This document shows positions 1 through 64,000 of a DNA stretch of 64,000 bases, piece by piece. This stretch comes from Octopus sinensis. Lineage: Eukaryota. A program made the translations under genes and the position numbers. The stretch lies in the NCBI RefSeq assembly GCF_006345805.1, contig NC_043003.1, positions 90,458,001 through 90,522,000 of the forward strand, read 5' to 3'. The notes under the pieces were generated by a model that made no database searches, was not told the origin of the DNA, and was given only the letters and a program-made list of their open reading frames with translations. Position 1 is the first letter of the stretch; each line of letters starts with the position of its first letter.

Positions 1-197
1 GTTACCATACAGTGGGACTGAACCTAGGACCATGTGTTTTGGAACCAAGTTTCTTACCATACAGACACACCTGCACCTATATATATGTATGTGTGTGTGT
101 ATATATGTATGTATATATGTATGTATATATATATGTATAAATATATGTATGCATGTATATATATATATATATATGTGTACATATACATCTATATATA

Positions 198-378
198 TCA
201 CTTTGACCGACCAGTCCGTCAGGCGTCCATTTGACACCGCTGGTCACAGCACGCTGTCCACTCCTCTCTGGATCGCGCCTTTCTCATCCACATGATCCCA
301 ATCGTCCTCTTGAAATCGTTACTCCACCGTCGTGGAGGTCTTTTCCGCTCACGCGGATACCACTCAACAACTGCGTGC
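198..378 (-). mobile_element. 5'-truncated RTE-clade LINE 3' end within a (TA)n/(CA)n microsatellite
   Basis: Minus frame VVEWYPRERKRPPRRWSNDFKRTIGIMWMRKARSREEW...* matches the RTE ORF2 C-terminal pattern; short 3'UTR then a TA tail. Confidence 0.7.
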
Positions 379-385
379 GTATAGA

Positions 386-441
<56 letters not shown>

Positions 442-557
442 TCTATACATATACATGTGCAGATGTATACATATATTTATACGTAATATTTATATATATT
501 ATATATATGTATGTATGTATGCCTGTATATGTGTGAGATAATAGTTTCAGTATTAAT

Positions 558-2309
558 TAGGCCTCGAAACCGGTTTTATATTATGATCAGCAAAACCAAA
601 ACCGATTTGCCAAAACTGATTTTAAGGCTTGCTGTTTCGGATCTTTTCAATAAAAGATGTTTTATGTAACACATTCTACCAGTATACGAAGTTTAAAAGT
701 GTTTAGTTACAAATAACTATTTTTTTAATGTGCCGGTCAAAGTGTTTCTTTCTTTTTTTTTTTTTTCGCAAAACATTTCTCCATTTCTTCATTTCAAGAA
801 ATACCTTTGAAACTGAACTAACTGAACTGTTGTCGGTCGCCTTTAGTTGAGAGTGCTGTCTGTTTCATTGAAACATATTGCAACATATCAATTCTCACCT
901 TCTCTCCCCTTGAACCTTAGATCAGCACCTTGTCATCTCCTTTGCTAACCCCTGGCTGATTCTTTGAATTTGCAGGTAACTGAGTTTATTCATAGCAAGT
1001 CAAGAGGATGCTGTTAGTCTTCAGTCAGGTGATCTTTCCCATTGAGCTTATGTAATAACCAGTTCCAGATTCGTTTCAAGAAAGTAACACTAAATTTTTT
1101 GATTAAAAAGTGAAGAGATCGCTATAACAGACGATAGTGATGATGAAGCTGACATAAGCCAACAAGACATACTTTGTCAAACAGATCTGGCTCACGAAAA
1201 TACTTGTTTTCCCCAAGTTAAAACCTGAATTTAACAAAGTTTTAAATAAGGTAAAAAAACTTTTCCGTAAATCTACAAAAAATGAAATTTTGCAAGATTT
1301 TGTACGAGTGAACTTTGATAACAGAGAATATAAACTTATACTGGATTGCAGAACTCGGTGGAATAGCACATTCCATATGATTGAAAGATTTTTGAAATTG
1401 AAAGCTGCATTCCAAATGCTCTACAAGCAGAACTTTCCACAGATGCCGTCGCTGACGAAGAATGGAAATCTCTCAATTTACTATATGAAATTCTGCATTC
1501 AGTAGAAATTATTTTGAAGGCTATTTGTGCTGATGATACAGATTTACTGAAAGCGGAATATTCTATAGAATTTTTATTGAATAAACTTAATATCGTCAGC
1601 AACCTTTTGGCTCTAAACCTTCGTGAAAGACTTATGCATAGATATAATAAGAGAAGAAATGTCGAAACCTTGATTCTCTTGAGGTATTTACATAACCCAA
1701 GGAAATTTAAAGGTGAGTCAATTTCTGGACCTTTTCTATTTTTTAATGAAACAACATTTAAGGAAGTATGCTGAACAAACATATAGAAGATTATTTCCTG
1801 AACATGATGCTGAGAACACAACAGAATTATACAAAGAAAATGAAATAGGAGAGAACCTAAAAACAAGTGTTACTGTTGTCCCATCTACTTATGAAGGTAA
1901 TGGACTCATGCGTGAATACACAAGCGCAATGAAGAAAATGAATGAAGAGCCCAAGATGGTAACAGATGGATTTGAAATCTCTAAAGAATTCAGGTACTAT
2001 TTAAGAAGAGTGATCCCGGTGCATGCACTCGCGTTCTCATGCAGCCGCGCTAGCTAGTCATGACTAGTCGATCCTACAACGACTACCTAGCAAAGTAAAT
2101 AAAACACAAAATAAATAATTTTTTTAAAACAAAGTAAATAAAACACAAAAACACAAAGTAAGGATCGACTAGTCATGACTAGCTAGCGCGGATGCGTGAG
2201 TGCGTGCACTGGGACTACTCTTCTTAAGTAATACCCGCGAAAACCGGTTTTGAGAATTACTTATACTTGAACTCGGTTTTGGGAATTATCGGTTTTTTTG
2301 CGAGCCCTA
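558..2309 (+). mobile_element. hAT DNA transposon, degenerate and internally deleted
   Basis: TIRs TAGGCCTCG.../...CGAGCCCTA and a perfect 8-bp TSD GTATTAAT (550-557, 2310-2317). Frameshifted transposase fragments include LDCRTRWNSTFHMIERFLKLK. Confidence 0.92.
1993..2235. mobile_element. Fold-back/MITE-like element nested in the hAT copy
   Basis: About 75-85-bp imperfect inverted arms (GGTACTATTTAAGAAGAGTGATCCC...GCGCTAGCTAGTCATGACTAGTCGATCCT) around an A-rich spacer. Confidence 0.75.
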
Positions 2310-2329
2310 GTATTAATAATGAAACTCTG

Positions 2330-2583
2330 GAACTGAAAGTATCTGACATTACAATAGAGAGATGTTATTGTTTCACTTTTGATAAGTAATACTGAAATAA
2401 TGGAAGTGATAAGACATTGCTCTGGGATCGCCTTAGTTGAAAATTGTTTTGGCCCACGACACTACATGGACACTAAGTAAGGCATGTTTAAAATTTGAAT
2501 GAAATCAGTTGTTTAGTTCTCAAGTTTTAGGGATTCACACAGATAGACAGACTCACATTCTCATCTTTATATATATAGAGAGA
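2330..2583 (-). mobile_element. Non-autonomous Helitron-like 5' fragment
   Basis: Minus strand starts A|TCTCTCTATATATAAAG...GTCTGTC, like the 8463-9182 element; 3' end not seen. Confidence 0.45.
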
Positions 2584-2663
2584 TAGATAGATAGATAGAT
2601 ATATGTATAAAAGACAATATAATATAATATATAAAAGACAAGATGAACATCAACTTTTATATA

Positions 2664-3880
2664 TTGGGTCATCCCATAAATACTGTGTTTTTTTAAAATT
2701 TCTTTTATTTTTAAAAATTTAAAATAAACAAAGTTCTTTCTTAATCTAAAATATACTCACTTTCATTTTCTACAATGCTCTTCCATCTATCTGAAGACTT
2801 GCAAGGCCCCACTTCCAAAATTCCGTCTGTGATGAAAAATACTCCTTCAGTAACTCTTCTGGCCTCGTCTACAGAATTCATATTTTTTCCATCCAAATGA
2901 TTTTGAAGATTGTGGAATAAATGATAATCAGATGGGGTAATGTCCAGCGAATATGGTTGGTGGGACATAGTTTCCCATTCAAACTGCTCCAGCCTTTGGA
3001 ATGTCATCTCCTTGCTGTATGTGGCAGAGTATTATCCTGATGGAAAAACACTTTTCATCTTGAAACCAAAGATGGTTGTTTATCTTCTAGCGTTGACTTA
3101 AGCCACTCAGGCTGTTCGCAGTACATCTCTGCTATCATTTGGTTTGGGTTTAAAAGTTCAAAGTAGACAAAACCTTTCATATCCCACCAAACAGATAACA
3201 CCTTACATGGGTGAAGACCTTCTTTAGCTTGGGGTGCTGGTGTTTCTCCTTTCCCTACCCAGTCTTTGGTGCCTGACATTTTTAGAGAACCAACCCATCT
3301 CTTGTCACAAGTCACTATTCAGTCCAAAAAAGGTTCATTTGTGAGATGTGGTTGCAAAGAAGAGCACACATTCACTTTCGACACATGATTAGACCCGGAA
3401 AGTTTGAGGAACTCATTGACCCGATTTGCAAATTTTTCCAATGGCACGCAGGTGTAGATGAATGGTTGAATGACCAAATCTAAGCTTCTATGGTAGGTCT
3501 TCAAGTTATGATGGGATTTTGTTCCACCAGGGTTTGCAGGATGTCCTTGTCGAGCTGACAGTCTTCTAGGCTGTAATTTCTGGAACCACCATTGACACTG
3601 GCTTACACTTACTGTTCGATCTCCTGCACTTTCTGTTGCATTGTTGCCTTTATTGAACTCATAAAAATATGCCAAATATGCTCCTTTGTCACTTTCGTTA
3701 CAGCTTTGAAAAAATACCTTAAACTCAAACTGCACTCTTCAAAACTTGCACTAAGAATAAGTACAAAATAAAATTACTATCTGCTTTTATAGCAAGTTGA
3801 TGAAGGTAGTTTATCCTGTCCCCCTCTGACTTTTAGTTTATGCAATTGAAAAAAACTGCACTACTTATGGCGTGACTCAA
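2664..3880 (-). mobile_element. Mariner (Tc1/mariner) element, near full length, degenerate
   Basis: About 30-bp imperfect TIRs (TTGGGTCATCCCATAAATA / TTGAGTCACGCCATAAGTA) flanked by TA. Fragments FYEFNKGNNATE, TCDKRWV, VLSVWWDMKG and HQPYSLDITPSDYHLF. Confidence 0.92.
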
Positions 3881-4172
3881 TATATATAACTATACATATC
3901 CATGCATTTGGTTGCCTAAGCCTGATGAGCTAGGTTGATGTGATGAGCCTACAAAACTAAAATTGCAAGAAGCCAAATGAAACTGTTATCAAATAATATA
4001 TACATTCTTTAGGGTGGCAAGCTGGTAGAAATGTTTGCATGCTGGGCGAAATGCTTAGTGGTATGTTGTCTGCTGTTACGTTCTGAGTTCAAATTCTGCA
4101 CTGGGGTCAATGTAATCGACTTAATCCCTTCGTCTGTCACCTCTATGTTTAGCCCCCTGTGGCTAATAAAAT

Positions 4173-4525
4173 TCTTTTACTTGTTTCAGTCATTTTGACT
4201 AGAGCACCTTTTTTAGTCAAAGAAATCAACCCCTGGACTTATTCTTTGTAAGCCTGGTACTTATTCTATTGGTCTCCTTTGCTGAACTGCTAAGTCATGA
4301 GGATGTAAACACACCAAGATTGGTTGTCAAGCGAAGGTGGATAGACAAACACAGACACACACACACATTTGACAGGCTTCTTTCAGTTTCCATCTACCAA
4401 ATCCACTCACAAGGCTTTGGTTGGCCCGAGGCTATAGTAGAAGACACTTGCCCAAGGTGCCATGCAGTGGAACTAACCCAGAACCATGTGGTTGGGAAGC
4501 AAGCTTCTTATCACACAACCACACC
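4173..4525 (-). mobile_element. tRNA-derived SINE family A copy
   Basis: Same head, body and tail as 25586-25986; tail ...GACTGAAACAAGTAAAAGA. Confidence 0.8.
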
Positions 4526-5005
4526 TTTGTGTTCCTTTGTTATTTATTTAAGGTCAAATTAGGTTAAAATATTTAATCCTGAAATATAAACTTTCAACAT
4601 ATTCTTTTATGATTAGTTGCTATGTTTCAAACATTTCTGTCAGCACTGTTGTGTTGTTGAAGACTGTGGCTTAAAATTTGCATATATCACATTTCTGGCA
4701 ATAATACACAATAATAATTTTCTTCCTAAGCTGCCTCCTTTTAGCTGGAGCTAGTTTTGTGATGTTAATTTATTTTTTGAAGAAAAACAAAAAAGAATTG
4801 TTGTTCTCTCAGAAAATGAGGTTAATATTACAAATGGGATGGTAAATGAACCAACAGTAATATTGTAATAAGTAAATAAAATAAATGTACAACATTTTCC
4901 AGTTTCATGATTCTAAATACAAAGAGATGTCAAGTTAAAATAATTAAATGTGTTTGCTGAGTAAAGACTGAAACAGTGTTTGGGAAATCTGCTAGTATTT
5001 ACTTT

Positions 5006-5228
5006 TTAGCCCATTTGTTACCATATTTCTGTTGAAATGCAGTGTGTTTGTTTCACCACATTTTGAAAATTAATGAATTTAGTAAAATAACTTAATCATT
5101 ATTAAGCTGGTGTTTAGTACATAAATTAAGAAGAAATTTTGAAGGAAGCACCTGGTTCAAATGTATGAACAGGAAACTTGTAACTAGAACCAGGAGTGAT
5201 CTCAGGCAGGTAGGTATCAAAAGAGTTA
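5006..5228. mobile_element. TTAA-flanked (piggyBac-type) MITE family 2; further copies ~30358-30588, 46010-46205, 60180-60450, 61150-61370, 62470-62702
   Basis: Shared body (CATATTTCTGTTG...AATTTTGAAAATAATGAAGAATTT...) and an end GGTATCAAAAG(G/A)GTTAA. Confidence 0.6.
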
Positions 5229-5944
5229 AAGAACTTTAAAATTGGGTTCAAATTATAAGATGCATGTGAGGGATGATGTACAACAATCTCTCCCTCAACA
5301 ATTCCAAAACAATATAACACTTGAAATGAATATGAACTCATGACCTAGTAATCCAATAAGCATGACACACCAAGTGAAATGCTTAGCAATTGTTCATCTG
5401 TTTTTAAATTCTGAGTTCAAATTCCGCCGAGGTTGACTTTTCCTTTATCCCTTTGGGGTCGATAAATTAAGTACCGGTTGCGTACTGACATTAATCTAAT
5501 CGACTGGCTCCCACCAAAATTTTGGGCCTTGTGACTAGAGTAAAAAAGAATAACCACGACAAGGTGATCATCATTTAACAGCCATTTTCCATGCTGGAAT
5601 GGTTTTAACAGCTGTATGCCCTTCCTAATGCCAACCACTTGACATTAGGATGCTCTTTTGTAGCACCAGGACTTGTGAGGATTGCCAAGTAACTTGTAAA
5701 CAAGACCCCTTGACTGCATGGGGATGTAGTAGTGAGAGCAGCGGCTTTATTCCAGGTGTTGAGAGGCTAGAGAGGTAAGATAAAGGGACTTGCTGTAGAG
5801 ATAGCTACCTGATCCCCAAAGGGATGGAGGGAACAGCTGTCCAATGCACAAACATATCTGTTAGTATAAAAAAATATAAATAGCCTAAAATAGTCAGGTT
5901 GAAATTTAGATGAAATTAAAAGAAATCAATAAAAAAAAAATCAA

Positions 5945-8111
5945 TAACATGAAGACAAAATGTTTTATTTTTGTTTATTGGGGAAAAACCCAGAATAATG
6001 GCCAGAAGGCACCATTTTAAATGCTGAGTCATTGTAATATAAAAGAAAATAAGGTAACGTAATAGTAAGATAAAATAATAAGCTGTTGAGAGGAGTAAAA
6101 AAAAAAAGGAAACAGTACACTCGGAGTATCTACATTCATGGAAGGAGAGAGGAGTCAGTTGTTGTATTTATACTTTCTACTGAATAATGGTCTTAAATAT
6201 AGCCCATGGATGTTGTTGACTGATTGGGCACAAGGGTTCTTTAGAATTGTAAAGACGTTGCACACCTGGTTTTCCAGGACTTTACCATATGTAACGTGGT
6301 TCTTTTCATCATGACTTAATAATATTAAACTAATAACGTTGTTGGTGATAGAAATAAAAGTTTTATTGATGGATTTGTATTTCTTTTAAATTTTATTCAA
6401 ATGGATTTTAAAAAAACAAATGGAAACTTAAAAGTTGTTAAACAAAACGAACAGACAAGACAAAAATTTAAGTTGAAAGGACAAAATGGGACCGGTTGTT
6501 TAAAGATCTAAATTAATGACAGCCTTTTATAAGTGCACTAATTTATATGAGATTTTTAATATAACTGATTGTAGCCTCATACAAAGTTTCAGTCAGCAGT
6601 GACTTAAGGCACAGCTAATTAAATAGCACCACCTGGTAAAAGGATGAACAAAAAATTATAGATTTCTGAGAGGTTCTCCATCCATGTACTAGAAACCAGG
6701 TTAATTGTTGTTTGACTGAAGTGATTGGACAAGTATCAGTGTATTCAATACCAATAAAAGTTGTAAATTTAATCAAAAGAAAAAAAATGCTATCTGTGGA
6801 TATCTTTTTTCATTCATGAAATTTGAATTAATCATTCAAATTCTTCAGGTCTATAGCTACAATGTTAGCAGGATATATTATTTCATAGCATACAAGTCCT
6901 AAGTTTAGAGGCACAGTTAAACTGAAATATATACAAATCAGCATTTATATAAATATATATATAAAATATAGAGGTTATCAGTAAAATTGATATTTAAAAA
7001 ATATTTTATATAAAATTTTGATAAAATGTTGCTATAGAAATAATTTTATAGGCACTTATGGGAATAGTTTTATCAATAGTGTTTTGATAATCATTTCCAC
7101 AAAGAAAAGAATTTAGCTTTGCAAAAATTCCAGTAAAACACATGTAAAAAAAAAATGTACAAAAAAAATCATAAAACGCAAAATAAGATTATTAGAAAGA
7201 AATAATTAAATATTTCCTTAAATGGAGGCTATTTGTATTATTAAAGTAAAATTAAACTGAAGTTAAACAAATCCCTTGAATCTTCAATGAATTAAAAAGA
7301 AAAAAGTAACACAATGACCTTCAGCAAGAGTAAGTTTCTTTCTTTTTCTCTCTCCATTCTCTAAAAATATAAATTGTCACATAACTTACTAAACCAGCTA
7401 AAGTAGAGGCAATAAGTTTTTCCATTTTTGTTTAAAAATTGTTTCCACCATAAAAATTTTACAGCAGATACTATTTTATTCCTACAGAATAAAGCAAAGA
7501 TACAAATTTAAATAACAATAACAGAAATTAATAATTCATAATAATAATAATTTGGTTTTGCATTTGATATAACTGAAATTATTATTATTAAAAGAAAAGA
7601 AAAAAAAAAGAAGTAGCAGCAGTTTGTAAATGGTAACTCACCAATGTATATTGTCTTATGCTCAACGAAAAAAAATATCAAAACAGGAGGAGTTGACTTG
7701 TTTATAATTTTTTGTAGTTTTTTTTCTTTTTTTTTCTTCTCTAAGATCAAGGCAGCAGTAAAGCATTGATGATTTCATGCCAGAAGATCATATTTTAGAA
7801 AAATGCAGATCTATATATGGTCAAGAGACAGGTCTTGTACCATGACTAAAAGGGAAGAGAGTTTTCAAAGAAAACAAGATTTACAGAGGGTCATGAACAG
7901 CACTTGAAAGTAAGGGTTTAAGGGAAAGTTATTTTTTTAAAAATCACTGATTAAAAAAAACCTTTTAAAAAGTATAAATTGTTAGAGTTAAATTAAGTTC
8001 TCAGATGTAATCAAGATACTGTGAAAGGGGTGGGGGGGGGGAAGGCAGCATCATTTTTTTTGTCTTTTTATTTCTTTAAAATTTCTATTTCAACTTAAAC
8101 CATTTTCTGGT
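5945..8111 (-). other. Probable 3'UTR of Zasp (~2.2 kb)
   Basis: U-rich on the minus strand, with no recognisable TE, unlike the flanks. Paired AATAAA at 5964-5969 and 5974-5979, followed by a U-rich tract. The end is inferred. Confidence 0.55.
5964..5979 (-). terminator. Candidate tandem polyadenylation signals (AATAAA x2)
   Basis: Plus-strand tttatt at 5964-5969 and 5974-5979, with a downstream U-run on the minus strand (plus-strand A-run ~5930-5940). Confidence 0.45.
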
Positions 8112-8189
8112 TTATCTTGCATGCTTTTTGCAGTATGGTTTGCCAGTTTTAGCATAGAAGGGTTGACCTTCAAGGCTAACTTGGCAAGT
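8112..8189 (-). CDS. Zasp: Zasp last coding exon (78 nt to stop): end of LIM3
   Basis: Acceptor TTTTTGTTCTTTTTTTTCCAG|AC. Encodes [28 protein letters not shown]. Confidence 0.96.
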   Translation of the reverse strand, partial: [25 protein letters not shown]

Positions 8190-8462
8190 CTGGAAAAAAA
8201 AGAACAAAAACAAAATTAGTTATAAAGGAAGAAAAATGTTCAACAATTCTGAATTCTACAATAAAGCAAGAAAAAAAAACTGTTGAAAATTAATTTTACT
8301 TTTAATATATGTAAAACATCTTTAAGGAAAAAATAATTAAATTAGATTAAATTCAAATATCTGACATTATGAGTCCAAGAAGCACTATATATTCTACTAT
8401 ATGTAACATTAATTCACCTTCACCTTTCTCCAATGAATCAAACAACATCCTTTTATGCACTA

Positions 8463-9182
8463 CTAGCAGCATAGCCTGGCGTTGCCTGGGTATGTAAGAG
8501 CCCCTAGTAGGCAACGACTAATCCCAATCGAGTCCTTTCCCTCTAGGGAACGAAGGCGCATGTGTAGGTTGCAATGTCTTCTCTTCACTCCCAAATAACT
8601 ATCAAACAGCTATCGATAATTCAACCCAACCAATTCCTACCAGGAAGAAATTACATTCGAGACTTTACCCCCAACACCACCACTTCTGCTAATAGCTGCT
8701 GCAGCCGCAAGTTATTCGAATACTTTTTTTGTTTAAACTTTCTTTATAACTACCACCCCAAACGTTTTACCTTAAATTTTTGACGTGCCCTCTGACGCTA
8801 CTTGCAAACTCTTGGTTTATTATAAACCGCTTTTGTTGTGTGCACCAAAAACCCTTTTCCATTCGTTTCTTCAGTTTGGTCACTTTTGACTTTTTCGTTG
8901 TTGTCACTCAAATTGCTGCCCGCTTTTTTGCCGTTTTTGTACATTTTTATACATTTTGATGTTGCATATAAAAAGCTTAGATTCTCGACCCCATGTTGAA
9001 TTTATCAATTTTTTTCAGAACTGGGGGAACTTTTCAAAATTCTCGCTGCGTTAGTTTTGAATTATGACATTGGGCTATGTGTGTGTCAAGTTTCATCAGA
9101 ATCGGTTGAAAGCCGTGGTCAGGGTGAGGGTACAACCTGACAGACACACAGACAGACAAATTGCTGTTTATATATAGAGAGA
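8463..9182 (-). mobile_element. Non-autonomous Helitron (720 bp) in the last intron
   Basis: On the minus strand: 5' TC, 3' CTAG with subterminal hairpin CCCAGGCAACGCCAGG, inserted between A and T, no TSD. Confidence 0.85.
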
Positions 9183-9731
9183 TGCTTGTCTCTTCTCCAC
9201 TGCACCCCTGCAGCCCAATACCACTCTCATCTTTCTCTCCTGTTCTCCTACTGCCATTCTGTCACTCCCCTATATATCCATGTTTCACTACTTACTGCTT
9301 TCCCCTTTCCTTGCTATCTCTCCCTTTGCACTCTCACAAACTTCCTGCTTGCTCACACACACTGTCCAATCTTCTACAACGCCATTTACATTTATCTCTC
9401 TCTCTTTCTAACTATGTATTTTCTCTACAGCAAGACACCACTTTCTGTCCTGTTGTCATGAAGCCATCTCCCTCAACATCACTCCCCCTCTCTGTTGAAG
9501 GATCTTTGTCTTGCAAGTTATTTGGTTACCTTGCTAGTGCTGATGCCACATAAAAAGTACCCAGCACACACTGTAAAGTGGTTGGCATTAAGAAGGGCAT
9601 TCAGCTGTAGAAACTATGCCAAAGCAGACTAGAGCTTGGCACAGTAGTTTGGCATGCCAGCTTATGTTAAACTGTCCAACCCATGCAAGCATAGAAAATG
9701 GATGTTAAATGATGACATTAATAATAATAAT

Positions 9732-10145
9732 AATCCTTCCTATTATAGCACAAGACCTGACGTTTTAGGGGAAAGGGCAAGTTAATTACATTGACCCCAG
9801 CACTTGACTGAGGCCAAGTTGACCTCAATGGAATTTGAACTCAGAACATAAAAACAGATGAAAAGCTGCAAAGCATTTGGCCCATCATGTGAATGATTCT
9901 GCCAGTTCACTGCCTTAAATAATAATAATCCTTTCTACAATAGGCACAAGGCCTGAAATTTTGGTGTGAGGGGGACTAGTCAATTACATCAACCCCAATG
10001 GTCAACTGGTACTTAATTTACCAGCCCCAAAAGGATGAAAGGCAAAGTCGACCTCGGCGTAATTTGAACTCAGAACATAGCAATGGGCGAAGTACCACTA
10101 AGCATTTTGCCCAGCATGCAAATGATTCAGCCAGCTTGCCACCTT
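9732..10145 (-). mobile_element. Two tandem tRNA-derived SINE family B copies
   Basis: Head GGCGGTGAGCTGGCAGAATCGTTAGCA-like, body GCCTTTCATCCTTT.GGGGT.GATAAATTAAGTACCAG, (ATT)n tails. Confidence 0.8.
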
Positions 10146-10174
10146 AATAATAATAATATATATATATATATATA

Positions 10175-10436
10175 GATGCCAGCGCCGCCTGACTGGCGTC
10201 TGTGTCGGTGACACCTAAAAGCACCAACCGATCGTGGCTGTTTGCCAGCCTCCTCTGGCCCCTGTGCCGGTGGCACATAAAAAGCACCCACTACACTCAC
10301 AGAGTGGTTGGCGTTAGGAAGGGCATCCAGCTGTACAAACAATGCCAGATCAGACTGGAGCCTGGTGCAGCCTCCTGGCTTTTCAAACTCATGCTAGCAT
10401 GGAAAACGGACGTTAAACAATGATGATGATGATGAT
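10175..10436 (+). mobile_element. RTE LINE 3'UTR fragment with (GAT)n tail
   Basis: Highly similar to the 3'UTR of the 34141-34714 RTE copy. Confidence 0.8.
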
Positions 10437-10444
10437 ATATATAT

Positions 10445-10657
10445 AGGAGAGGAGCTTTCTCCGTCCGGGTTGCGGATCCGTGGAACAAGCTGCCAGACGA
10501 GATGGTGAAGATGCCGACGACCGCTTTGTTCAAAGCCTCCCTGGACATCAAGTGGCCTGAACTCTTTACATGAACACCACCCTGTACTTAACTCCATGTC
10601 CCCCTACATGGCCTTGCTATTTGCTTTTGAGCCAAATTAACTAACTAACTAACTAAC
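10445..10657 (+). mobile_element. 5'-truncated CR1-clade LINE
   Basis: RRGAFSVRVADPWNKLPDEMVKMPTTALFKASLDIKW...* (10445-10573) matches the CR1 ORF2 C-terminus; (TAAC)n tail. Confidence 0.85.
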
Positions 10658-10949
10658 ATATATAAAGAAACTGAGAAAAAAGTCAGGGCCTAGCTAGAGA
10701 GATGAAGACATCGTAGAAAACAAAGCTAAGAATTGTTCGTGTTGAAATTGGTGCACTTGGTATAACCCTCAATGGCTATTTTACAGGCTGAAGGATTTTG
10801 AAGTTGAGACCTACACTGTAGACCAGTAGATACATGCCATGCTGTGTTCTGTAAGAATCCTAAGAGGGAACTTGTAACCAAAACTCAAGACATCATCCCC
10901 ACCACCAGATAAAGTAGCATATAATAGTTTCATAATAATATTTCTTTCT

Positions 10950-11535
10950 AATTTTGACACAAGGCCACAAATGTTTTTCAAGGCGAAGGCAAGTAGATTA
11001 CATAAGGATGAAAGATGATCTTGGTGGATTTTGATCTCAAATCATAGACAGCAAGGAAAAATGCCACTTAGCATTTTGTCCAGTTTGCCACCTTGTTGTT
11101 GTTGTTGTTGTTGATGATGATAATCCTTTCTGCTACAGATAAAAGGCCTGAAATTTTTTGGGAAGGGAGTAGTTGATTACATCAACCCCAGTGCTAAACA
11201 GGTGCTTATTCCATCAACCACTGAAATGATGAAAAGCAAAGTCAAGTTCAGTAGAATTTGAACTCAGAATGTAATGATGGATAAAACATCATGAAGCATT
11301 TTGCCCAGCGTGCTTAAAATAATCCTTTCCACAATAGGCACAAGGCCTGAAATTTTAGGGGAGGGGCTAGTCAATTACATCGACCCCCCCAGTATGTAAC
11401 TGGTACTTATTTGACCTCGAAAAGATGAAAGGCAAAGTCAACCCCAGTAGAATTTGAATTCAGAATGTAAAGACGGATGAAATACTGATAAGCATTTCAC
11501 CCAGTGTGCTAACAATTCTGCCAGCTCACTGCTTT
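10950..11535 (-). mobile_element. Two to three tandem SINE family B copies
   Basis: Repeated family B body separated by (TAA)n/(TTG)n tracts. Confidence 0.75.
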
Positions 11536-11563
11536 AACAATAATAATAATAATAATAATAATA

Positions 11564-12006
11564 ATCATCATCATCGTCGTTTAGCGTCCGTTTTCCACGC
11601 TAGCATGGGTTGGACGGTTCTACTGGGGTCTGTGAAGCCAGAAGGCTTCATCAGGCCCAGTCAAATCTGGCAGTGTTTCTATGGCTGGATGCCCTTCCTA
11701 ACGCCAACCACTCCGTGAGTTTAGTGGGTGCTTTTTACGTGCCACCCGCACAGGTGCCAGACAGAGCTGGCAAACGGCCACGAACAGATGGTGCTTTTTA
11801 TGTGCCACCGGCACAAGGGCCATGCGAGGCTGGCAACGGACACGAAACGGGGCGGTGCTGGCAACGGTCGCGAAACGGAAGGTTCTCTTACATGCCACCG
11901 GCACTGGTAACACATCTGCAATTTCCATTGATCGATTTCCATTCTGATCCCCACTTGCCTCAACGGGTCTTCACAAGTAGAGTTTCGACATGTCACCGGC
12001 ACTGGT
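11564..12006 (-). mobile_element. RTE LINE 3'UTR fragment, inverted relative to 10175-10436
   Basis: (CAT)n tail on the left, GGATGCCCTTCCTAACGCCAACC core and internal GGTGCTTTTTA(C/T)GTGCCACC repeats. Confidence 0.8.
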
Positions 12007-12260
12007 AATAAATGCCCTGATGCAGTATCGGGAAGTGTTATCATGTACATTGTTTTATCTTGGTATAAAAGTTGGGCTACAGCAAATATTCTGCTCAATA
12101 CCAGATTTGCTTGTCAGTTATTTGACCTTAACCAGTTGAGCATGTCCCTTAGTGGCTGATGATATGTGCATCTCTGATCACGAGCAGAAGTAGTGGGGAA
12201 GAATCATAGCCATGTATTGAGAGGAATTCTTTGGGGTTTGGATAATTCACTTCTGGAAAC

Positions 12261-12935
12261 AGGTCTACACTTAGTGAGGTACCATCCACTCTTGCCATTT
12301 TCGCAACTTTCACACACCCTTCAGTAAACTCACTCAAGGATAGCACTTCCCTCTCCACTCTCAATTTCCTTTTCCAGGGAAACTTGAAGAAGTCAATGAG
12401 GGCACTACCAAAGAGGAATGTATCTGTCCTCATGCCTTTCAGCCTTGTCCACCGAACCCCTTTCTCCACAGCCACCAGGCAAAGGAAAACTGCCTTGCTT
12501 GTCTGATTGGAGGAGGGTGGCAGTGCAATTATCACCTCAGACTTGGCTGACAGACGGATCCGTCCCACACGACAGCAACTATTTGACATAACCCCACAAG
12601 TCAGCAATGTCCGGACACTGAATGAAGGTGTGCAGAATGGTTTTGTCACTCTGCATGCACCTTGGACAGGCCTGTCTGACAACACATCCATGACTGTAGA
12701 GTTTATGACTGTAGCAGCCCCTGTTAGCACTGCCAAGCCAAGGACATGCAGAAATTACTCATGATAGTTTCTGACTGGAAAGTCCTCTGGAACAGACTAG
12801 CCAGTTCGTTCTTGTTGGTGCCCAGAGTCTCCCTGAGAATGCTGCACTTCTCTGCAACTAATCCTCTATAAATTTCTAAAGCAGAATATCCACTGATCTC
12901 ATTTCCCAACTGGTAGAGGGCTGTGAGTGCCTGAT
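12261..12935 (-). mobile_element. Tx1/L1-clade LINE ORF2 C-terminal remnant
   Basis: Frameshifted SLAWQC..., zinc knuckle CPRCMQSDKTILHTFIQCPDIADLW (starts 12668), then FLCLVAVEKGVRWTRLKG. Confidence 0.75.
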
Positions 12936-12985
12936 GACATAATAATAATAATAATAATAACAACAACAACAACAATAATACGTAC

Positions 12986-13101
12986 TGTACAGACAAAGCA
13001 GTCAGAATGGTAGCTATGATCCATTGCCTCAACCCATCTATCTCCAGGATCAATAGGATATTTACACCCAAAGCAAATGGCTTGGAACATTTCCTTCCAG
13101 T
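12986..13101 (-). CDS. Zasp: Zasp exon I (116 nt, phase 1->0): end of LIM2 and start of LIM3
   Basis: Acceptor TTTTATTTTCCAG|AC and donor ACA|GTACGT. Encodes (H)WKEMFQAICFGCKYPIDPGDRWVEAMDHSYHSDCFVCT. Confidence 0.96.
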
Positions 13102-13443
13102 CTGGAAAATAAAATTGGAAAAGTTTATGAGTGTTATGACAAATGAAAGAAGGAATAGAGAATATTGAGAAAAGAAAGGAGAGGAGCAAGATAAAGAGGG
13201 TGAAGAGAAAATTGTGAGTTAGTCTCATACATCCACACACACATGAACAAGTGTCAGTGTCTGATGATGACAATATAACAATGTATATTATAGCTGAGGT
13301 GTGAAAAGTGACATGCACCCACACAATAAAAGAGAAAGTGATACCCACACACAGTGTTGGTGTCAGTGTGTGGTGGTAATGATGTAAAAACGTTTAGTAT
13401 GTCTTAGGTGCAGAAAAAAAAAGACAAACAGTTGCATACTCAC

Positions 13444-13564
13444 GAGGATCACAATAGAACTCCCCATCTTCTATGTGGAAGCTGCTGCCTCCAATTGGCT
13501 TCCTACACTGAGCGCACAAGAAACAATTGGGATGGAAAGTAGTGTTCATAGCATTCACACATTC
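13444..13564 (-). CDS. Zasp: Zasp exon H (121 nt, phase 0->1): LIM2
   Basis: Acceptor TTTTCTTTTTTACAG|G and donor C|GTGAGT. Encodes ECVNAMNTTFHPNCFLCAQCRKPIGGSSFHIEDGEFYCDP. Confidence 0.96.
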
Positions 13565-13644
13565 CTGTAAAAAAGAAAATATTAATATATTATATATAAA
13601 CATTAATTAAAGATTAGAGAGATACAAAAAAAAAAATTAATATC

Positions 13645-14043
13645 TCTTATCTTTTACCTGTTCCAGTCATTAGATTGTGGCTGTGCTGAGGCACCACCTT
13701 GAACTTTTAGTCAAATGAAATCAGCACCAGAACTTTTTTTTTCTCTTTTAAAGCCTGGTACTCATTCTATTGATCACTTTTGCTGAACTGCTAAGTTAAA
13801 GTGACATAAACTCACCAACACGAGTTGTCAAGTGATGGAAGTGGGGGTAACAAACACAGACACATATATAATATATATATATATATACACACACACACTA
13901 GGCTTCTTTCAGTTTCCATCCACTCACAAGGCTTTGCTCAGCCTGAACCTGTAGAAGACACTTGCACAAGGTGCCATGAAGTGGGACTGAACCCAGAACC
14001 ATATGGTGGACAAGCAAGCTTCTTACTACACAGCCACACCTAC
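13645..14043 (-). mobile_element. SINE family A copy
   Basis: Full head-to-tail similarity to 25586-25986. Confidence 0.8.
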
Positions 14044-14088
14044 GATTATAATGTTTTTGGACTACATTACCCTTTTCTGTTCAAATAG

Positions 14089-14615
14089 CTGAAGAGGTTG
14101 AAAAGGCAGACCTAAGGATCAGCTCTGAAATAACCAGGGTGAGGCAGGCTAGTAAGCAAGGAGAGATGCAAATTACTGTGAATCAAGAATCCACTGAAGA
14201 CGTTAGAAGTTAGCTTCATCCATCTAGGCAGTATTATTACTACTGATGGAGATATCGAGGCTGATGTCAACTCCAGAATTGGGTGTGCAGCAGCAGTGTT
14301 AAAAGGAATTAGCAAGATCTAGACCAGCACTCCAATTAGCAATCATGTGAAGATCCTATTGCATCAGAGCCTATAGCATCTTGCCAACAGCAATCTATGC
14401 AGGAGGAAATAACTGCCAAGATCACTCAGAGGGTGAATCACCAATGATATCTATGCAGAATACTCAAGATGATTTACAGGGACAGAATCATAAACTCTGA
14501 AGTTTTAAGAAAAGCCAATCTGTGCATCTTGCAGGAAATTGTAGTAGAAAGAAGAGTAAAACTTGCAGCTCATGTTTTCCAACTGCTAGAAGAATGACTG
14601 TCCAAAATTGCTATA
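14089..14615 (+). mobile_element. Old RTE LINE ORF2 remnant (post-RT region)
   Basis: FIHLGSIITTDGDIEADVNSRIG...; LCRILKMIYRDRIINSEVLRKA; RVKLAAHVFQ, with stops and frameshifts. Confidence 0.8.
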
Positions 14616-14743
14616 CTTCTAAATTTTGAAATGTGCTTAAAATCTTTTTAGATTTAGGATTTATAAACTGTAGTTAAGAGCATCTTTTCTTTGTATAGTT
14701 TTTTGACAATTTCAGTCCCGCAAGAAATTTTTAAAGTACTTAC

Positions 14744-14930
14744 CCCAATGATTACTTGGTTACATTTATGGCAGTGAGGAGCAAAGTAGAGCTCGTAGTC
14801 CTTCTCACAATAAAGGAAGCCACCTTCTTCAACGAAACCAATGTCAAAGAGCTTAACACCACAGTTAGGGTTAGCACAAACGAAGTGAGCAGGACACCAA
14901 CTTTTTCCCATGGCCAATACAAATGGTCCT
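14744..14930 (-). CDS. Zasp: Zasp exon G (187 nt, phase 2->0): rest of LIM1 and start of LIM2
   Basis: Acceptor TTTATTACAG|A and donor GGG|GTAAGT. Encodes GPFVLAMGKSWCPAHFVCANPNCGVKLFDIGFVEEGGFLYCEKDYELYFAPHCHKCNQVIIG. Confidence 0.96.
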
Positions 14931-15579
14931 CTGTAATAAAATACAAAGACAGATAAGAAAATTTCTTTGTTATGTGAAAATATATCTCCACAATTCCTTC
15001 ATAAAAAAATTGAGGTTTTCTGTAAGCTCTTAGCACCAATGAAGTTTTCAACTTATTGTAGTGATTCAAATGAAGTACTGGTTATCCATTTGCTTTCTCA
15101 TAGTCTAAGAATGCATACTACTGAAACTATGTGTCTCCAAAAGGTACCAATTCTGTATGGCTTACCACAATGAGCCATATCTCTCTACAGTACTTATTTG
15201 CAGTTAGATGTTTGCCAGGTATTAGATTAAAGTGCCAGTGACAATAAACACACACTGATGATTTAGTAAGTCTTAAATCATGAAATCCAACAAAGTTAAA
15301 TTAAGTTATGTATGACCTGGTGGTTAGGCTGTTGCACTTATGATCTGGCAACTCTAGTTTCAATTCTTAGGCAGGTAGTGTATTATATTCTTGAGCAAAA
15401 CACTTAATTTCATGTTGCTCCAGTCCACTTAGCTGTAAATGGATAACCCAGGGATGGATTGGTGTTCTGTTTAGTGGGAATGTTGGCATGCTCACCTGGC
15501 CAGCTGAGTGACATCATTTGAAAGCTACAACAATGCAAGGAAGTGCATTGTGACCAGCAGTGTATAACAACACACATAC

Positions 15580-15643
<64 letters not shown>

Positions 15644-15718
15644 ATAATGATAAGTGAAGTGTAATGATGATGATGATGATAAAAGTGGCTGTGATTCACA
15701 CAAAAGAAATAAACAGAC

Positions 15719-15968
15719 CTAATTGGAGTTCCACAAGCGGCACAGACAGGGATCCTACCACTCTGATCAGGGTTTTTATAGACAGCATCGCCTTTCTTGC
15801 CTTTCGTAGCACCTTGTCCAGTTGGTTTAGGGGGTCCAGAAGGTAACTTAGGCTTGGTTACAGCTTGAGGCCTATGGACTGGTGGTGGTGGTGGTGCTTT
15901 TGGTACAATCGCAGGAGCTGGTGGAGGTGGTGGTGCTCTTGGAGTATGAGCAGCTTGCTTGGGAAGAG
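15719..15968 (-). CDS. Zasp: Zasp exon F (250 nt, phase 1->2): Pro-rich linker and start of LIM1 (RIPVCAACGTPI)
   Basis: Acceptor TTTTCTTTTGCTTAG|CT and donor AG|GTCTGT. Encodes LPKQAAHTPRAPPPPPAP...KGKKGDAVYKNPDQSGRIPVCAACGTPI. Confidence 0.92.
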
Positions 15969-16633
15969 CTAAGCAAAAGAAAATTTTGTGGGTTCACATT
16001 GAGGAAGGCTGACAGAAGGATATTAAAAAACAGGATATGAGATAAAATAGGGAAATTATTAAATAAATATTTCTGCTTATCATTTTACATAGTATATACA
16101 TTATATATACACATAACATGCATACATATGCATGACACAATCATAGACAATATCACATACACACAATCTGGTACTCCATCGGTTACAACAATGAGAGTTC
16201 CACTTGATCCAATCAATGGAACAGCTTGCTTGTGAAATTAACATGTAAGTGGCTGAGCACTCCACAGACATGAGTAAATTTAATGTAGTTCTCAGAGAGA
16301 TTCAGCATGATACAGAATATGACAAGACTGGCCCTTTGAAAAATAGGTAGAACACATTTTTGCCAGCTGAGTGGACACAGTCACACAGACAATCACACAT
16401 ACACACAGATAATTACATACACAACCAGGCACATAATTACACACCAAATCCACTCACAAGTCTTTGGTTGACTTGGGGGTACAGTAGAAGACACTTGCAT
16501 AAAGTGACATGCTGTGGGAGTGAACCCAAGACTACATGGTTGGAAAGCAAGCTTCTTAACCACACAGCCATGCTTGCACCAGTAACAATAGTTACAAAAA
16601 TAAATAAATAAAATTTTAAAAATCACAACTTAC

Positions 16634-16704
16634 AGAAAAGTTGAACTTGTGGTGGAGGTGGTGCAGGAGCTGCAGGTGGCGGCGTGTAGCTTGCCACTGG
16701 GGCC
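16634..16704 (-). CDS. Zasp: Zasp exon E (71 nt, phase 2->1), Pro-rich: APVASYTPPPAAPAPPPPQVQLF
   Basis: Acceptor CTGTCTTGTCACCAACAG|G and donor CT|GTAAGT; phases match both neighbours. Confidence 0.88.
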
Positions 16705-16965
16705 CTGTTGGTGACAAGACAGACAGATCAGATATAGTTATTGTTTGTAAATAGTTAGGCCATTCTCCAAGGTGTATTTTGACAAATCCCATCTAATGTT
16801 AAATTCACTAATTAGTTAGATATTTATTGTTATTATTCGATATTCTAATCATTGTAAATTATTATTGCTGTAGTAATGAAATAACTACAAATTCTTCTAT
16901 TCCTGAATATTTGCAAAACATTTTGTACAAGTTGACATAGAAATAATAACAGCAACAATAATAAT

Positions 16966-17635
16966 GACTTCAAATTTTGCCACAAGGACAGCAATTTTGG
17001 GGGAGGGGATGAATCAATTACATCAATCCTTACTACTCAACTGGTACTTATTTTATTGACTCCGAAAGGACGAAAGGCAAAGTCGACCGTGGCCGAATTT
17101 GAACTCAGAATGGAGCGGCAAGCGAAATACTGCTAAGCATTTCATCCAGCATGCTGATGATTCTGCCAGCTTGCTACCTTAATAATAATAATAATAATCA
17201 TACTCCTTTTTGCTACAGGCACAAGGCCAGTGCTTTTGAAGGGAGGGAGCAAGTTGATTACATCAACCCCAGTACTTGTACTTTATCTTACCGACCCTGA
17301 AAGTATGAAAGGTCAAGTTACCCTCTGGTGAACTTTGAACATAAATAGATGAAAGTAAAGCCATTAAGCATTTTGTGCAATGCCTTAAGAATTCTGTCAG
17401 GTTGCTACCTTAATACAATAAAGGTTTCAAATTTTGGAACAAGACCAGCATTTAGGGGTGGGAGTAAGTCAATTTCACTGACCCCAGAGTTCAAGTGGTA
17501 CTAATGTTATTGAGCCCAAAAGGATGAAAGGCAAAGTCAACCTGGGTGGAACTTGAACTAAGAAAGTAGTGATGGATCAAATGGCGCTAAGCATTTTGTC
17601 TAACACGCTAACGACTCTACCAGCTCACTGCCTTC
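16966..17635 (-). mobile_element. Three tandem SINE family B copies
   Basis: Three successive family B bodies, each preceded by a (TAA)n tract. Confidence 0.8.
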
Positions 17636-18931
17636 ATATAATAATAATGATAAGCTTATTGCATAGCATGTTATGAAAGTAGTAGAATGTTACACTACAG
17701 AAAAATTCTGTTTATTAAAACAATGTGTGTGTGTGTGTAATTACAACATCTGTTTGTATTTTTAAAATCTTGAGATTTTAATACTTTCTATTAAAATAAA
17801 TGTAGAAAAGATATCAAAATCCACAATGTCTGTAGTACTTTTCTTCAAACTTTTTAGGAGGAGACCAAATACTTTCAATAAAATTTTTTAAATTTCCTGC
17901 CAAATGTGAAAAACTCTGAGAAATTCTTGGAATAGTCTATAGGTTTATGGAACAACACTTAGAGTATTGGTCTCAAGCAATTTAGTCAATCAAATGCTAA
18001 ACTGCAAATTGGAAGGGAAACTACTTACTCCTCTTCCAAATGATTATCTTAAATCACTTTATGAACATTGATAATAACGGGAATACAGAGCTATATGTAT
18101 ACGTCTTGTTACTTGGTAATGCTTCATTTACTCCCTTTATACCAAAATTAGAAACCATTAAAGGTGGCAAGCTGGTAGAATTGTTTGCACATTAGACAAA
18201 ATGCTAAGCACATTTTCTCTGGTTCATTGCATTCTAAGTTCAACTTTATCTTTTGTCTTTCAGGAGTCAATAACATAAGTACTAGGGTTGATGTAATAGA
18301 CATGCCCCTCCCCTTAAAACTGCTGGCCTTGTGCAAAATTAGAAAGAACTATTATCATCACTATAATAATAATAATGATAATAATAATAACAACTGAGGG
18401 TAGTACTATCATTTTACTAATATGGAAATTTGGATATTGTTGTATGTTGGCACAACTTTTTAAACAAGCACTTGCTCTTTCATTACTGATAACCACCTAT
18501 CTTTACAGCAGAGATGAAATTTCTTGCCAGTCAGGTAAGCTGAAGCAAGCAGTGTTTTGTTGTTTATCCATGGGAAAACACAATAGCTGTAAATAATGTT
18601 TGAACTGATGACCTGGTAGCAAACAGTTCAGTACTTTACAGCAATTGTTCTATGCACTACTAATAACTAGTTTTCCTGTATGTCACCCTGTAATGTACTT
18701 AGACACATTGTCGATATTTCCTAGGGTCATTAGGTGTTTCAAGTCTCAACTTCAGACAATCTCATTCAGGCAACCCAACCAGAGTTGATCAAGCTCTAGC
18801 GTGTGTCTAGATATAATATCCATTCTTTTAAAAGAGATCTTAATAGTTGAGACTTCAGTATTAATTTGTAAGATAGGCACAAGGCCATGCATTTTAAGAA
18901 AAAAGTATGGTTGATCATATTGACTTTAGTA

Positions 18932-19339
18932 CAGTAGTACCTCGGTTTTCATCTATCTTTAAACCATGATCCTGAAGTGACTTGTATATATAAGGGAACT
19001 ATTACTGTGTATATATATATCAGAGAATGTATATAAGTCAAAACAATTTGTTGGCCTTTTATGGTTTTTTTAAATAATTGTTTATGTTATATAATATTAT
19101 GTCATATTATATTCATAGCATATCATGTAATATTGTAATATAAATAAATTATTGGATTGTCAATAATAACTCTCTATATAATTTATCTTCGTAATTGCAT
19201 TATACCCATATTTATATGGTATCCAACTGATGTACCAGTGAATTGGATGTTTCACACACCCCTTTCCTCAGTTTGTTACTATATATATAAAGCATGATTT
19301 ATTTGTGATCAGAGACATTCATAGACCAAGGTACTACTG
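18932..19339. mobile_element. pogo/Tigger-type MITE, with a duplicated right end to ~19430
   Basis: TIR CAGTAGTACCT(C/T)GGT at both ends and TA flanks (18930-31, 19340-41). Confidence 0.7.
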
Positions 19340-19761
19340 TATTAAATGGGTATGAGAAAGACAGGAGATAAAGCATGATTTATTCACGATCAGAGTTGTT
19401 AAAAAACCGTGATACTACTGCATTTGCATTTCTCCAATCCCTCGGAGGGAAGAAAAGCAATGGACCTTGGTAAGATTTGAAATCAGAGGAGTGAAGAGAA
19501 ATAAGAATTTAATATAGTATGGAATTTTGTTCACTACTATCAAACTACCTCAGTATATTGCTGGTACTTAGTTTTGTCACTTTTCGGATGGGTGACAAGT
19601 GAAGTGAACCCTGGTGGAATTTGACTTCAGATTATGGAAGGACAAGACTTAATAATGGGGAGTAATTAGACCATTCTTCCACACAAACACTGTAGGGATC
19701 AATATTGAAAAAGGAAAAAATTTAAAAGGTAGTTTCAAGAACTGATTAAGATTTGTTACTC

Positions 19762-19990
19762 CTACCCATCTAGTTTTTCTTGAAGACGCTTGAAAGTTTT
19801 AGAATATAATGGCACTGCTGTTGTATCTGCTTGATCACTTTCTCCATGTATCAGTTTGTAAGTCTCTGATGGTTTATACAAAATCCGACCCTCACCATCA
19901 TACTCAACACCAGATTTCTCTGCATCTACAGACACAGAGGAATCATTTGTCAAGCTAGATTTCCTTACATCACCATTCTCTTTAGAATCT
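19762..19990 (-). CDS. Zasp: Alternative Zasp exon D: 225-nt symmetric cassette (19766-19990, phase 2->2) or terminal exon ending at TAG 19762
   Basis: Acceptor GCTATGTTTTTTCAG|A. Encodes DSKENG...ILYKPSETYKLIHGESDQADTTAVPLYSKTFKRLQEKLDG, similar to the 'SEVYKML...QSGSFRxLQ' half of the ZM/DUF4749 module. Possible donor GG|GTAGGA keeps the frame. Confidence 0.8.
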
Positions 19991-20004
19991 CTGAAAAAAC
20001 ATAG

Positions 20005-20021
20005 CATGCACTATTCATGCA
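20005..20021 (-). promoter_or_regulatory. Two UGCAUG (Rbfox-type) splicing elements just upstream of the exon D acceptor
   Basis: Plus-strand catgca at 20005-20010 and 20016-20021, i.e. 15-31 nt upstream of the exon start, next to a (UUG)n tract. Confidence 0.6.
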
Positions 20022-22924
20022 AAAACAACAACAACAACAGCAATATTGAAACAATATCATGCTTAAAATAGATATAAGAAAACACACACACAAACACACA
20101 CACAACACATGACAAATAAGAAAATATAACATACAATAATAAGTTATTAAAAAAAATCAGCTAAAAGTAATGACATAGTAAATGCATGCGGAGAAAAATA
20201 AAGATAAAAAGTAAAAAAAAAGAATGCATATAATTATCTTTTGAGGTAAAATAACCAAATGATGATGATGATGAAACATTTGTCTAAATACAGCCACTTC
20301 CATTTGATGTAATATTCACAATTATCACCATCATTGTAGTATTAATGCCTAAATCATTGTTTCTAAATTCTCTTTGTCCTATGCCCCTCCATCAGTGGGG
20401 CATAGACCCCCACCTTCAGAAATACTAATCTAAACATAATCAGAAAAGGCACATGTTCAATAAGAAGGAAATAATCCATTGAGCTGGGAGGATGGAAAGT
20501 GAAGTCAATTCTATTAAGGTCTGAATCTAGACTATGAAAGTAAATATAGTAAGGCATTTGGTGCTTGTCGTCACAGGGTTAGGGTTAGGGTACTGAACCT
20601 ACCACTACCTATAACTAAAAACATAAAAACTTTTGGCTATTTCCATACATAACACCATTTTAAACCAATTTAATCTTGGTTCTTGAGTTGTGCATTATTA
20701 GATTTCACCAGATTGTATCAGGATTTCGCAAGAACAGAGACATTACCATCTTTGGTGGATGATGTGCAGCACTTATCTAACTCATCCCAGAATATACACC
20801 CCTGCTATAGTACTGCATCATTATACTATTACAATATTTGATAAAAGCTACTGTAGAAGTAATTAGGTAACCAAAGAGTTTTTATAAATGACATCAGTTT
20901 CAGAGAACAACTGTACTTTTTGGTAAATTAGTTCATATGAAAATGAATATTTTAGTAACAACTCTTAATGTTCACAGCAAAAGATCTAAAGAATGATAAA
21001 AATACATTGTACTTAATTAATAATGATAAACACAAGATTGATAAGGCGCATATTGTTACCATTTGTTAGATCTCTGATAGTGAGCATTTACAGTTCTTGG
21101 TAAAACAAAGTTCTTTTTTAACTGATTGGGCTCAGTTTTTATAGAACTGAGGAAGATTCAGCAAAAGATAGAATGATGCAAAATTTCATCATGATCACTG
21201 CAATGGTTCAATTCTGTGATATTGTTTATGAGAGACTACACTTTCCATCAATAGTTGAACTCTCTACCAGTTCAAAGATCTTAAGTTCATGTCCCAGTTT
21301 TTCTAAGCTGTCAGAAACATATACCAGGTTATGTAAAATCATTACTTGTGGTTAATCAGTGTCCTCTGTAAAAGGAGAGAGATTATTTCTCATCTCATTA
21401 ACATAAAACCTGATATAACTATCAGACCTTCTTTAGCTTATGACCTGGAGCAAACAGAATTATGTGTCTTGCACAAGAGAACACAATGACCCTAGGCATA
21501 GGTCTTGAATTCATAACCATGAAGTTTGTAGTTCAGTACTTTAATCTTACAATCTTTAAATGTAGACACAATTTATTACTAAAAAAATAAACTTAATTTA
21601 AACCCTGATTTAATTTATGTATTTTAGAGAGAAAACAAGGAGTTGTACCATTTCTAAGACATTAATGACAGGTGCAAGGAATCCCTACAAGCAGGAACTG
21701 AAGCCTAATTGTAGAACTTAATTGCATTTAATGATGGTAGCTAATAAGAAAGAACTTAGGAAAATTGTTCAAATGAAAATGGAAACATTAATATAGTGAA
21801 ATTCATTTGAAAATATTATTGGATCTCTAACATTACAGAAGACAATGAAAGACAGAAATTTTCAAATGAAATATGAACGCTAAAAGAGTTCTAAAAGATA
21901 AACATGAGTGCTGGGAACTATTTAAAATTACATGCTACTATTTCAAAGCTTAAGATACTAGTATAGGTTCTATAAATATAACTTATAATATTGGTAGTGG
22001 CTATAATTGATCAAAGCCTATAAGGGTTCTTGGGTGGTGGAGGTGATGGTGGTGGTTTAATCTAAGTGGAAAGGGAAGGATTTACAATTGTACTCAACCT
22101 ATGATCGAAAAGTTAAATATTTATGGAGGATTGACAACCCTACAATAATAAAAGCTGATTTCCACAACAAAATGACTTGTTATAAATATTAAATTTTGTT
22201 TCTTTTTAAATTCTTTTCTACTCTAGGCACAAGGGCCTGAAATTTTGGGGGAAGGGGTCAGTCAAAGTTAACCTTGGCGGAATTTGAACTTAGAATGTAA
22301 AGATAGACAAAATACCGCTAAGCATTTCATCTGCTGTGCTAACGTTCCTGCCAGCTTGCTGCCTTTGTTTCTTTTTAAATTGAGAAGAATTACAAAAGAA
22401 AAAAAAAATCTATCAAACAAAACTAACAGACTGTTACTCAATATAAGTTGAAAAAGGGGGTAAAAAAATATATTCTTAAATAATCTAAATGGTGCAATGT
22501 AAATCTTTAAGTTGTTTGGTTGTTTGCATCTATGGCATGGGAGAAAGTTGTCTTTCTTGTAGAGTACATCTATCCTTGTTCATCACCAATTCATTTAACA
22601 CTGATCCAGAATAGCATAGAACACTCAATTACGAACCATGCTACACACCACGAATTGATAACGTATGTTTGTGATGATATTTTTCAGGTATTTTTTAAAA
22701 TTATTTACTGATATGTTACAAACTTCAAAGTTATTAATATTTGTACAGTACAATACAAAATTAACAATGATTTCTACAGTACAAGTGAGAAATACCAATA
22801 ATAGTCTCTCTTTTAAAGTATCAAAATTTAAAATTTGTAAGGAAGATATTCAAAACACAGACTGAGAAATATTCTTTCACAGCTTAATTATGTGTGTGCA
22901 TAATTTCTGAGATTTGCCAACACT

Positions 22925-23097
22925 ACACCTGATTTTCTCCCCTCCATACACACACAAGCATGTATTTGACTCATACATTGTTCGCTTTCCAGACATTTGT
23001 ACATTACTGCATATACTTTATATGCACTTTCTAACAAGTTGTGGTGCACCTGAGCACTGTATACAATAATTTCATTAATATTATTATTATTATTATA
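22925..23097 (+). mobile_element. Probable LINE 3' end with (ATT)n tail
   Basis: ...GTTGTGGTGCACCTGAGCACTGTATACAATAATTTCATTAATATTATTATT; no ORF remnant seen. Confidence 0.35.
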
Positions 23098-23878
23098 TGT
23101 ATTTATGTATTAATTTTTATGTGAAGTTACATATAAATACAATTTAGCATTTAATTGAAATTTCAGCTTACTTGCAGTCAACTGTTGATGGCTGTTAGTA
23201 AACTAAAACTTCAAATAACACACACAAACCAAACTATAAATTATTCTAAATACATTCCTTAAAAAAAAAAAAAAAGGTATATAGTTAAATATGGATTTTA
23301 AAATGTTGAACTGATGTGGAAATCAACTTTTATTACTATTTATTATCCTCCTTTATAATAAATTTTGTACCTTGGAAGTGGCAGAATAGAAATATCTGAA
23401 ACAAAAAGATATTTGAGCTGTTTGATAGTGCATAACATAAATACAATTCATAATTACATATTCATAAACATGATGTCATACTGAACAGAAATATTATAAA
23501 ACTAACTGGATTATTTGAAATATTGCATTTTCTTTTTTAAATTTTATTTTGGGTGTCATTGTTGAGAAATGAAGATGAAGAATATATCTGATTAGCTATT
23601 TTGATCTTCATCCTTTCTACAATTAAAAATGAAAGAAGAATACTTTTGGAGGAAAATTTCTTTCTCTAAATACAGATTATTATTTAGAAAAAAAAAAAAA
23701 AAAAAAAAAAAAGAAATGTTGATGGCAGGAGGTCAAAATTGCTCTACAGAACACATGAAAATGAATGTTTGAAAATTAACTGTTTGATGTGTCATACAAA
23801 ACAATGGATTTGGTTATAGATTTTTTTACTCCTACTGGGCATTTGCATAGTTGCCCCCTTTTATTTGGCTTTATTTTC

Positions 23879-24090
23879 TTAACCCTTTAGCATTCAGATT
23901 ACTTTGTCAAATGTAATGCTTGTTTATACTTATTGTTTTGAATTAATCATGTAATTAATATCTTGATAATGTGACTATTTTTGGAATGACATTGTAGGTT
24001 GGTGAGAGAAACCAGATCTGGCTAATTTAAGCATAAAACAGAAAAAAACATTTTGGCTGCATATGGCCAGTTTAAAGGCCAAAGGGTTAA
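23879..24090. mobile_element. piggyBac-type MITE family 1; copies also at 43066-43291 and 51929-52153
   Basis: TTAA-CCCTTTAG(C/T)ATT ... AAAGGG-TTAA ends and a shared ~200-bp body in three copies. Confidence 0.8.
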
Positions 24091-24653
24091 GGAATCCATA
24101 GATCATGACTAAAGGCCTCACCTGCCTCTAGAGAGTTGGAACTCAATCAGGCTTGCAGGGCCTAACACTTCACAAGTGATTAACTACAAAAGAACATTAT
24201 AGATGAGAAGAATAAGAGAAGCAAAATAACTTCAGTTGTGGTGTAGAAGTGGTTTGTTAGGAACTTACTGTCCATTCTACAGCACATACTTTGTAAAGCT
24301 GAAGAGCTATGGAAAATATTTTCAGGGTATTTACTATCAATCTCACCTATTTTTCATATTTAATAATTTCTGTACAATATGACTTTCATGTTTATCAAAC
24401 ACAATAGATTACATACATTTCAGTTATTACACCAACTATGAGCTCATACGTACGTACATACATATCAACAACTGTGAGCTTATGCATCTAATATACATAC
24501 ATAATACAAAGCACTCTGTACTAGCTTGTACATATATGATAGAAAATACCCTACATATCCTACAGCATTCTGGAAAGAGAAGAGAACAAGGACAGTAGAA
24601 AAAAGAAAAAGGTTCTGAATGTTGAATATAATGATTTGTGTTGTTTTCATTAC

Positions 24654-24867
24654 CCATTATTTGAACTGATTAGAATATTTGTTTGATCCTTGAAAGTGTG
24701 GGCAACATTTTCTTTGGAATACAGCCCTATAGGTGAGTTGTACTGCCAGTTTCCTACAGCTTTTACTGTATTCCCTTTGTTTGCTTGTTGAGAGGGTAAA
24801 GGAGAAACACTTCGAGATCTGTTGGGTGACTGCATCGGATTCAAGGGTCTCAGGGCTGGAGGGGGTT
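24654..24867 (-). CDS. Zasp: Zasp exon C (214 nt, phase 1->2) carrying the ZM (Zasp-like) motif
   Basis: Acceptor ACTATTTCAG|AA and donor GG|GTAATG. Encodes PPPALRPLNPMQSPNRSRSVSPLP...GNWQYNSPIGLYSKENVAHTFKDQTNILISSNN. Confidence 0.92.
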
Positions 24868-25585
24868 CTGAAATAGTTGATCAGGTAAATAGTTTGTCAT
24901 TTTATTAACGTTTTTTTTTTATCATGAGTTGTAATTGAGAATGAGAGAGAGAGATAGAGAGAGGGGTCATGAGTGAGAGAGAGAGAGAGAGAGAGAGAGA
25001 AACATGTATGAGAGAAATAGAGAGAAGGCATTATGAAAAAGAAATAGAACACAAGAACAGTGTGAAAGAGAAAGAGAGAGAAAACATGTATGAGAGGGAA
25101 AAAGAGAGAAAATTTGCATATGTAAGCATGTAAGAAAGACAGGATATATATATATATATATATATATATGTAGAGACAGAGAGAGAGAAAAAGAGCTTAA
25201 GAAAAGTTTAAGAGTCAGAGAGAATGTGAGAAAGAGAACATTGAGGGAAATCAATGAAAAAGTGAAAGCAAAAAGATAAAGATAAAAGAAATGAGAGAAA
25301 GTGAGAAAGGAATGAATATGAAGGAAGAACAGAGATACAATGAGCTAATTTTTGAGAAAATGAATATAATGTATACGCACTTCTCTTTTTGCTTCCTTAT
25401 TACCAGAGTTTTATCAAATTACTGATAGAATTATTGATAATGTTTATATAATTAGATATGATAATGTTGACTGAATTAACTCCTAATGTATTACTGCTGT
25501 TTAGTTTTAAATAATAGAAGAATTGAAAAAAAATAATGGTAAAAGACAAAACTAAATGCAATAAGTTGTTTGTCATATCATTTCT

Positions 25586-25986
25586 GGCTGTGTGGTAAGT
25601 AGCTTGCTTACGAACTACATGGTTCTGGGTTCAGTCCCACTGCGTGGCATCTTGGGCAAGTTTCGTCTACTATAGCCTCGGGTCAACCAAAGCCTTGTAA
25701 GTGGATTTGGTAGACGGAAACTGAAAGAAACCTGTCGTATATATGTATATGTATATATATGCATGTGTGTGTATATGTTTGTGTGTCTGTGTTTATCCCC
25801 ACCAACATTGCTTGACAACCGATGCTGGTGTGTTTACGTCCGTGTAACTTAGCAGTTCGGCAAAAGAGACTGATAGAATAAGTACTAGGCTTACAAAAAA
25901 GAAGTCCTGGGGTCGATGTGCTTGATTAAAGGCGGTGCTCCAGCATGGCCACAGTCAAATGACTGAAACAAGTAAAAGAGTAAAGA
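25586..25986 (+). mobile_element. tRNA-derived SINE family A, full length
   Basis: tRNA-like head GGCTGTGTGGTAAG...GGTTCAGTCCC, central TTGGGCAAG segment, internal (TA/TG)n and (AAAGAGT)-type tail. Other copies at ~1-77, 16380-16585, 49534-49772, 60699-61120, 63601-63830. Confidence 0.85.
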
Positions 25987-26135
25987 GTATACTAGACTAT
26001 AAGAATATTATCTCTATATTCTGGGTCAAATTATGCACGTTAAAGTTACCTTGGGCAAGTGTCTTCTACAACAGCTCTGAGCCAACCATAGGCTTGTGAG
26101 TGAATTTGGTAGATGGAAACTGAAAGAAGCCTGTT

Positions 26136-26168
<33 letters not shown>

Positions 26169-28324
26169 TGTATGTACCTGCATCTGCATAGGTGTTTGTG
26201 TGTCTCTCTCTTTGCCTTGACATTATGTAATAGTTGTGCATGAGAATCACTATCCTATAAGCAGCATCATTCATTTCCAATCTCTTGTGAAAACATGTTT
26301 AGCCATGTGGATATATTACCTTACTTGGAAACAGTTGAGGCGTGGTGACAAAAATGGTATCCACCCAAAGAAAATCAGCCTAAATGAATTCCATATGACT
26401 CATGCAAGTATAGGAAAGTGGATGTTAAATGATGATTTCTTACATAGGGATAAACAAAGCCAAAATTTTGAACAGCAGGAACAGCCAATACTTAAAAGGT
26501 GTTTATTTAATCAACCTTGGAAGAATGAAAAGTGATTTCAAAATAAGTATTATTTGAGCTGGAGAAACTAAAGGGTTATAATTGTTGTAGCATCAAACAT
26601 TGTATCTGGTGCTCTCATCAGACCAGTAATTAGATTTATTGCAGTTTAGCACCAAAAATTTTATTTTGACTGAAGCACAGATGGCTTTGGGTTCCTTCAC
26701 ATGGCATGGCATCTTGGTTTACTATAGACATAGCTTGGAAACTGTATGGAAGCTCATTGTTTATGTCTTTGTTTGACAAAGCTTTGATGGTGATGACATT
26801 TATAAAAAAAATGTACAGTGGTGGTCCAATGTGCAAAGAAAATAAATAAAATACCTTATTTGTTGGATGATTTCATGGTTTGGGTGTTATAGTGTGGATG
26901 CCTCACAGAATGAGTACCTTGTGGTGTAGGTGTTTTAATGCAGAGAGGTGTAACATTGCAGTGTGTTGCATTATAATGTGATATGGTGCACTGCATAGTA
27001 CCATGTGTTTTATACCATTTAATGCTGCCGTATCAAGTGATGTTTGGTGCTGTATAGTGTAAAGTGGCATCACTACCATCATTTTTACATCTCTTCCAGC
27101 TCCTCTCCAACTACTTACACTTTTATATAATTCTTTCGAATACAGGCACAAGGTCTGACATTTTTTCTTGTATGTGGTGGTGGGATAGGCCAGTTGATTA
27201 CATTGACTCCAGTGCTTAACTGGTATTTATTCCATTGACCCCAAAAGAATGAAAGTCAAAATTGACCTCAGTGAAATTTGAACTCAGAACATAAAGATAG
27301 ATGAAATGCCACTAAGCATATTGTCTGACATGCTAATGGTTCTGTCAGCTCACTGCCTTTCACTTTTATATAATGCAAAGTAACATGTATCACATCAACA
27401 AGGAATAAACCTGTTCTGGCTCCTTTCTTAGCCACTCATCTAGCATAAAGTTGCCTCCCTTCCTACTATAGTTACATTCAGTCAAAGGGATCTTACTCTC
27501 GTAAAGCTACATGGTAACCTCACTAGTGTTGGTACCATGAAAAAAAAAAAAAAGCTCCAGTACAATTTAGAAAGTGGTTGGCATCAGAAAGCCATAGAAA
27601 CCATGTTAAAGCAAGTATTGGAGCTCAACACAGCCCTGAAACTTATTGGATACTGTCAAACCATCCAACACATGCCAGACAAGTAATGGCAATGATGCTG
27701 GTGTATGTGTAAATCAATCTGATGCAGAGTTGTGTAGGAACATGAAATGCTAAGTGTATAAGGCAGCAATACACAAATAATACACAATAGAAAAGCATAA
27801 TATGGTGTTTTAGTGCAGCCCATATCATATTTATTAATCCAGAACACCTGTACATTTGTCGACTGTTAACCTCTTTCTACATGTGGCACTTGCCACATGA
27901 TAATCACATAAGATAAATATAGAAAGAAAATAGAAATGTTTCATAATTCTAGTTTCTTGTAATTTTTTAAAATAGTTCTTGTAATGAGTTATTTTGAGAT
28001 AAAATTGTTTTTTGGCAATCTGGTGCTTCTATCCAGCACAGAACCAAATATTGTCAGTCACACTTTGAGTTTCATAACATAGAACATAATGAATTCTTTC
28101 ATCTCTCTCACTATCTACTATACACCAACCCAATCCTCTTTCTGCATGCATATACCCACTCAACCCTCTGTAGGCACCTTCTAGATAGATGATAGCTAGG
28201 TATCTACAAGGAGTACAACAGAAACGACATAACTAAAACTAGTAATGTGTAAATATTGTGATAGATCTTGCAGCAAACAGGCTGTCTAGAAGGTTAGAGA
28301 AAGCTCTCCTTCAACTAAACAGTG

Positions 28325-28388
<64 letters not shown>

Positions 28389-29699
28389 TGGGGGAGGACA
28401 AAAAAAACACAAACACCTTTTCTTAGCTCTCTTATCAAATAGAAAAAAAAAAAGCAACAAAAATATACTTGGTTTTTGATTATACTGAGTGGCTGTTCCC
28501 CCACCCCATAGAATTAACAGCCAAGCCTATTTAAACAGGTAGCAGCTAGCTTGCTTGTATGTAAACACCCTAGCTTATTTTCTTTCTGATATTGAGTTCC
28601 AGCTAGATAACTGTATTGTACACAACCAAATTTGGTCATGAATGACAATTGTATAAGTATACAGGTGGTATATTCCAGTGAGAAATAATTAGACAAAATG
28701 CTGTTTTTTTTTTATTTAAATTAAGGAAATTATTTTCATTTGATTAGATATTTCATTTCATTTGGGTTTTCAGTACAGCATTTTTTTTCTTCATGTCAAA
28801 TCTGAAATTTTTATATAAGTGTTTGAATTCTTTGTCAAAGCATGCAGATCCATTATATGAAGATAGTTTAGCAACCAAACAACAGGTGATTTGTATTTTT
28901 CAATGCATTATAGAATGCATAATGGTCAGGTGGATAAAGTATTGGAAAATAAACTTACAAGCTGGAAGTTCAAATTCAGTGCAGGCATATTGCTGTTTTT
29001 AAACATGACATTAGTTTCAGTTTACCAAGATTATTTCTGAAAACTTGGGGTCTCATATCTAGTAGAATATACAGTTTACACATTTCAGAGTATTTATCCC
29101 TAAACTATTACAAGACAAAGTCTTCAGTGGTATTCCAATATCCCAAATGATTATGGAACTCAGCTGTAAAATCTGTCAAAGCTGGTAAGCATTTATTTTT
29201 AATCCAATTGTTTATCACTCAAACTATAACAGGTACTTATTTTACCAACTTTAAAAATAACAGGACTCAAAACAGTGATTTCTAAAGTTAATTATCTATA
29301 AGACTATTTCTGGTGTACATTTAAAAAAAGAAAATAGAAAAAAAAAGGACTTTTCCAATTCATAGGATCATAAGGCTAGTTTCCTGTTTTTTGTGGTGTA
29401 TATTTCCCCAATCCTTGATGAGATGACAGTCTGTTGCATGCATTAGATGAATGTGAAATGAAATGTTTGCTCAAAAACATAATACTTTGCCTGGGCTAGG
29501 AATTGAAACTACAATCTTACGACCATGAGTGCAACACCCTAACCACTAAGCAAGGCACCTCCATGGTGCTTATTTTACGAACCCTAAAAAAAAAAATCCC
29601 TCAAAACAATGATATCTAAGATACTATTATTTTGACTTAAAAGAATCAAAGCCAGCTGAATCACAAAGATGATAAGTTTCCTGGTTGAAAGATTCTCGA

Positions 29700-30340
29700 G
29701 TCATCTCCTGACATTGGCTCTTTGCTGAATATTCAATAAATTCAAATCTAATTGATTCAATCCTCTTAAATGTAAATACCATATAGAAGTATAAGCTCAA
29801 AGCTAAGTAACAAAGTCACTGTGCGATTAGGATTAGCACAAATGTGCAGTATTGAACTTGAATCTTTTGCAAGCTAAAGAAAAGAATGGATATCCACCAT
29901 AAATAATTCCAAACCTGTTAAAATGGCACTGAGGTGATTTCTCTGAGATATAAGAACAACAAATCATATTGATTTAATGTCTAAATGAAGAATGGATATT
30001 AAAACTTTAATGAATACTAATATCCTAATCCAGTGTCTAGACATTGCATGCTTCCCTGAAGACCTTCAACTAATGTAGGACCAAGACGGAAGGTATGCTC
30101 AGGTCAAAAATACCTGAGCAAGATGATGAAAATGTTAATTCTAGTATATACTCATCCCTATAGTACCAATGCAGAGGTATTCAGTGAAGTGCAGATTGGA
30201 TAACCAAGCAGGTGCAATATCTCTGAATTTCATTTTGGACATTAATATATCTATCTTAACCAAGCATAACAATGTGTACATTGTTGTCCTGATGGAAGAT
30301 TAACAAGTATGCAATGTAACCTCAATATCTGATCGCCTAC
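29700..30340 (+). mobile_element. Highly decayed RTE-like reverse-transcriptase remnant
   Basis: Only weak traces of the RT motifs remain. Confidence 0.3.
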
Positions 30341-31220
30341 CTCTAGTCTATAGTTCTGCTTAACTTCTTTGTTATTATATTTCTGTTAAGAATATGCTAC
30401 CTTAATTTCAATTAATTTCTTAAAACCATGAAGAATTTAGTAAAACAACTCTCATTATGTAGGTATGTGGAACATAAATTAACATGTAACTTCGATCTAA
30501 GGTTTTAATTAATATAATTTTAAAATATGAATTTTCTACCATAGAATCAGGTGACAGTCTCTGGTGGGTTGGCATCAAAAGGGTTAAACAGTAGCAGTTG
30601 GGATTAATTAATCAATAACAACAAGGATATCCTACTTCTACTTTTGTTAGGCTTTCAGAAAAATATAACTTATTTGAAATTCAGAAATGTACTTGTCTGG
30701 CAAGTGATTTGATCTGAGATTGTCTGTTGAAACTAAAGCAATTACATTATGAAAACCATATTAATCACTCAAAAACATAAAAACTGTTCACTTCACTTAT
30801 TATTGGATGTCAAAATTTTCATTGCACGATCTGTTATCTAATCATAGCTAGCAGTGTGAGGAAAATTTTGATATGAAATAATGATTAAGTGTAGTTAACA
30901 GTTTTTATTGCTTTTGAATGGTTAACATGTATCTTCCACACTATAACAGCGTATTTGAAATTTGAAAGAATTTTTCTATGATGTCAGTCTAGGAACTTGG
31001 TATAAATCAACAACAGAAAACTACTCAAAGCTTGTGCTACACAATAATGATTTGGAATGTTTTGATTCTAGTACTTGTAAAATGGGAAAGTAATGTGTAG
31101 CTTTCAGTTTGTTCTGGTCATTTTGACAAAAATGCTAACTTCGTTAATTATATACAATGTTTGCATAAAATGTTATTGGGTATATGTCTCTACAAGTTTA
31201 TAGAGAAAATAATGTGGTGA

Positions 31221-31355
<135 letters not shown>

Positions 31356-31499
31356 ATTACTATCATTTTTTGTTTCATAGTTATCAAATTGTAATAAATA
31401 TTTCCTTTAATATATAAAATCAGGAATTTTGCAGGTAAATGATGGAGGAAAAAAAAAAAAGAAAAAAGCCTTGGAATATGGCTTGATATCACACCTTAC

Positions 31500-31636
31500 C
31501 TTGACCACTGTCCATCAAGCCTTGTAACAATTTGAAAGACCTTGACTGCTGTGTAGAAGTGGGGCGGTCTTCCTCAGCTTCTGCATATTTGTTAAGAGAG
31601 GGCTGAAAAACTGTTGGTGGAGGTGGAAAGGTTTCC
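31500..31636 (-). CDS. Zasp: Zasp exon B (137 nt, phase 2->1): ETFPPPPTVFQPSLNKYAEAEEDRPTSTQQSRSFKLLQGLMDSGQ
   Basis: Acceptor ...TATTTCAATGTACAG|G and donor CAAG|GTAAGG. Contains the QSRSFxxL motif seen in LDB3/ALP-type proteins. Confidence 0.88.
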
Positions 31637-33389
31637 CTGTACATTGAAATAGACACAGAGGATAAAGACCCAAGAACTGAACACACAACACAGAGGAGTT
31701 GGAAGGGACAGAATAAGAAGATGTGACAAGTAAAATAGTATCACATGCATTGTGAAACAAATGTAAAATCAATGAAAACAAAGATAAAACAAATTGTCAG
31801 TGGGTTTTGACATGCTCTTCAATAAATTTTGTAAATTTCATCAACTGCAAACAAATCTAATAAGAACATGACATGCTTTCATTAAGAACCATGAGAAAAA
31901 CTTAAGCAAATTACAAAAATAAATTTTTCACTTTAAATGTTTTGAAAGAAAAAACAAAAAAGAGAAAACGGTAAATATTAAAAAATTAAGCCTATAATGA
32001 ATAATAGATTATGAGAACTTCAGACTAAGTAAACAAAATATTGAACATGTGAATTCTGTGCTTCTTTTTCTTTAATTTCAATTTTAAATTTTTACTCCTG
32101 TACTTATAATGGTAAAATGATTATCTCCCTTGCAATAGCTATAACCATTAGAGGGACCACATCTGGATTTCATTTCTAAACGAACATTTTTAGAATTTGC
32201 CTCCTCAATTTTTATCATTATATCATTCTATATTAACTCTTTTGTTATCATATTACTGTTGAAATACTCTGCTTTTGTTCCAATTAATTTTGAAAATAAT
32301 GAAGAACTTACTAAAATAATTTTGTCATAATTAAGCTGGTGTTTGGAACATAAATTAACATGAAATTTTGATGGAAAATTTTAAAGTAGATCATTTTAAA
32401 ATAGGAAGTTTCTATCATAGAACAGACAATTCTTGACATTCTTAATATATTTTCCTTGTTACCTAAGATTATATCTGAATTTGTTGTTCATTTGATCTTC
32501 AAGGCTTACATCATGCTATACCTATCATGACTCCTGTTTTAGCTCTATTCTAACTATAGTATGGAAACAGCCCACAGTGCTCACATTTCATTTCTGTGCA
32601 GTAACTGTTAGATCTGTACCTTTGCAGAAACTCTTTCAGACTCTGATATCAGTTTGTGTAAATACGCTCTGAATAAATTATAGCTTAAGTAAAACAGCAC
32701 AATTCTGTTTTTCATTCTTTTTCAGTGACTAGCAGCTTTCCCAGAGGGTACTTATTTACAGTACATTAAAGAATAAAATACATTAAAACTGAAAGAATTT
32801 TGGTGCACTCTGCACTATTTCTTTTTTAACAAAACTAATATGATCACTTTTGTGTAGAACACAATATCAAAAGGATTTTTAACCCAGTTGTTTTCACATC
32901 TTTTTTTTTGCCCCTTTACTTTTATTAAGAAAAGAAAATCCTTTGAGTTTATTACTAAATTCTAGTTTGGTATGTTATTAGTTTAAAAATATCAATGTTT
33001 TCAAAATAACAATAACATGTAAATGAGATGAAAGCATGCTGAATATTAAGATATCATGCACATATAAAAAAAAAAAGGTCCTTCACACATTTTGGAATTT
33101 ACCTCTCCCATATTATATGAACTTCCTTCAACAATAAAAATAAAACTACCTTGGCTAATCTATAGCTGTTAGAAAGAAATGTAAAATGAAAGGAGCAAAA
33201 AGGAAAAAAAATTAGTGGAAACTTCCCGGGGTAGGTCTCGGCTGTCTGTCTTTCTATCTATCTATAATATGGGGGTTTAGTTCACTGGTAATCTAAACCA
33301 ATAGGTGGATAAGTGTTGTAACAAATTACCTGGGTTCCAAGCTTGTAATTGAGATGAGAGCTATGGATCCATTTTAGGTTTCCGATTTA

Positions 33390-33551
33390 GCAGATATATA
33401 AATACATACACATACATATACATATAAATATATATACACACACACACACATACATATATCTAACATATATATACACATATAAATATACATACACATATAT
33501 ATATCTATATACATACACACACATATATATATCTATATACATACACACACA

Positions 33552-33641
<90 letters not shown>

Positions 33642-33664
33642 CATCTATCTATCTATCTATCTAT
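33390..33664. repeat. Compound (TA)/(CA)/(CT)/(ATCT) microsatellite
   Basis: Seen directly. Similar tracts at 75-540, 15585-15637, 28326-28388 and 39160-39285. Confidence 0.95.
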
Positions 33665-34140
33665 CGACTGACGTGTTGTCACATTGGCTCCGAAGGTAAT
33701 TGTTTATTTCGACCATTTATAGCCCTCATTTTGTGTATTTTTTTGCAAATAAGGTGTGTAAAGCACCCAACTTTCATTTGAGTGTTGTTCCAAGGGAGGA
33801 ATTGGCCCCTAGGGGCTGTTTCAACCCTAATTAAATTGTATATTTTGTTTCTCGATTTCAAAAATGTCAAGAAATTTTATTGTCGAATGCTGGTCAAATT
33901 CCTTCATGGGCAGTTTAATTATACATTTATTCTGTACCTAAATAATGTATCTCATCGACAAAAATGTAATAGCAATAAATCTTCAGAAACCAATTCTTTT
34001 TAAAAAGTTAAAGGAAAATTTATGAAGAAAATGTTAAAGAAAAGATGTAGTCCTCTATATATAAAAGCAAAAATTGTAAATAAAAATCTAACTTTCTGTT
34101 CTCCATTAATAATGTATCATTAAAAGCCAAATTATTTCAA

Positions 34141-34714
34141 ATAGACCCAGGAAGACATGGGACAAGGTGGTCAAGCATGACCTTTGTACGTTGAGCCTCA
34201 CAGAGGCTATGACGAAAGACCGAGACATCTGGAGATATGCTGTGACTTCAAAGACCCAACAAATGAAGTGAGTTCATGGCTCGCAGGACGGCCTGCTGTG
34301 CTAACCTTGGATTGTAGAGTGACCCGCTGTTCTTGAGGAGACCTATTGAGTCAAGTACGTCAACATCAAAATAGAAATTAAATGGAAATTGTAGTTAAGA
34401 TATCGGTGACGCATAAAAAGCACCATCCAAATGTGGCAGATGCCAGTGCCGCCTGACTGGCGTCCGTGTCGGTAACACGTAAAAGCACCAACTAATCGTG
34501 GCTGTTTGCCAGCCTCCTCTGGCCCCTGTGCCAGTGGCATGTAAAAAACACCCACTACACTCACAGAGTGGTTGGTGTTAGGAAGGGCATCCAGCTGTAG
34601 AAACACTGTCAGATCAGACTGGAGCCTGGTGCAGCCTCCTGGCTTCCCAGACCCTGGTCGAACCGTTCAACCCATGCTAGCATGGAAAACGGACGTTAAA
34701 CGATGATGATGATG
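34141..34714 (+). mobile_element. 5'-truncated RTE LINE (ORF2 end plus 3'UTR)
   Basis: RPRKTWDKVVKHDLCTLSLTEAMTKDRDIWRYAV...* (34143-34271), then the GGATGCCCTTCC-type UTR and (GAT)n tail. This identifies the many UTR-only copies as RTE ends. Confidence 0.88.
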
Positions 34715-37700
34715 TTCAGTTATATCAAAGCCTGCTCTGACCCACACCAATCTCTTTCAAAAGCAATATGATCACAACTATTCTCTGAGGTATCCTCTTC
34801 AATTATATTTTGCAGTAGGTTTAGTATTATAATTCTAACACTTTTTCTAAAAATCATATCCAAACACTTTAATTTTGCAATTTCCTAACAAAATATATTT
34901 TTCAGATTCATGAAGATTAATTATGATGACAAATATTCTGTGATGATTTCATGTACTTCTACTTGGTTCTTCCACTTTAATTATGTTATTCTTTACCATT
35001 TATAGCAGTCACCCATGAACAAGTCTGACTCAGTAACATGTACCATGCTTTTACTAATTCTCTTAGGTGCCTATGTAGTCATGAACAGACATGCACTTTC
35101 TTAGCCCTCTTCCTACCCTCAGCCGAATGGAACATCCAAGATGTGAAAACTGGAAGGAGAAAGAGGGCTTCAACAGCAATTAGTTGACACTTATTTCACC
35201 TATTTATGTCAGTAGACTGGAGCAATGTGAAATGAAGGGTCTTGTTCAAGGACACAATGCCCCACTCTGTCAAGGAACCAAACCCATAATCGTAAGATTG
35301 TGAACTGAACCCTCTAACCATTAAGCCAGATGATAAAAAGAAACTTATCCTATATACCTTGCCGCTATTGTCATTATGATTTTGCAATGGCTTTTCCTTC
35401 TGCTATATATTGTAGCAATTATTATTATCTGATTTTAATATAATGCCATCTTCTTAGAAACACTGTATTTGATATTTTCTTCTGTCTGAATGGATAGAAT
35501 ATTGGACTACTAATATTACTCATCCATATCTCATTGTAGGTTTGTGGTTTATTTAAGCCTAAACAGTTTTTAGATTGTTTCAGTTGACTACTGTCCAATT
35601 TGAGAGGAGAGGCTGTCCTTTCAGATGTTTAATTCTACAGAAACAGGGATTAAAGTAGGAATTATTATTGTTTTGGACAAAAGATTGACTTTAAAATGCT
35701 TAAGTTAAAAAATATATGGAAAAATTAATTTTGTAAGCTACTGACTAAAAGAAACAATATTCAATCAATATAGCCATGTTGGTTATTGATATAAATAGTA
35801 GAGAGAGAGGGAGGGAGAGAGAGATTTGAGGGAGATAAGGCAATCATCTTTGCAAGTCAAGCAACTACATAGAAGTTTCTCTAACAGAAAGCTAAATTTA
35901 ATTCCTTGCAATTTAAAATACATTTGTAAATAACTACAACAATATTATAAAAAGAAACTTACTATAAAAGAAACTATGGAAGTAAGAGGAATGAAAGGTT
36001 GTGTTTAAAGTTATTCTATATAACATGCCATAGAATATATATTTTTAATTCTAAAAAAATCTTATTAGTTACTTTGAAATAAAAATGTTAATTTTGTTTT
36101 TCTAAAGAAATTAATTATAATTTAACTAAGCTATTGTCAACTACAGTACTGAAATGCATATTAAAGAATTTTGGAAGTCAGCGTCACATGTAGAGAAAAT
36201 GAGAGTAAAAGTTAAAAGAAATACATTTAAATTTAAGCAATGTAAATCATTTTGTTTCTCATTTAAAATAACAATAAAGATATACTACTGATTCATAAAG
36301 TAGCTTAATATTGAAATATAGAGATGACAGTGTTACTTATAAGTTTCAACAGACGTGTGTATGTCCGTCTCCAAGAGGGTGCACAGGATGGTATTGCCCC
36401 CTCACTATACAATGGTGCACCCTCAGATTCATTCCACTTTAGTGACTCCAGTTTAGCATTATTACAAATTAGTGCCTACCCAGAATATTCTGAAGCGCCT
36501 CCAGGCACAAAAGTCTAGTGACAGGCTTGTGTATGTGTACAGAAAACGATTATTGCCAAGCCAATAAGGTGTATGATATAATAAATCTGTTGTGCTTTAC
36601 TAATGTCTCAAAAGTATCTTATTTTTTTTAATGCTACCAGAATGTTGAAATTTTGAATGAATATTTAGTTTTCTTTATATGACATGAATACATTGGTTCA
36701 TGTTGTGGCTGTCAATTTTCTTGTACAGATTATATAATCACAGATAAGTGTTGTACAGATTTCATACATCTAAAAAAAAAAAAAAACTATTCCTGAAAAT
36801 TTAATCAACCTTATAAACTGTATATCATTTATATTAGTTCTTAGATTGAATTTATTAAAAATTGTCCATTTAAACTTCATGGCTGATTAGTGAGAACTTA
36901 AGTTTCAAGCTAAATGTCTATAGTAGATCAATGAATCTACTCAAGCATATTTTATTATGATATATTCAGAATGAACACGATATAAGCTACAATCAGAACT
37001 ACTACTTGAGTACTGGAACAGATTTCTTCCTCAAACAATACAACTAGAAATATGCATAGACAACCTTTCATTTATTATTATATATGTAAGCATAATTTCA
37101 TACATAAAATATGAATGTCTTTCAATTAAACTTAAGATCACATACTTTTAGGGATATAATACAATTCTATATAATATATCCAATTATGGAGTCAACTTCA
37201 CCATATTACTCATATTTATTTATCTTGGAAGGATGAAAATAAAAGTTGACCCTAGCAAGATTTCAACTGAAAATCTAGAGCAATGGAATTACATATGTAA
37301 TATATCTAATCAGATGTATGACTCTTTCTGCTAACTTAAAGCCATTGATATACAAAATATTGCAAGACAAATTTTATTATTTATTTACTATTTAACTAAA
37401 TTAAAAACTACTAAACAATAGAATAGCCACTAAAAATGGCCCTAAGAGTAGAAACGCATTCTTAGTTAATAACATTTAGAAAACATATAGGAGTTGATTT
37501 TGGAGAGGTAAAAAAATTATGTGTATTCAAAATAATGAAGAAAGGAATTAATATTGGTTCCTCTGAAGAAAGGGTTTAATCTATAAGCATTAACTAACAC
37601 CCTTAAAAAAAAAAGTAAAATCTGATACTTTTTAAATCTTTCTAAATGTCAAGATAATCTAGAATAATTATCCATCCAATGGTGAAAAATCTTATCTTAT

Positions 37701-37949
37701 TTCATTGTTAGAATTTTCCATTTGTTTAAGCTTTGATTTTTTTTGTACCCACCCCCCATTAATCCAGCAAATAAATAAATAAAAAAAAAAAAACTTAATA
37801 TACTTAATCCAGTTAGCAACATTGAAAGAAGGTTGATATATGTAAACATAATTCTGCAGAGCTAAAAAAACAGATATTCTACTGAAGAAGGAAGTTAAGT
37901 CGATGGACATAGGCAATTCCTGATGATTTTGATAAAATGAAATACTTAC

Positions 37950-38014
37950 CCACTTCCATGAGAAAATCCAGAGTGTTGACCTGCTGGAAATGGCCGGGCG
38001 ACAGCATTGAAGTT
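37950..38014 (-). CDS. Zasp: Zasp exon A (65 nt, phase 0->2): NFNAVARPFPAGQHSGFSHGS(G)
   Basis: Acceptor TTTTTTCTTCTTTTACCTCATTTAG| and donor GG|GTAAGT. The peptide resembles the 'HNRxARPF' motif of Zasp/ALP proteins, and the end phase matches the next exon. Confidence 0.8.
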
Positions 38015-38150
38015 CTAAATGAGGTAAAAGAAGAAAAAATAGAAATTAAATACTGATTACTGTTTAAATCTTTTCGTTAGAAGAGATTTAAGTAATGAAT
38101 ATAAACAAATTGACATATTCACTTGGTACAAGAATATTGTGAACTTGTAT

Positions 38151-38597
38151 TCATCATCATCATCATTGTTTAATGTTCGTTTTCCATGCTAGCATGGGTT
38201 GGACGGTTCAACCGGGGTCTGGGAAGCCAGGAGGCTACACCAGGCTCCAGTCTGATCTGGCAGTGTTTCTACAGCTGGATGCCCTTCCTAACACCAACCA
38301 CTCTGTGAGTGTAGTGGGTGCTTTTTACATGTCACCGACACAGATGCCAGTCAGGTGGCGCTGGCATCAGCCACATTTGGATGGTGCTTTTTACGTGTCA
38401 CCAGCATGGGTATCTTAACTACAATTTCCATTTGATTTTGTAGTTAAGATACCCATGCCGGTGACACGTAAAAAGCACTGTCCAAACGTGGCTGATGCCA
38501 GCGCCACCTGATTGGCATCCGTGTCGGTGACACATAAAAAGTACCAACCGATTGTGGCCATTTGCCAGCCTCCTCTGGCCCCTGTGCCAGTGGCACA
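38151..38597. mobile_element. RTE 3'UTR copy with a fold-back duplication
   Basis: Minus-oriented copy 38151-38435, followed by an inverted copy of its 5' part. Confidence 0.85.
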
Positions 38598-39159
38598 TTG
38601 GTAACAAATTGGAACAGCTATCAATAATATTTAACCAACAACCATTTCCTTTAATACCAATCCCACTTGAGACCACAGTTGATTCTATGGTACAAACTTT
38701 CTGTTTGAAAGTGATCTAAGCAAGAAAAAAAAAGAAGAAAGACCTCTATCAAAATTTTATGTTAATTTATGTTCCAAACCAGCTTAATAGGGACAAAGTT
38801 ATTTTACTAATTCTTCATTAGTTTCAAAATTACTTGAAACAGTGTATTTAAATTTTATGTTTATTCAGCTGTTTCATGGTCACATGGTTTAGTCATAGAC
38901 TTCTGTTATAATTCCATTCACATCTCAGAAATTTATAGGAATATCAGCACTAATGAATCTTAGTGTATGTTATAGTTAATGATTTGTGTTTTATATATTT
39001 GAGTGTGGATTCTGATACAAAAAAAGCCAAGTCACCTGCTAATGAGAATGACTTTGTAACATGTACCATGCTGTCACTAATCGTTTTAGGTGGGTGTATA
39101 GCTATGAGAAGATACAGATACTCTTGATTTTCTCATTCTTTGACCTAACATCACATCTA

Positions 39160-39204
<45 letters not shown>

Positions 39205-39237
39205 TGAGTGAGTGAGTGAGTGAGTGAGTGAGTGAGT

Positions 39238-39288
<51 letters not shown>

Positions 39289-39578
39289 TAATCACTGGAG
39301 TAATGTGAAAGAAAGTGCCTTGCTGAAGTATGCAACATGATGCTGCCTGTTCCAAGAATTGAACTCACAACATCATGACCACTAGGTCATATGCCTTCAC
39401 TAGGTTCTAGCTGGAGCGGTAATTTTTTAGTACCACCACATGTTGCAGGAGTAAGAACTACTTATTTCCACAAACTGTCTCGATGTATAATGACTGGTTG
39501 ACAATGAATATCAGTTTGTAATATTATCCTTTAGTTGTTATCCATTTCTATGGTGTGGCAATGATAAATTTTATTGGT

Positions 39579-40190
39579 ATATGAGGTGCATTCCAGAAGT
39601 TTTTCTTGAGAATTTTTTAGGAGAGGCAGTTATAATTGTCTTAGATAATTGTAATTTTAGTATAATATTAATATACATCTAACGAGCTGGCCTGCCAACT
39701 TTCATTATTCCAGATAGAAGATGGCTGTAACAGTATTTTGAACACACTCTGTTAAATACTACTTGTTACAGCTGACTAGGTTACAAAATGCAGTTGAGAT
39801 ATGAAGACAATTTAGAAGCTTGCTAGGCAACAAAATTTTGTGTTGAATTGGCAAAAACACTACAGAAACTTATGAAATGCCCCATACTGCTTATGGATTA
39901 ACTCATATGAGCTGAGCATCTGTTTTTCACTGGCAAGCCCATTGGGAGGCTCATGATGATCCCATTTTTTAAGCAGCAAGGGCATCATCTACATCCATTG
40001 AGTTCCTCTAGCCAGATGGTCAACAAAGAGTACTTTGTAGAGGTTTTGAGAGAATCCAAGAAGAGATTTCGTCCTGTGCCTGGACAACTCGACAAAGATG
40101 GACATCAAAACTGTCCCTTATTCTCTGCACAATTCAAATCTTGCTCCCTGTGACCCTTGTTTGATTCCCATGCTGAAGGAGAAAAGTCTA
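39579..40190 (+). mobile_element. Old, internally deleted mariner remnant
   Basis: Traces CVELAKT.TETYEM, QMVNKEYFVEVLRESKKRF and NLAPCD. Confidence 0.7.
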
Positions 40191-41298
40191 ATGCTCCAAT
40201 AATTCCAGTAATCTACTGGTACTTTATCATTCCTGAAGGGATGAAAAACAAGTGTGATCTTGGTTGGATTTTAACTCAGTGAGTAGGGAGATGAAACACC
40301 ACAAGGCAGTTTTTATCCACCACATGATTACCAATTCATGCCATTTGCTGAACATTATATATTATGTGATTTTTATTATTTATATCAGCTCAGACTTCCT
40401 TATAATAAAAGGCATTTTAGCTGTGACCATCCATCTTTTTATATATTTGTAAGATGAAAGAAATTTAGCGAAATTTAGCTACAATTCTAGCAGGTCAAGA
40501 AACTCTTGTCATCTCATTGTGTATAATCTATACTGTAATGGAGAAAGCTGCTTATTAATCAGGTATGTAACAATTACTAAAAGTACTAAAAGAAGCAATT
40601 ATTAAAGGATTGACCGTCCCGAAAGATTTCTATAAATTCATGTTCTAAGAAATTTCCTATAACTTTTATTTCTAAAGCTTATTGAATTTTATTTTTACTC
40701 TAATTTCTCACAAATTTAAATATTCATTGCATTCACTGTGTCCAATTCACAAATTTAAATATTCATTGTATTCATTGTGGAGTATTCCATTCTCATTTGC
40801 AGTCCCTCACTTTCTCGTTTAAGTTTTCATTCGTTATTTGGAAAACAGTTTATTCTATTAATGTATATGTAATTTATTATTTATTGAATGAAAATTTTTT
40901 TTTAATACCTGTATAATTTTTGAATGCAGGATAGCTGTGAGAAGAGCCTAGAAAGTTGGGTAATTACTATTAGAAGATGAGGAGAAGAAAAAAATGTTAC
41001 CAACAAGTACTCAAAACTTATACCTTATTCACAGTTTCCAAACACTCTATACCACTAAGCCAATATATACACACAAATAAGTTGCATGAGTGACTTCAAC
41101 AGTGACACAATTGTGCACACACATAGATACACATACACACAAATGAAAGGCAATGAATGTGTATGTGCGTGTGTTTGCTGTTCACTGATAAAACTTTGTG
41201 CTGCATTACTTTTGTGAAGTTTTGTCAGTGAACAAATTGTGGTTTCAAAGCGAAGAAAATATTTTGACACAAATGAAATTTAATGTGGAAGTGAAACT

Positions 41299-41521
41299 GG
41301 TACTACTTCAATACAGAGGTCCCTTAATGGTACTACTTAAATACAGGTGTTACATACAAAACATTTTAAATGTATGCTGTGTGGACATGTAATGACACCC
41401 TAACTAACCCTAAAACTAGCTCTAACCTTAACCCTAAAACTAATCCTAACCATAACCCTAAAAACTAACCCTCTCCTTCATATCGTTATGTAGATGCATC
41501 GGGACCTCTGTATTTAAGTAG
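41299..41521. mobile_element. Small inverted-repeat element containing telomere-like TAACCC variants
   Basis: 21-bp IR with 20/21 match (41303-41323 / 41501-41521) and degenerate (TAACCC)n at ~41393-41471. Confidence 0.5.
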
Positions 41522-44500
41522 GGTCATGAAACTAACAGTTTCTGTGTGTTCTTGAATGGCTTACAAACATCTATGCTACAATTGTTTTTGTTTCAGTACA
41601 CAATCTCAGATCAAGTCACTTGCTATGCAAGTACATCTCTGTAATTTTTAAAAATCATTGGGGATAAATGCCAGCAATGACCTTCTCAGGCTCTCCAATA
41701 TTTTAATTTCTAAACAGAAACAACTGGGGACAAGGAGTGGGGTTGCAAAAAATTCATAATTTCTCAAATTTTCTTTGTTTTAGCATATAAATGTATTTAT
41801 GGGGGGAAAATATTGAAAAACAAATACATGCGAGAGTGATAAAGAAACAAGGAGGGTTGTCTTTGGATATGCTAGAAACAACAGCCAAATCGCCCTTAAA
41901 TCATTCACTTTTCCCTCTGAAAATATTAACAATTTTTAAAAACCTTTTACCGAAAATGCTCTTCCCATGATTTTGAAGAGCAAAATAAATTGGACAAAAT
42001 AGGTCTGGAGTGGGATGATGAGGGAGGGGGTGTAAAAAAAAAAGAGTTTACAAAACGTTTTTCATACGAATACGCCCCCCACCCCACTTCATTTTGAAGG
42101 CAATAGTTCTAAAAAAATGAAGAAAATCCCTTACAAAATTTTCCCCACAAATTTCTTTATAATCGTATCTATGCCATTTGAAAAGGATTTGTATAAATTT
42201 TCATTAAAAGATACCCATCTTCCTGAAAGTTATGAGGGAAAAATTTCAGATCATGTGAATTTTCAAAAACTCCTCTAACCACCCTGTCAGAAAAATTCTT
42301 TCCCATAAATCCCTATATACTGTGAAGCCAAAACATCTAAGTGGTATTTGTAGAAAATTTAGTTGAAAAATATCCATTTTTCTGGATGTCATAAGGCAAC
42401 AAAGTTAAGGGCATATACATCTGTAGTAATACCCTTTTATTTCATGTTTATTTCATTCATTGTTTGCAATGTTCTCTCTCCCATACACATACTGCAAGGC
42501 TTATAGAAGGGCTACTGAATTGAAATCTCTTTGTTGCTTTGAGGGGAAGGTAAAAACTTGACAAACTGCTTCTCCCTCTATTGTTGGACTACCATGATGT
42601 TTGTTTAAAAAAGAGAGATTATGACTGTGATAAAAATAATGAAAGCAATACTTACTAAGCAAGTGAGCACTATTATACAAAGAAATAATTAGACATAAAA
42701 TATAAAAATTATTAGAATTGGGTATCAAATGTAAAAATATTATCAAGGGGCTAGCAGAAAACTGCCTGGAGGGTGGCCTTTCTGTTAGTGTTTATAAATA
42801 ATGCAGGAAATAAAAGGTGTCAAATGTATTGTTGAAAACAGCAAACAAGGGGAGTTTTTAATTGCTCACTTAATATAAGACATCAAGCAGAGTCAGTAGA
42901 CATCAAGACACCCCAAATATTGTGATAGACTGAGATAAAATACTGTGGTGAGTGTTAAAAAAAAAAGTCAACTTCATTAAACAACAGGGTTAAGAGCAAC
43001 ACCTTTACAAATAAAAGTAAATAAATGATTTCTTTCCCTTTTAACAATCATTAATATTGTCATTATTAACCCTTTAGTGTTCAGGTTATTCTGTCAAACA
43101 TAGTGCTTATTCATTTACATTGCTTTGAGTTAATCATGCATTATCTCATATCCTTGAGATTTTGATGATGTGATTGTTTAATGTAGAACAACATTGTAGG
43201 TAGGTGTGAGAGCCTGGATCTGGTCAGTTTGAATATAAAACAAATGGAAAATTTGGACAGGATATGGCCAGTTTAAATGCTAAAGGGTTAAGGTGATATG
43301 CTTACTGAATCATAAGTGCATCAGACAAAATGCTTAGCATTTTTTTTGGCTCTTTATATTCTGAGTTGAAATCCTGCTGAAGTTTATTGCTTTTCATCTG
43401 TTTTGGGGACAATAAAATAAGTACCAGTTGAGCACTGGGGCTCATGTAATTAATTTACCACTCTCATAAACTTGCTAGCCTAGCCTTGTGTCAAAAATAG
43501 AAATTATTATTATTTTTTTTACTTTATACTTCACGCAATATCTTCTGTGATATGACAGTGCTTAATATGTGTTAATTTTTTAAATAATGCATAATGATTG
43601 ATATTCATATTTAATTACCTAATAAAATTTAAATCTAATTTTTTATTTACAGTATAAAGAGGGCTATATATTTATAGATTTTTGGCCAACATTTACAAAT
43701 TAATCATCTATTTTTCTAAATTTCTTGTTTAAATTTAGAATAAGTCTTTAAAAACTTTCACTACTCAAGTACAGGAATTAAGAAAAAAAGTGTCAGATAA
43801 ATAACTAAGTGCAAATACTATGGATTTTAAACCCCCCCCCCCCCCCAAATATAGCTAAACTTAAATCTTTCAAGAAATCCTAATACACAGTCTAACAGAT
43901 CTTCTAAAAGCTATCATCAGCAACATCAGCATTTTAACATCCAGGTTTTCATGCTTACATGGGTCAGACAAAATTCATGGAGGCATATTTTCTAAGGCTG
44001 GATGCTTTTCCTGTCTCCAATATCTCTTTGTAAGCAAGATAACATTCCTCATAGTCCTTCAAACAGAAATAGTACAATGGCTGGACATGTTTTCATTGAA
44101 GATTGCAAATAAGTGATACTGCTTTTATGATGGTGACAACTGTTCACAAGTAACACGCAATGTCAAGACAGAGAGATACAAGTGCCAACCACCCAGCCAT
44201 ACATATATATCATCCTTTAACATCTGCTTTCCATGCTGGCATGGGTTAGATGTACATACATATATATATTATCATTTAATGTCCACTTTTCATGCTAGCA
44301 TGGTTTAGATATGTGTGTGTGTGTGTGTGTGTAAAATACATAAACACAATGGGCATATTTTTCAGTTTTCATTTTCCAAATCCATTCACAAGGCTTTGGT
44401 TATGCAGGGCTATTGTAAAATACATTATATGACATGATTCAGGTTCAGTCCCACTGCATGGCACATTGGTGTTGTGGAGTGCAACTGAACTTGCAACCAC

Positions 44501-45064
44501 GTGGTTGCAAAACAAACATTTTAACCAAATACACATCACCATTTGAAACATAATAAATTTTAAAATTCTTTAAAAAAAGTTAGTAAAGAAAAAAATTAAA
44601 ATAATCTTTTAATGAGATTGTATCTTGAGAATTTAACTGCTACCAGGTATCACATATTTTCTGATATCTGCTTCACTATCCTAAATATTTATAGAAAATA
44701 TGAGGCATTGCAGTTTATGTTTAATAATATTTGTTGAAAACACTAACTCATATAAACAGTGAGTGTCTTGTAGGTAGTTAAGAATACAAGATTCTCCAGA
44801 ATATGACTTGGTATTTTGGTTCCTTTTCTTTTTCTTTCTCCAATAAAGATTATTTTTAGAAATACTTCTGCTGTCAACATCAACATATGAAAATGGTGAT
44901 GTAATCCTATAGTTTGGCAGATGTAGCATGAATCAGAAGTGTTAGCAGCTAAAAAGCTGAGATCTCCTCCAAAGATGATGCTGCTTCCTACAACTAGCAA
45001 TGCCCTGTTATACTAATATAGCAATAACATCCTCCAGAGTTTCAGGTATTGTATTTCAGCACAT

Positions 45065-45107
45065 GTGAAATAAATATGGTGGAGATCAGAGTGTATGTGT
45101 GTGTGTA

Positions 45108-45153
<46 letters not shown>

Positions 45154-45278
45154 TATATATTCAAGAAAAAAATATTACTGTGAAATAAATATGGTGGAGA
45201 TCAGAGTGTATGTGTGTGTGTGTATGTGTATGTATGTATGTGTGTGTGTGTGTATATATTCAAGAAAAAAATATTACT
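45065..45278. repeat. Tandem duplication (~115 + ~99 bp) around a (TG)n tract
   Basis: Unique flanks GTGAAATAAATATGGTGGAGATCAGA and TATATTCAAGAAAAAAATATTACT are repeated exactly. Confidence 0.9.
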
Positions 45279-47409
45279 ATATCACTTAAGAATTCAGTTT
45301 TCTTCACCAATAATTTTCAAAAGAAATTTTAATAATCTAATGCAAACATAAAATTCCATAAAGTCTTTCGTGCTACAAGCTGGCTTCAATATGGAGTCTT
45401 ACAGATATAAGTTCCTGATCATATTTAATCATCATTATTATCATTATGTTCTCTGTCAGGTTTCAAGCCCTTATGTCATCATCACTACCACCGTCATCCT
45501 AATCATCACCACCACCACCATTATCGTGATTATCATCACTACCACTACTACAATTGCCATCAATATCATTATCAACATCATCATCAATAGCCTCATCATT
45601 TGGTAGATTGGCAGAATTGTTTCCTGTTGGACGAAATGCCTAGCAGTATTTGCTGCAGCTTCTTACTTTCTGAACTTGAATCCCCTGAGGTTAATTTTGC
45701 CTTTTATCCCTATGTGATTGATAAAATACCATTTAAATACTAGAGCTAACGGTATCAACCAAACCCTCCCCTTAAATTTCTAGATGCCTTACAATATTTA
45801 CTTTTGTCCTAATATGTTCTGAGTTCAAATCCTGCCAGGACTGACTTGAGTTTTTTCTCTTCTTGGACCAAATAAATACAATCTGTGCCTTTCACTAATG
45901 AATTTGTAATGTTTAAGAAATCATTATATCTGTTGCTCTAGTAGCAAATATAAGCAGCATTTGATTGTAGGTGCTGCCTTTAAGTACAATAATTGACTGG
46001 TTAACCCTTGTGTTAACATAATTCTACTAAAATATAGTCTCTGTCTCAATTAATTTTGAAAATAATGAAGAATTTAGATAAAATAAATGTCATTATCAAA
46101 TTGGTCTTTGATAATGAAAGTTTGAAAGTTCTAATTTAGATCACTCTAGAAAATCAAGTTTGTATCATAGAGCAGTCTTGGGCAGGTTCATATCAAAAAT
46201 GTTAAGGATATCAGACTTGCTTACCCTCCAACAAATCTGTGTGTTTCCTATTTTAGCTAACATAAATTAAACACTTGTATTTCTAATGGTGAGAAGAATA
46301 AGTGAGTGTTACTCAGGTGGGGTAAATAGCACAAAATAGTTTCATTTGATGTATCAATTTACCAGTAATTTTTCACCAATGTGCATTATAACTTTTATTG
46401 ATACACACATACATAAACACACTAGATGTTTTGGCAAGTGACTGTCTGGCACTTCCTTAGATGCAGATAAATTATGAGAAGGGATCTTGAAGTTCCCATG
46501 GCTATCACTCTAGTTAATTGTGCAACTACAAGTTGGTATTATGCATACTATGTATTTACATGCATTATGTACACTGCACCTGTTAGTGAGAATAACGAAA
46601 TTGAGAAATCCTCTGTTTATTGAGCATAAAGTTACCCTTAGCTATGGCTTTTACAGGTAGGAGAATTGAGAGTGTCAGTGCAAGTGTCAAATGTGAACAC
46701 AAATCTACATCGATCCTAAGTATATTAGATCTGTTGAAAAAAAGAGAGAAAAAGACTATCAATTTGGCATGTAAATTTGTGTGATTTTAAACCAATACCA
46801 TCATATAAGATAGATGTCAAAAATCATGATGATATATATATATAATCATCATCATCAATAATAAATAATTAGTGTATAATCAGTAGGTTGAATCATGTGA
46901 CCACAGATGGTTCAGCCAAACAGTTAATTCACCAAGGCCTTGGAACCAAGGATACCAGAAAATATATAATGTGGCTAGTACCGGTGACATGTGGAAGTCA
47001 CCCATGCCAGTGACATATAAAGGGCATCTATGCCAGTGACACGTATAAAGGGCATCTGTGCTGGTGACAAGTACTAATAACATGTAAAGGACGTCCAGTA
47101 CACTCAGTGGAGTGGTTGGTATTAGGAAAGACATCCAGCCATAGAAATCAAACCAAAACAGATTGGAATCTGGTGTGGCTCTCCAGCTGACCAGCCCCAG
47201 TCAAACATTTTTACTCATGTTAAATGATGACGATCATCATTGTTATGTATGTGAAGAAGGCATGTGGATCAGTTCTTGAGTACAGTATTTCACACTCTTG
47301 GTACAGCCCTTTCTCCCTCCAACTGTCACCTTCTCTGGGAGTTCTGAGGAGTTTAGGTCTGGCATATAAAATGACCAGCTAAGCATATATCTATTATGCT
47401 GACTGTGAA

Positions 47410-47705
47410 GGTGAGTGGCATGGTGGTTCGGGTATTTAGCTCGACTCCAAGCAGCATTGTGTCCTTTGGGCAAGACACTTTATTCCATGTTGCTCCACTC
47501 CACTTAGCTGGTAAAAATGAGTTGTACCAGTAATTCAGAGGGTCAGCCTTGTCACATTCAATATCATGCAGAATCTCCCTGAAAAGTACATTAAAGGTAC
47601 ACGTGTCTGTGGAGTGCTCAGCCACATGCATGTTAATTTCATGAGCAGGCTGTTTGGCTGACTGGATCAATTGAAATCTTGTTGCCATAACCGATGGAAT
47701 GCTAG
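47410..47705 (+). mobile_element. SINE family C (core GTGTCCTT(T)GGGCAAGACACTT...GTTGCTCC..CCACTTAGCTG); also ~15318-15450 (+), 16160-16350 (-), 35195-35345 (-)
   Basis: Repeated within the window; the core resembles conserved SINE central domains, family not resolved. Confidence 0.65.
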
Positions 47706-50700
47706 TACGACTGTACTAATAGTTCTAGACTATTGGTAATTTGTGATTTGAAAAAGGAGAAAATCTAGACTGTAGGGTGCAAGCTTGACAATATAAACAA
47801 CTATGTAGTCACAGTAAAAGATTACAAGAGTTAGTAAAATGTGTAATGAAATATGTTGTCTGTGTTATTGAGGGAGATTAATGTCTTAAATTCTTCATTG
47901 CAAAAGTTATTTACCTGATGATTCTAAGTTATTTTTAAAATTTCATTCACCATCATCATTACCATCATTTACTGTGTTAATATGATTTCTAAGGCTGGAT
48001 GCTTTTCCTAAAGACTAATCACTTTACAGAGAGTACTGGGTGCTTTTTTCTTTCATGACACTGGCACAATATATGCAAAACAGGGTGTAGAAGAAAAACT
48101 TTGCAGAATTTTTTTTTTTTAGGCAAGTGGTAATGGTGGCTTCATCTACCTAATGTTTTACCATGTTTTTTCAGTTACCATCATGGTTTAGACTGGTACA
48201 CACCATGCATTTGCTGTTAAAATGTTTACCAAAAAAAAAAGGTAAATGGGAGGGAGTGTTTTTTGCTGCACCCTGTGTATATATAATATATACATGTATA
48301 TGATTATCTAAATTAGAAATTTAAATCTAAATGACTTGGAATTATTAGTTTGGTAAATGAGGTATTTAAGCATATGTAATAAACCTGACAGAAGGATAGA
48401 ATTGTAATTACGATACTGTATAAGTCTTTAAGTAAGATTAGGGCTCAAAGTAAACCAATGAAATATTTAGGAACCAACCCATTATTTCAGCACTCAAGAT
48501 ATGCAGATTTAATATCCCTAGTGTGAGATGTGTTGTATTCAACTGTGACTTTTAGTTGCAATGTCTTGTCATAATGTCAAAAGATATAAAATGTGAAGTC
48601 TAAATTGTGAAGATTTTAATAGGTATGTTGAAAAGAATATAGACACAATATTGAACAAAGGTAGATATAGACAGGTAGCTAGGTACATAGATAGGCAAAA
48701 AGATATGGAGGTGAGTAGAGAGATAGATTGATAGATAGGTGAGCTTTCTTGTTAGTTTCATGCTCCTGTGTTCTCCATCTGAATGACATTAGGGAAATCT
48801 GTTGAGAAGATATTTGGTTGCTATATTGAGCAAGTCAAGAAACTATGTAGCAAATTCCTTCTTGGTTCTCATTTTAATGAAAGCAGCTGTAGTCATTGTA
48901 TTATGAAAGTTAATATTGTTAAACATTAGCTCCCATTATGTATACTGTAACCATGTTGGCGTACTGGTGGAATTGTTAGCTGTAGCAGAACCCCACCAAT
49001 TTAAGCTACGCAAGCTAAAAATGATAGCAATGATATTTGATGCAGTAGATTATCAAGACTGTATTACAGAAAATACCTGTTCTCTTTGGAGTTTAATAAA
49101 CTACCTCTTCACACAGCAACCATTAACCTTTGTTAGAGTGCAAATATGACCTGCTCTACAAATACTTCACATATCTGAGATGGTGCACCCACACATACAC
49201 ATGCACATTCTGTACACAACATCCCCCTCTAAAATGTCTGCTGGGGACGGGGGCAGCTATACTAATACACTTTAATTATTGACCCCTGCTGTCTCTTCTG
49301 ATATAATAATCTTATCTCTCTGAATATGCTATGCTACTTCTTACCAAAATTCTCTTGAAGCATTCACCTCTCTTTTCCCTATCACTACTGCTATAATAAG
49401 ACTTACCAACATCCCCTCCCTTCTTTTTCTGGCACACCCCTCTTTCCTTATATTCTCCTCATAGCTAATCAAGAATGGCCAGTAACAGATGTACCATAAA
49501 AAAAGAATTCTCAGAGAAAGATGGACAATAGGTGCAGGAGTGGCTGTGTGGCAAGTAGCTTGCTTACCAGCCACAGGGTTCTGGGTTCAGTCCCACTGCG
49601 TGGCACCTTGGGCAAGTGTCTTCTACTATAGCCACGAGCCGACCAAAACCTTGTGAGTGGATTTGTTAGACGGAAACTGAAAGAAGCCTGTCGTATATAT
49701 GTATGTGTGTCTGTCCCGGTGCTCCAGCATGGCCACAGTCAAATGACTGAAACAAGTAAAAGAGTAAAAGAGTAATATTAGCCCTTTTAAAACCAATCTG
49801 CCTTAGATCACCACCGGTTCTATGATACTAACTTCCTGTTTTGAAGTAATCTAAATTAAAACACTTTCCATCAAAATTTAATGTTAATTTATATTCCAAG
49901 TATCAGTTCCATAGTGACAAAATTTTCATCATCATCATCATTTAATGTCAATTTCATACTGGCTTGGGTTGGGCTCCAATATATGTTTCGACATGGTTAC
50001 TATTGCTAGATACCTTTCCTAATGCCAACCACATTACAGACTGTACTGGGTACCTTTTTGTTTGCACCACCAATAACAATGTCATCATGTAGCTTGCAAA
50101 ACTAAGACTCTCATCTGGTGAGTGGGATGACAGTAGAATGGAAGGTGGTTTTGTAAGAGGTGCTGAGAAGCTAAAGTAAGAGAGAGGAATAGGTACAGGT
50201 ATCTTGCTGTAGAGATACATGGCCACCCTAACTTGAAATGGAGAAAGGTTGGTGGAAATGAGGTATCAGGGTGTACCCTCAATGTATAAGAATGTGGATA
50301 GGGAGAAAATACAAGCAAAGAATTCAGGTTGCATGGATAGGCAGATTCAGAAGGACATGGAAGAATGACAATAGAAGCCAGAAAAAATGGTCCGATTTCT
50401 AGTCAGCAAACTTGTGGTCTTGTCCTCCGTCATTTAATGTGCATTTGACACATTGGCATATGTTGTCCAGTTCAATAAAATCCAATGAACCAAACAACTG
50501 CATTGAACTCCACTGTCTACTTTAGCCTGATTTCTACAGCTGGATGTCCTTTTTAATGTCAACAACTTTACAGAATCTACTGAATGCTTTTTCATGACAC
50601 TACCACTAATAAGGTTATCAAGTAACGTGGAAGACAAAGAGAAAGACCCCTCAACTGAGTGAGGTTCTATTAGAGAGAGGTGGCTTCATGTCAGTGTTGA

Positions 50701-52730
50701 GAGGTTAAAGTATTACAGAGGCTGGAAGGAAGACAAAGATGTGAGAAGGTGTCAGTATATAGAAAGGTGAATAGGTTCATAAGAGTGTGAAAGGAGAGTG
50801 GGGGTAGAGGTGTCCCATATAAAAGATACTTCTTAAATGTTGCTAATAACAAAGAAAATGTTTTTTCCCCCATTATTCCATGCTAATATCCATGAGATAA
50901 TTCACATATACAGCTGGATCCCCTTTCTATAGTTTAATCCACGAAACCCAAGTCTGCTGACTGAGAAGATCTATGATTAAAAGCATTCCAACAATGACCA
51001 ACCGATTTTTTCTAAGATATCACATATCAAATACATTGCAGAGTGTTGTTCTAGACTTCATAATTTCTAAAAATGGCAGGATGTATGGCTTAAGGGAATT
51101 TGGCAGCAGCTATTTCTAGCAGGTAAAGCAACCATGTAGTAGTGGTGGTGCTAGTAGTAGTAATAGTAGTAGTAGTAGTAGTAGTATTTGCCAGTCAGGG
51201 AGGTTGAGAGAAGAAATGTTATGTGTATTGCCTAGAAGCACAGCCCCACCAGAGTATAGCAGTAGTTGTAGAGTTTGAACTCATGACCAACATTTTTATC
51301 ATCTTAACACCAAACTGAGCCATGGTGCTCATGTAATTCTTGAGATAATTAACACCTACAAAAATAGAGGACTGAAGAATGAGAAAGAAACCAAAAGACA
51401 ATATTTCTTCTACAGAATATAATATAAAAGCTTATAACATAACAGTACTGAGCCAATAAATTAACTGTGTTCTTTTGTAACGAATTTCTGAAGGAATCTA
51501 TCTGGAGAGCTATCATATAAATAACCTTTTCCTCAATCACAATGCAATAGTAATAAATAAGTAAAACTTATACCACTTATCTTAGCTGATAGCAAAGGAC
51601 AGAGCATTCTATAAATAAGCGATGAACTTGAGCAGTTGAGGTTTTGTGGATACATCAGAGGGCATAAGAGGTTGGTTGTGTTGTTATAAAACATGTGAAA
51701 GGGCATATGTATGAATGTAATAAGTATGTAACAAGGAGAAAATGATTCTTGTAAAGGACAAGGGGCTAAGAAAGTGCTTAAAAACATAAGCTCTCATTGA
51801 AAATGGTATAAGAGGAAGACAGAATTTGAAAAAAAAAAAAAAATGTATTCAGTATTTTGGTTTTAAACAAATCATAATAATTGAGTAATTTTAAGTGGAG
51901 TTTTAAGTGTAAATGACACCTAATGGACTTAACCCTTTAGTATTCACATTATTCAGGGAAATGTAATGCTTATCATCCACTTTGTTTTAAATTAATCATG
52001 TATTATCTTGTAGTTTTGACATTTCAATTGTGTGATTGCATATATTTGGAATGACATTATAGGGTAGGTGTGAGACAGGATCTGGCTGGTTTGAACATAA
52101 AACTGGCAGAATATTCAGGCTGGATATAGCTGGTTTAAATGCTAAAAGGCTAAGGCAAAAAAAAAACAACATTGTTGTGATGTTCAAGAATCTGAAGTAT
52201 TTTAGAAATATATAGGAAATTATGGAGTTTATAACTGGGAGTGGAAACTAATTGTTCAGGATTTGGTTTATAAAAAAAACTTGTTACTCTATCACAGCCA
52301 TGTTAATTTACTGTTCTCAAAGTCCTGTTATACTTATCCTTTTTTTAAAAAAATGTTTTATTAGTTTTTGCCTGTTCCTTGTACTATTTATACTAAACAC
52401 ACATGCTGAACACCAAGTTTCCATGGTAACTATAAAATAATTACACATACAAACTGAAAAAAAAAAAAAAGAAAATTTGTTCCTCATTGAATTTTTATAG
52501 ACATGGTGAGGCAAGAAAGGAAATTCAATACAATTACAACAGCTGAACTCACAGAGACAAGGCAAAAGCATAGCTTAATGACCTCCATCTGAGAATTGAA
52601 ATCCATCACATTCTTCCTAGTACACTATGTTCATGTATATTAGTAAACATACATACTCATTACATAGTTAAAATATAACATTAACCTATACAAATATATA
52701 CCAATAACTTGTCCTCCTAAAGAAAGAAAT

Positions 52731-54820
52731 CACTGGATATATTTTATTAATAATGCTGGTCTACAAGGTTTTTGGTGTTTAGGAAATAGACATCAATTCT
52801 ATACAAAATTGGTCTCCTGAATCCAAATATAACCTATTTGACCTATCAGATCTAGTTTTTAAGTTATTGAACATCCCTGTAGTCACTATGTATGTGTGTA
52901 TGTCCAGTACGCAGTGTTTGTTACCTTATTCTAATTCTAATTATTTTTCTTTTTTCCATTCTTTTTAGATATTTATCTAAGCAATAGAAAATGAGCAAGA
53001 TGTCCTCTTCAAGACGTATTTTGTTTGTGGAGAATGCACTGATTTTGTTGAAAGAGCATATGTGGTATATGTTGGGGTCAAGATGGGAGACCAAGATAAA
53101 TATTGGGCACTGCATAGAGTCTGCAAACAATGTACGGAACATTTGCGACAATGGACTACAGGGACAAGGAAAAGTATGAGGTTTGTTATACCAATGGTAT
53201 GGTGGGAGCCCTACAATCACATGGATGACTGCTATCTTTGTAACCTAATTTTGAAAGGTATTAACTGGAAAAATCGACAAACACTTGTCTATCCTAATCT
53301 TGCCTCTGCTATTAGACCGGTTCCACTCAGTGAAGAGCTTCCTGTTCCTGTCTTCAATGTCTTGCCTTAGATAACTTTACCCCCAACCAAAGAAGATTCA
53401 TTACCTGAAGAAGACACTGGAGATCAAGACTTTTCAATTGACTTTACCTCAGCTATTCTCCCAGGTAGAGTTGAATGAACTAGTTCGTGAATTGAACCTC
53501 CCAAAAAATTCTCCAGAATTGTTGGCTTCTCAACTGAAAGAGAAGTATCTTCTGGAGAATGGTGTCTGTATAACATTGTATCAGAGTTGGCATGAAGAGT
53601 TCCTTTCTGTCTTCACAAAAGCAGAAGAGCTGGTTTACTGCAGAGATGTCAATGGGCTTCTTAATACACTTGGTGTTAAGGAATACAAACCAGAGGAATG
53701 GCGTCTTTTCATAGTCCGCTCTAAGTGTTGTTTAAAATGTGTATTGTTGCACAACGGAAATGTGTATAGCTTTGTCCCACTTGGCCACTCAACAACTCTG
53801 AAGGAAAGATATCAAGAAATTAAGTTGGGTTTAGAGAAGATATTCTATCATGACCATAAATGGGTCATCTGCATTGACTTAAAGATGGTGAATTTTCTCA
53901 TGGGACAGCAATCTGGTTATACCAAATACCCATGCTTTCTTTGCATGTGGAACAGTAGAGACCAAGGAAACCACTATGTTAAGAAAGACTGGCTGCCTCG
54001 AACAAATATGGCTCCATGTAGAGCTGCCCATATATTGAGTGAGATAAAATCATTTCCACCCCTTTGCACATCAAACTCGGATTGATCAAGCAATTCATCA
54101 AAGCTCTTGACAAAAATGGGGAGTGCTTCAAGTATATTTGCAGTGTATTTCCAGACTTGATGACTGAAAAACTTAAAGCACGGATTTTTGATGGACCACA
54201 GATCCGTAAGCTCTTGAAGGAGACAAATTTCGTGAAAGTAATGAGCGAAAATGAAGCATCAGATTGGCTAGCCTTTGCAGAAGTAGTGCAAAATTTCCTT
54301 GGGAAACACAAAAGTGAAAACTATAAAGACCTTGTTACCAACTTGATATCAACTTGATATTAACGTGAATATGAGCCTCAATTTTTTAGTCATCTTGATT
54401 GTTTTCCTGAAAATCTTGGGGATGTTAGTGATGAACAAGGTGAACAATTCCATCATGACATCAAGGAGTTGGAAACTCAGTACCAAGGACGTTGGGATGC
54501 TGTGATGATGGCAAACTATTGCTGGTGTTTTAAACAAGATACTCCTGTTGTTCAACATTCATGGTGCACAAAGAATTTTCTGCTAAAAATCTTAACCAAT
54601 GTGCATTTTCAATTTTGAATTTTTATTTGTACTTCATTTTGTTTTGTGTTACGCTCTCTTTATTGATTCATACTATATACCTTTTGTATGAATAAAATAC
54701 TTACTGTATCGGGTTTAGTCAGAAACTAGACCTGATAGAGAAAAACTGAAATAAAATCACTTAAGAATTTGTTGAAATATTCAAGGCACCAGACAAAAAT
54801 AATTGTTTTGTTGCCCACTG
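52731..54820 (+). mobile_element. Chapaev3-like (CMC group) DNA transposon, degenerate transposase ~52980-54545
   Basis: Fragments KMGDQDKYWALHRVCKQC, PMVWWEPYNHMDDCYLC, IDLKMVNFLMGQQSGYTKYPCFLC, PPLHIKLGLIKQF, IFDGPQIR and SDEQGEQFHHDI..LETQYQGRW. Subterminal IR at 52843-52858 / 54723-54738; right end TTGTTGCCCACTG|TAA. Left end uncertain; family assignment is from recall. Confidence 0.7.
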
Positions 54821-55714
54821 TAACATATTTCAGTGACACAGAACTGAACTTTATCAAATCACAAACTGTTCTTCACAAGACTCTTTGTTTTACAACCAAA
54901 TGCTTTGTGACCTACGTGGAGCAGTAGAAAAATGTATGATTGTGATTTTTCTTTCAGTTTATCTCAGTTTTTCTTGGGAGAGTTCAAGCCGGTCACTAAC
55001 AAAGCAACAAGATTTTTTGAATTAAGAGAGTTCCCAGCATTTGTAAATATGTGGTTGAGTTGATGTGTTGGTTGAACTGTCGATGCATACATCCAAGTGT
55101 GCGCATCTATTGTATGTCTGTCTACTTCCATTGAAACCAGTCTTCACTCCATCGTTTATAACTAAGTCCCATACTTTTTTGAGATACAAAGGGTAGCAAA
55201 GCCTGTACTTGTGATATGTAGCTCCAGAAATGGTAGTATCATTGTACTATTGCTAATTTCTATGAAGAACTTGGGAATGTTGTACAATCTTATTTGCCAT
55301 TCAATATAATGATTTTGAGATATGGCTATCAGTACTATGGGTGGTTAATTTTCTGAATCATATAACTTTTTCGAAAATTTTACTATCCATTTGAACATTG
55401 AAAATCAAAGAAAGAATTTGAAAAATATAATTAAGAAAACAATAGAAAGTAGGATAGCAGAAAAAATTCTGACAGTATTGATTTTTATATGGAAGTTTCA
55501 TATTTCATCCATATTCACCAGTCCCTGCTTCCAATTCTGTCCTCATTTCTATTATCTGTCATTCTTACAAACTTAACAACACATCCAGCCATCCCCGCCC
55601 TTATTCTCTCTTTATTCACCTTCTTGTACCTTGAGGGTATGCCCTGTAACTCATTTCTACCATCCTCTTCTCCCTTTCCTGCGGAGATACCAATTTCTTT
55701 ACTACCCACAAGGG

Positions 55715-55912
55715 GTAAAACACAGAGAGGACAAAGACAGACAAACGGATTAAGTCGATTACATCAACCCCAGTGCGTAACTGGTACTTAATTTATCGAC
55801 CCCAAAAGGATGAAAGGCAAAGTCGACCTCGGCGGAATTTGAACTCGGAACATAACAGCAGATGAAATACGGCTACGCATTTCGCCCGGTGTGCTAATGC
55901 TTCTGCCAGCTT
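55715..55912 (-). mobile_element. Young SINE family B copy
   Basis: CpGs retained (GTCGACCTCGGCGG, TTTCGCCCGG). Other single copies at 18160-18350, 22215-22365, 27140-27360, 62038-62240. Confidence 0.8.
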
Positions 55913-58839
55913 CTCAACACTTAGCACAAAGCCATCTCCTTCAATACTGCATCCCCAACTCTGTCAAAGGAGTCTTGCCTTGTGAGTTATTTGGTGACTT
56001 CACTAATACTGGTGCTATGAAAATAAGCATCCAGTGCACTGATAAGTGTTTGGTATTAGGAAGGGCATCCAACCATTAAAAACCTTGCCAAAGCAGACAC
56101 TGAAGAACAAAACAGTTCTCAGGTTAGTTGGATGTCAAACCATGCCAGCATGGAATATGGACAGTAAACAATAAGAAAAACTCACCTCTATGCACACGCT
56201 ATGCATACACTAACACCCTTTAATATTTTGGACTAAGTTATTTACTCAAGAAGAAAGTAATAATAATATTAATAATAATAGAAAAAAGAAAATGACCAAG
56301 GTTAGTTAGTCTATGTAAATCTAGACAGTTTTATAAAACCTATTTAGTAAATCAACAGAATCATCGACAAAATGTCTGCTTTCTTACAGATATCTAATAA
56401 CTTGATATAATCTTTGTTGAAATCAGTGAAGTTTTTCATTTTTTTTTTTCCTCTTTTCTAAAACTAGTTTTAAGAACAAATAAACTGTAAAGACCAGCAG
56501 ATGAAAATAATAAGGTCATTATTTAGAATCTGAATACATTTCTAATGGTACTATATTTAGAAGTATAACCAGACTTGAGACAAAAGATCTTTATTCTGAG
56601 CTACCAAAGAAAAAAAGAATGGAAAAGTATGTGCACAACATAGGTTTCCAAATTGATGTAGGGTTAGGGTTAGGGAATGATAAAGAACAAGGGATTTAGT
56701 TTATCACTTCACTGGATCTCACTGTACCTTGGTTATATGTAATATATATATAAGACAATCTGTTAGTTAATTCAGCTAACAACTCACTAGGAGAAAAACA
56801 ATTCTTAGCCTGCAAAGCCTAACTGCAGCTAAAAGAAAATTCTGGAGGGAATTAAAATATCTAATAGCAAACAAAACCCAAATGTCATTTTGCAATGACA
56901 TTGTGCTAATAATAAATAAGAGAATCAGAAAATTTTTGAATACAAAAGAACTTAAAAGAAACTAATTTACTCCAGATTTGGAAGTTGAAAACTGTGTCTA
57001 AAATTTTTCTAACTAAAAATACTTTGCAGAAAGCCAATGATATATTTATGGAAGGATTAGTTAATTGGGTTTCCAGTCCCTGTGCATGACTATAACCACC
57101 AGCTGACCAAAGCCTTTTGAATGGATTTGGAAGATGGAAACTGAAAGAAACCCTTCGTATGTGTGCATTATCTTGATATCATGTGATGGTTGTAAATGAG
57201 CATCACCATCATACAAGCAATGCTGTTCCTAGTCTTCCATGAAAACATGGTCTAACTGTGCTCTGAAACAAGTGAGGCTTGGCAACAAGAAGAGAATTCA
57301 GTCATAGAAAATCTGCCTCAACAAATTCTGTTTGATCCATGCAAGCTTGGAAAAATGGAGGTTAAAATGATGATCAGTATGGCAATGATAAAACTAAACT
57401 AGACCAAATAATAGCTTTTGATTTAGGAAAAAAAAGAACAATTTTTAGACAGGGTTAGTCTAAACAATCGACCTCAGTACTTAATTTGTACTTTATTGAT
57501 CCTGGAGAAATGAAAGACAAAGTTGACTTTGATGGGATTTGAATTCAGAAGGTAAAGACCAAGAATAATACTGGTTTCAAATTTTGGCACAAGGCCAATA
57601 GAAGAACAAGAATAAATATTTGGACTAAGTTATTTATATTGGGCTAAGAATAAATATTGTAAGGTATTTTGTTTGATGCTCGAATGATACTGCCAATTCA
57701 CTGCCCATAGACATGATTAAAGAATATGAATCTCTGAAAATATTGGTCTCTTATACTAAGACTGCACCTTAAAATAATAGAGACTAGAAAATGAGTTCAT
57801 GTGACATACAGGAGTTTCTTGACACAGGTAAAGTAAACAGGACTTAGGGTTGTGTACATTTTATTGACATATAAAGTGCTGGGATTGCTGTAAGGCTGAG
57901 AAGTTCATTTGGGTTAGGGTTCAATACCAATGTATGGTACCTCAAGCAAGTGTTCTCTAATATAGGCCAAGGATGACCAATGCTATGTGAAGGAATTTTA
58001 CAGATGGGTACTGAAAGAAGCTCATAGTATATGTGTGTGTGTTAGTGATAGAAAACAAGGATTGAAGAAATCCATGCAAATACCTTAGCACTCCATGTGA
58101 GGAAAACAGTTGAGGGTTAACAGTTCCATTAATTGATTAATTATGTATACAAATTATTGTAAAGTGAGGAAACAGTTCCTCTAGATATTTGAAACAATCA
58201 TAACACTGAATAGAATTATATACAAACGACCATAATTTTTTGTCTGATTACTGTATGTACATATGTATGTATGTACATTATACACATATTTATACACACA
58301 TGCATGTGTGTATAAATATATGTGTATATGTGTCTGGGCTATGGCTACATACAGTGATGTTACCATTTGCAGCAAGCTGCAAATGGTGACATTTGTTGAA
58401 ATTTCCAGTCAACAAATTATCGGCTAGCTTACTTGAAAAACATGTAAGGGTTGGTGACAAGAAGTGCATCTGGCCATAGAATGCCTTACATCCTATCAAA
58501 GCCTTGCTAGCATAGAAGAAAACAGATGTTAAATACAACAAACACCACCAGGAGGATGCATAAGACCAAAACATATTGATAGCTGTCACCTTATTTGACA
58601 AAGATCAGACTTACAATAATTCAGTGCATTCCCCACCATGATCTATTTTTAATTAATTAGTGTCTTGGTATCATCTTCCTGCTTTTCCTTGACCAGAATC
58701 ATATAATCAAAGCTAATGACTTTTTGTCTTAACTATGGGTGTAAATTTAATTCATTAAATATATTTTTGGGACTTGTTACATTAACAATGTTACTGCTCC
58801 TACCACTTAAGTCTTTATCAGTTAGTTCGAGAAAGAGGA

Positions 58840-59100
58840 AAAGAAGGATCAGTTGGGTCCAAAACGTTCAACCTTTGAATGAAAGAAAACTACAGAGAAG
58901 TAGGAGGAGTCTCACAGGTGGGTGATGAAGATATCAGAACAAGGTCTTGGATAGGAGACATAATAATAGTAATAAGCAGAAGGGAGGTGAGTTTAAAAGG
59001 TGTCTGGCAGAGAGTTCCAAAATTCAGAGGAGTACAGACTATCATAGTAATTAATAGCATAAGAGATCAAGTACACATCATATGGTAAAACACGAGACCA
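58840..59100 (-). mobile_element. Old CR1/L2-type LINE ORF2 C-terminal remnant
   Basis: Degenerate '...YSSEFWNSLP...' trace on the minus strand. Confidence 0.45.
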
Positions 59101-62100
59101 GATCAGGTGAAACTTGTCTGAATGGACCAATTATCATCAATTTTCCATGCTTGCCTGAGTTAGAAGGAATTTGTGAGGCAGATTTTCTATGGCTGGATAT
59201 ACTTCCTGCTGCCAACTTTCTCTTGTTTACCAAGCAACGTAATATTTCCTCAAGGCCAGAGATGCTTTCATGGAAGACTGAAAACAAACAACACTACTTG
59301 TATGGTGGTGACACAACTGTCTCAAGATGTCAAGACAAGGGCACCCCCCCACACACGTGCATGTGCACATGCACACACGTGCATGCACGCATACACATGT
59401 GCATGCACACACACATGTGCATGTGCACACACACACGTGCATGTGCACACACACACAATAGGCATTTCAGTTTGTCTACAACTCTATACACAAGGCTTTC
59501 ATAGAAGCCACTTACTCAAGATGCTATGCACTGGGACTGAACCTGAAACAGCATAGCTAGAAAGATAAACCAATGTTAATTGGACATAAATGACATAAGC
59601 CATTACATTGTTGTTTAGCCCAAGGTTAGCCAAAATCAATCATATCATGAATTAAAAGCATTCCAGATATGACTATTCCATTTTTTCTAAAGGCAGTGTA
59701 TCTTAGATTGTATTATTTCATGTGTCCTTACTTTATACAAGATAGAAGGATGTTATTTGAGGAAGATGTGGCTGCTATTTCTGTCCGGTCAAATGATCAC
59801 ATAGAGAATTTCTTGTTGGCTTATGTAATTATTTCTTGCAAACAAAAGTTAAAAATAAATAGAATTTACCACTTAGTCAGGAGGGAAGGCACTAAGGAAT
59901 CAGGTGGTGATGTTAAACTGGCAAATTTAGTCTATCACTCAAGTAGACTGTAGCAGGATTTGAACTCAAAATGCAAAGAGCCAGAGCAAATACTACAATG
60001 CATCCAGACCAATGTTCTTATATTTCAGCCGATCAGAACTTATAGTTCTGTCACAAATTGGTATTTTTTTCATCAACCACACCCAGAAAAAGAAATAAGA
60101 TATTGGTCTTGGCAGGATTTTTGCCAATTCACTGATTTTATTTCATTCTTTGTAAGTAATAAATGATATCATTTAATAGGTTAATTAACACTTCTGATTT
60201 CAAATGTAGGAGTAATTCTTGAATTAATTTCTGTGATACCAATCTGGCTGAGGCAATCTCTGGTTCTATGAAACAAACTTCCTGTTTTAAAGAGATTTAA
60301 ATCAAAACCTTCCATCAAAATTTCATGTTAATTTATTTTCCAAATACCATCTTAATAATGACAAAGTCACTTAGATGCTTCGTTATATTCAAAATTAATT
60401 GAAACAAAGGCAGTGTATTTAATTAGAAACATGATTATAAAAAGGTTAATGTAAAAGAAATAGATACAAGTGCTAACTGTAGTAAGTTAGCAATTTCAGT
60501 TCAGGGAAAGTTTTCTTCTATTCAACACAACATTTATTTCTCTGAACATATTTATAAAGAAGAAAAGAAAGAAAAAAGGTGCACTACTAAGGATATAGGG
60601 GTATCAGTGAGCAGAAACTTGACTTGAGATGTACCAATGTCAAATATAATTTCATTACCTAAGTTCTTTCATGAATATTTAAACATTATTTAAATATAGG
60701 CACAGGCATGGCTGTGAGGTAAGAAGCATGCCTATCAACCATATGGTTCCGGGCTCAGTCCCACAGCGTGGCACCCTGGACAAAAGTCTTCTACTGTAGC
60801 CTCGGGCCAACCAAAGCCTTGTGAGTGGATTTAGTAGATGGAAACTGGAAGAAACCCGTCGTGTGTGTGTGTGTGTGTGTGTGTGTCTTTCTGTCTTTGT
60901 TTGTGCCCCTCACCACTGCTTGACAACTGGTGTTGGTGTGTTTGCATCTCCATAACTTATTGGATCAGCAAAAGAGACCGATAGAATAAGTACCAAGCTG
61001 GACCCCAGTACCAACAGTACTGGAGTACTGGGGTCAATTCATTCGATTAAAAAAAACAATTCAAAGTGGTGCCCTGGCATGGCCGCAGTCTAATGACTGA
61101 AACAAGATAAAAGATAAAGATAGCGGGTGCTAATCCATATAAATATCTAGCCCTTTTGTAACCATATTTCTTTTGAAATGCACTGTCTTTGTTACAATTA
61201 ATTTTGAAAAGACTGACTAATTTAGGAGAAATAATTTTATCATAATAAAGCTGGTGTGTGGAATATGAAATGGAATTCTAGTTGTAAGTTTTAATGTAGA
61301 TCACTTTAAATGGAATTTGTATCATAGGACCAAGGGTAGTTTCAGGCAGGTTGATATCAAAAGAGTCAGAGGTGCTTGCTGGATAAAAAAGGTATAAAAA
61401 AATATGAATAAACAACTGTGCAAACTTAGCTTCTGTTTGAATGAAATAATCTGTTCTCCCCACCCCACTAAAAAAAACAAAAAAACCCACAGAGCAAGGG
61501 CATCTATAAAATGTCACATAGTAAATAGGGGACACTGAACAACAAGCTGTTAAAAACCATTGGTATAAATATTTGATGTGAATTGAAAAAAAAAAAAGCT
61601 GAACAACTGCTGAATACAAGAGTTGAAAGAGGTGTGCAATCGTCCACACTGAATGCATCACAAATAAAAGCGATAGGGTTCGAATCGAACAGACCAGCGT
61701 GAATGTGACGCTAAATTAAGGAAGAACAAGACATATGAAGAGTGAAGTGGTTGTAGGTGCTAACTATATGAAAATTTGAAAAGTAGTAGTTAGAAAAAGA
61801 CACATAGACAAAATGATGTTTAGACAAAGGGCAATTTATATAAATTCTAACATCACCACTATTAGTGTGGGTATCAAAAAGAGGGTGTCTTTCAAAAGGT
61901 CCAACTGTAGTTGTGGTGATGTTGAACGAGTACATAATCCAGTTTCAATTCTTGGTGACAGTAAATTCAATCTTGCTATTGTGGGTTCAAATCTTGCTGT
62001 AATCACCTTTGCTTTTCATCTATCTGGATTTGCTAAATCAAGAGGGAGAACTGGCAGAATTGTTAGCACATTGGACAAAACGCTTGGAAGCATTTCTTCC

Positions 62101-64000
62101 AGGTCTTTACATTCAAAACTTTGTTGAGGTCAACTTTGTCTTTCATCCTTTCAGTATCAATAACATAAAGTACCAGTCAAATACTGGGTTGTTGGTAGTG
62201 ATTAACCCACTCCTTTCAAAATTATTGGCCTTATGTCTAAATTAGAAACTATCATTAAGAGGTAAAACTGGCTGAGTTATTAGTGCATTGGAACAATGCT
62301 CAATGGCATTTCTTTCACCTCTTTACATTTTGAGTACAAATTCCATGGAGGTCAATTTTGCCTTTCAACATTTCAGGGTTGATAAAATAAAATGCCAGTC
62401 AAGTACTAGGGTTGATATAATTGACTAACTCCTGTCCTTAAAAAACAGTGGAAGGATGGACACAGTCATATTTAGCTTTTTTGTTATCATATTTCTGTTG
62501 AAATACACTGCCTTTGTTTCAATTAATTTCGAAAATAATGAGGAATTTAATAAAATAACTCTCAATGTTAAAGGGCTCATGTTTGAAACACAAACTTATA
62601 CAAAGTTTTGATGAAAGGTTTTAATTCAGATCACTTTAAAACAGAAAGCTTCTATCATAGTTCCAGGGGCAGTTTCAGGTGATTTGATATATAAAGGGTT
62701 AGTAAAACTGCAATGGTTTAGAAACCATTGTAAGTTATCCAAAACCATAGTGAAGGATACAAATTTAATTTGACATCTCAATAAAAAAGAGAAAGGGGCA
62801 CAGGTATTTCACTGGGATTATTAGTCAGTTTGAGAATCCTTAAGTAATGTGGTTGTAAGATTAATTATAAGATGAAGCTAAAGTAATTAAATAAAAAAAA
62901 AAACCCAAAAAACTCGACAGTGTCAGTGACTGTTTCCTACATTTTAACTATTTCATTCTTTTTGACTTCCCTGCTCTATTTTATCATGTCCTCCTGTCCC
63001 TCAAAGTAAAAACAAACCAGGCTTACATCTTGTTTATAAGCTAAATTACACTGAAAAGAATTAGTACTCAGGGATGCCAGAAGCTTAAAAAATAACTAGT
63101 TCAGTGGATGCACATGTACATAATATAGATATATATGCATTTTTAATTTATTGAAATTACATTCATAGTGAGAAGAACCACTCATTACCTAAATGAAAAC
63201 AAAGGGAGACAACAAAGAATTTATATAAAAGTTAATTAAAAATAGAATGTAGTGTGCTTGTATGTGAGTAGGAGGTGGGTAGCAGGTGGTCTTTGAACTT
63301 ATCACTAATTACTAAGAAAGAGCTGACAGATGGCCCCATTGTAATTTAGTTTCAGTTGATTTTTATTCAGTAAAAATTTATGTTTTGGTTCACTTAGTAT
63401 ATTATGTATGTTAGTGACCACTTCTACATATTCTCTTTGTATCAATTGATCTCCTCTCATGATTGCACAAACACACATTTGAAGTGGTGTCGACTTTCTA
63501 AGCTGAGTAGAGCAAAACTCTCTTAATGACTAAAAGATTAGAAGAAAAAAAGAATTCAGGTGACATGAAAAATGTTCAAGCAATGATATCTTTTATTTTT
63601 AATTTGTTTCAGTCATTAGACTGTGGCCATGCTGGGGCGAAGTTATGGGTATGTGAACACACCAGCACTGAGTGGTGATTGGGGGACAAACACAAACACA
63701 CATATATACGAGGAGCTTCTTTCAGTTTCCATCTACCAAATCTACTTTCAAGGCTATGGTTAGCCTGAGGTTATAGTAAAGGTCACCTGCCCAAGGTGCC
63801 ATGCAAGTTTCTTACCACACTGCCATGCCTATTATGAACAAAATTTTCACCTTTATATAGTAGTTTGATGCATTTACAAGTACCACCACCACCACCACTA
63901 CTACTACAATGTAAATATCACTGTATTGACTTGACTCTAAGATGTTACACACTGCTGGTCACAATGTGCCTCTCCACATTTTTAAATGATGCCACCCCAC

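Follow-up and report, generated by a model that had tools for sequence, protein, structure and literature searches.

The window—the whole 64,000-nucleotide stretch of Octopus sinensis DNA that was analysed—carries on its minus strand the exons of a gene that, judged by the domains it encodes (DUF4749 and three LIM), is a member of the Zasp/LDB3/Enigma family of the mollusc muscle Z-disc. The exons were mapped by tblastn with homologues, and their splice sites were read manually (Table 1). On the joined protein, the Pfam profile PF15936 (DUF4749) scores 52.4 bits against a cut-off of 28.7 and extends across the ZM exon and the exon under study, hereafter the focal exon; PF00412 (LIM) matches in three stretches (E 5.5e-36), and the exons that follow exon E span 8113..15968. 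A first-pass annotation, made from the letters of the sequence, had named a Zasp/LDB3-type gene, and the DUF4749 and the three downstream LIM domains bear this out. A tblastn search with PDZ-containing homologues detected no PDZ-coding exon in the 64-kb window; the closest full-length transcript, P0057 (Logan RNA contig L017), does have a PDZ domain, and the 5' part of the gene therefore presumably lies beyond position 64000. A search against Rfam found no RNA family in any part of the window. The nearest relatives of the window's exons are Logan contigs and transcripts of cephalopod-like look.

Table 1. Exons, splice sites and intronic motifs mapped in the window (a slash marks a splice junction), followed by the distance from the 3' end of each upstream TGCATG to the orthologous exon in nine lineages.
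Feature	Position	Strand	Details
SFK1 exon	31500..31602	(-)	paralogous motif copy …QQSRSFKLLQGLMDSGQ; phase 0 to 1; 5' of ZM exon; Littorina P0048 67% identity
ZM exon	24654..24867	(-)	EPPPALRP…NWQYNSPIGLYSKENV…SSNNG; phase 1 to 2; donor AATGG/GTAATG
Extra GCAUG (cGCAUGCa)	20185..20189	(-)	194 nt 5' of focal exon; conserved in L001
(UG)n/GU-rich microsatellite	20080..20109	(-)	possible CELF/Bruno, RBM24/SUP-12 or TDP-43-type site; length differs in L001
Extra GCAUG	20058..20062	(-)	67 nt 5' of focal exon; conserved in L001
(YUG)6 run	20026..20043	(-)	abuts UGCAUG no. 1 on its 5' side; 6 nt shorter in L001
UGCAUG no. 1 (distal)	20016..20021	(-)	3' end 25 nt from focal exon; conserved in L001
UGCAUG no. 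2 (proximal)	20005..20010	(-)	3' end 14 nt from focal exon; inside expected branch-point/polypyrimidine region
3' splice site	19991..20001	(-)	tgttttttcag; short pyrimidine tract, then AG
Focal exon	19766..19990	(-)	225 nt; phase 2/2; peptide DSKENG…YKPSETYKLIHGESDQADTTAVPLYSKTFKRLQEKLD(G), C-terminal half of DUF4749/ZM module
5' splice site	19758..19765	(-)	GATGG/GTAGGAGT; off consensus at +4 and +6; TAG at 19764-19762
Exon E	16634..16704	(-)	Pro-rich APVASYTPPPAAPAPPPPQVQLF; phase 2 to 1; splice partner in inclusion and skipping
Exon F	15719..15968	(-)	Pro-rich and start of LIM1; phase 1 to 2
LIM1 exon	14744..14930	(-)	LIM; phase 2 to 0
LIM2 exon	13444..13564	(-)	LIM; phase 0 to 1
LIM3 exons	12986..13101 and 8113..8189	(-)	LIM; phase 1 to 0, then 0; terminates in stop
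TGCATG, window			14, 25 nt
TGCATG, L006			20, 32 nt
TGCATG, L011			10, 32 nt
TGCATG, L012			10 nt; plus GCATG at 41
TGCATG, L013			6, 10, 36 nt
TGCATG, L014			22, 26 nt (overlapping copies)
TGCATG, L016			30 nt; four more within 370 nt
TGCATG, L024			about 17, about 41 nt
TGCATG, L025			14, 18 nt (overlapping copies)

Read on the minus strand, the focal exon and its borders run tgctatgttttttcag/AGATTC…CTAGATGG/gtaggagt, with the first exon base at 19990. Only one frame is open, starting from the second exon base (DSKENG…QEKLD), and the intron phase is therefore 2 on both sides. The first-pass annotation had described a phase-2 acceptor, an open frame of 225 nt and the donor GATGG/GTAGGA, all of which are confirmed on this strand, and it had stated that splicing into exon E keeps the frame. 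The latter also holds: the splice from 19766 to 16704 yields …KLDG/APVASYTPPP…, and a transcript of the bivalve Tegillarca has the same junction (…KLDEG/APPPAP…). Skipping is frame-neutral, 225 being 3 x 75. The donor GTAGGA is identical in the window, in the contig of a sister species (L001) and in a distant cephalopod-like contig (L006); its sub-consensus form was counted as a further sign of a regulated exon.

When taken alone, the focal-exon peptide has no match in Pfam, and an initial protein search with the exon returned one genomic ORF as its sole match. Within the joined protein the exon covers positions ~38-83 of the DUF4749 profile; the match extends over 4-83 of the 93 positions when the exon is present (46 bits) and over 4-37 when it is left out (32.4 bits), in keeping with the earlier description of an exon that completes the ZM module. 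A tblastn comparison with the bivalve protein P0005 matches the focal exon at E 2e-8. Homologous segments occupy the same slot, flanked by the ZM motif and the Pro-rich/LIM part, in a variety of proteins: Tegillarca P0216/P0005 (spliced RNA contig L005), the gastropod Batillaria (P0056), the nemerteans Tubulanus (P0058) and Lineus (P0059), the brachiopod Lingula (P0218/P0060), and a vertebrate-type PDLIM protein, P0177 (…SPVFQAVVK…SRSFNILAQMTG). A profile search over 1.84 billion representatives served for full-length homologues; it was dominated by the LIM columns of P0005, the weighting having kept all 393 columns.

Two motifs are conserved in the exon, [KR]PSET[YF]KL[IV] and S[KR][ST]F[KR]xLQxKL. 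Against the sister-species contigs (L001-L004) the exon is 93.3% identical with no indels, while the flanking introns are 84-90% identical and do contain indels. The exon differs from its sister copy by 11 codon changes, 9 non-synonymous and 2 synonymous, and the non-synonymous ones all fall outside both motifs; this excess suggests that the N-terminal two-thirds is weakly constrained as protein and may be a loose linker. The focal exon is a genuine coding exon of a Zasp/LDB3-family gene. No annotated protein with this exon from Octopus sinensis or a close relative was present in the protein collections searched, and no annotated cephalopod proteins were among any of the matches.

Alternative use of the exon in Octopus sinensis is likely, as comparison with its relatives indicates. 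Eight orthologues have both exon ends fixed, with lengths of 225, 216, 186, 195, 183, 255, 240, and 177 nt—in all eight the length is a multiple of three and the phase is 2/2. Proteins of both kinds are found: the exon is skipped in P0057, P0048, and P0055, and included in P0005, P0216, P0056, and P0058. In P0057, the cephalopod-like full-length transcript, the ZM exon is joined directly to the Pro-rich region, and in its sibling isoform P0200 the SFK1 and ZM exons are dropped too. The exon is absent from Littorina X2 and from Mytilus edulis X22, X24, and X33 (three isoforms of the cluster were read), and is present in the Tegillarca, Batillaria, and Tubulanus proteins. In Lingula anatina, the only difference between the predicted isoforms X2 and X3 is the 53-aa homologue of the exon, with 0 mismatches elsewhere. 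The 50 nt directly 5' of the focal exon are 95.7% identical to the sister contig, compared with 84-90% elsewhere in the flanking introns, which is a sign of a regulated exon.

The intron upstream of the focal exon holds a cluster of UGCAUG-type motifs. Two UGCAUG copies had been placed 15-31 nt upstream of the acceptor in the first pass, with further GCAUG and (UUG)n nearby; both copies were found, their 3' ends 14 and 25 nt from the exon, along with two additional GCATG (20062-20058 and 20189-20185) and a (YTG)6 run (20043-20026). Four GCATG in 200 nt make this the sole such stretch on the sense strand in 64 kb. Pairs of TGCATG within 30 nt of each other are expected 0.56 times per window, counting both strands, and outside a low-complexity tract at 59.4 kb only two such pairs occur, one of them being the focal pair. 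Elsewhere in the gene, none of the other eight mapped exons has a TGCATG nearer than 127 nt, and the 300 nt to each side of the window's ZM exon are free of it.

To follow the motif beyond the window, we compared nine lineages, which are all of the mollusc-type ones fetched: the window, the distant cephalopod-like L006 (contigs L006-L010, 47% aa identity), the bivalve-type L011, L012, and L013, the gastropod-type L014 and L016, and the marine-metagenome contigs L024 and L025. In the distant lineages the orthologous exon was picked up, in the form of genomic ORFs, by a search with a profile built from exon homologues, and the two metagenome contigs were found with a DNA pattern drawn from a four-sequence alignment. 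The taxa of Logan, ENA, and metagenome contigs were assigned by protein similarity, not by names. In 9/9 lineages the acceptor is preceded by TGCATG at a distance of 6-41 nt. The first-pass annotation had looked to the orthologous intron of other coleoids for conserved UGCAUG, and the conservation found reaches far beyond coleoids. By eye, the distant introns have nothing in common with the window's intron except TGCATG. An unbiased count of hexamers in the 50-nt flanks of the seven lineages first fetched gave TGCATG as the sole hexamer at 7/7; TTTCAG, the acceptor hexamer, reached 5/7 in this count. The background chance of at least one TGCATG per 50 nt is ~0.05. On the other side of the exon, no TGCATG was present within 250 nt 3' in the eight lineages measured. 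Runs of GU-rich or (UG)n sequence upstream of the exon are enriched in four of the seven lineages and are not universal.

One source of bias must be considered when reading these counts: four of the ORF-derived loci begin at an ATG inside (U)GCAUG, which favours loci with an upstream ATG. The loci free of this bias (L013, L014, L016, L024, and L025) have the motif in 5/5 cases, and of the four subject to it, three (L001, L006, and L011) have a second copy of the motif distinct from the start codon. Retention of the motifs in L001 was set aside as evidence by itself—the flanks are ~90% identical overall, so conservation there is uninformative, and under neutrality all four motifs would be retained with an expectation of roughly 0.1. 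From the comparison across lineages we conclude that the UGCAUG element at the focal 3' splice site is under long-term selection. Because UGCAUG recurs at the same place in 9/9 lineages, the focal exon is in all probability an optional exon whose regulation is ancient.

We consider it probable that the focal exon is an old, frame-preserving cassette exon of the mollusc Zasp/LDB3 orthologue, and that an Rbfox-family protein at the UGCAUG pair most likely decides whether it is included. One might instead suppose that the exon is constitutive in Octopus sinensis and that UGCAUG tunes splicing efficiency, serves another RNA-binding protein, or is a relic; the good U-tract of the acceptor and the annotation of inclusion isoforms in several lophotrochozoans would fit this. 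We think it improbable in view of the skipping isoforms in Lingula, Littorina, Mytilus, and the cephalopod-like transcript, the symmetric phase in 8/8 orthologues with both ends fixed, and the fact that a deeply conserved intronic regulatory hexamer typifies regulated exons rather than constitutive ones. Far less credible is the suggestion that the pair arose by chance, as a functionless by-product of the neighbouring TG/TTG microsatellites. The motifs do adjoin the (YTG)6 and (TG)n tracts, which are not of the same length in the window as in L001; however, a pair is expected just 0.56 times in the whole window, and the motif holds the same place in 9/9 lineages, several of which have no microsatellite there, among introns that otherwise look unalignable. 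If the contigs are assumed to be orthologous, this conservation effectively refutes an origin from microsatellites.

The first-pass annotation went further than a cassette and proposed a switch with three outcomes, skip, include, or terminate. In the third outcome the donor would sometimes be ignored, translation would stop at GGG TAG, and intronic cleavage and polyadenylation would give a LIM-less short Zasp from a composite internal/terminal exon. An in-frame stop does follow the donor directly in the window, L001, and L006, the donor GTAGGA is sub-consensus, and AATAAA/ATTAAA hexamers lie 253, 382, and 463 nt further downstream; in addition, the short isoforms of vertebrate LDB3/Cypher end soon past the homologous SRSFRILAQ segment, and isoforms without LIM domains exist for fly Zasp52. 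The read-through to GGG TAG is present as had been claimed, yet it carries no information, because in a phase-2 intron the bases that follow the donor G are read T-R-R, and GTAA, GTAG, and GTGA all produce stops. The stop is thus automatic with a phase-2 GTAR donor, and we rejected the idea that it is a designed feature. Read-through of the window's ZM exon likewise gives GGG TAA, the ZM exon of the gastropod-type L016 does the same, and the L014 orthologue, with its donor GTGGGG, lacks an immediate stop and reads on for 16 codons. At ~2.2 per kb, the poly(A) hexamers are no denser than background; a stretch of ~590 nt missing from the sister contig L001 contains two of the three, and none is conserved in position. 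None of the collections searched yielded an ORF or transcript that ends at the exon and is joined to upstream exons. The terminal-exon fate has no support, and we judge the switch with three outcomes to be quite unlikely. The tissue contrast that the first-pass annotation attached to it, arm or mantle muscle versus neurons, is likewise unsupported.

How an Rbfox-regulated cassette would work can be outlined from what is known of these proteins. UGCAUG is the target of the Rbfox RRM, and by the position rule, binding upstream of an exon is expected to repress it; repression from upstream sites is not invariable. We infer that Rbfox is the binding factor here and that repression is the direction of its effect. 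An Rbfox-family protein would bind the UGCAUG pair 14-31 nt 5' of the 3' splice site and, once bound, would occupy the region needed for recognition of the branch point and polypyrimidine tract by SF1/U2AF and U2. In Rbfox-high cells the position rule and this steric logic would predict that the exon is repressed and skipped, with the ZM exon joined in frame to the Pro-rich exon; inclusion would add 75 residues with both conserved motifs, the second half of DUF4749, directly after the ZM motif. Since the join of ZM to Pro-rich exon is in frame, the LIM domains would be kept in both products. The GU-rich and (UG)n tracts might recruit a partner of the CELF or RBM24 type. An RBFOX homologue has been reported in the transcriptome of Octopus vulgaris (PMC5736919), and in Drosophila muscle Rbfox1 regulates the splicing of Zasp52 together with Bruno1 (PMC8742874).

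The type of regulation is itself already known; what appears to be new, on the sequences compared, is that the motif is fixed at the focal splice site in molluscs of different classes. Since introns cannot be aligned between classes of invertebrates, the regulatory elements in them can seldom be followed from one class to another; here a single hexamer is kept at the same splice site in lineages of cephalopod, bivalve, and gastropod type. In flies the choice of Zasp/LDB3 isoform sets how the Z-disc is assembled and how large the myofibrils become, and isoform choice underlies human myopathies; Rbfox is a core splicing regulator of muscle and neurons. The conserved hexamer offers a precise handle, open to testing, on how lophotrochozoan muscle diversifies its Z-disc scaffold, and a clean case for dating the link between Rbfox and Zasp. 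More tentatively, and with more doubt than belief, we suggest that the UGCAUG pair and the DUF4749 C-terminal exon could form an ancestral bilaterian Rbfox-Zasp circuit that would have lasted more than 500 million years in the mollusc classes and might be present at the homologous vertebrate LDB3/PDLIM5/PDLIM7 exon (…SRSFRILAQMTG) too. If so, few intronic splicing switches of the muscle Z-disc with a conserved position would be older. For cephalopod gene models, the focal exon and both the inclusion and the skipping isoform are to be expected.

Several known systems resemble the Rbfox-regulated cassette proposed here. The nearest in gene family is Drosophila Zasp52, a Z-disc scaffold that is likewise diversified by alternative exons, under Rbfox1 and Bruno1/CELF, between fibrillar and tubular muscle (PMC8742874). 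As at the focal exon, intronic Rbfox motifs in fly Zasp52 have GU-rich, CELF-type tracts close by; unlike the focal exon, the fly events are alternative 3' splice sites at exons 14/15 (PMC8742874) that are not known to be orthologous to it, and the regulation on the octopus side is a prediction from sequence. Vertebrate LDB3/Cypher/ZASP and PDLIM5/7 share the order PDZ, ZM/DUF4749, and three LIM domains, the octopus PDZ presumably lying outside the window, and the two motifs of the focal exon align with SPV[YF]QAV[IV]K … SRSF[RN]ILAQMTG of the vertebrate-type protein P0177. Short LDB3 isoforms without LIM domains exist in vertebrates—these are made with a separate alternative terminal exon and are not known to arise by donor read-through of the homologous exon.

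With respect to mechanism, the C. elegans egl-15 exon 5B, where FOX-1/ASD-1 act with SUP-12, is a case of repression through upstream UGCAUG, and at human CALCA exon 4 Fox-1/2 blocks SF1/U2AF and thereby represses the exon. In both, UGCAUG lies a few tens of nt upstream of the 3' splice site, as it does at the focal exon, and in egl-15 it adjoins a GU-rich element to which an RBM24-type protein of muscle binds; these are different genes, and the likeness in mechanism is drawn for the focal exon from position only. Outside the molluscs, the brachiopod Lingula anatina has predicted LDB3/PDLIM5 isoforms X1-X3 (XP_013392481-3) in which the orthologous 53-aa exon is present in X1 and X2 and absent from the otherwise identical X3.

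The ZM exon, directly 5' of the 225-nt predicted cassette exon in this Zasp/LDB3-family gene, ends at its donor in AATGG/GTAATG (slash, exon end), and read-through of this junction gives GGG TAA—a "dual-fate" look identical to that of the cassette exon. A read-through stop is likewise found at the ZM exon of L016, a 41-kb gastropod-type contig (at about position 1903).

At least three isoform classes are displayed by Logan RNA contigs (L017-L023) from a cephalopod-like relative: a full-length form comprising PDZ, SFK1, ZM, Pro-rich, and LIM regions; a form in which SFK1 and ZM are skipped; and a form with an alternative first exon (MEYLYKNA…), which is present in six RNA samples. A counterpart of this first exon was sought in the 64-kb window and was not found. 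In an exon upstream of ZM, the S-x-S-F-K-x-L-Q motif recurs as a paralogous second copy (…QQSRSFKLLQGLMDSGQ), and the protein therefore retains this motif class when the cassette exon is skipped; the upstream copy is also present in Littorina, Mytilus, Batillaria, and the full-length cephalopod-like transcript P0057.

Downstream of the cassette exon, about 590 nt of intron are missing from the sister-species contig L001, in which homology to the window restarts at about 18950. This stretch contains two direct repeats of about 26 nt (CTGATC..AATAAATCATGCTTTAT) and is probably a lineage-specific insertion. Elsewhere in the window, two dispersed repeat families were recognised from pseudo-peptides repeated in the six-frame ORF list; both are SINE- or TE-like, and the introns of the Zasp gene hold several copies of dispersed repeats. 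Long open frames on the strand opposite the gene gave no match in Pfam—these may represent a transposon-derived gene.

Features of the window, with coordinates and strand
Feature	Position	Strand	Remark
Broken mariner/Mos1-type transposase	2744-3738	-	three frames; Pfam HTH_48 + Transposase_1
Repeat family 1 (examples)	4203-4559, 13810-14085	+	recurring pseudo-peptides
Repeat family 1 (examples)	25618-25833, 49514-49738, 60682-60909	-	recurring pseudo-peptides
Repeat family 2	e.g. 10130-10393, 34346-34666	-	recurring pseudo-peptides
Repeat family 2	e.g. 11604-12005, 38143-38415	+	recurring pseudo-peptides
Stretch missing from L001	18950-19540	-	3' of cassette exon
(UG)n/GU-rich run	20080-20109	-	also in upstream flanks of L006, L012, L014
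ZM exon	24654-24867	-	
Exon with paralogous motif	31500-31602	-	5' of ZM exon
Open frames (129, 236, 104 aa)	52981-54354	+	
CA/TG tract	59358-59443	both	low complexity

In L016, five copies of TGCATG (2619-2957) fall within the final 370 nt of the roughly 1.1-kb intron that runs from the ZM exon to the orthologue of the cassette exon. In the window, the CA/TG tract contains many overlapping copies on both strands, and window-wide motif counts are thus inflated. In four of the seven lineages, GU-rich or (UG)n runs are found in the 150 nt preceding the cassette exon or its orthologue, and in the distant cephalopod-like L006 GUGUGUG immediately follows the proximal UGCAUG. Such runs may be where a partner factor of the CELF/Bruno or RBM24/SUP-12 type binds.
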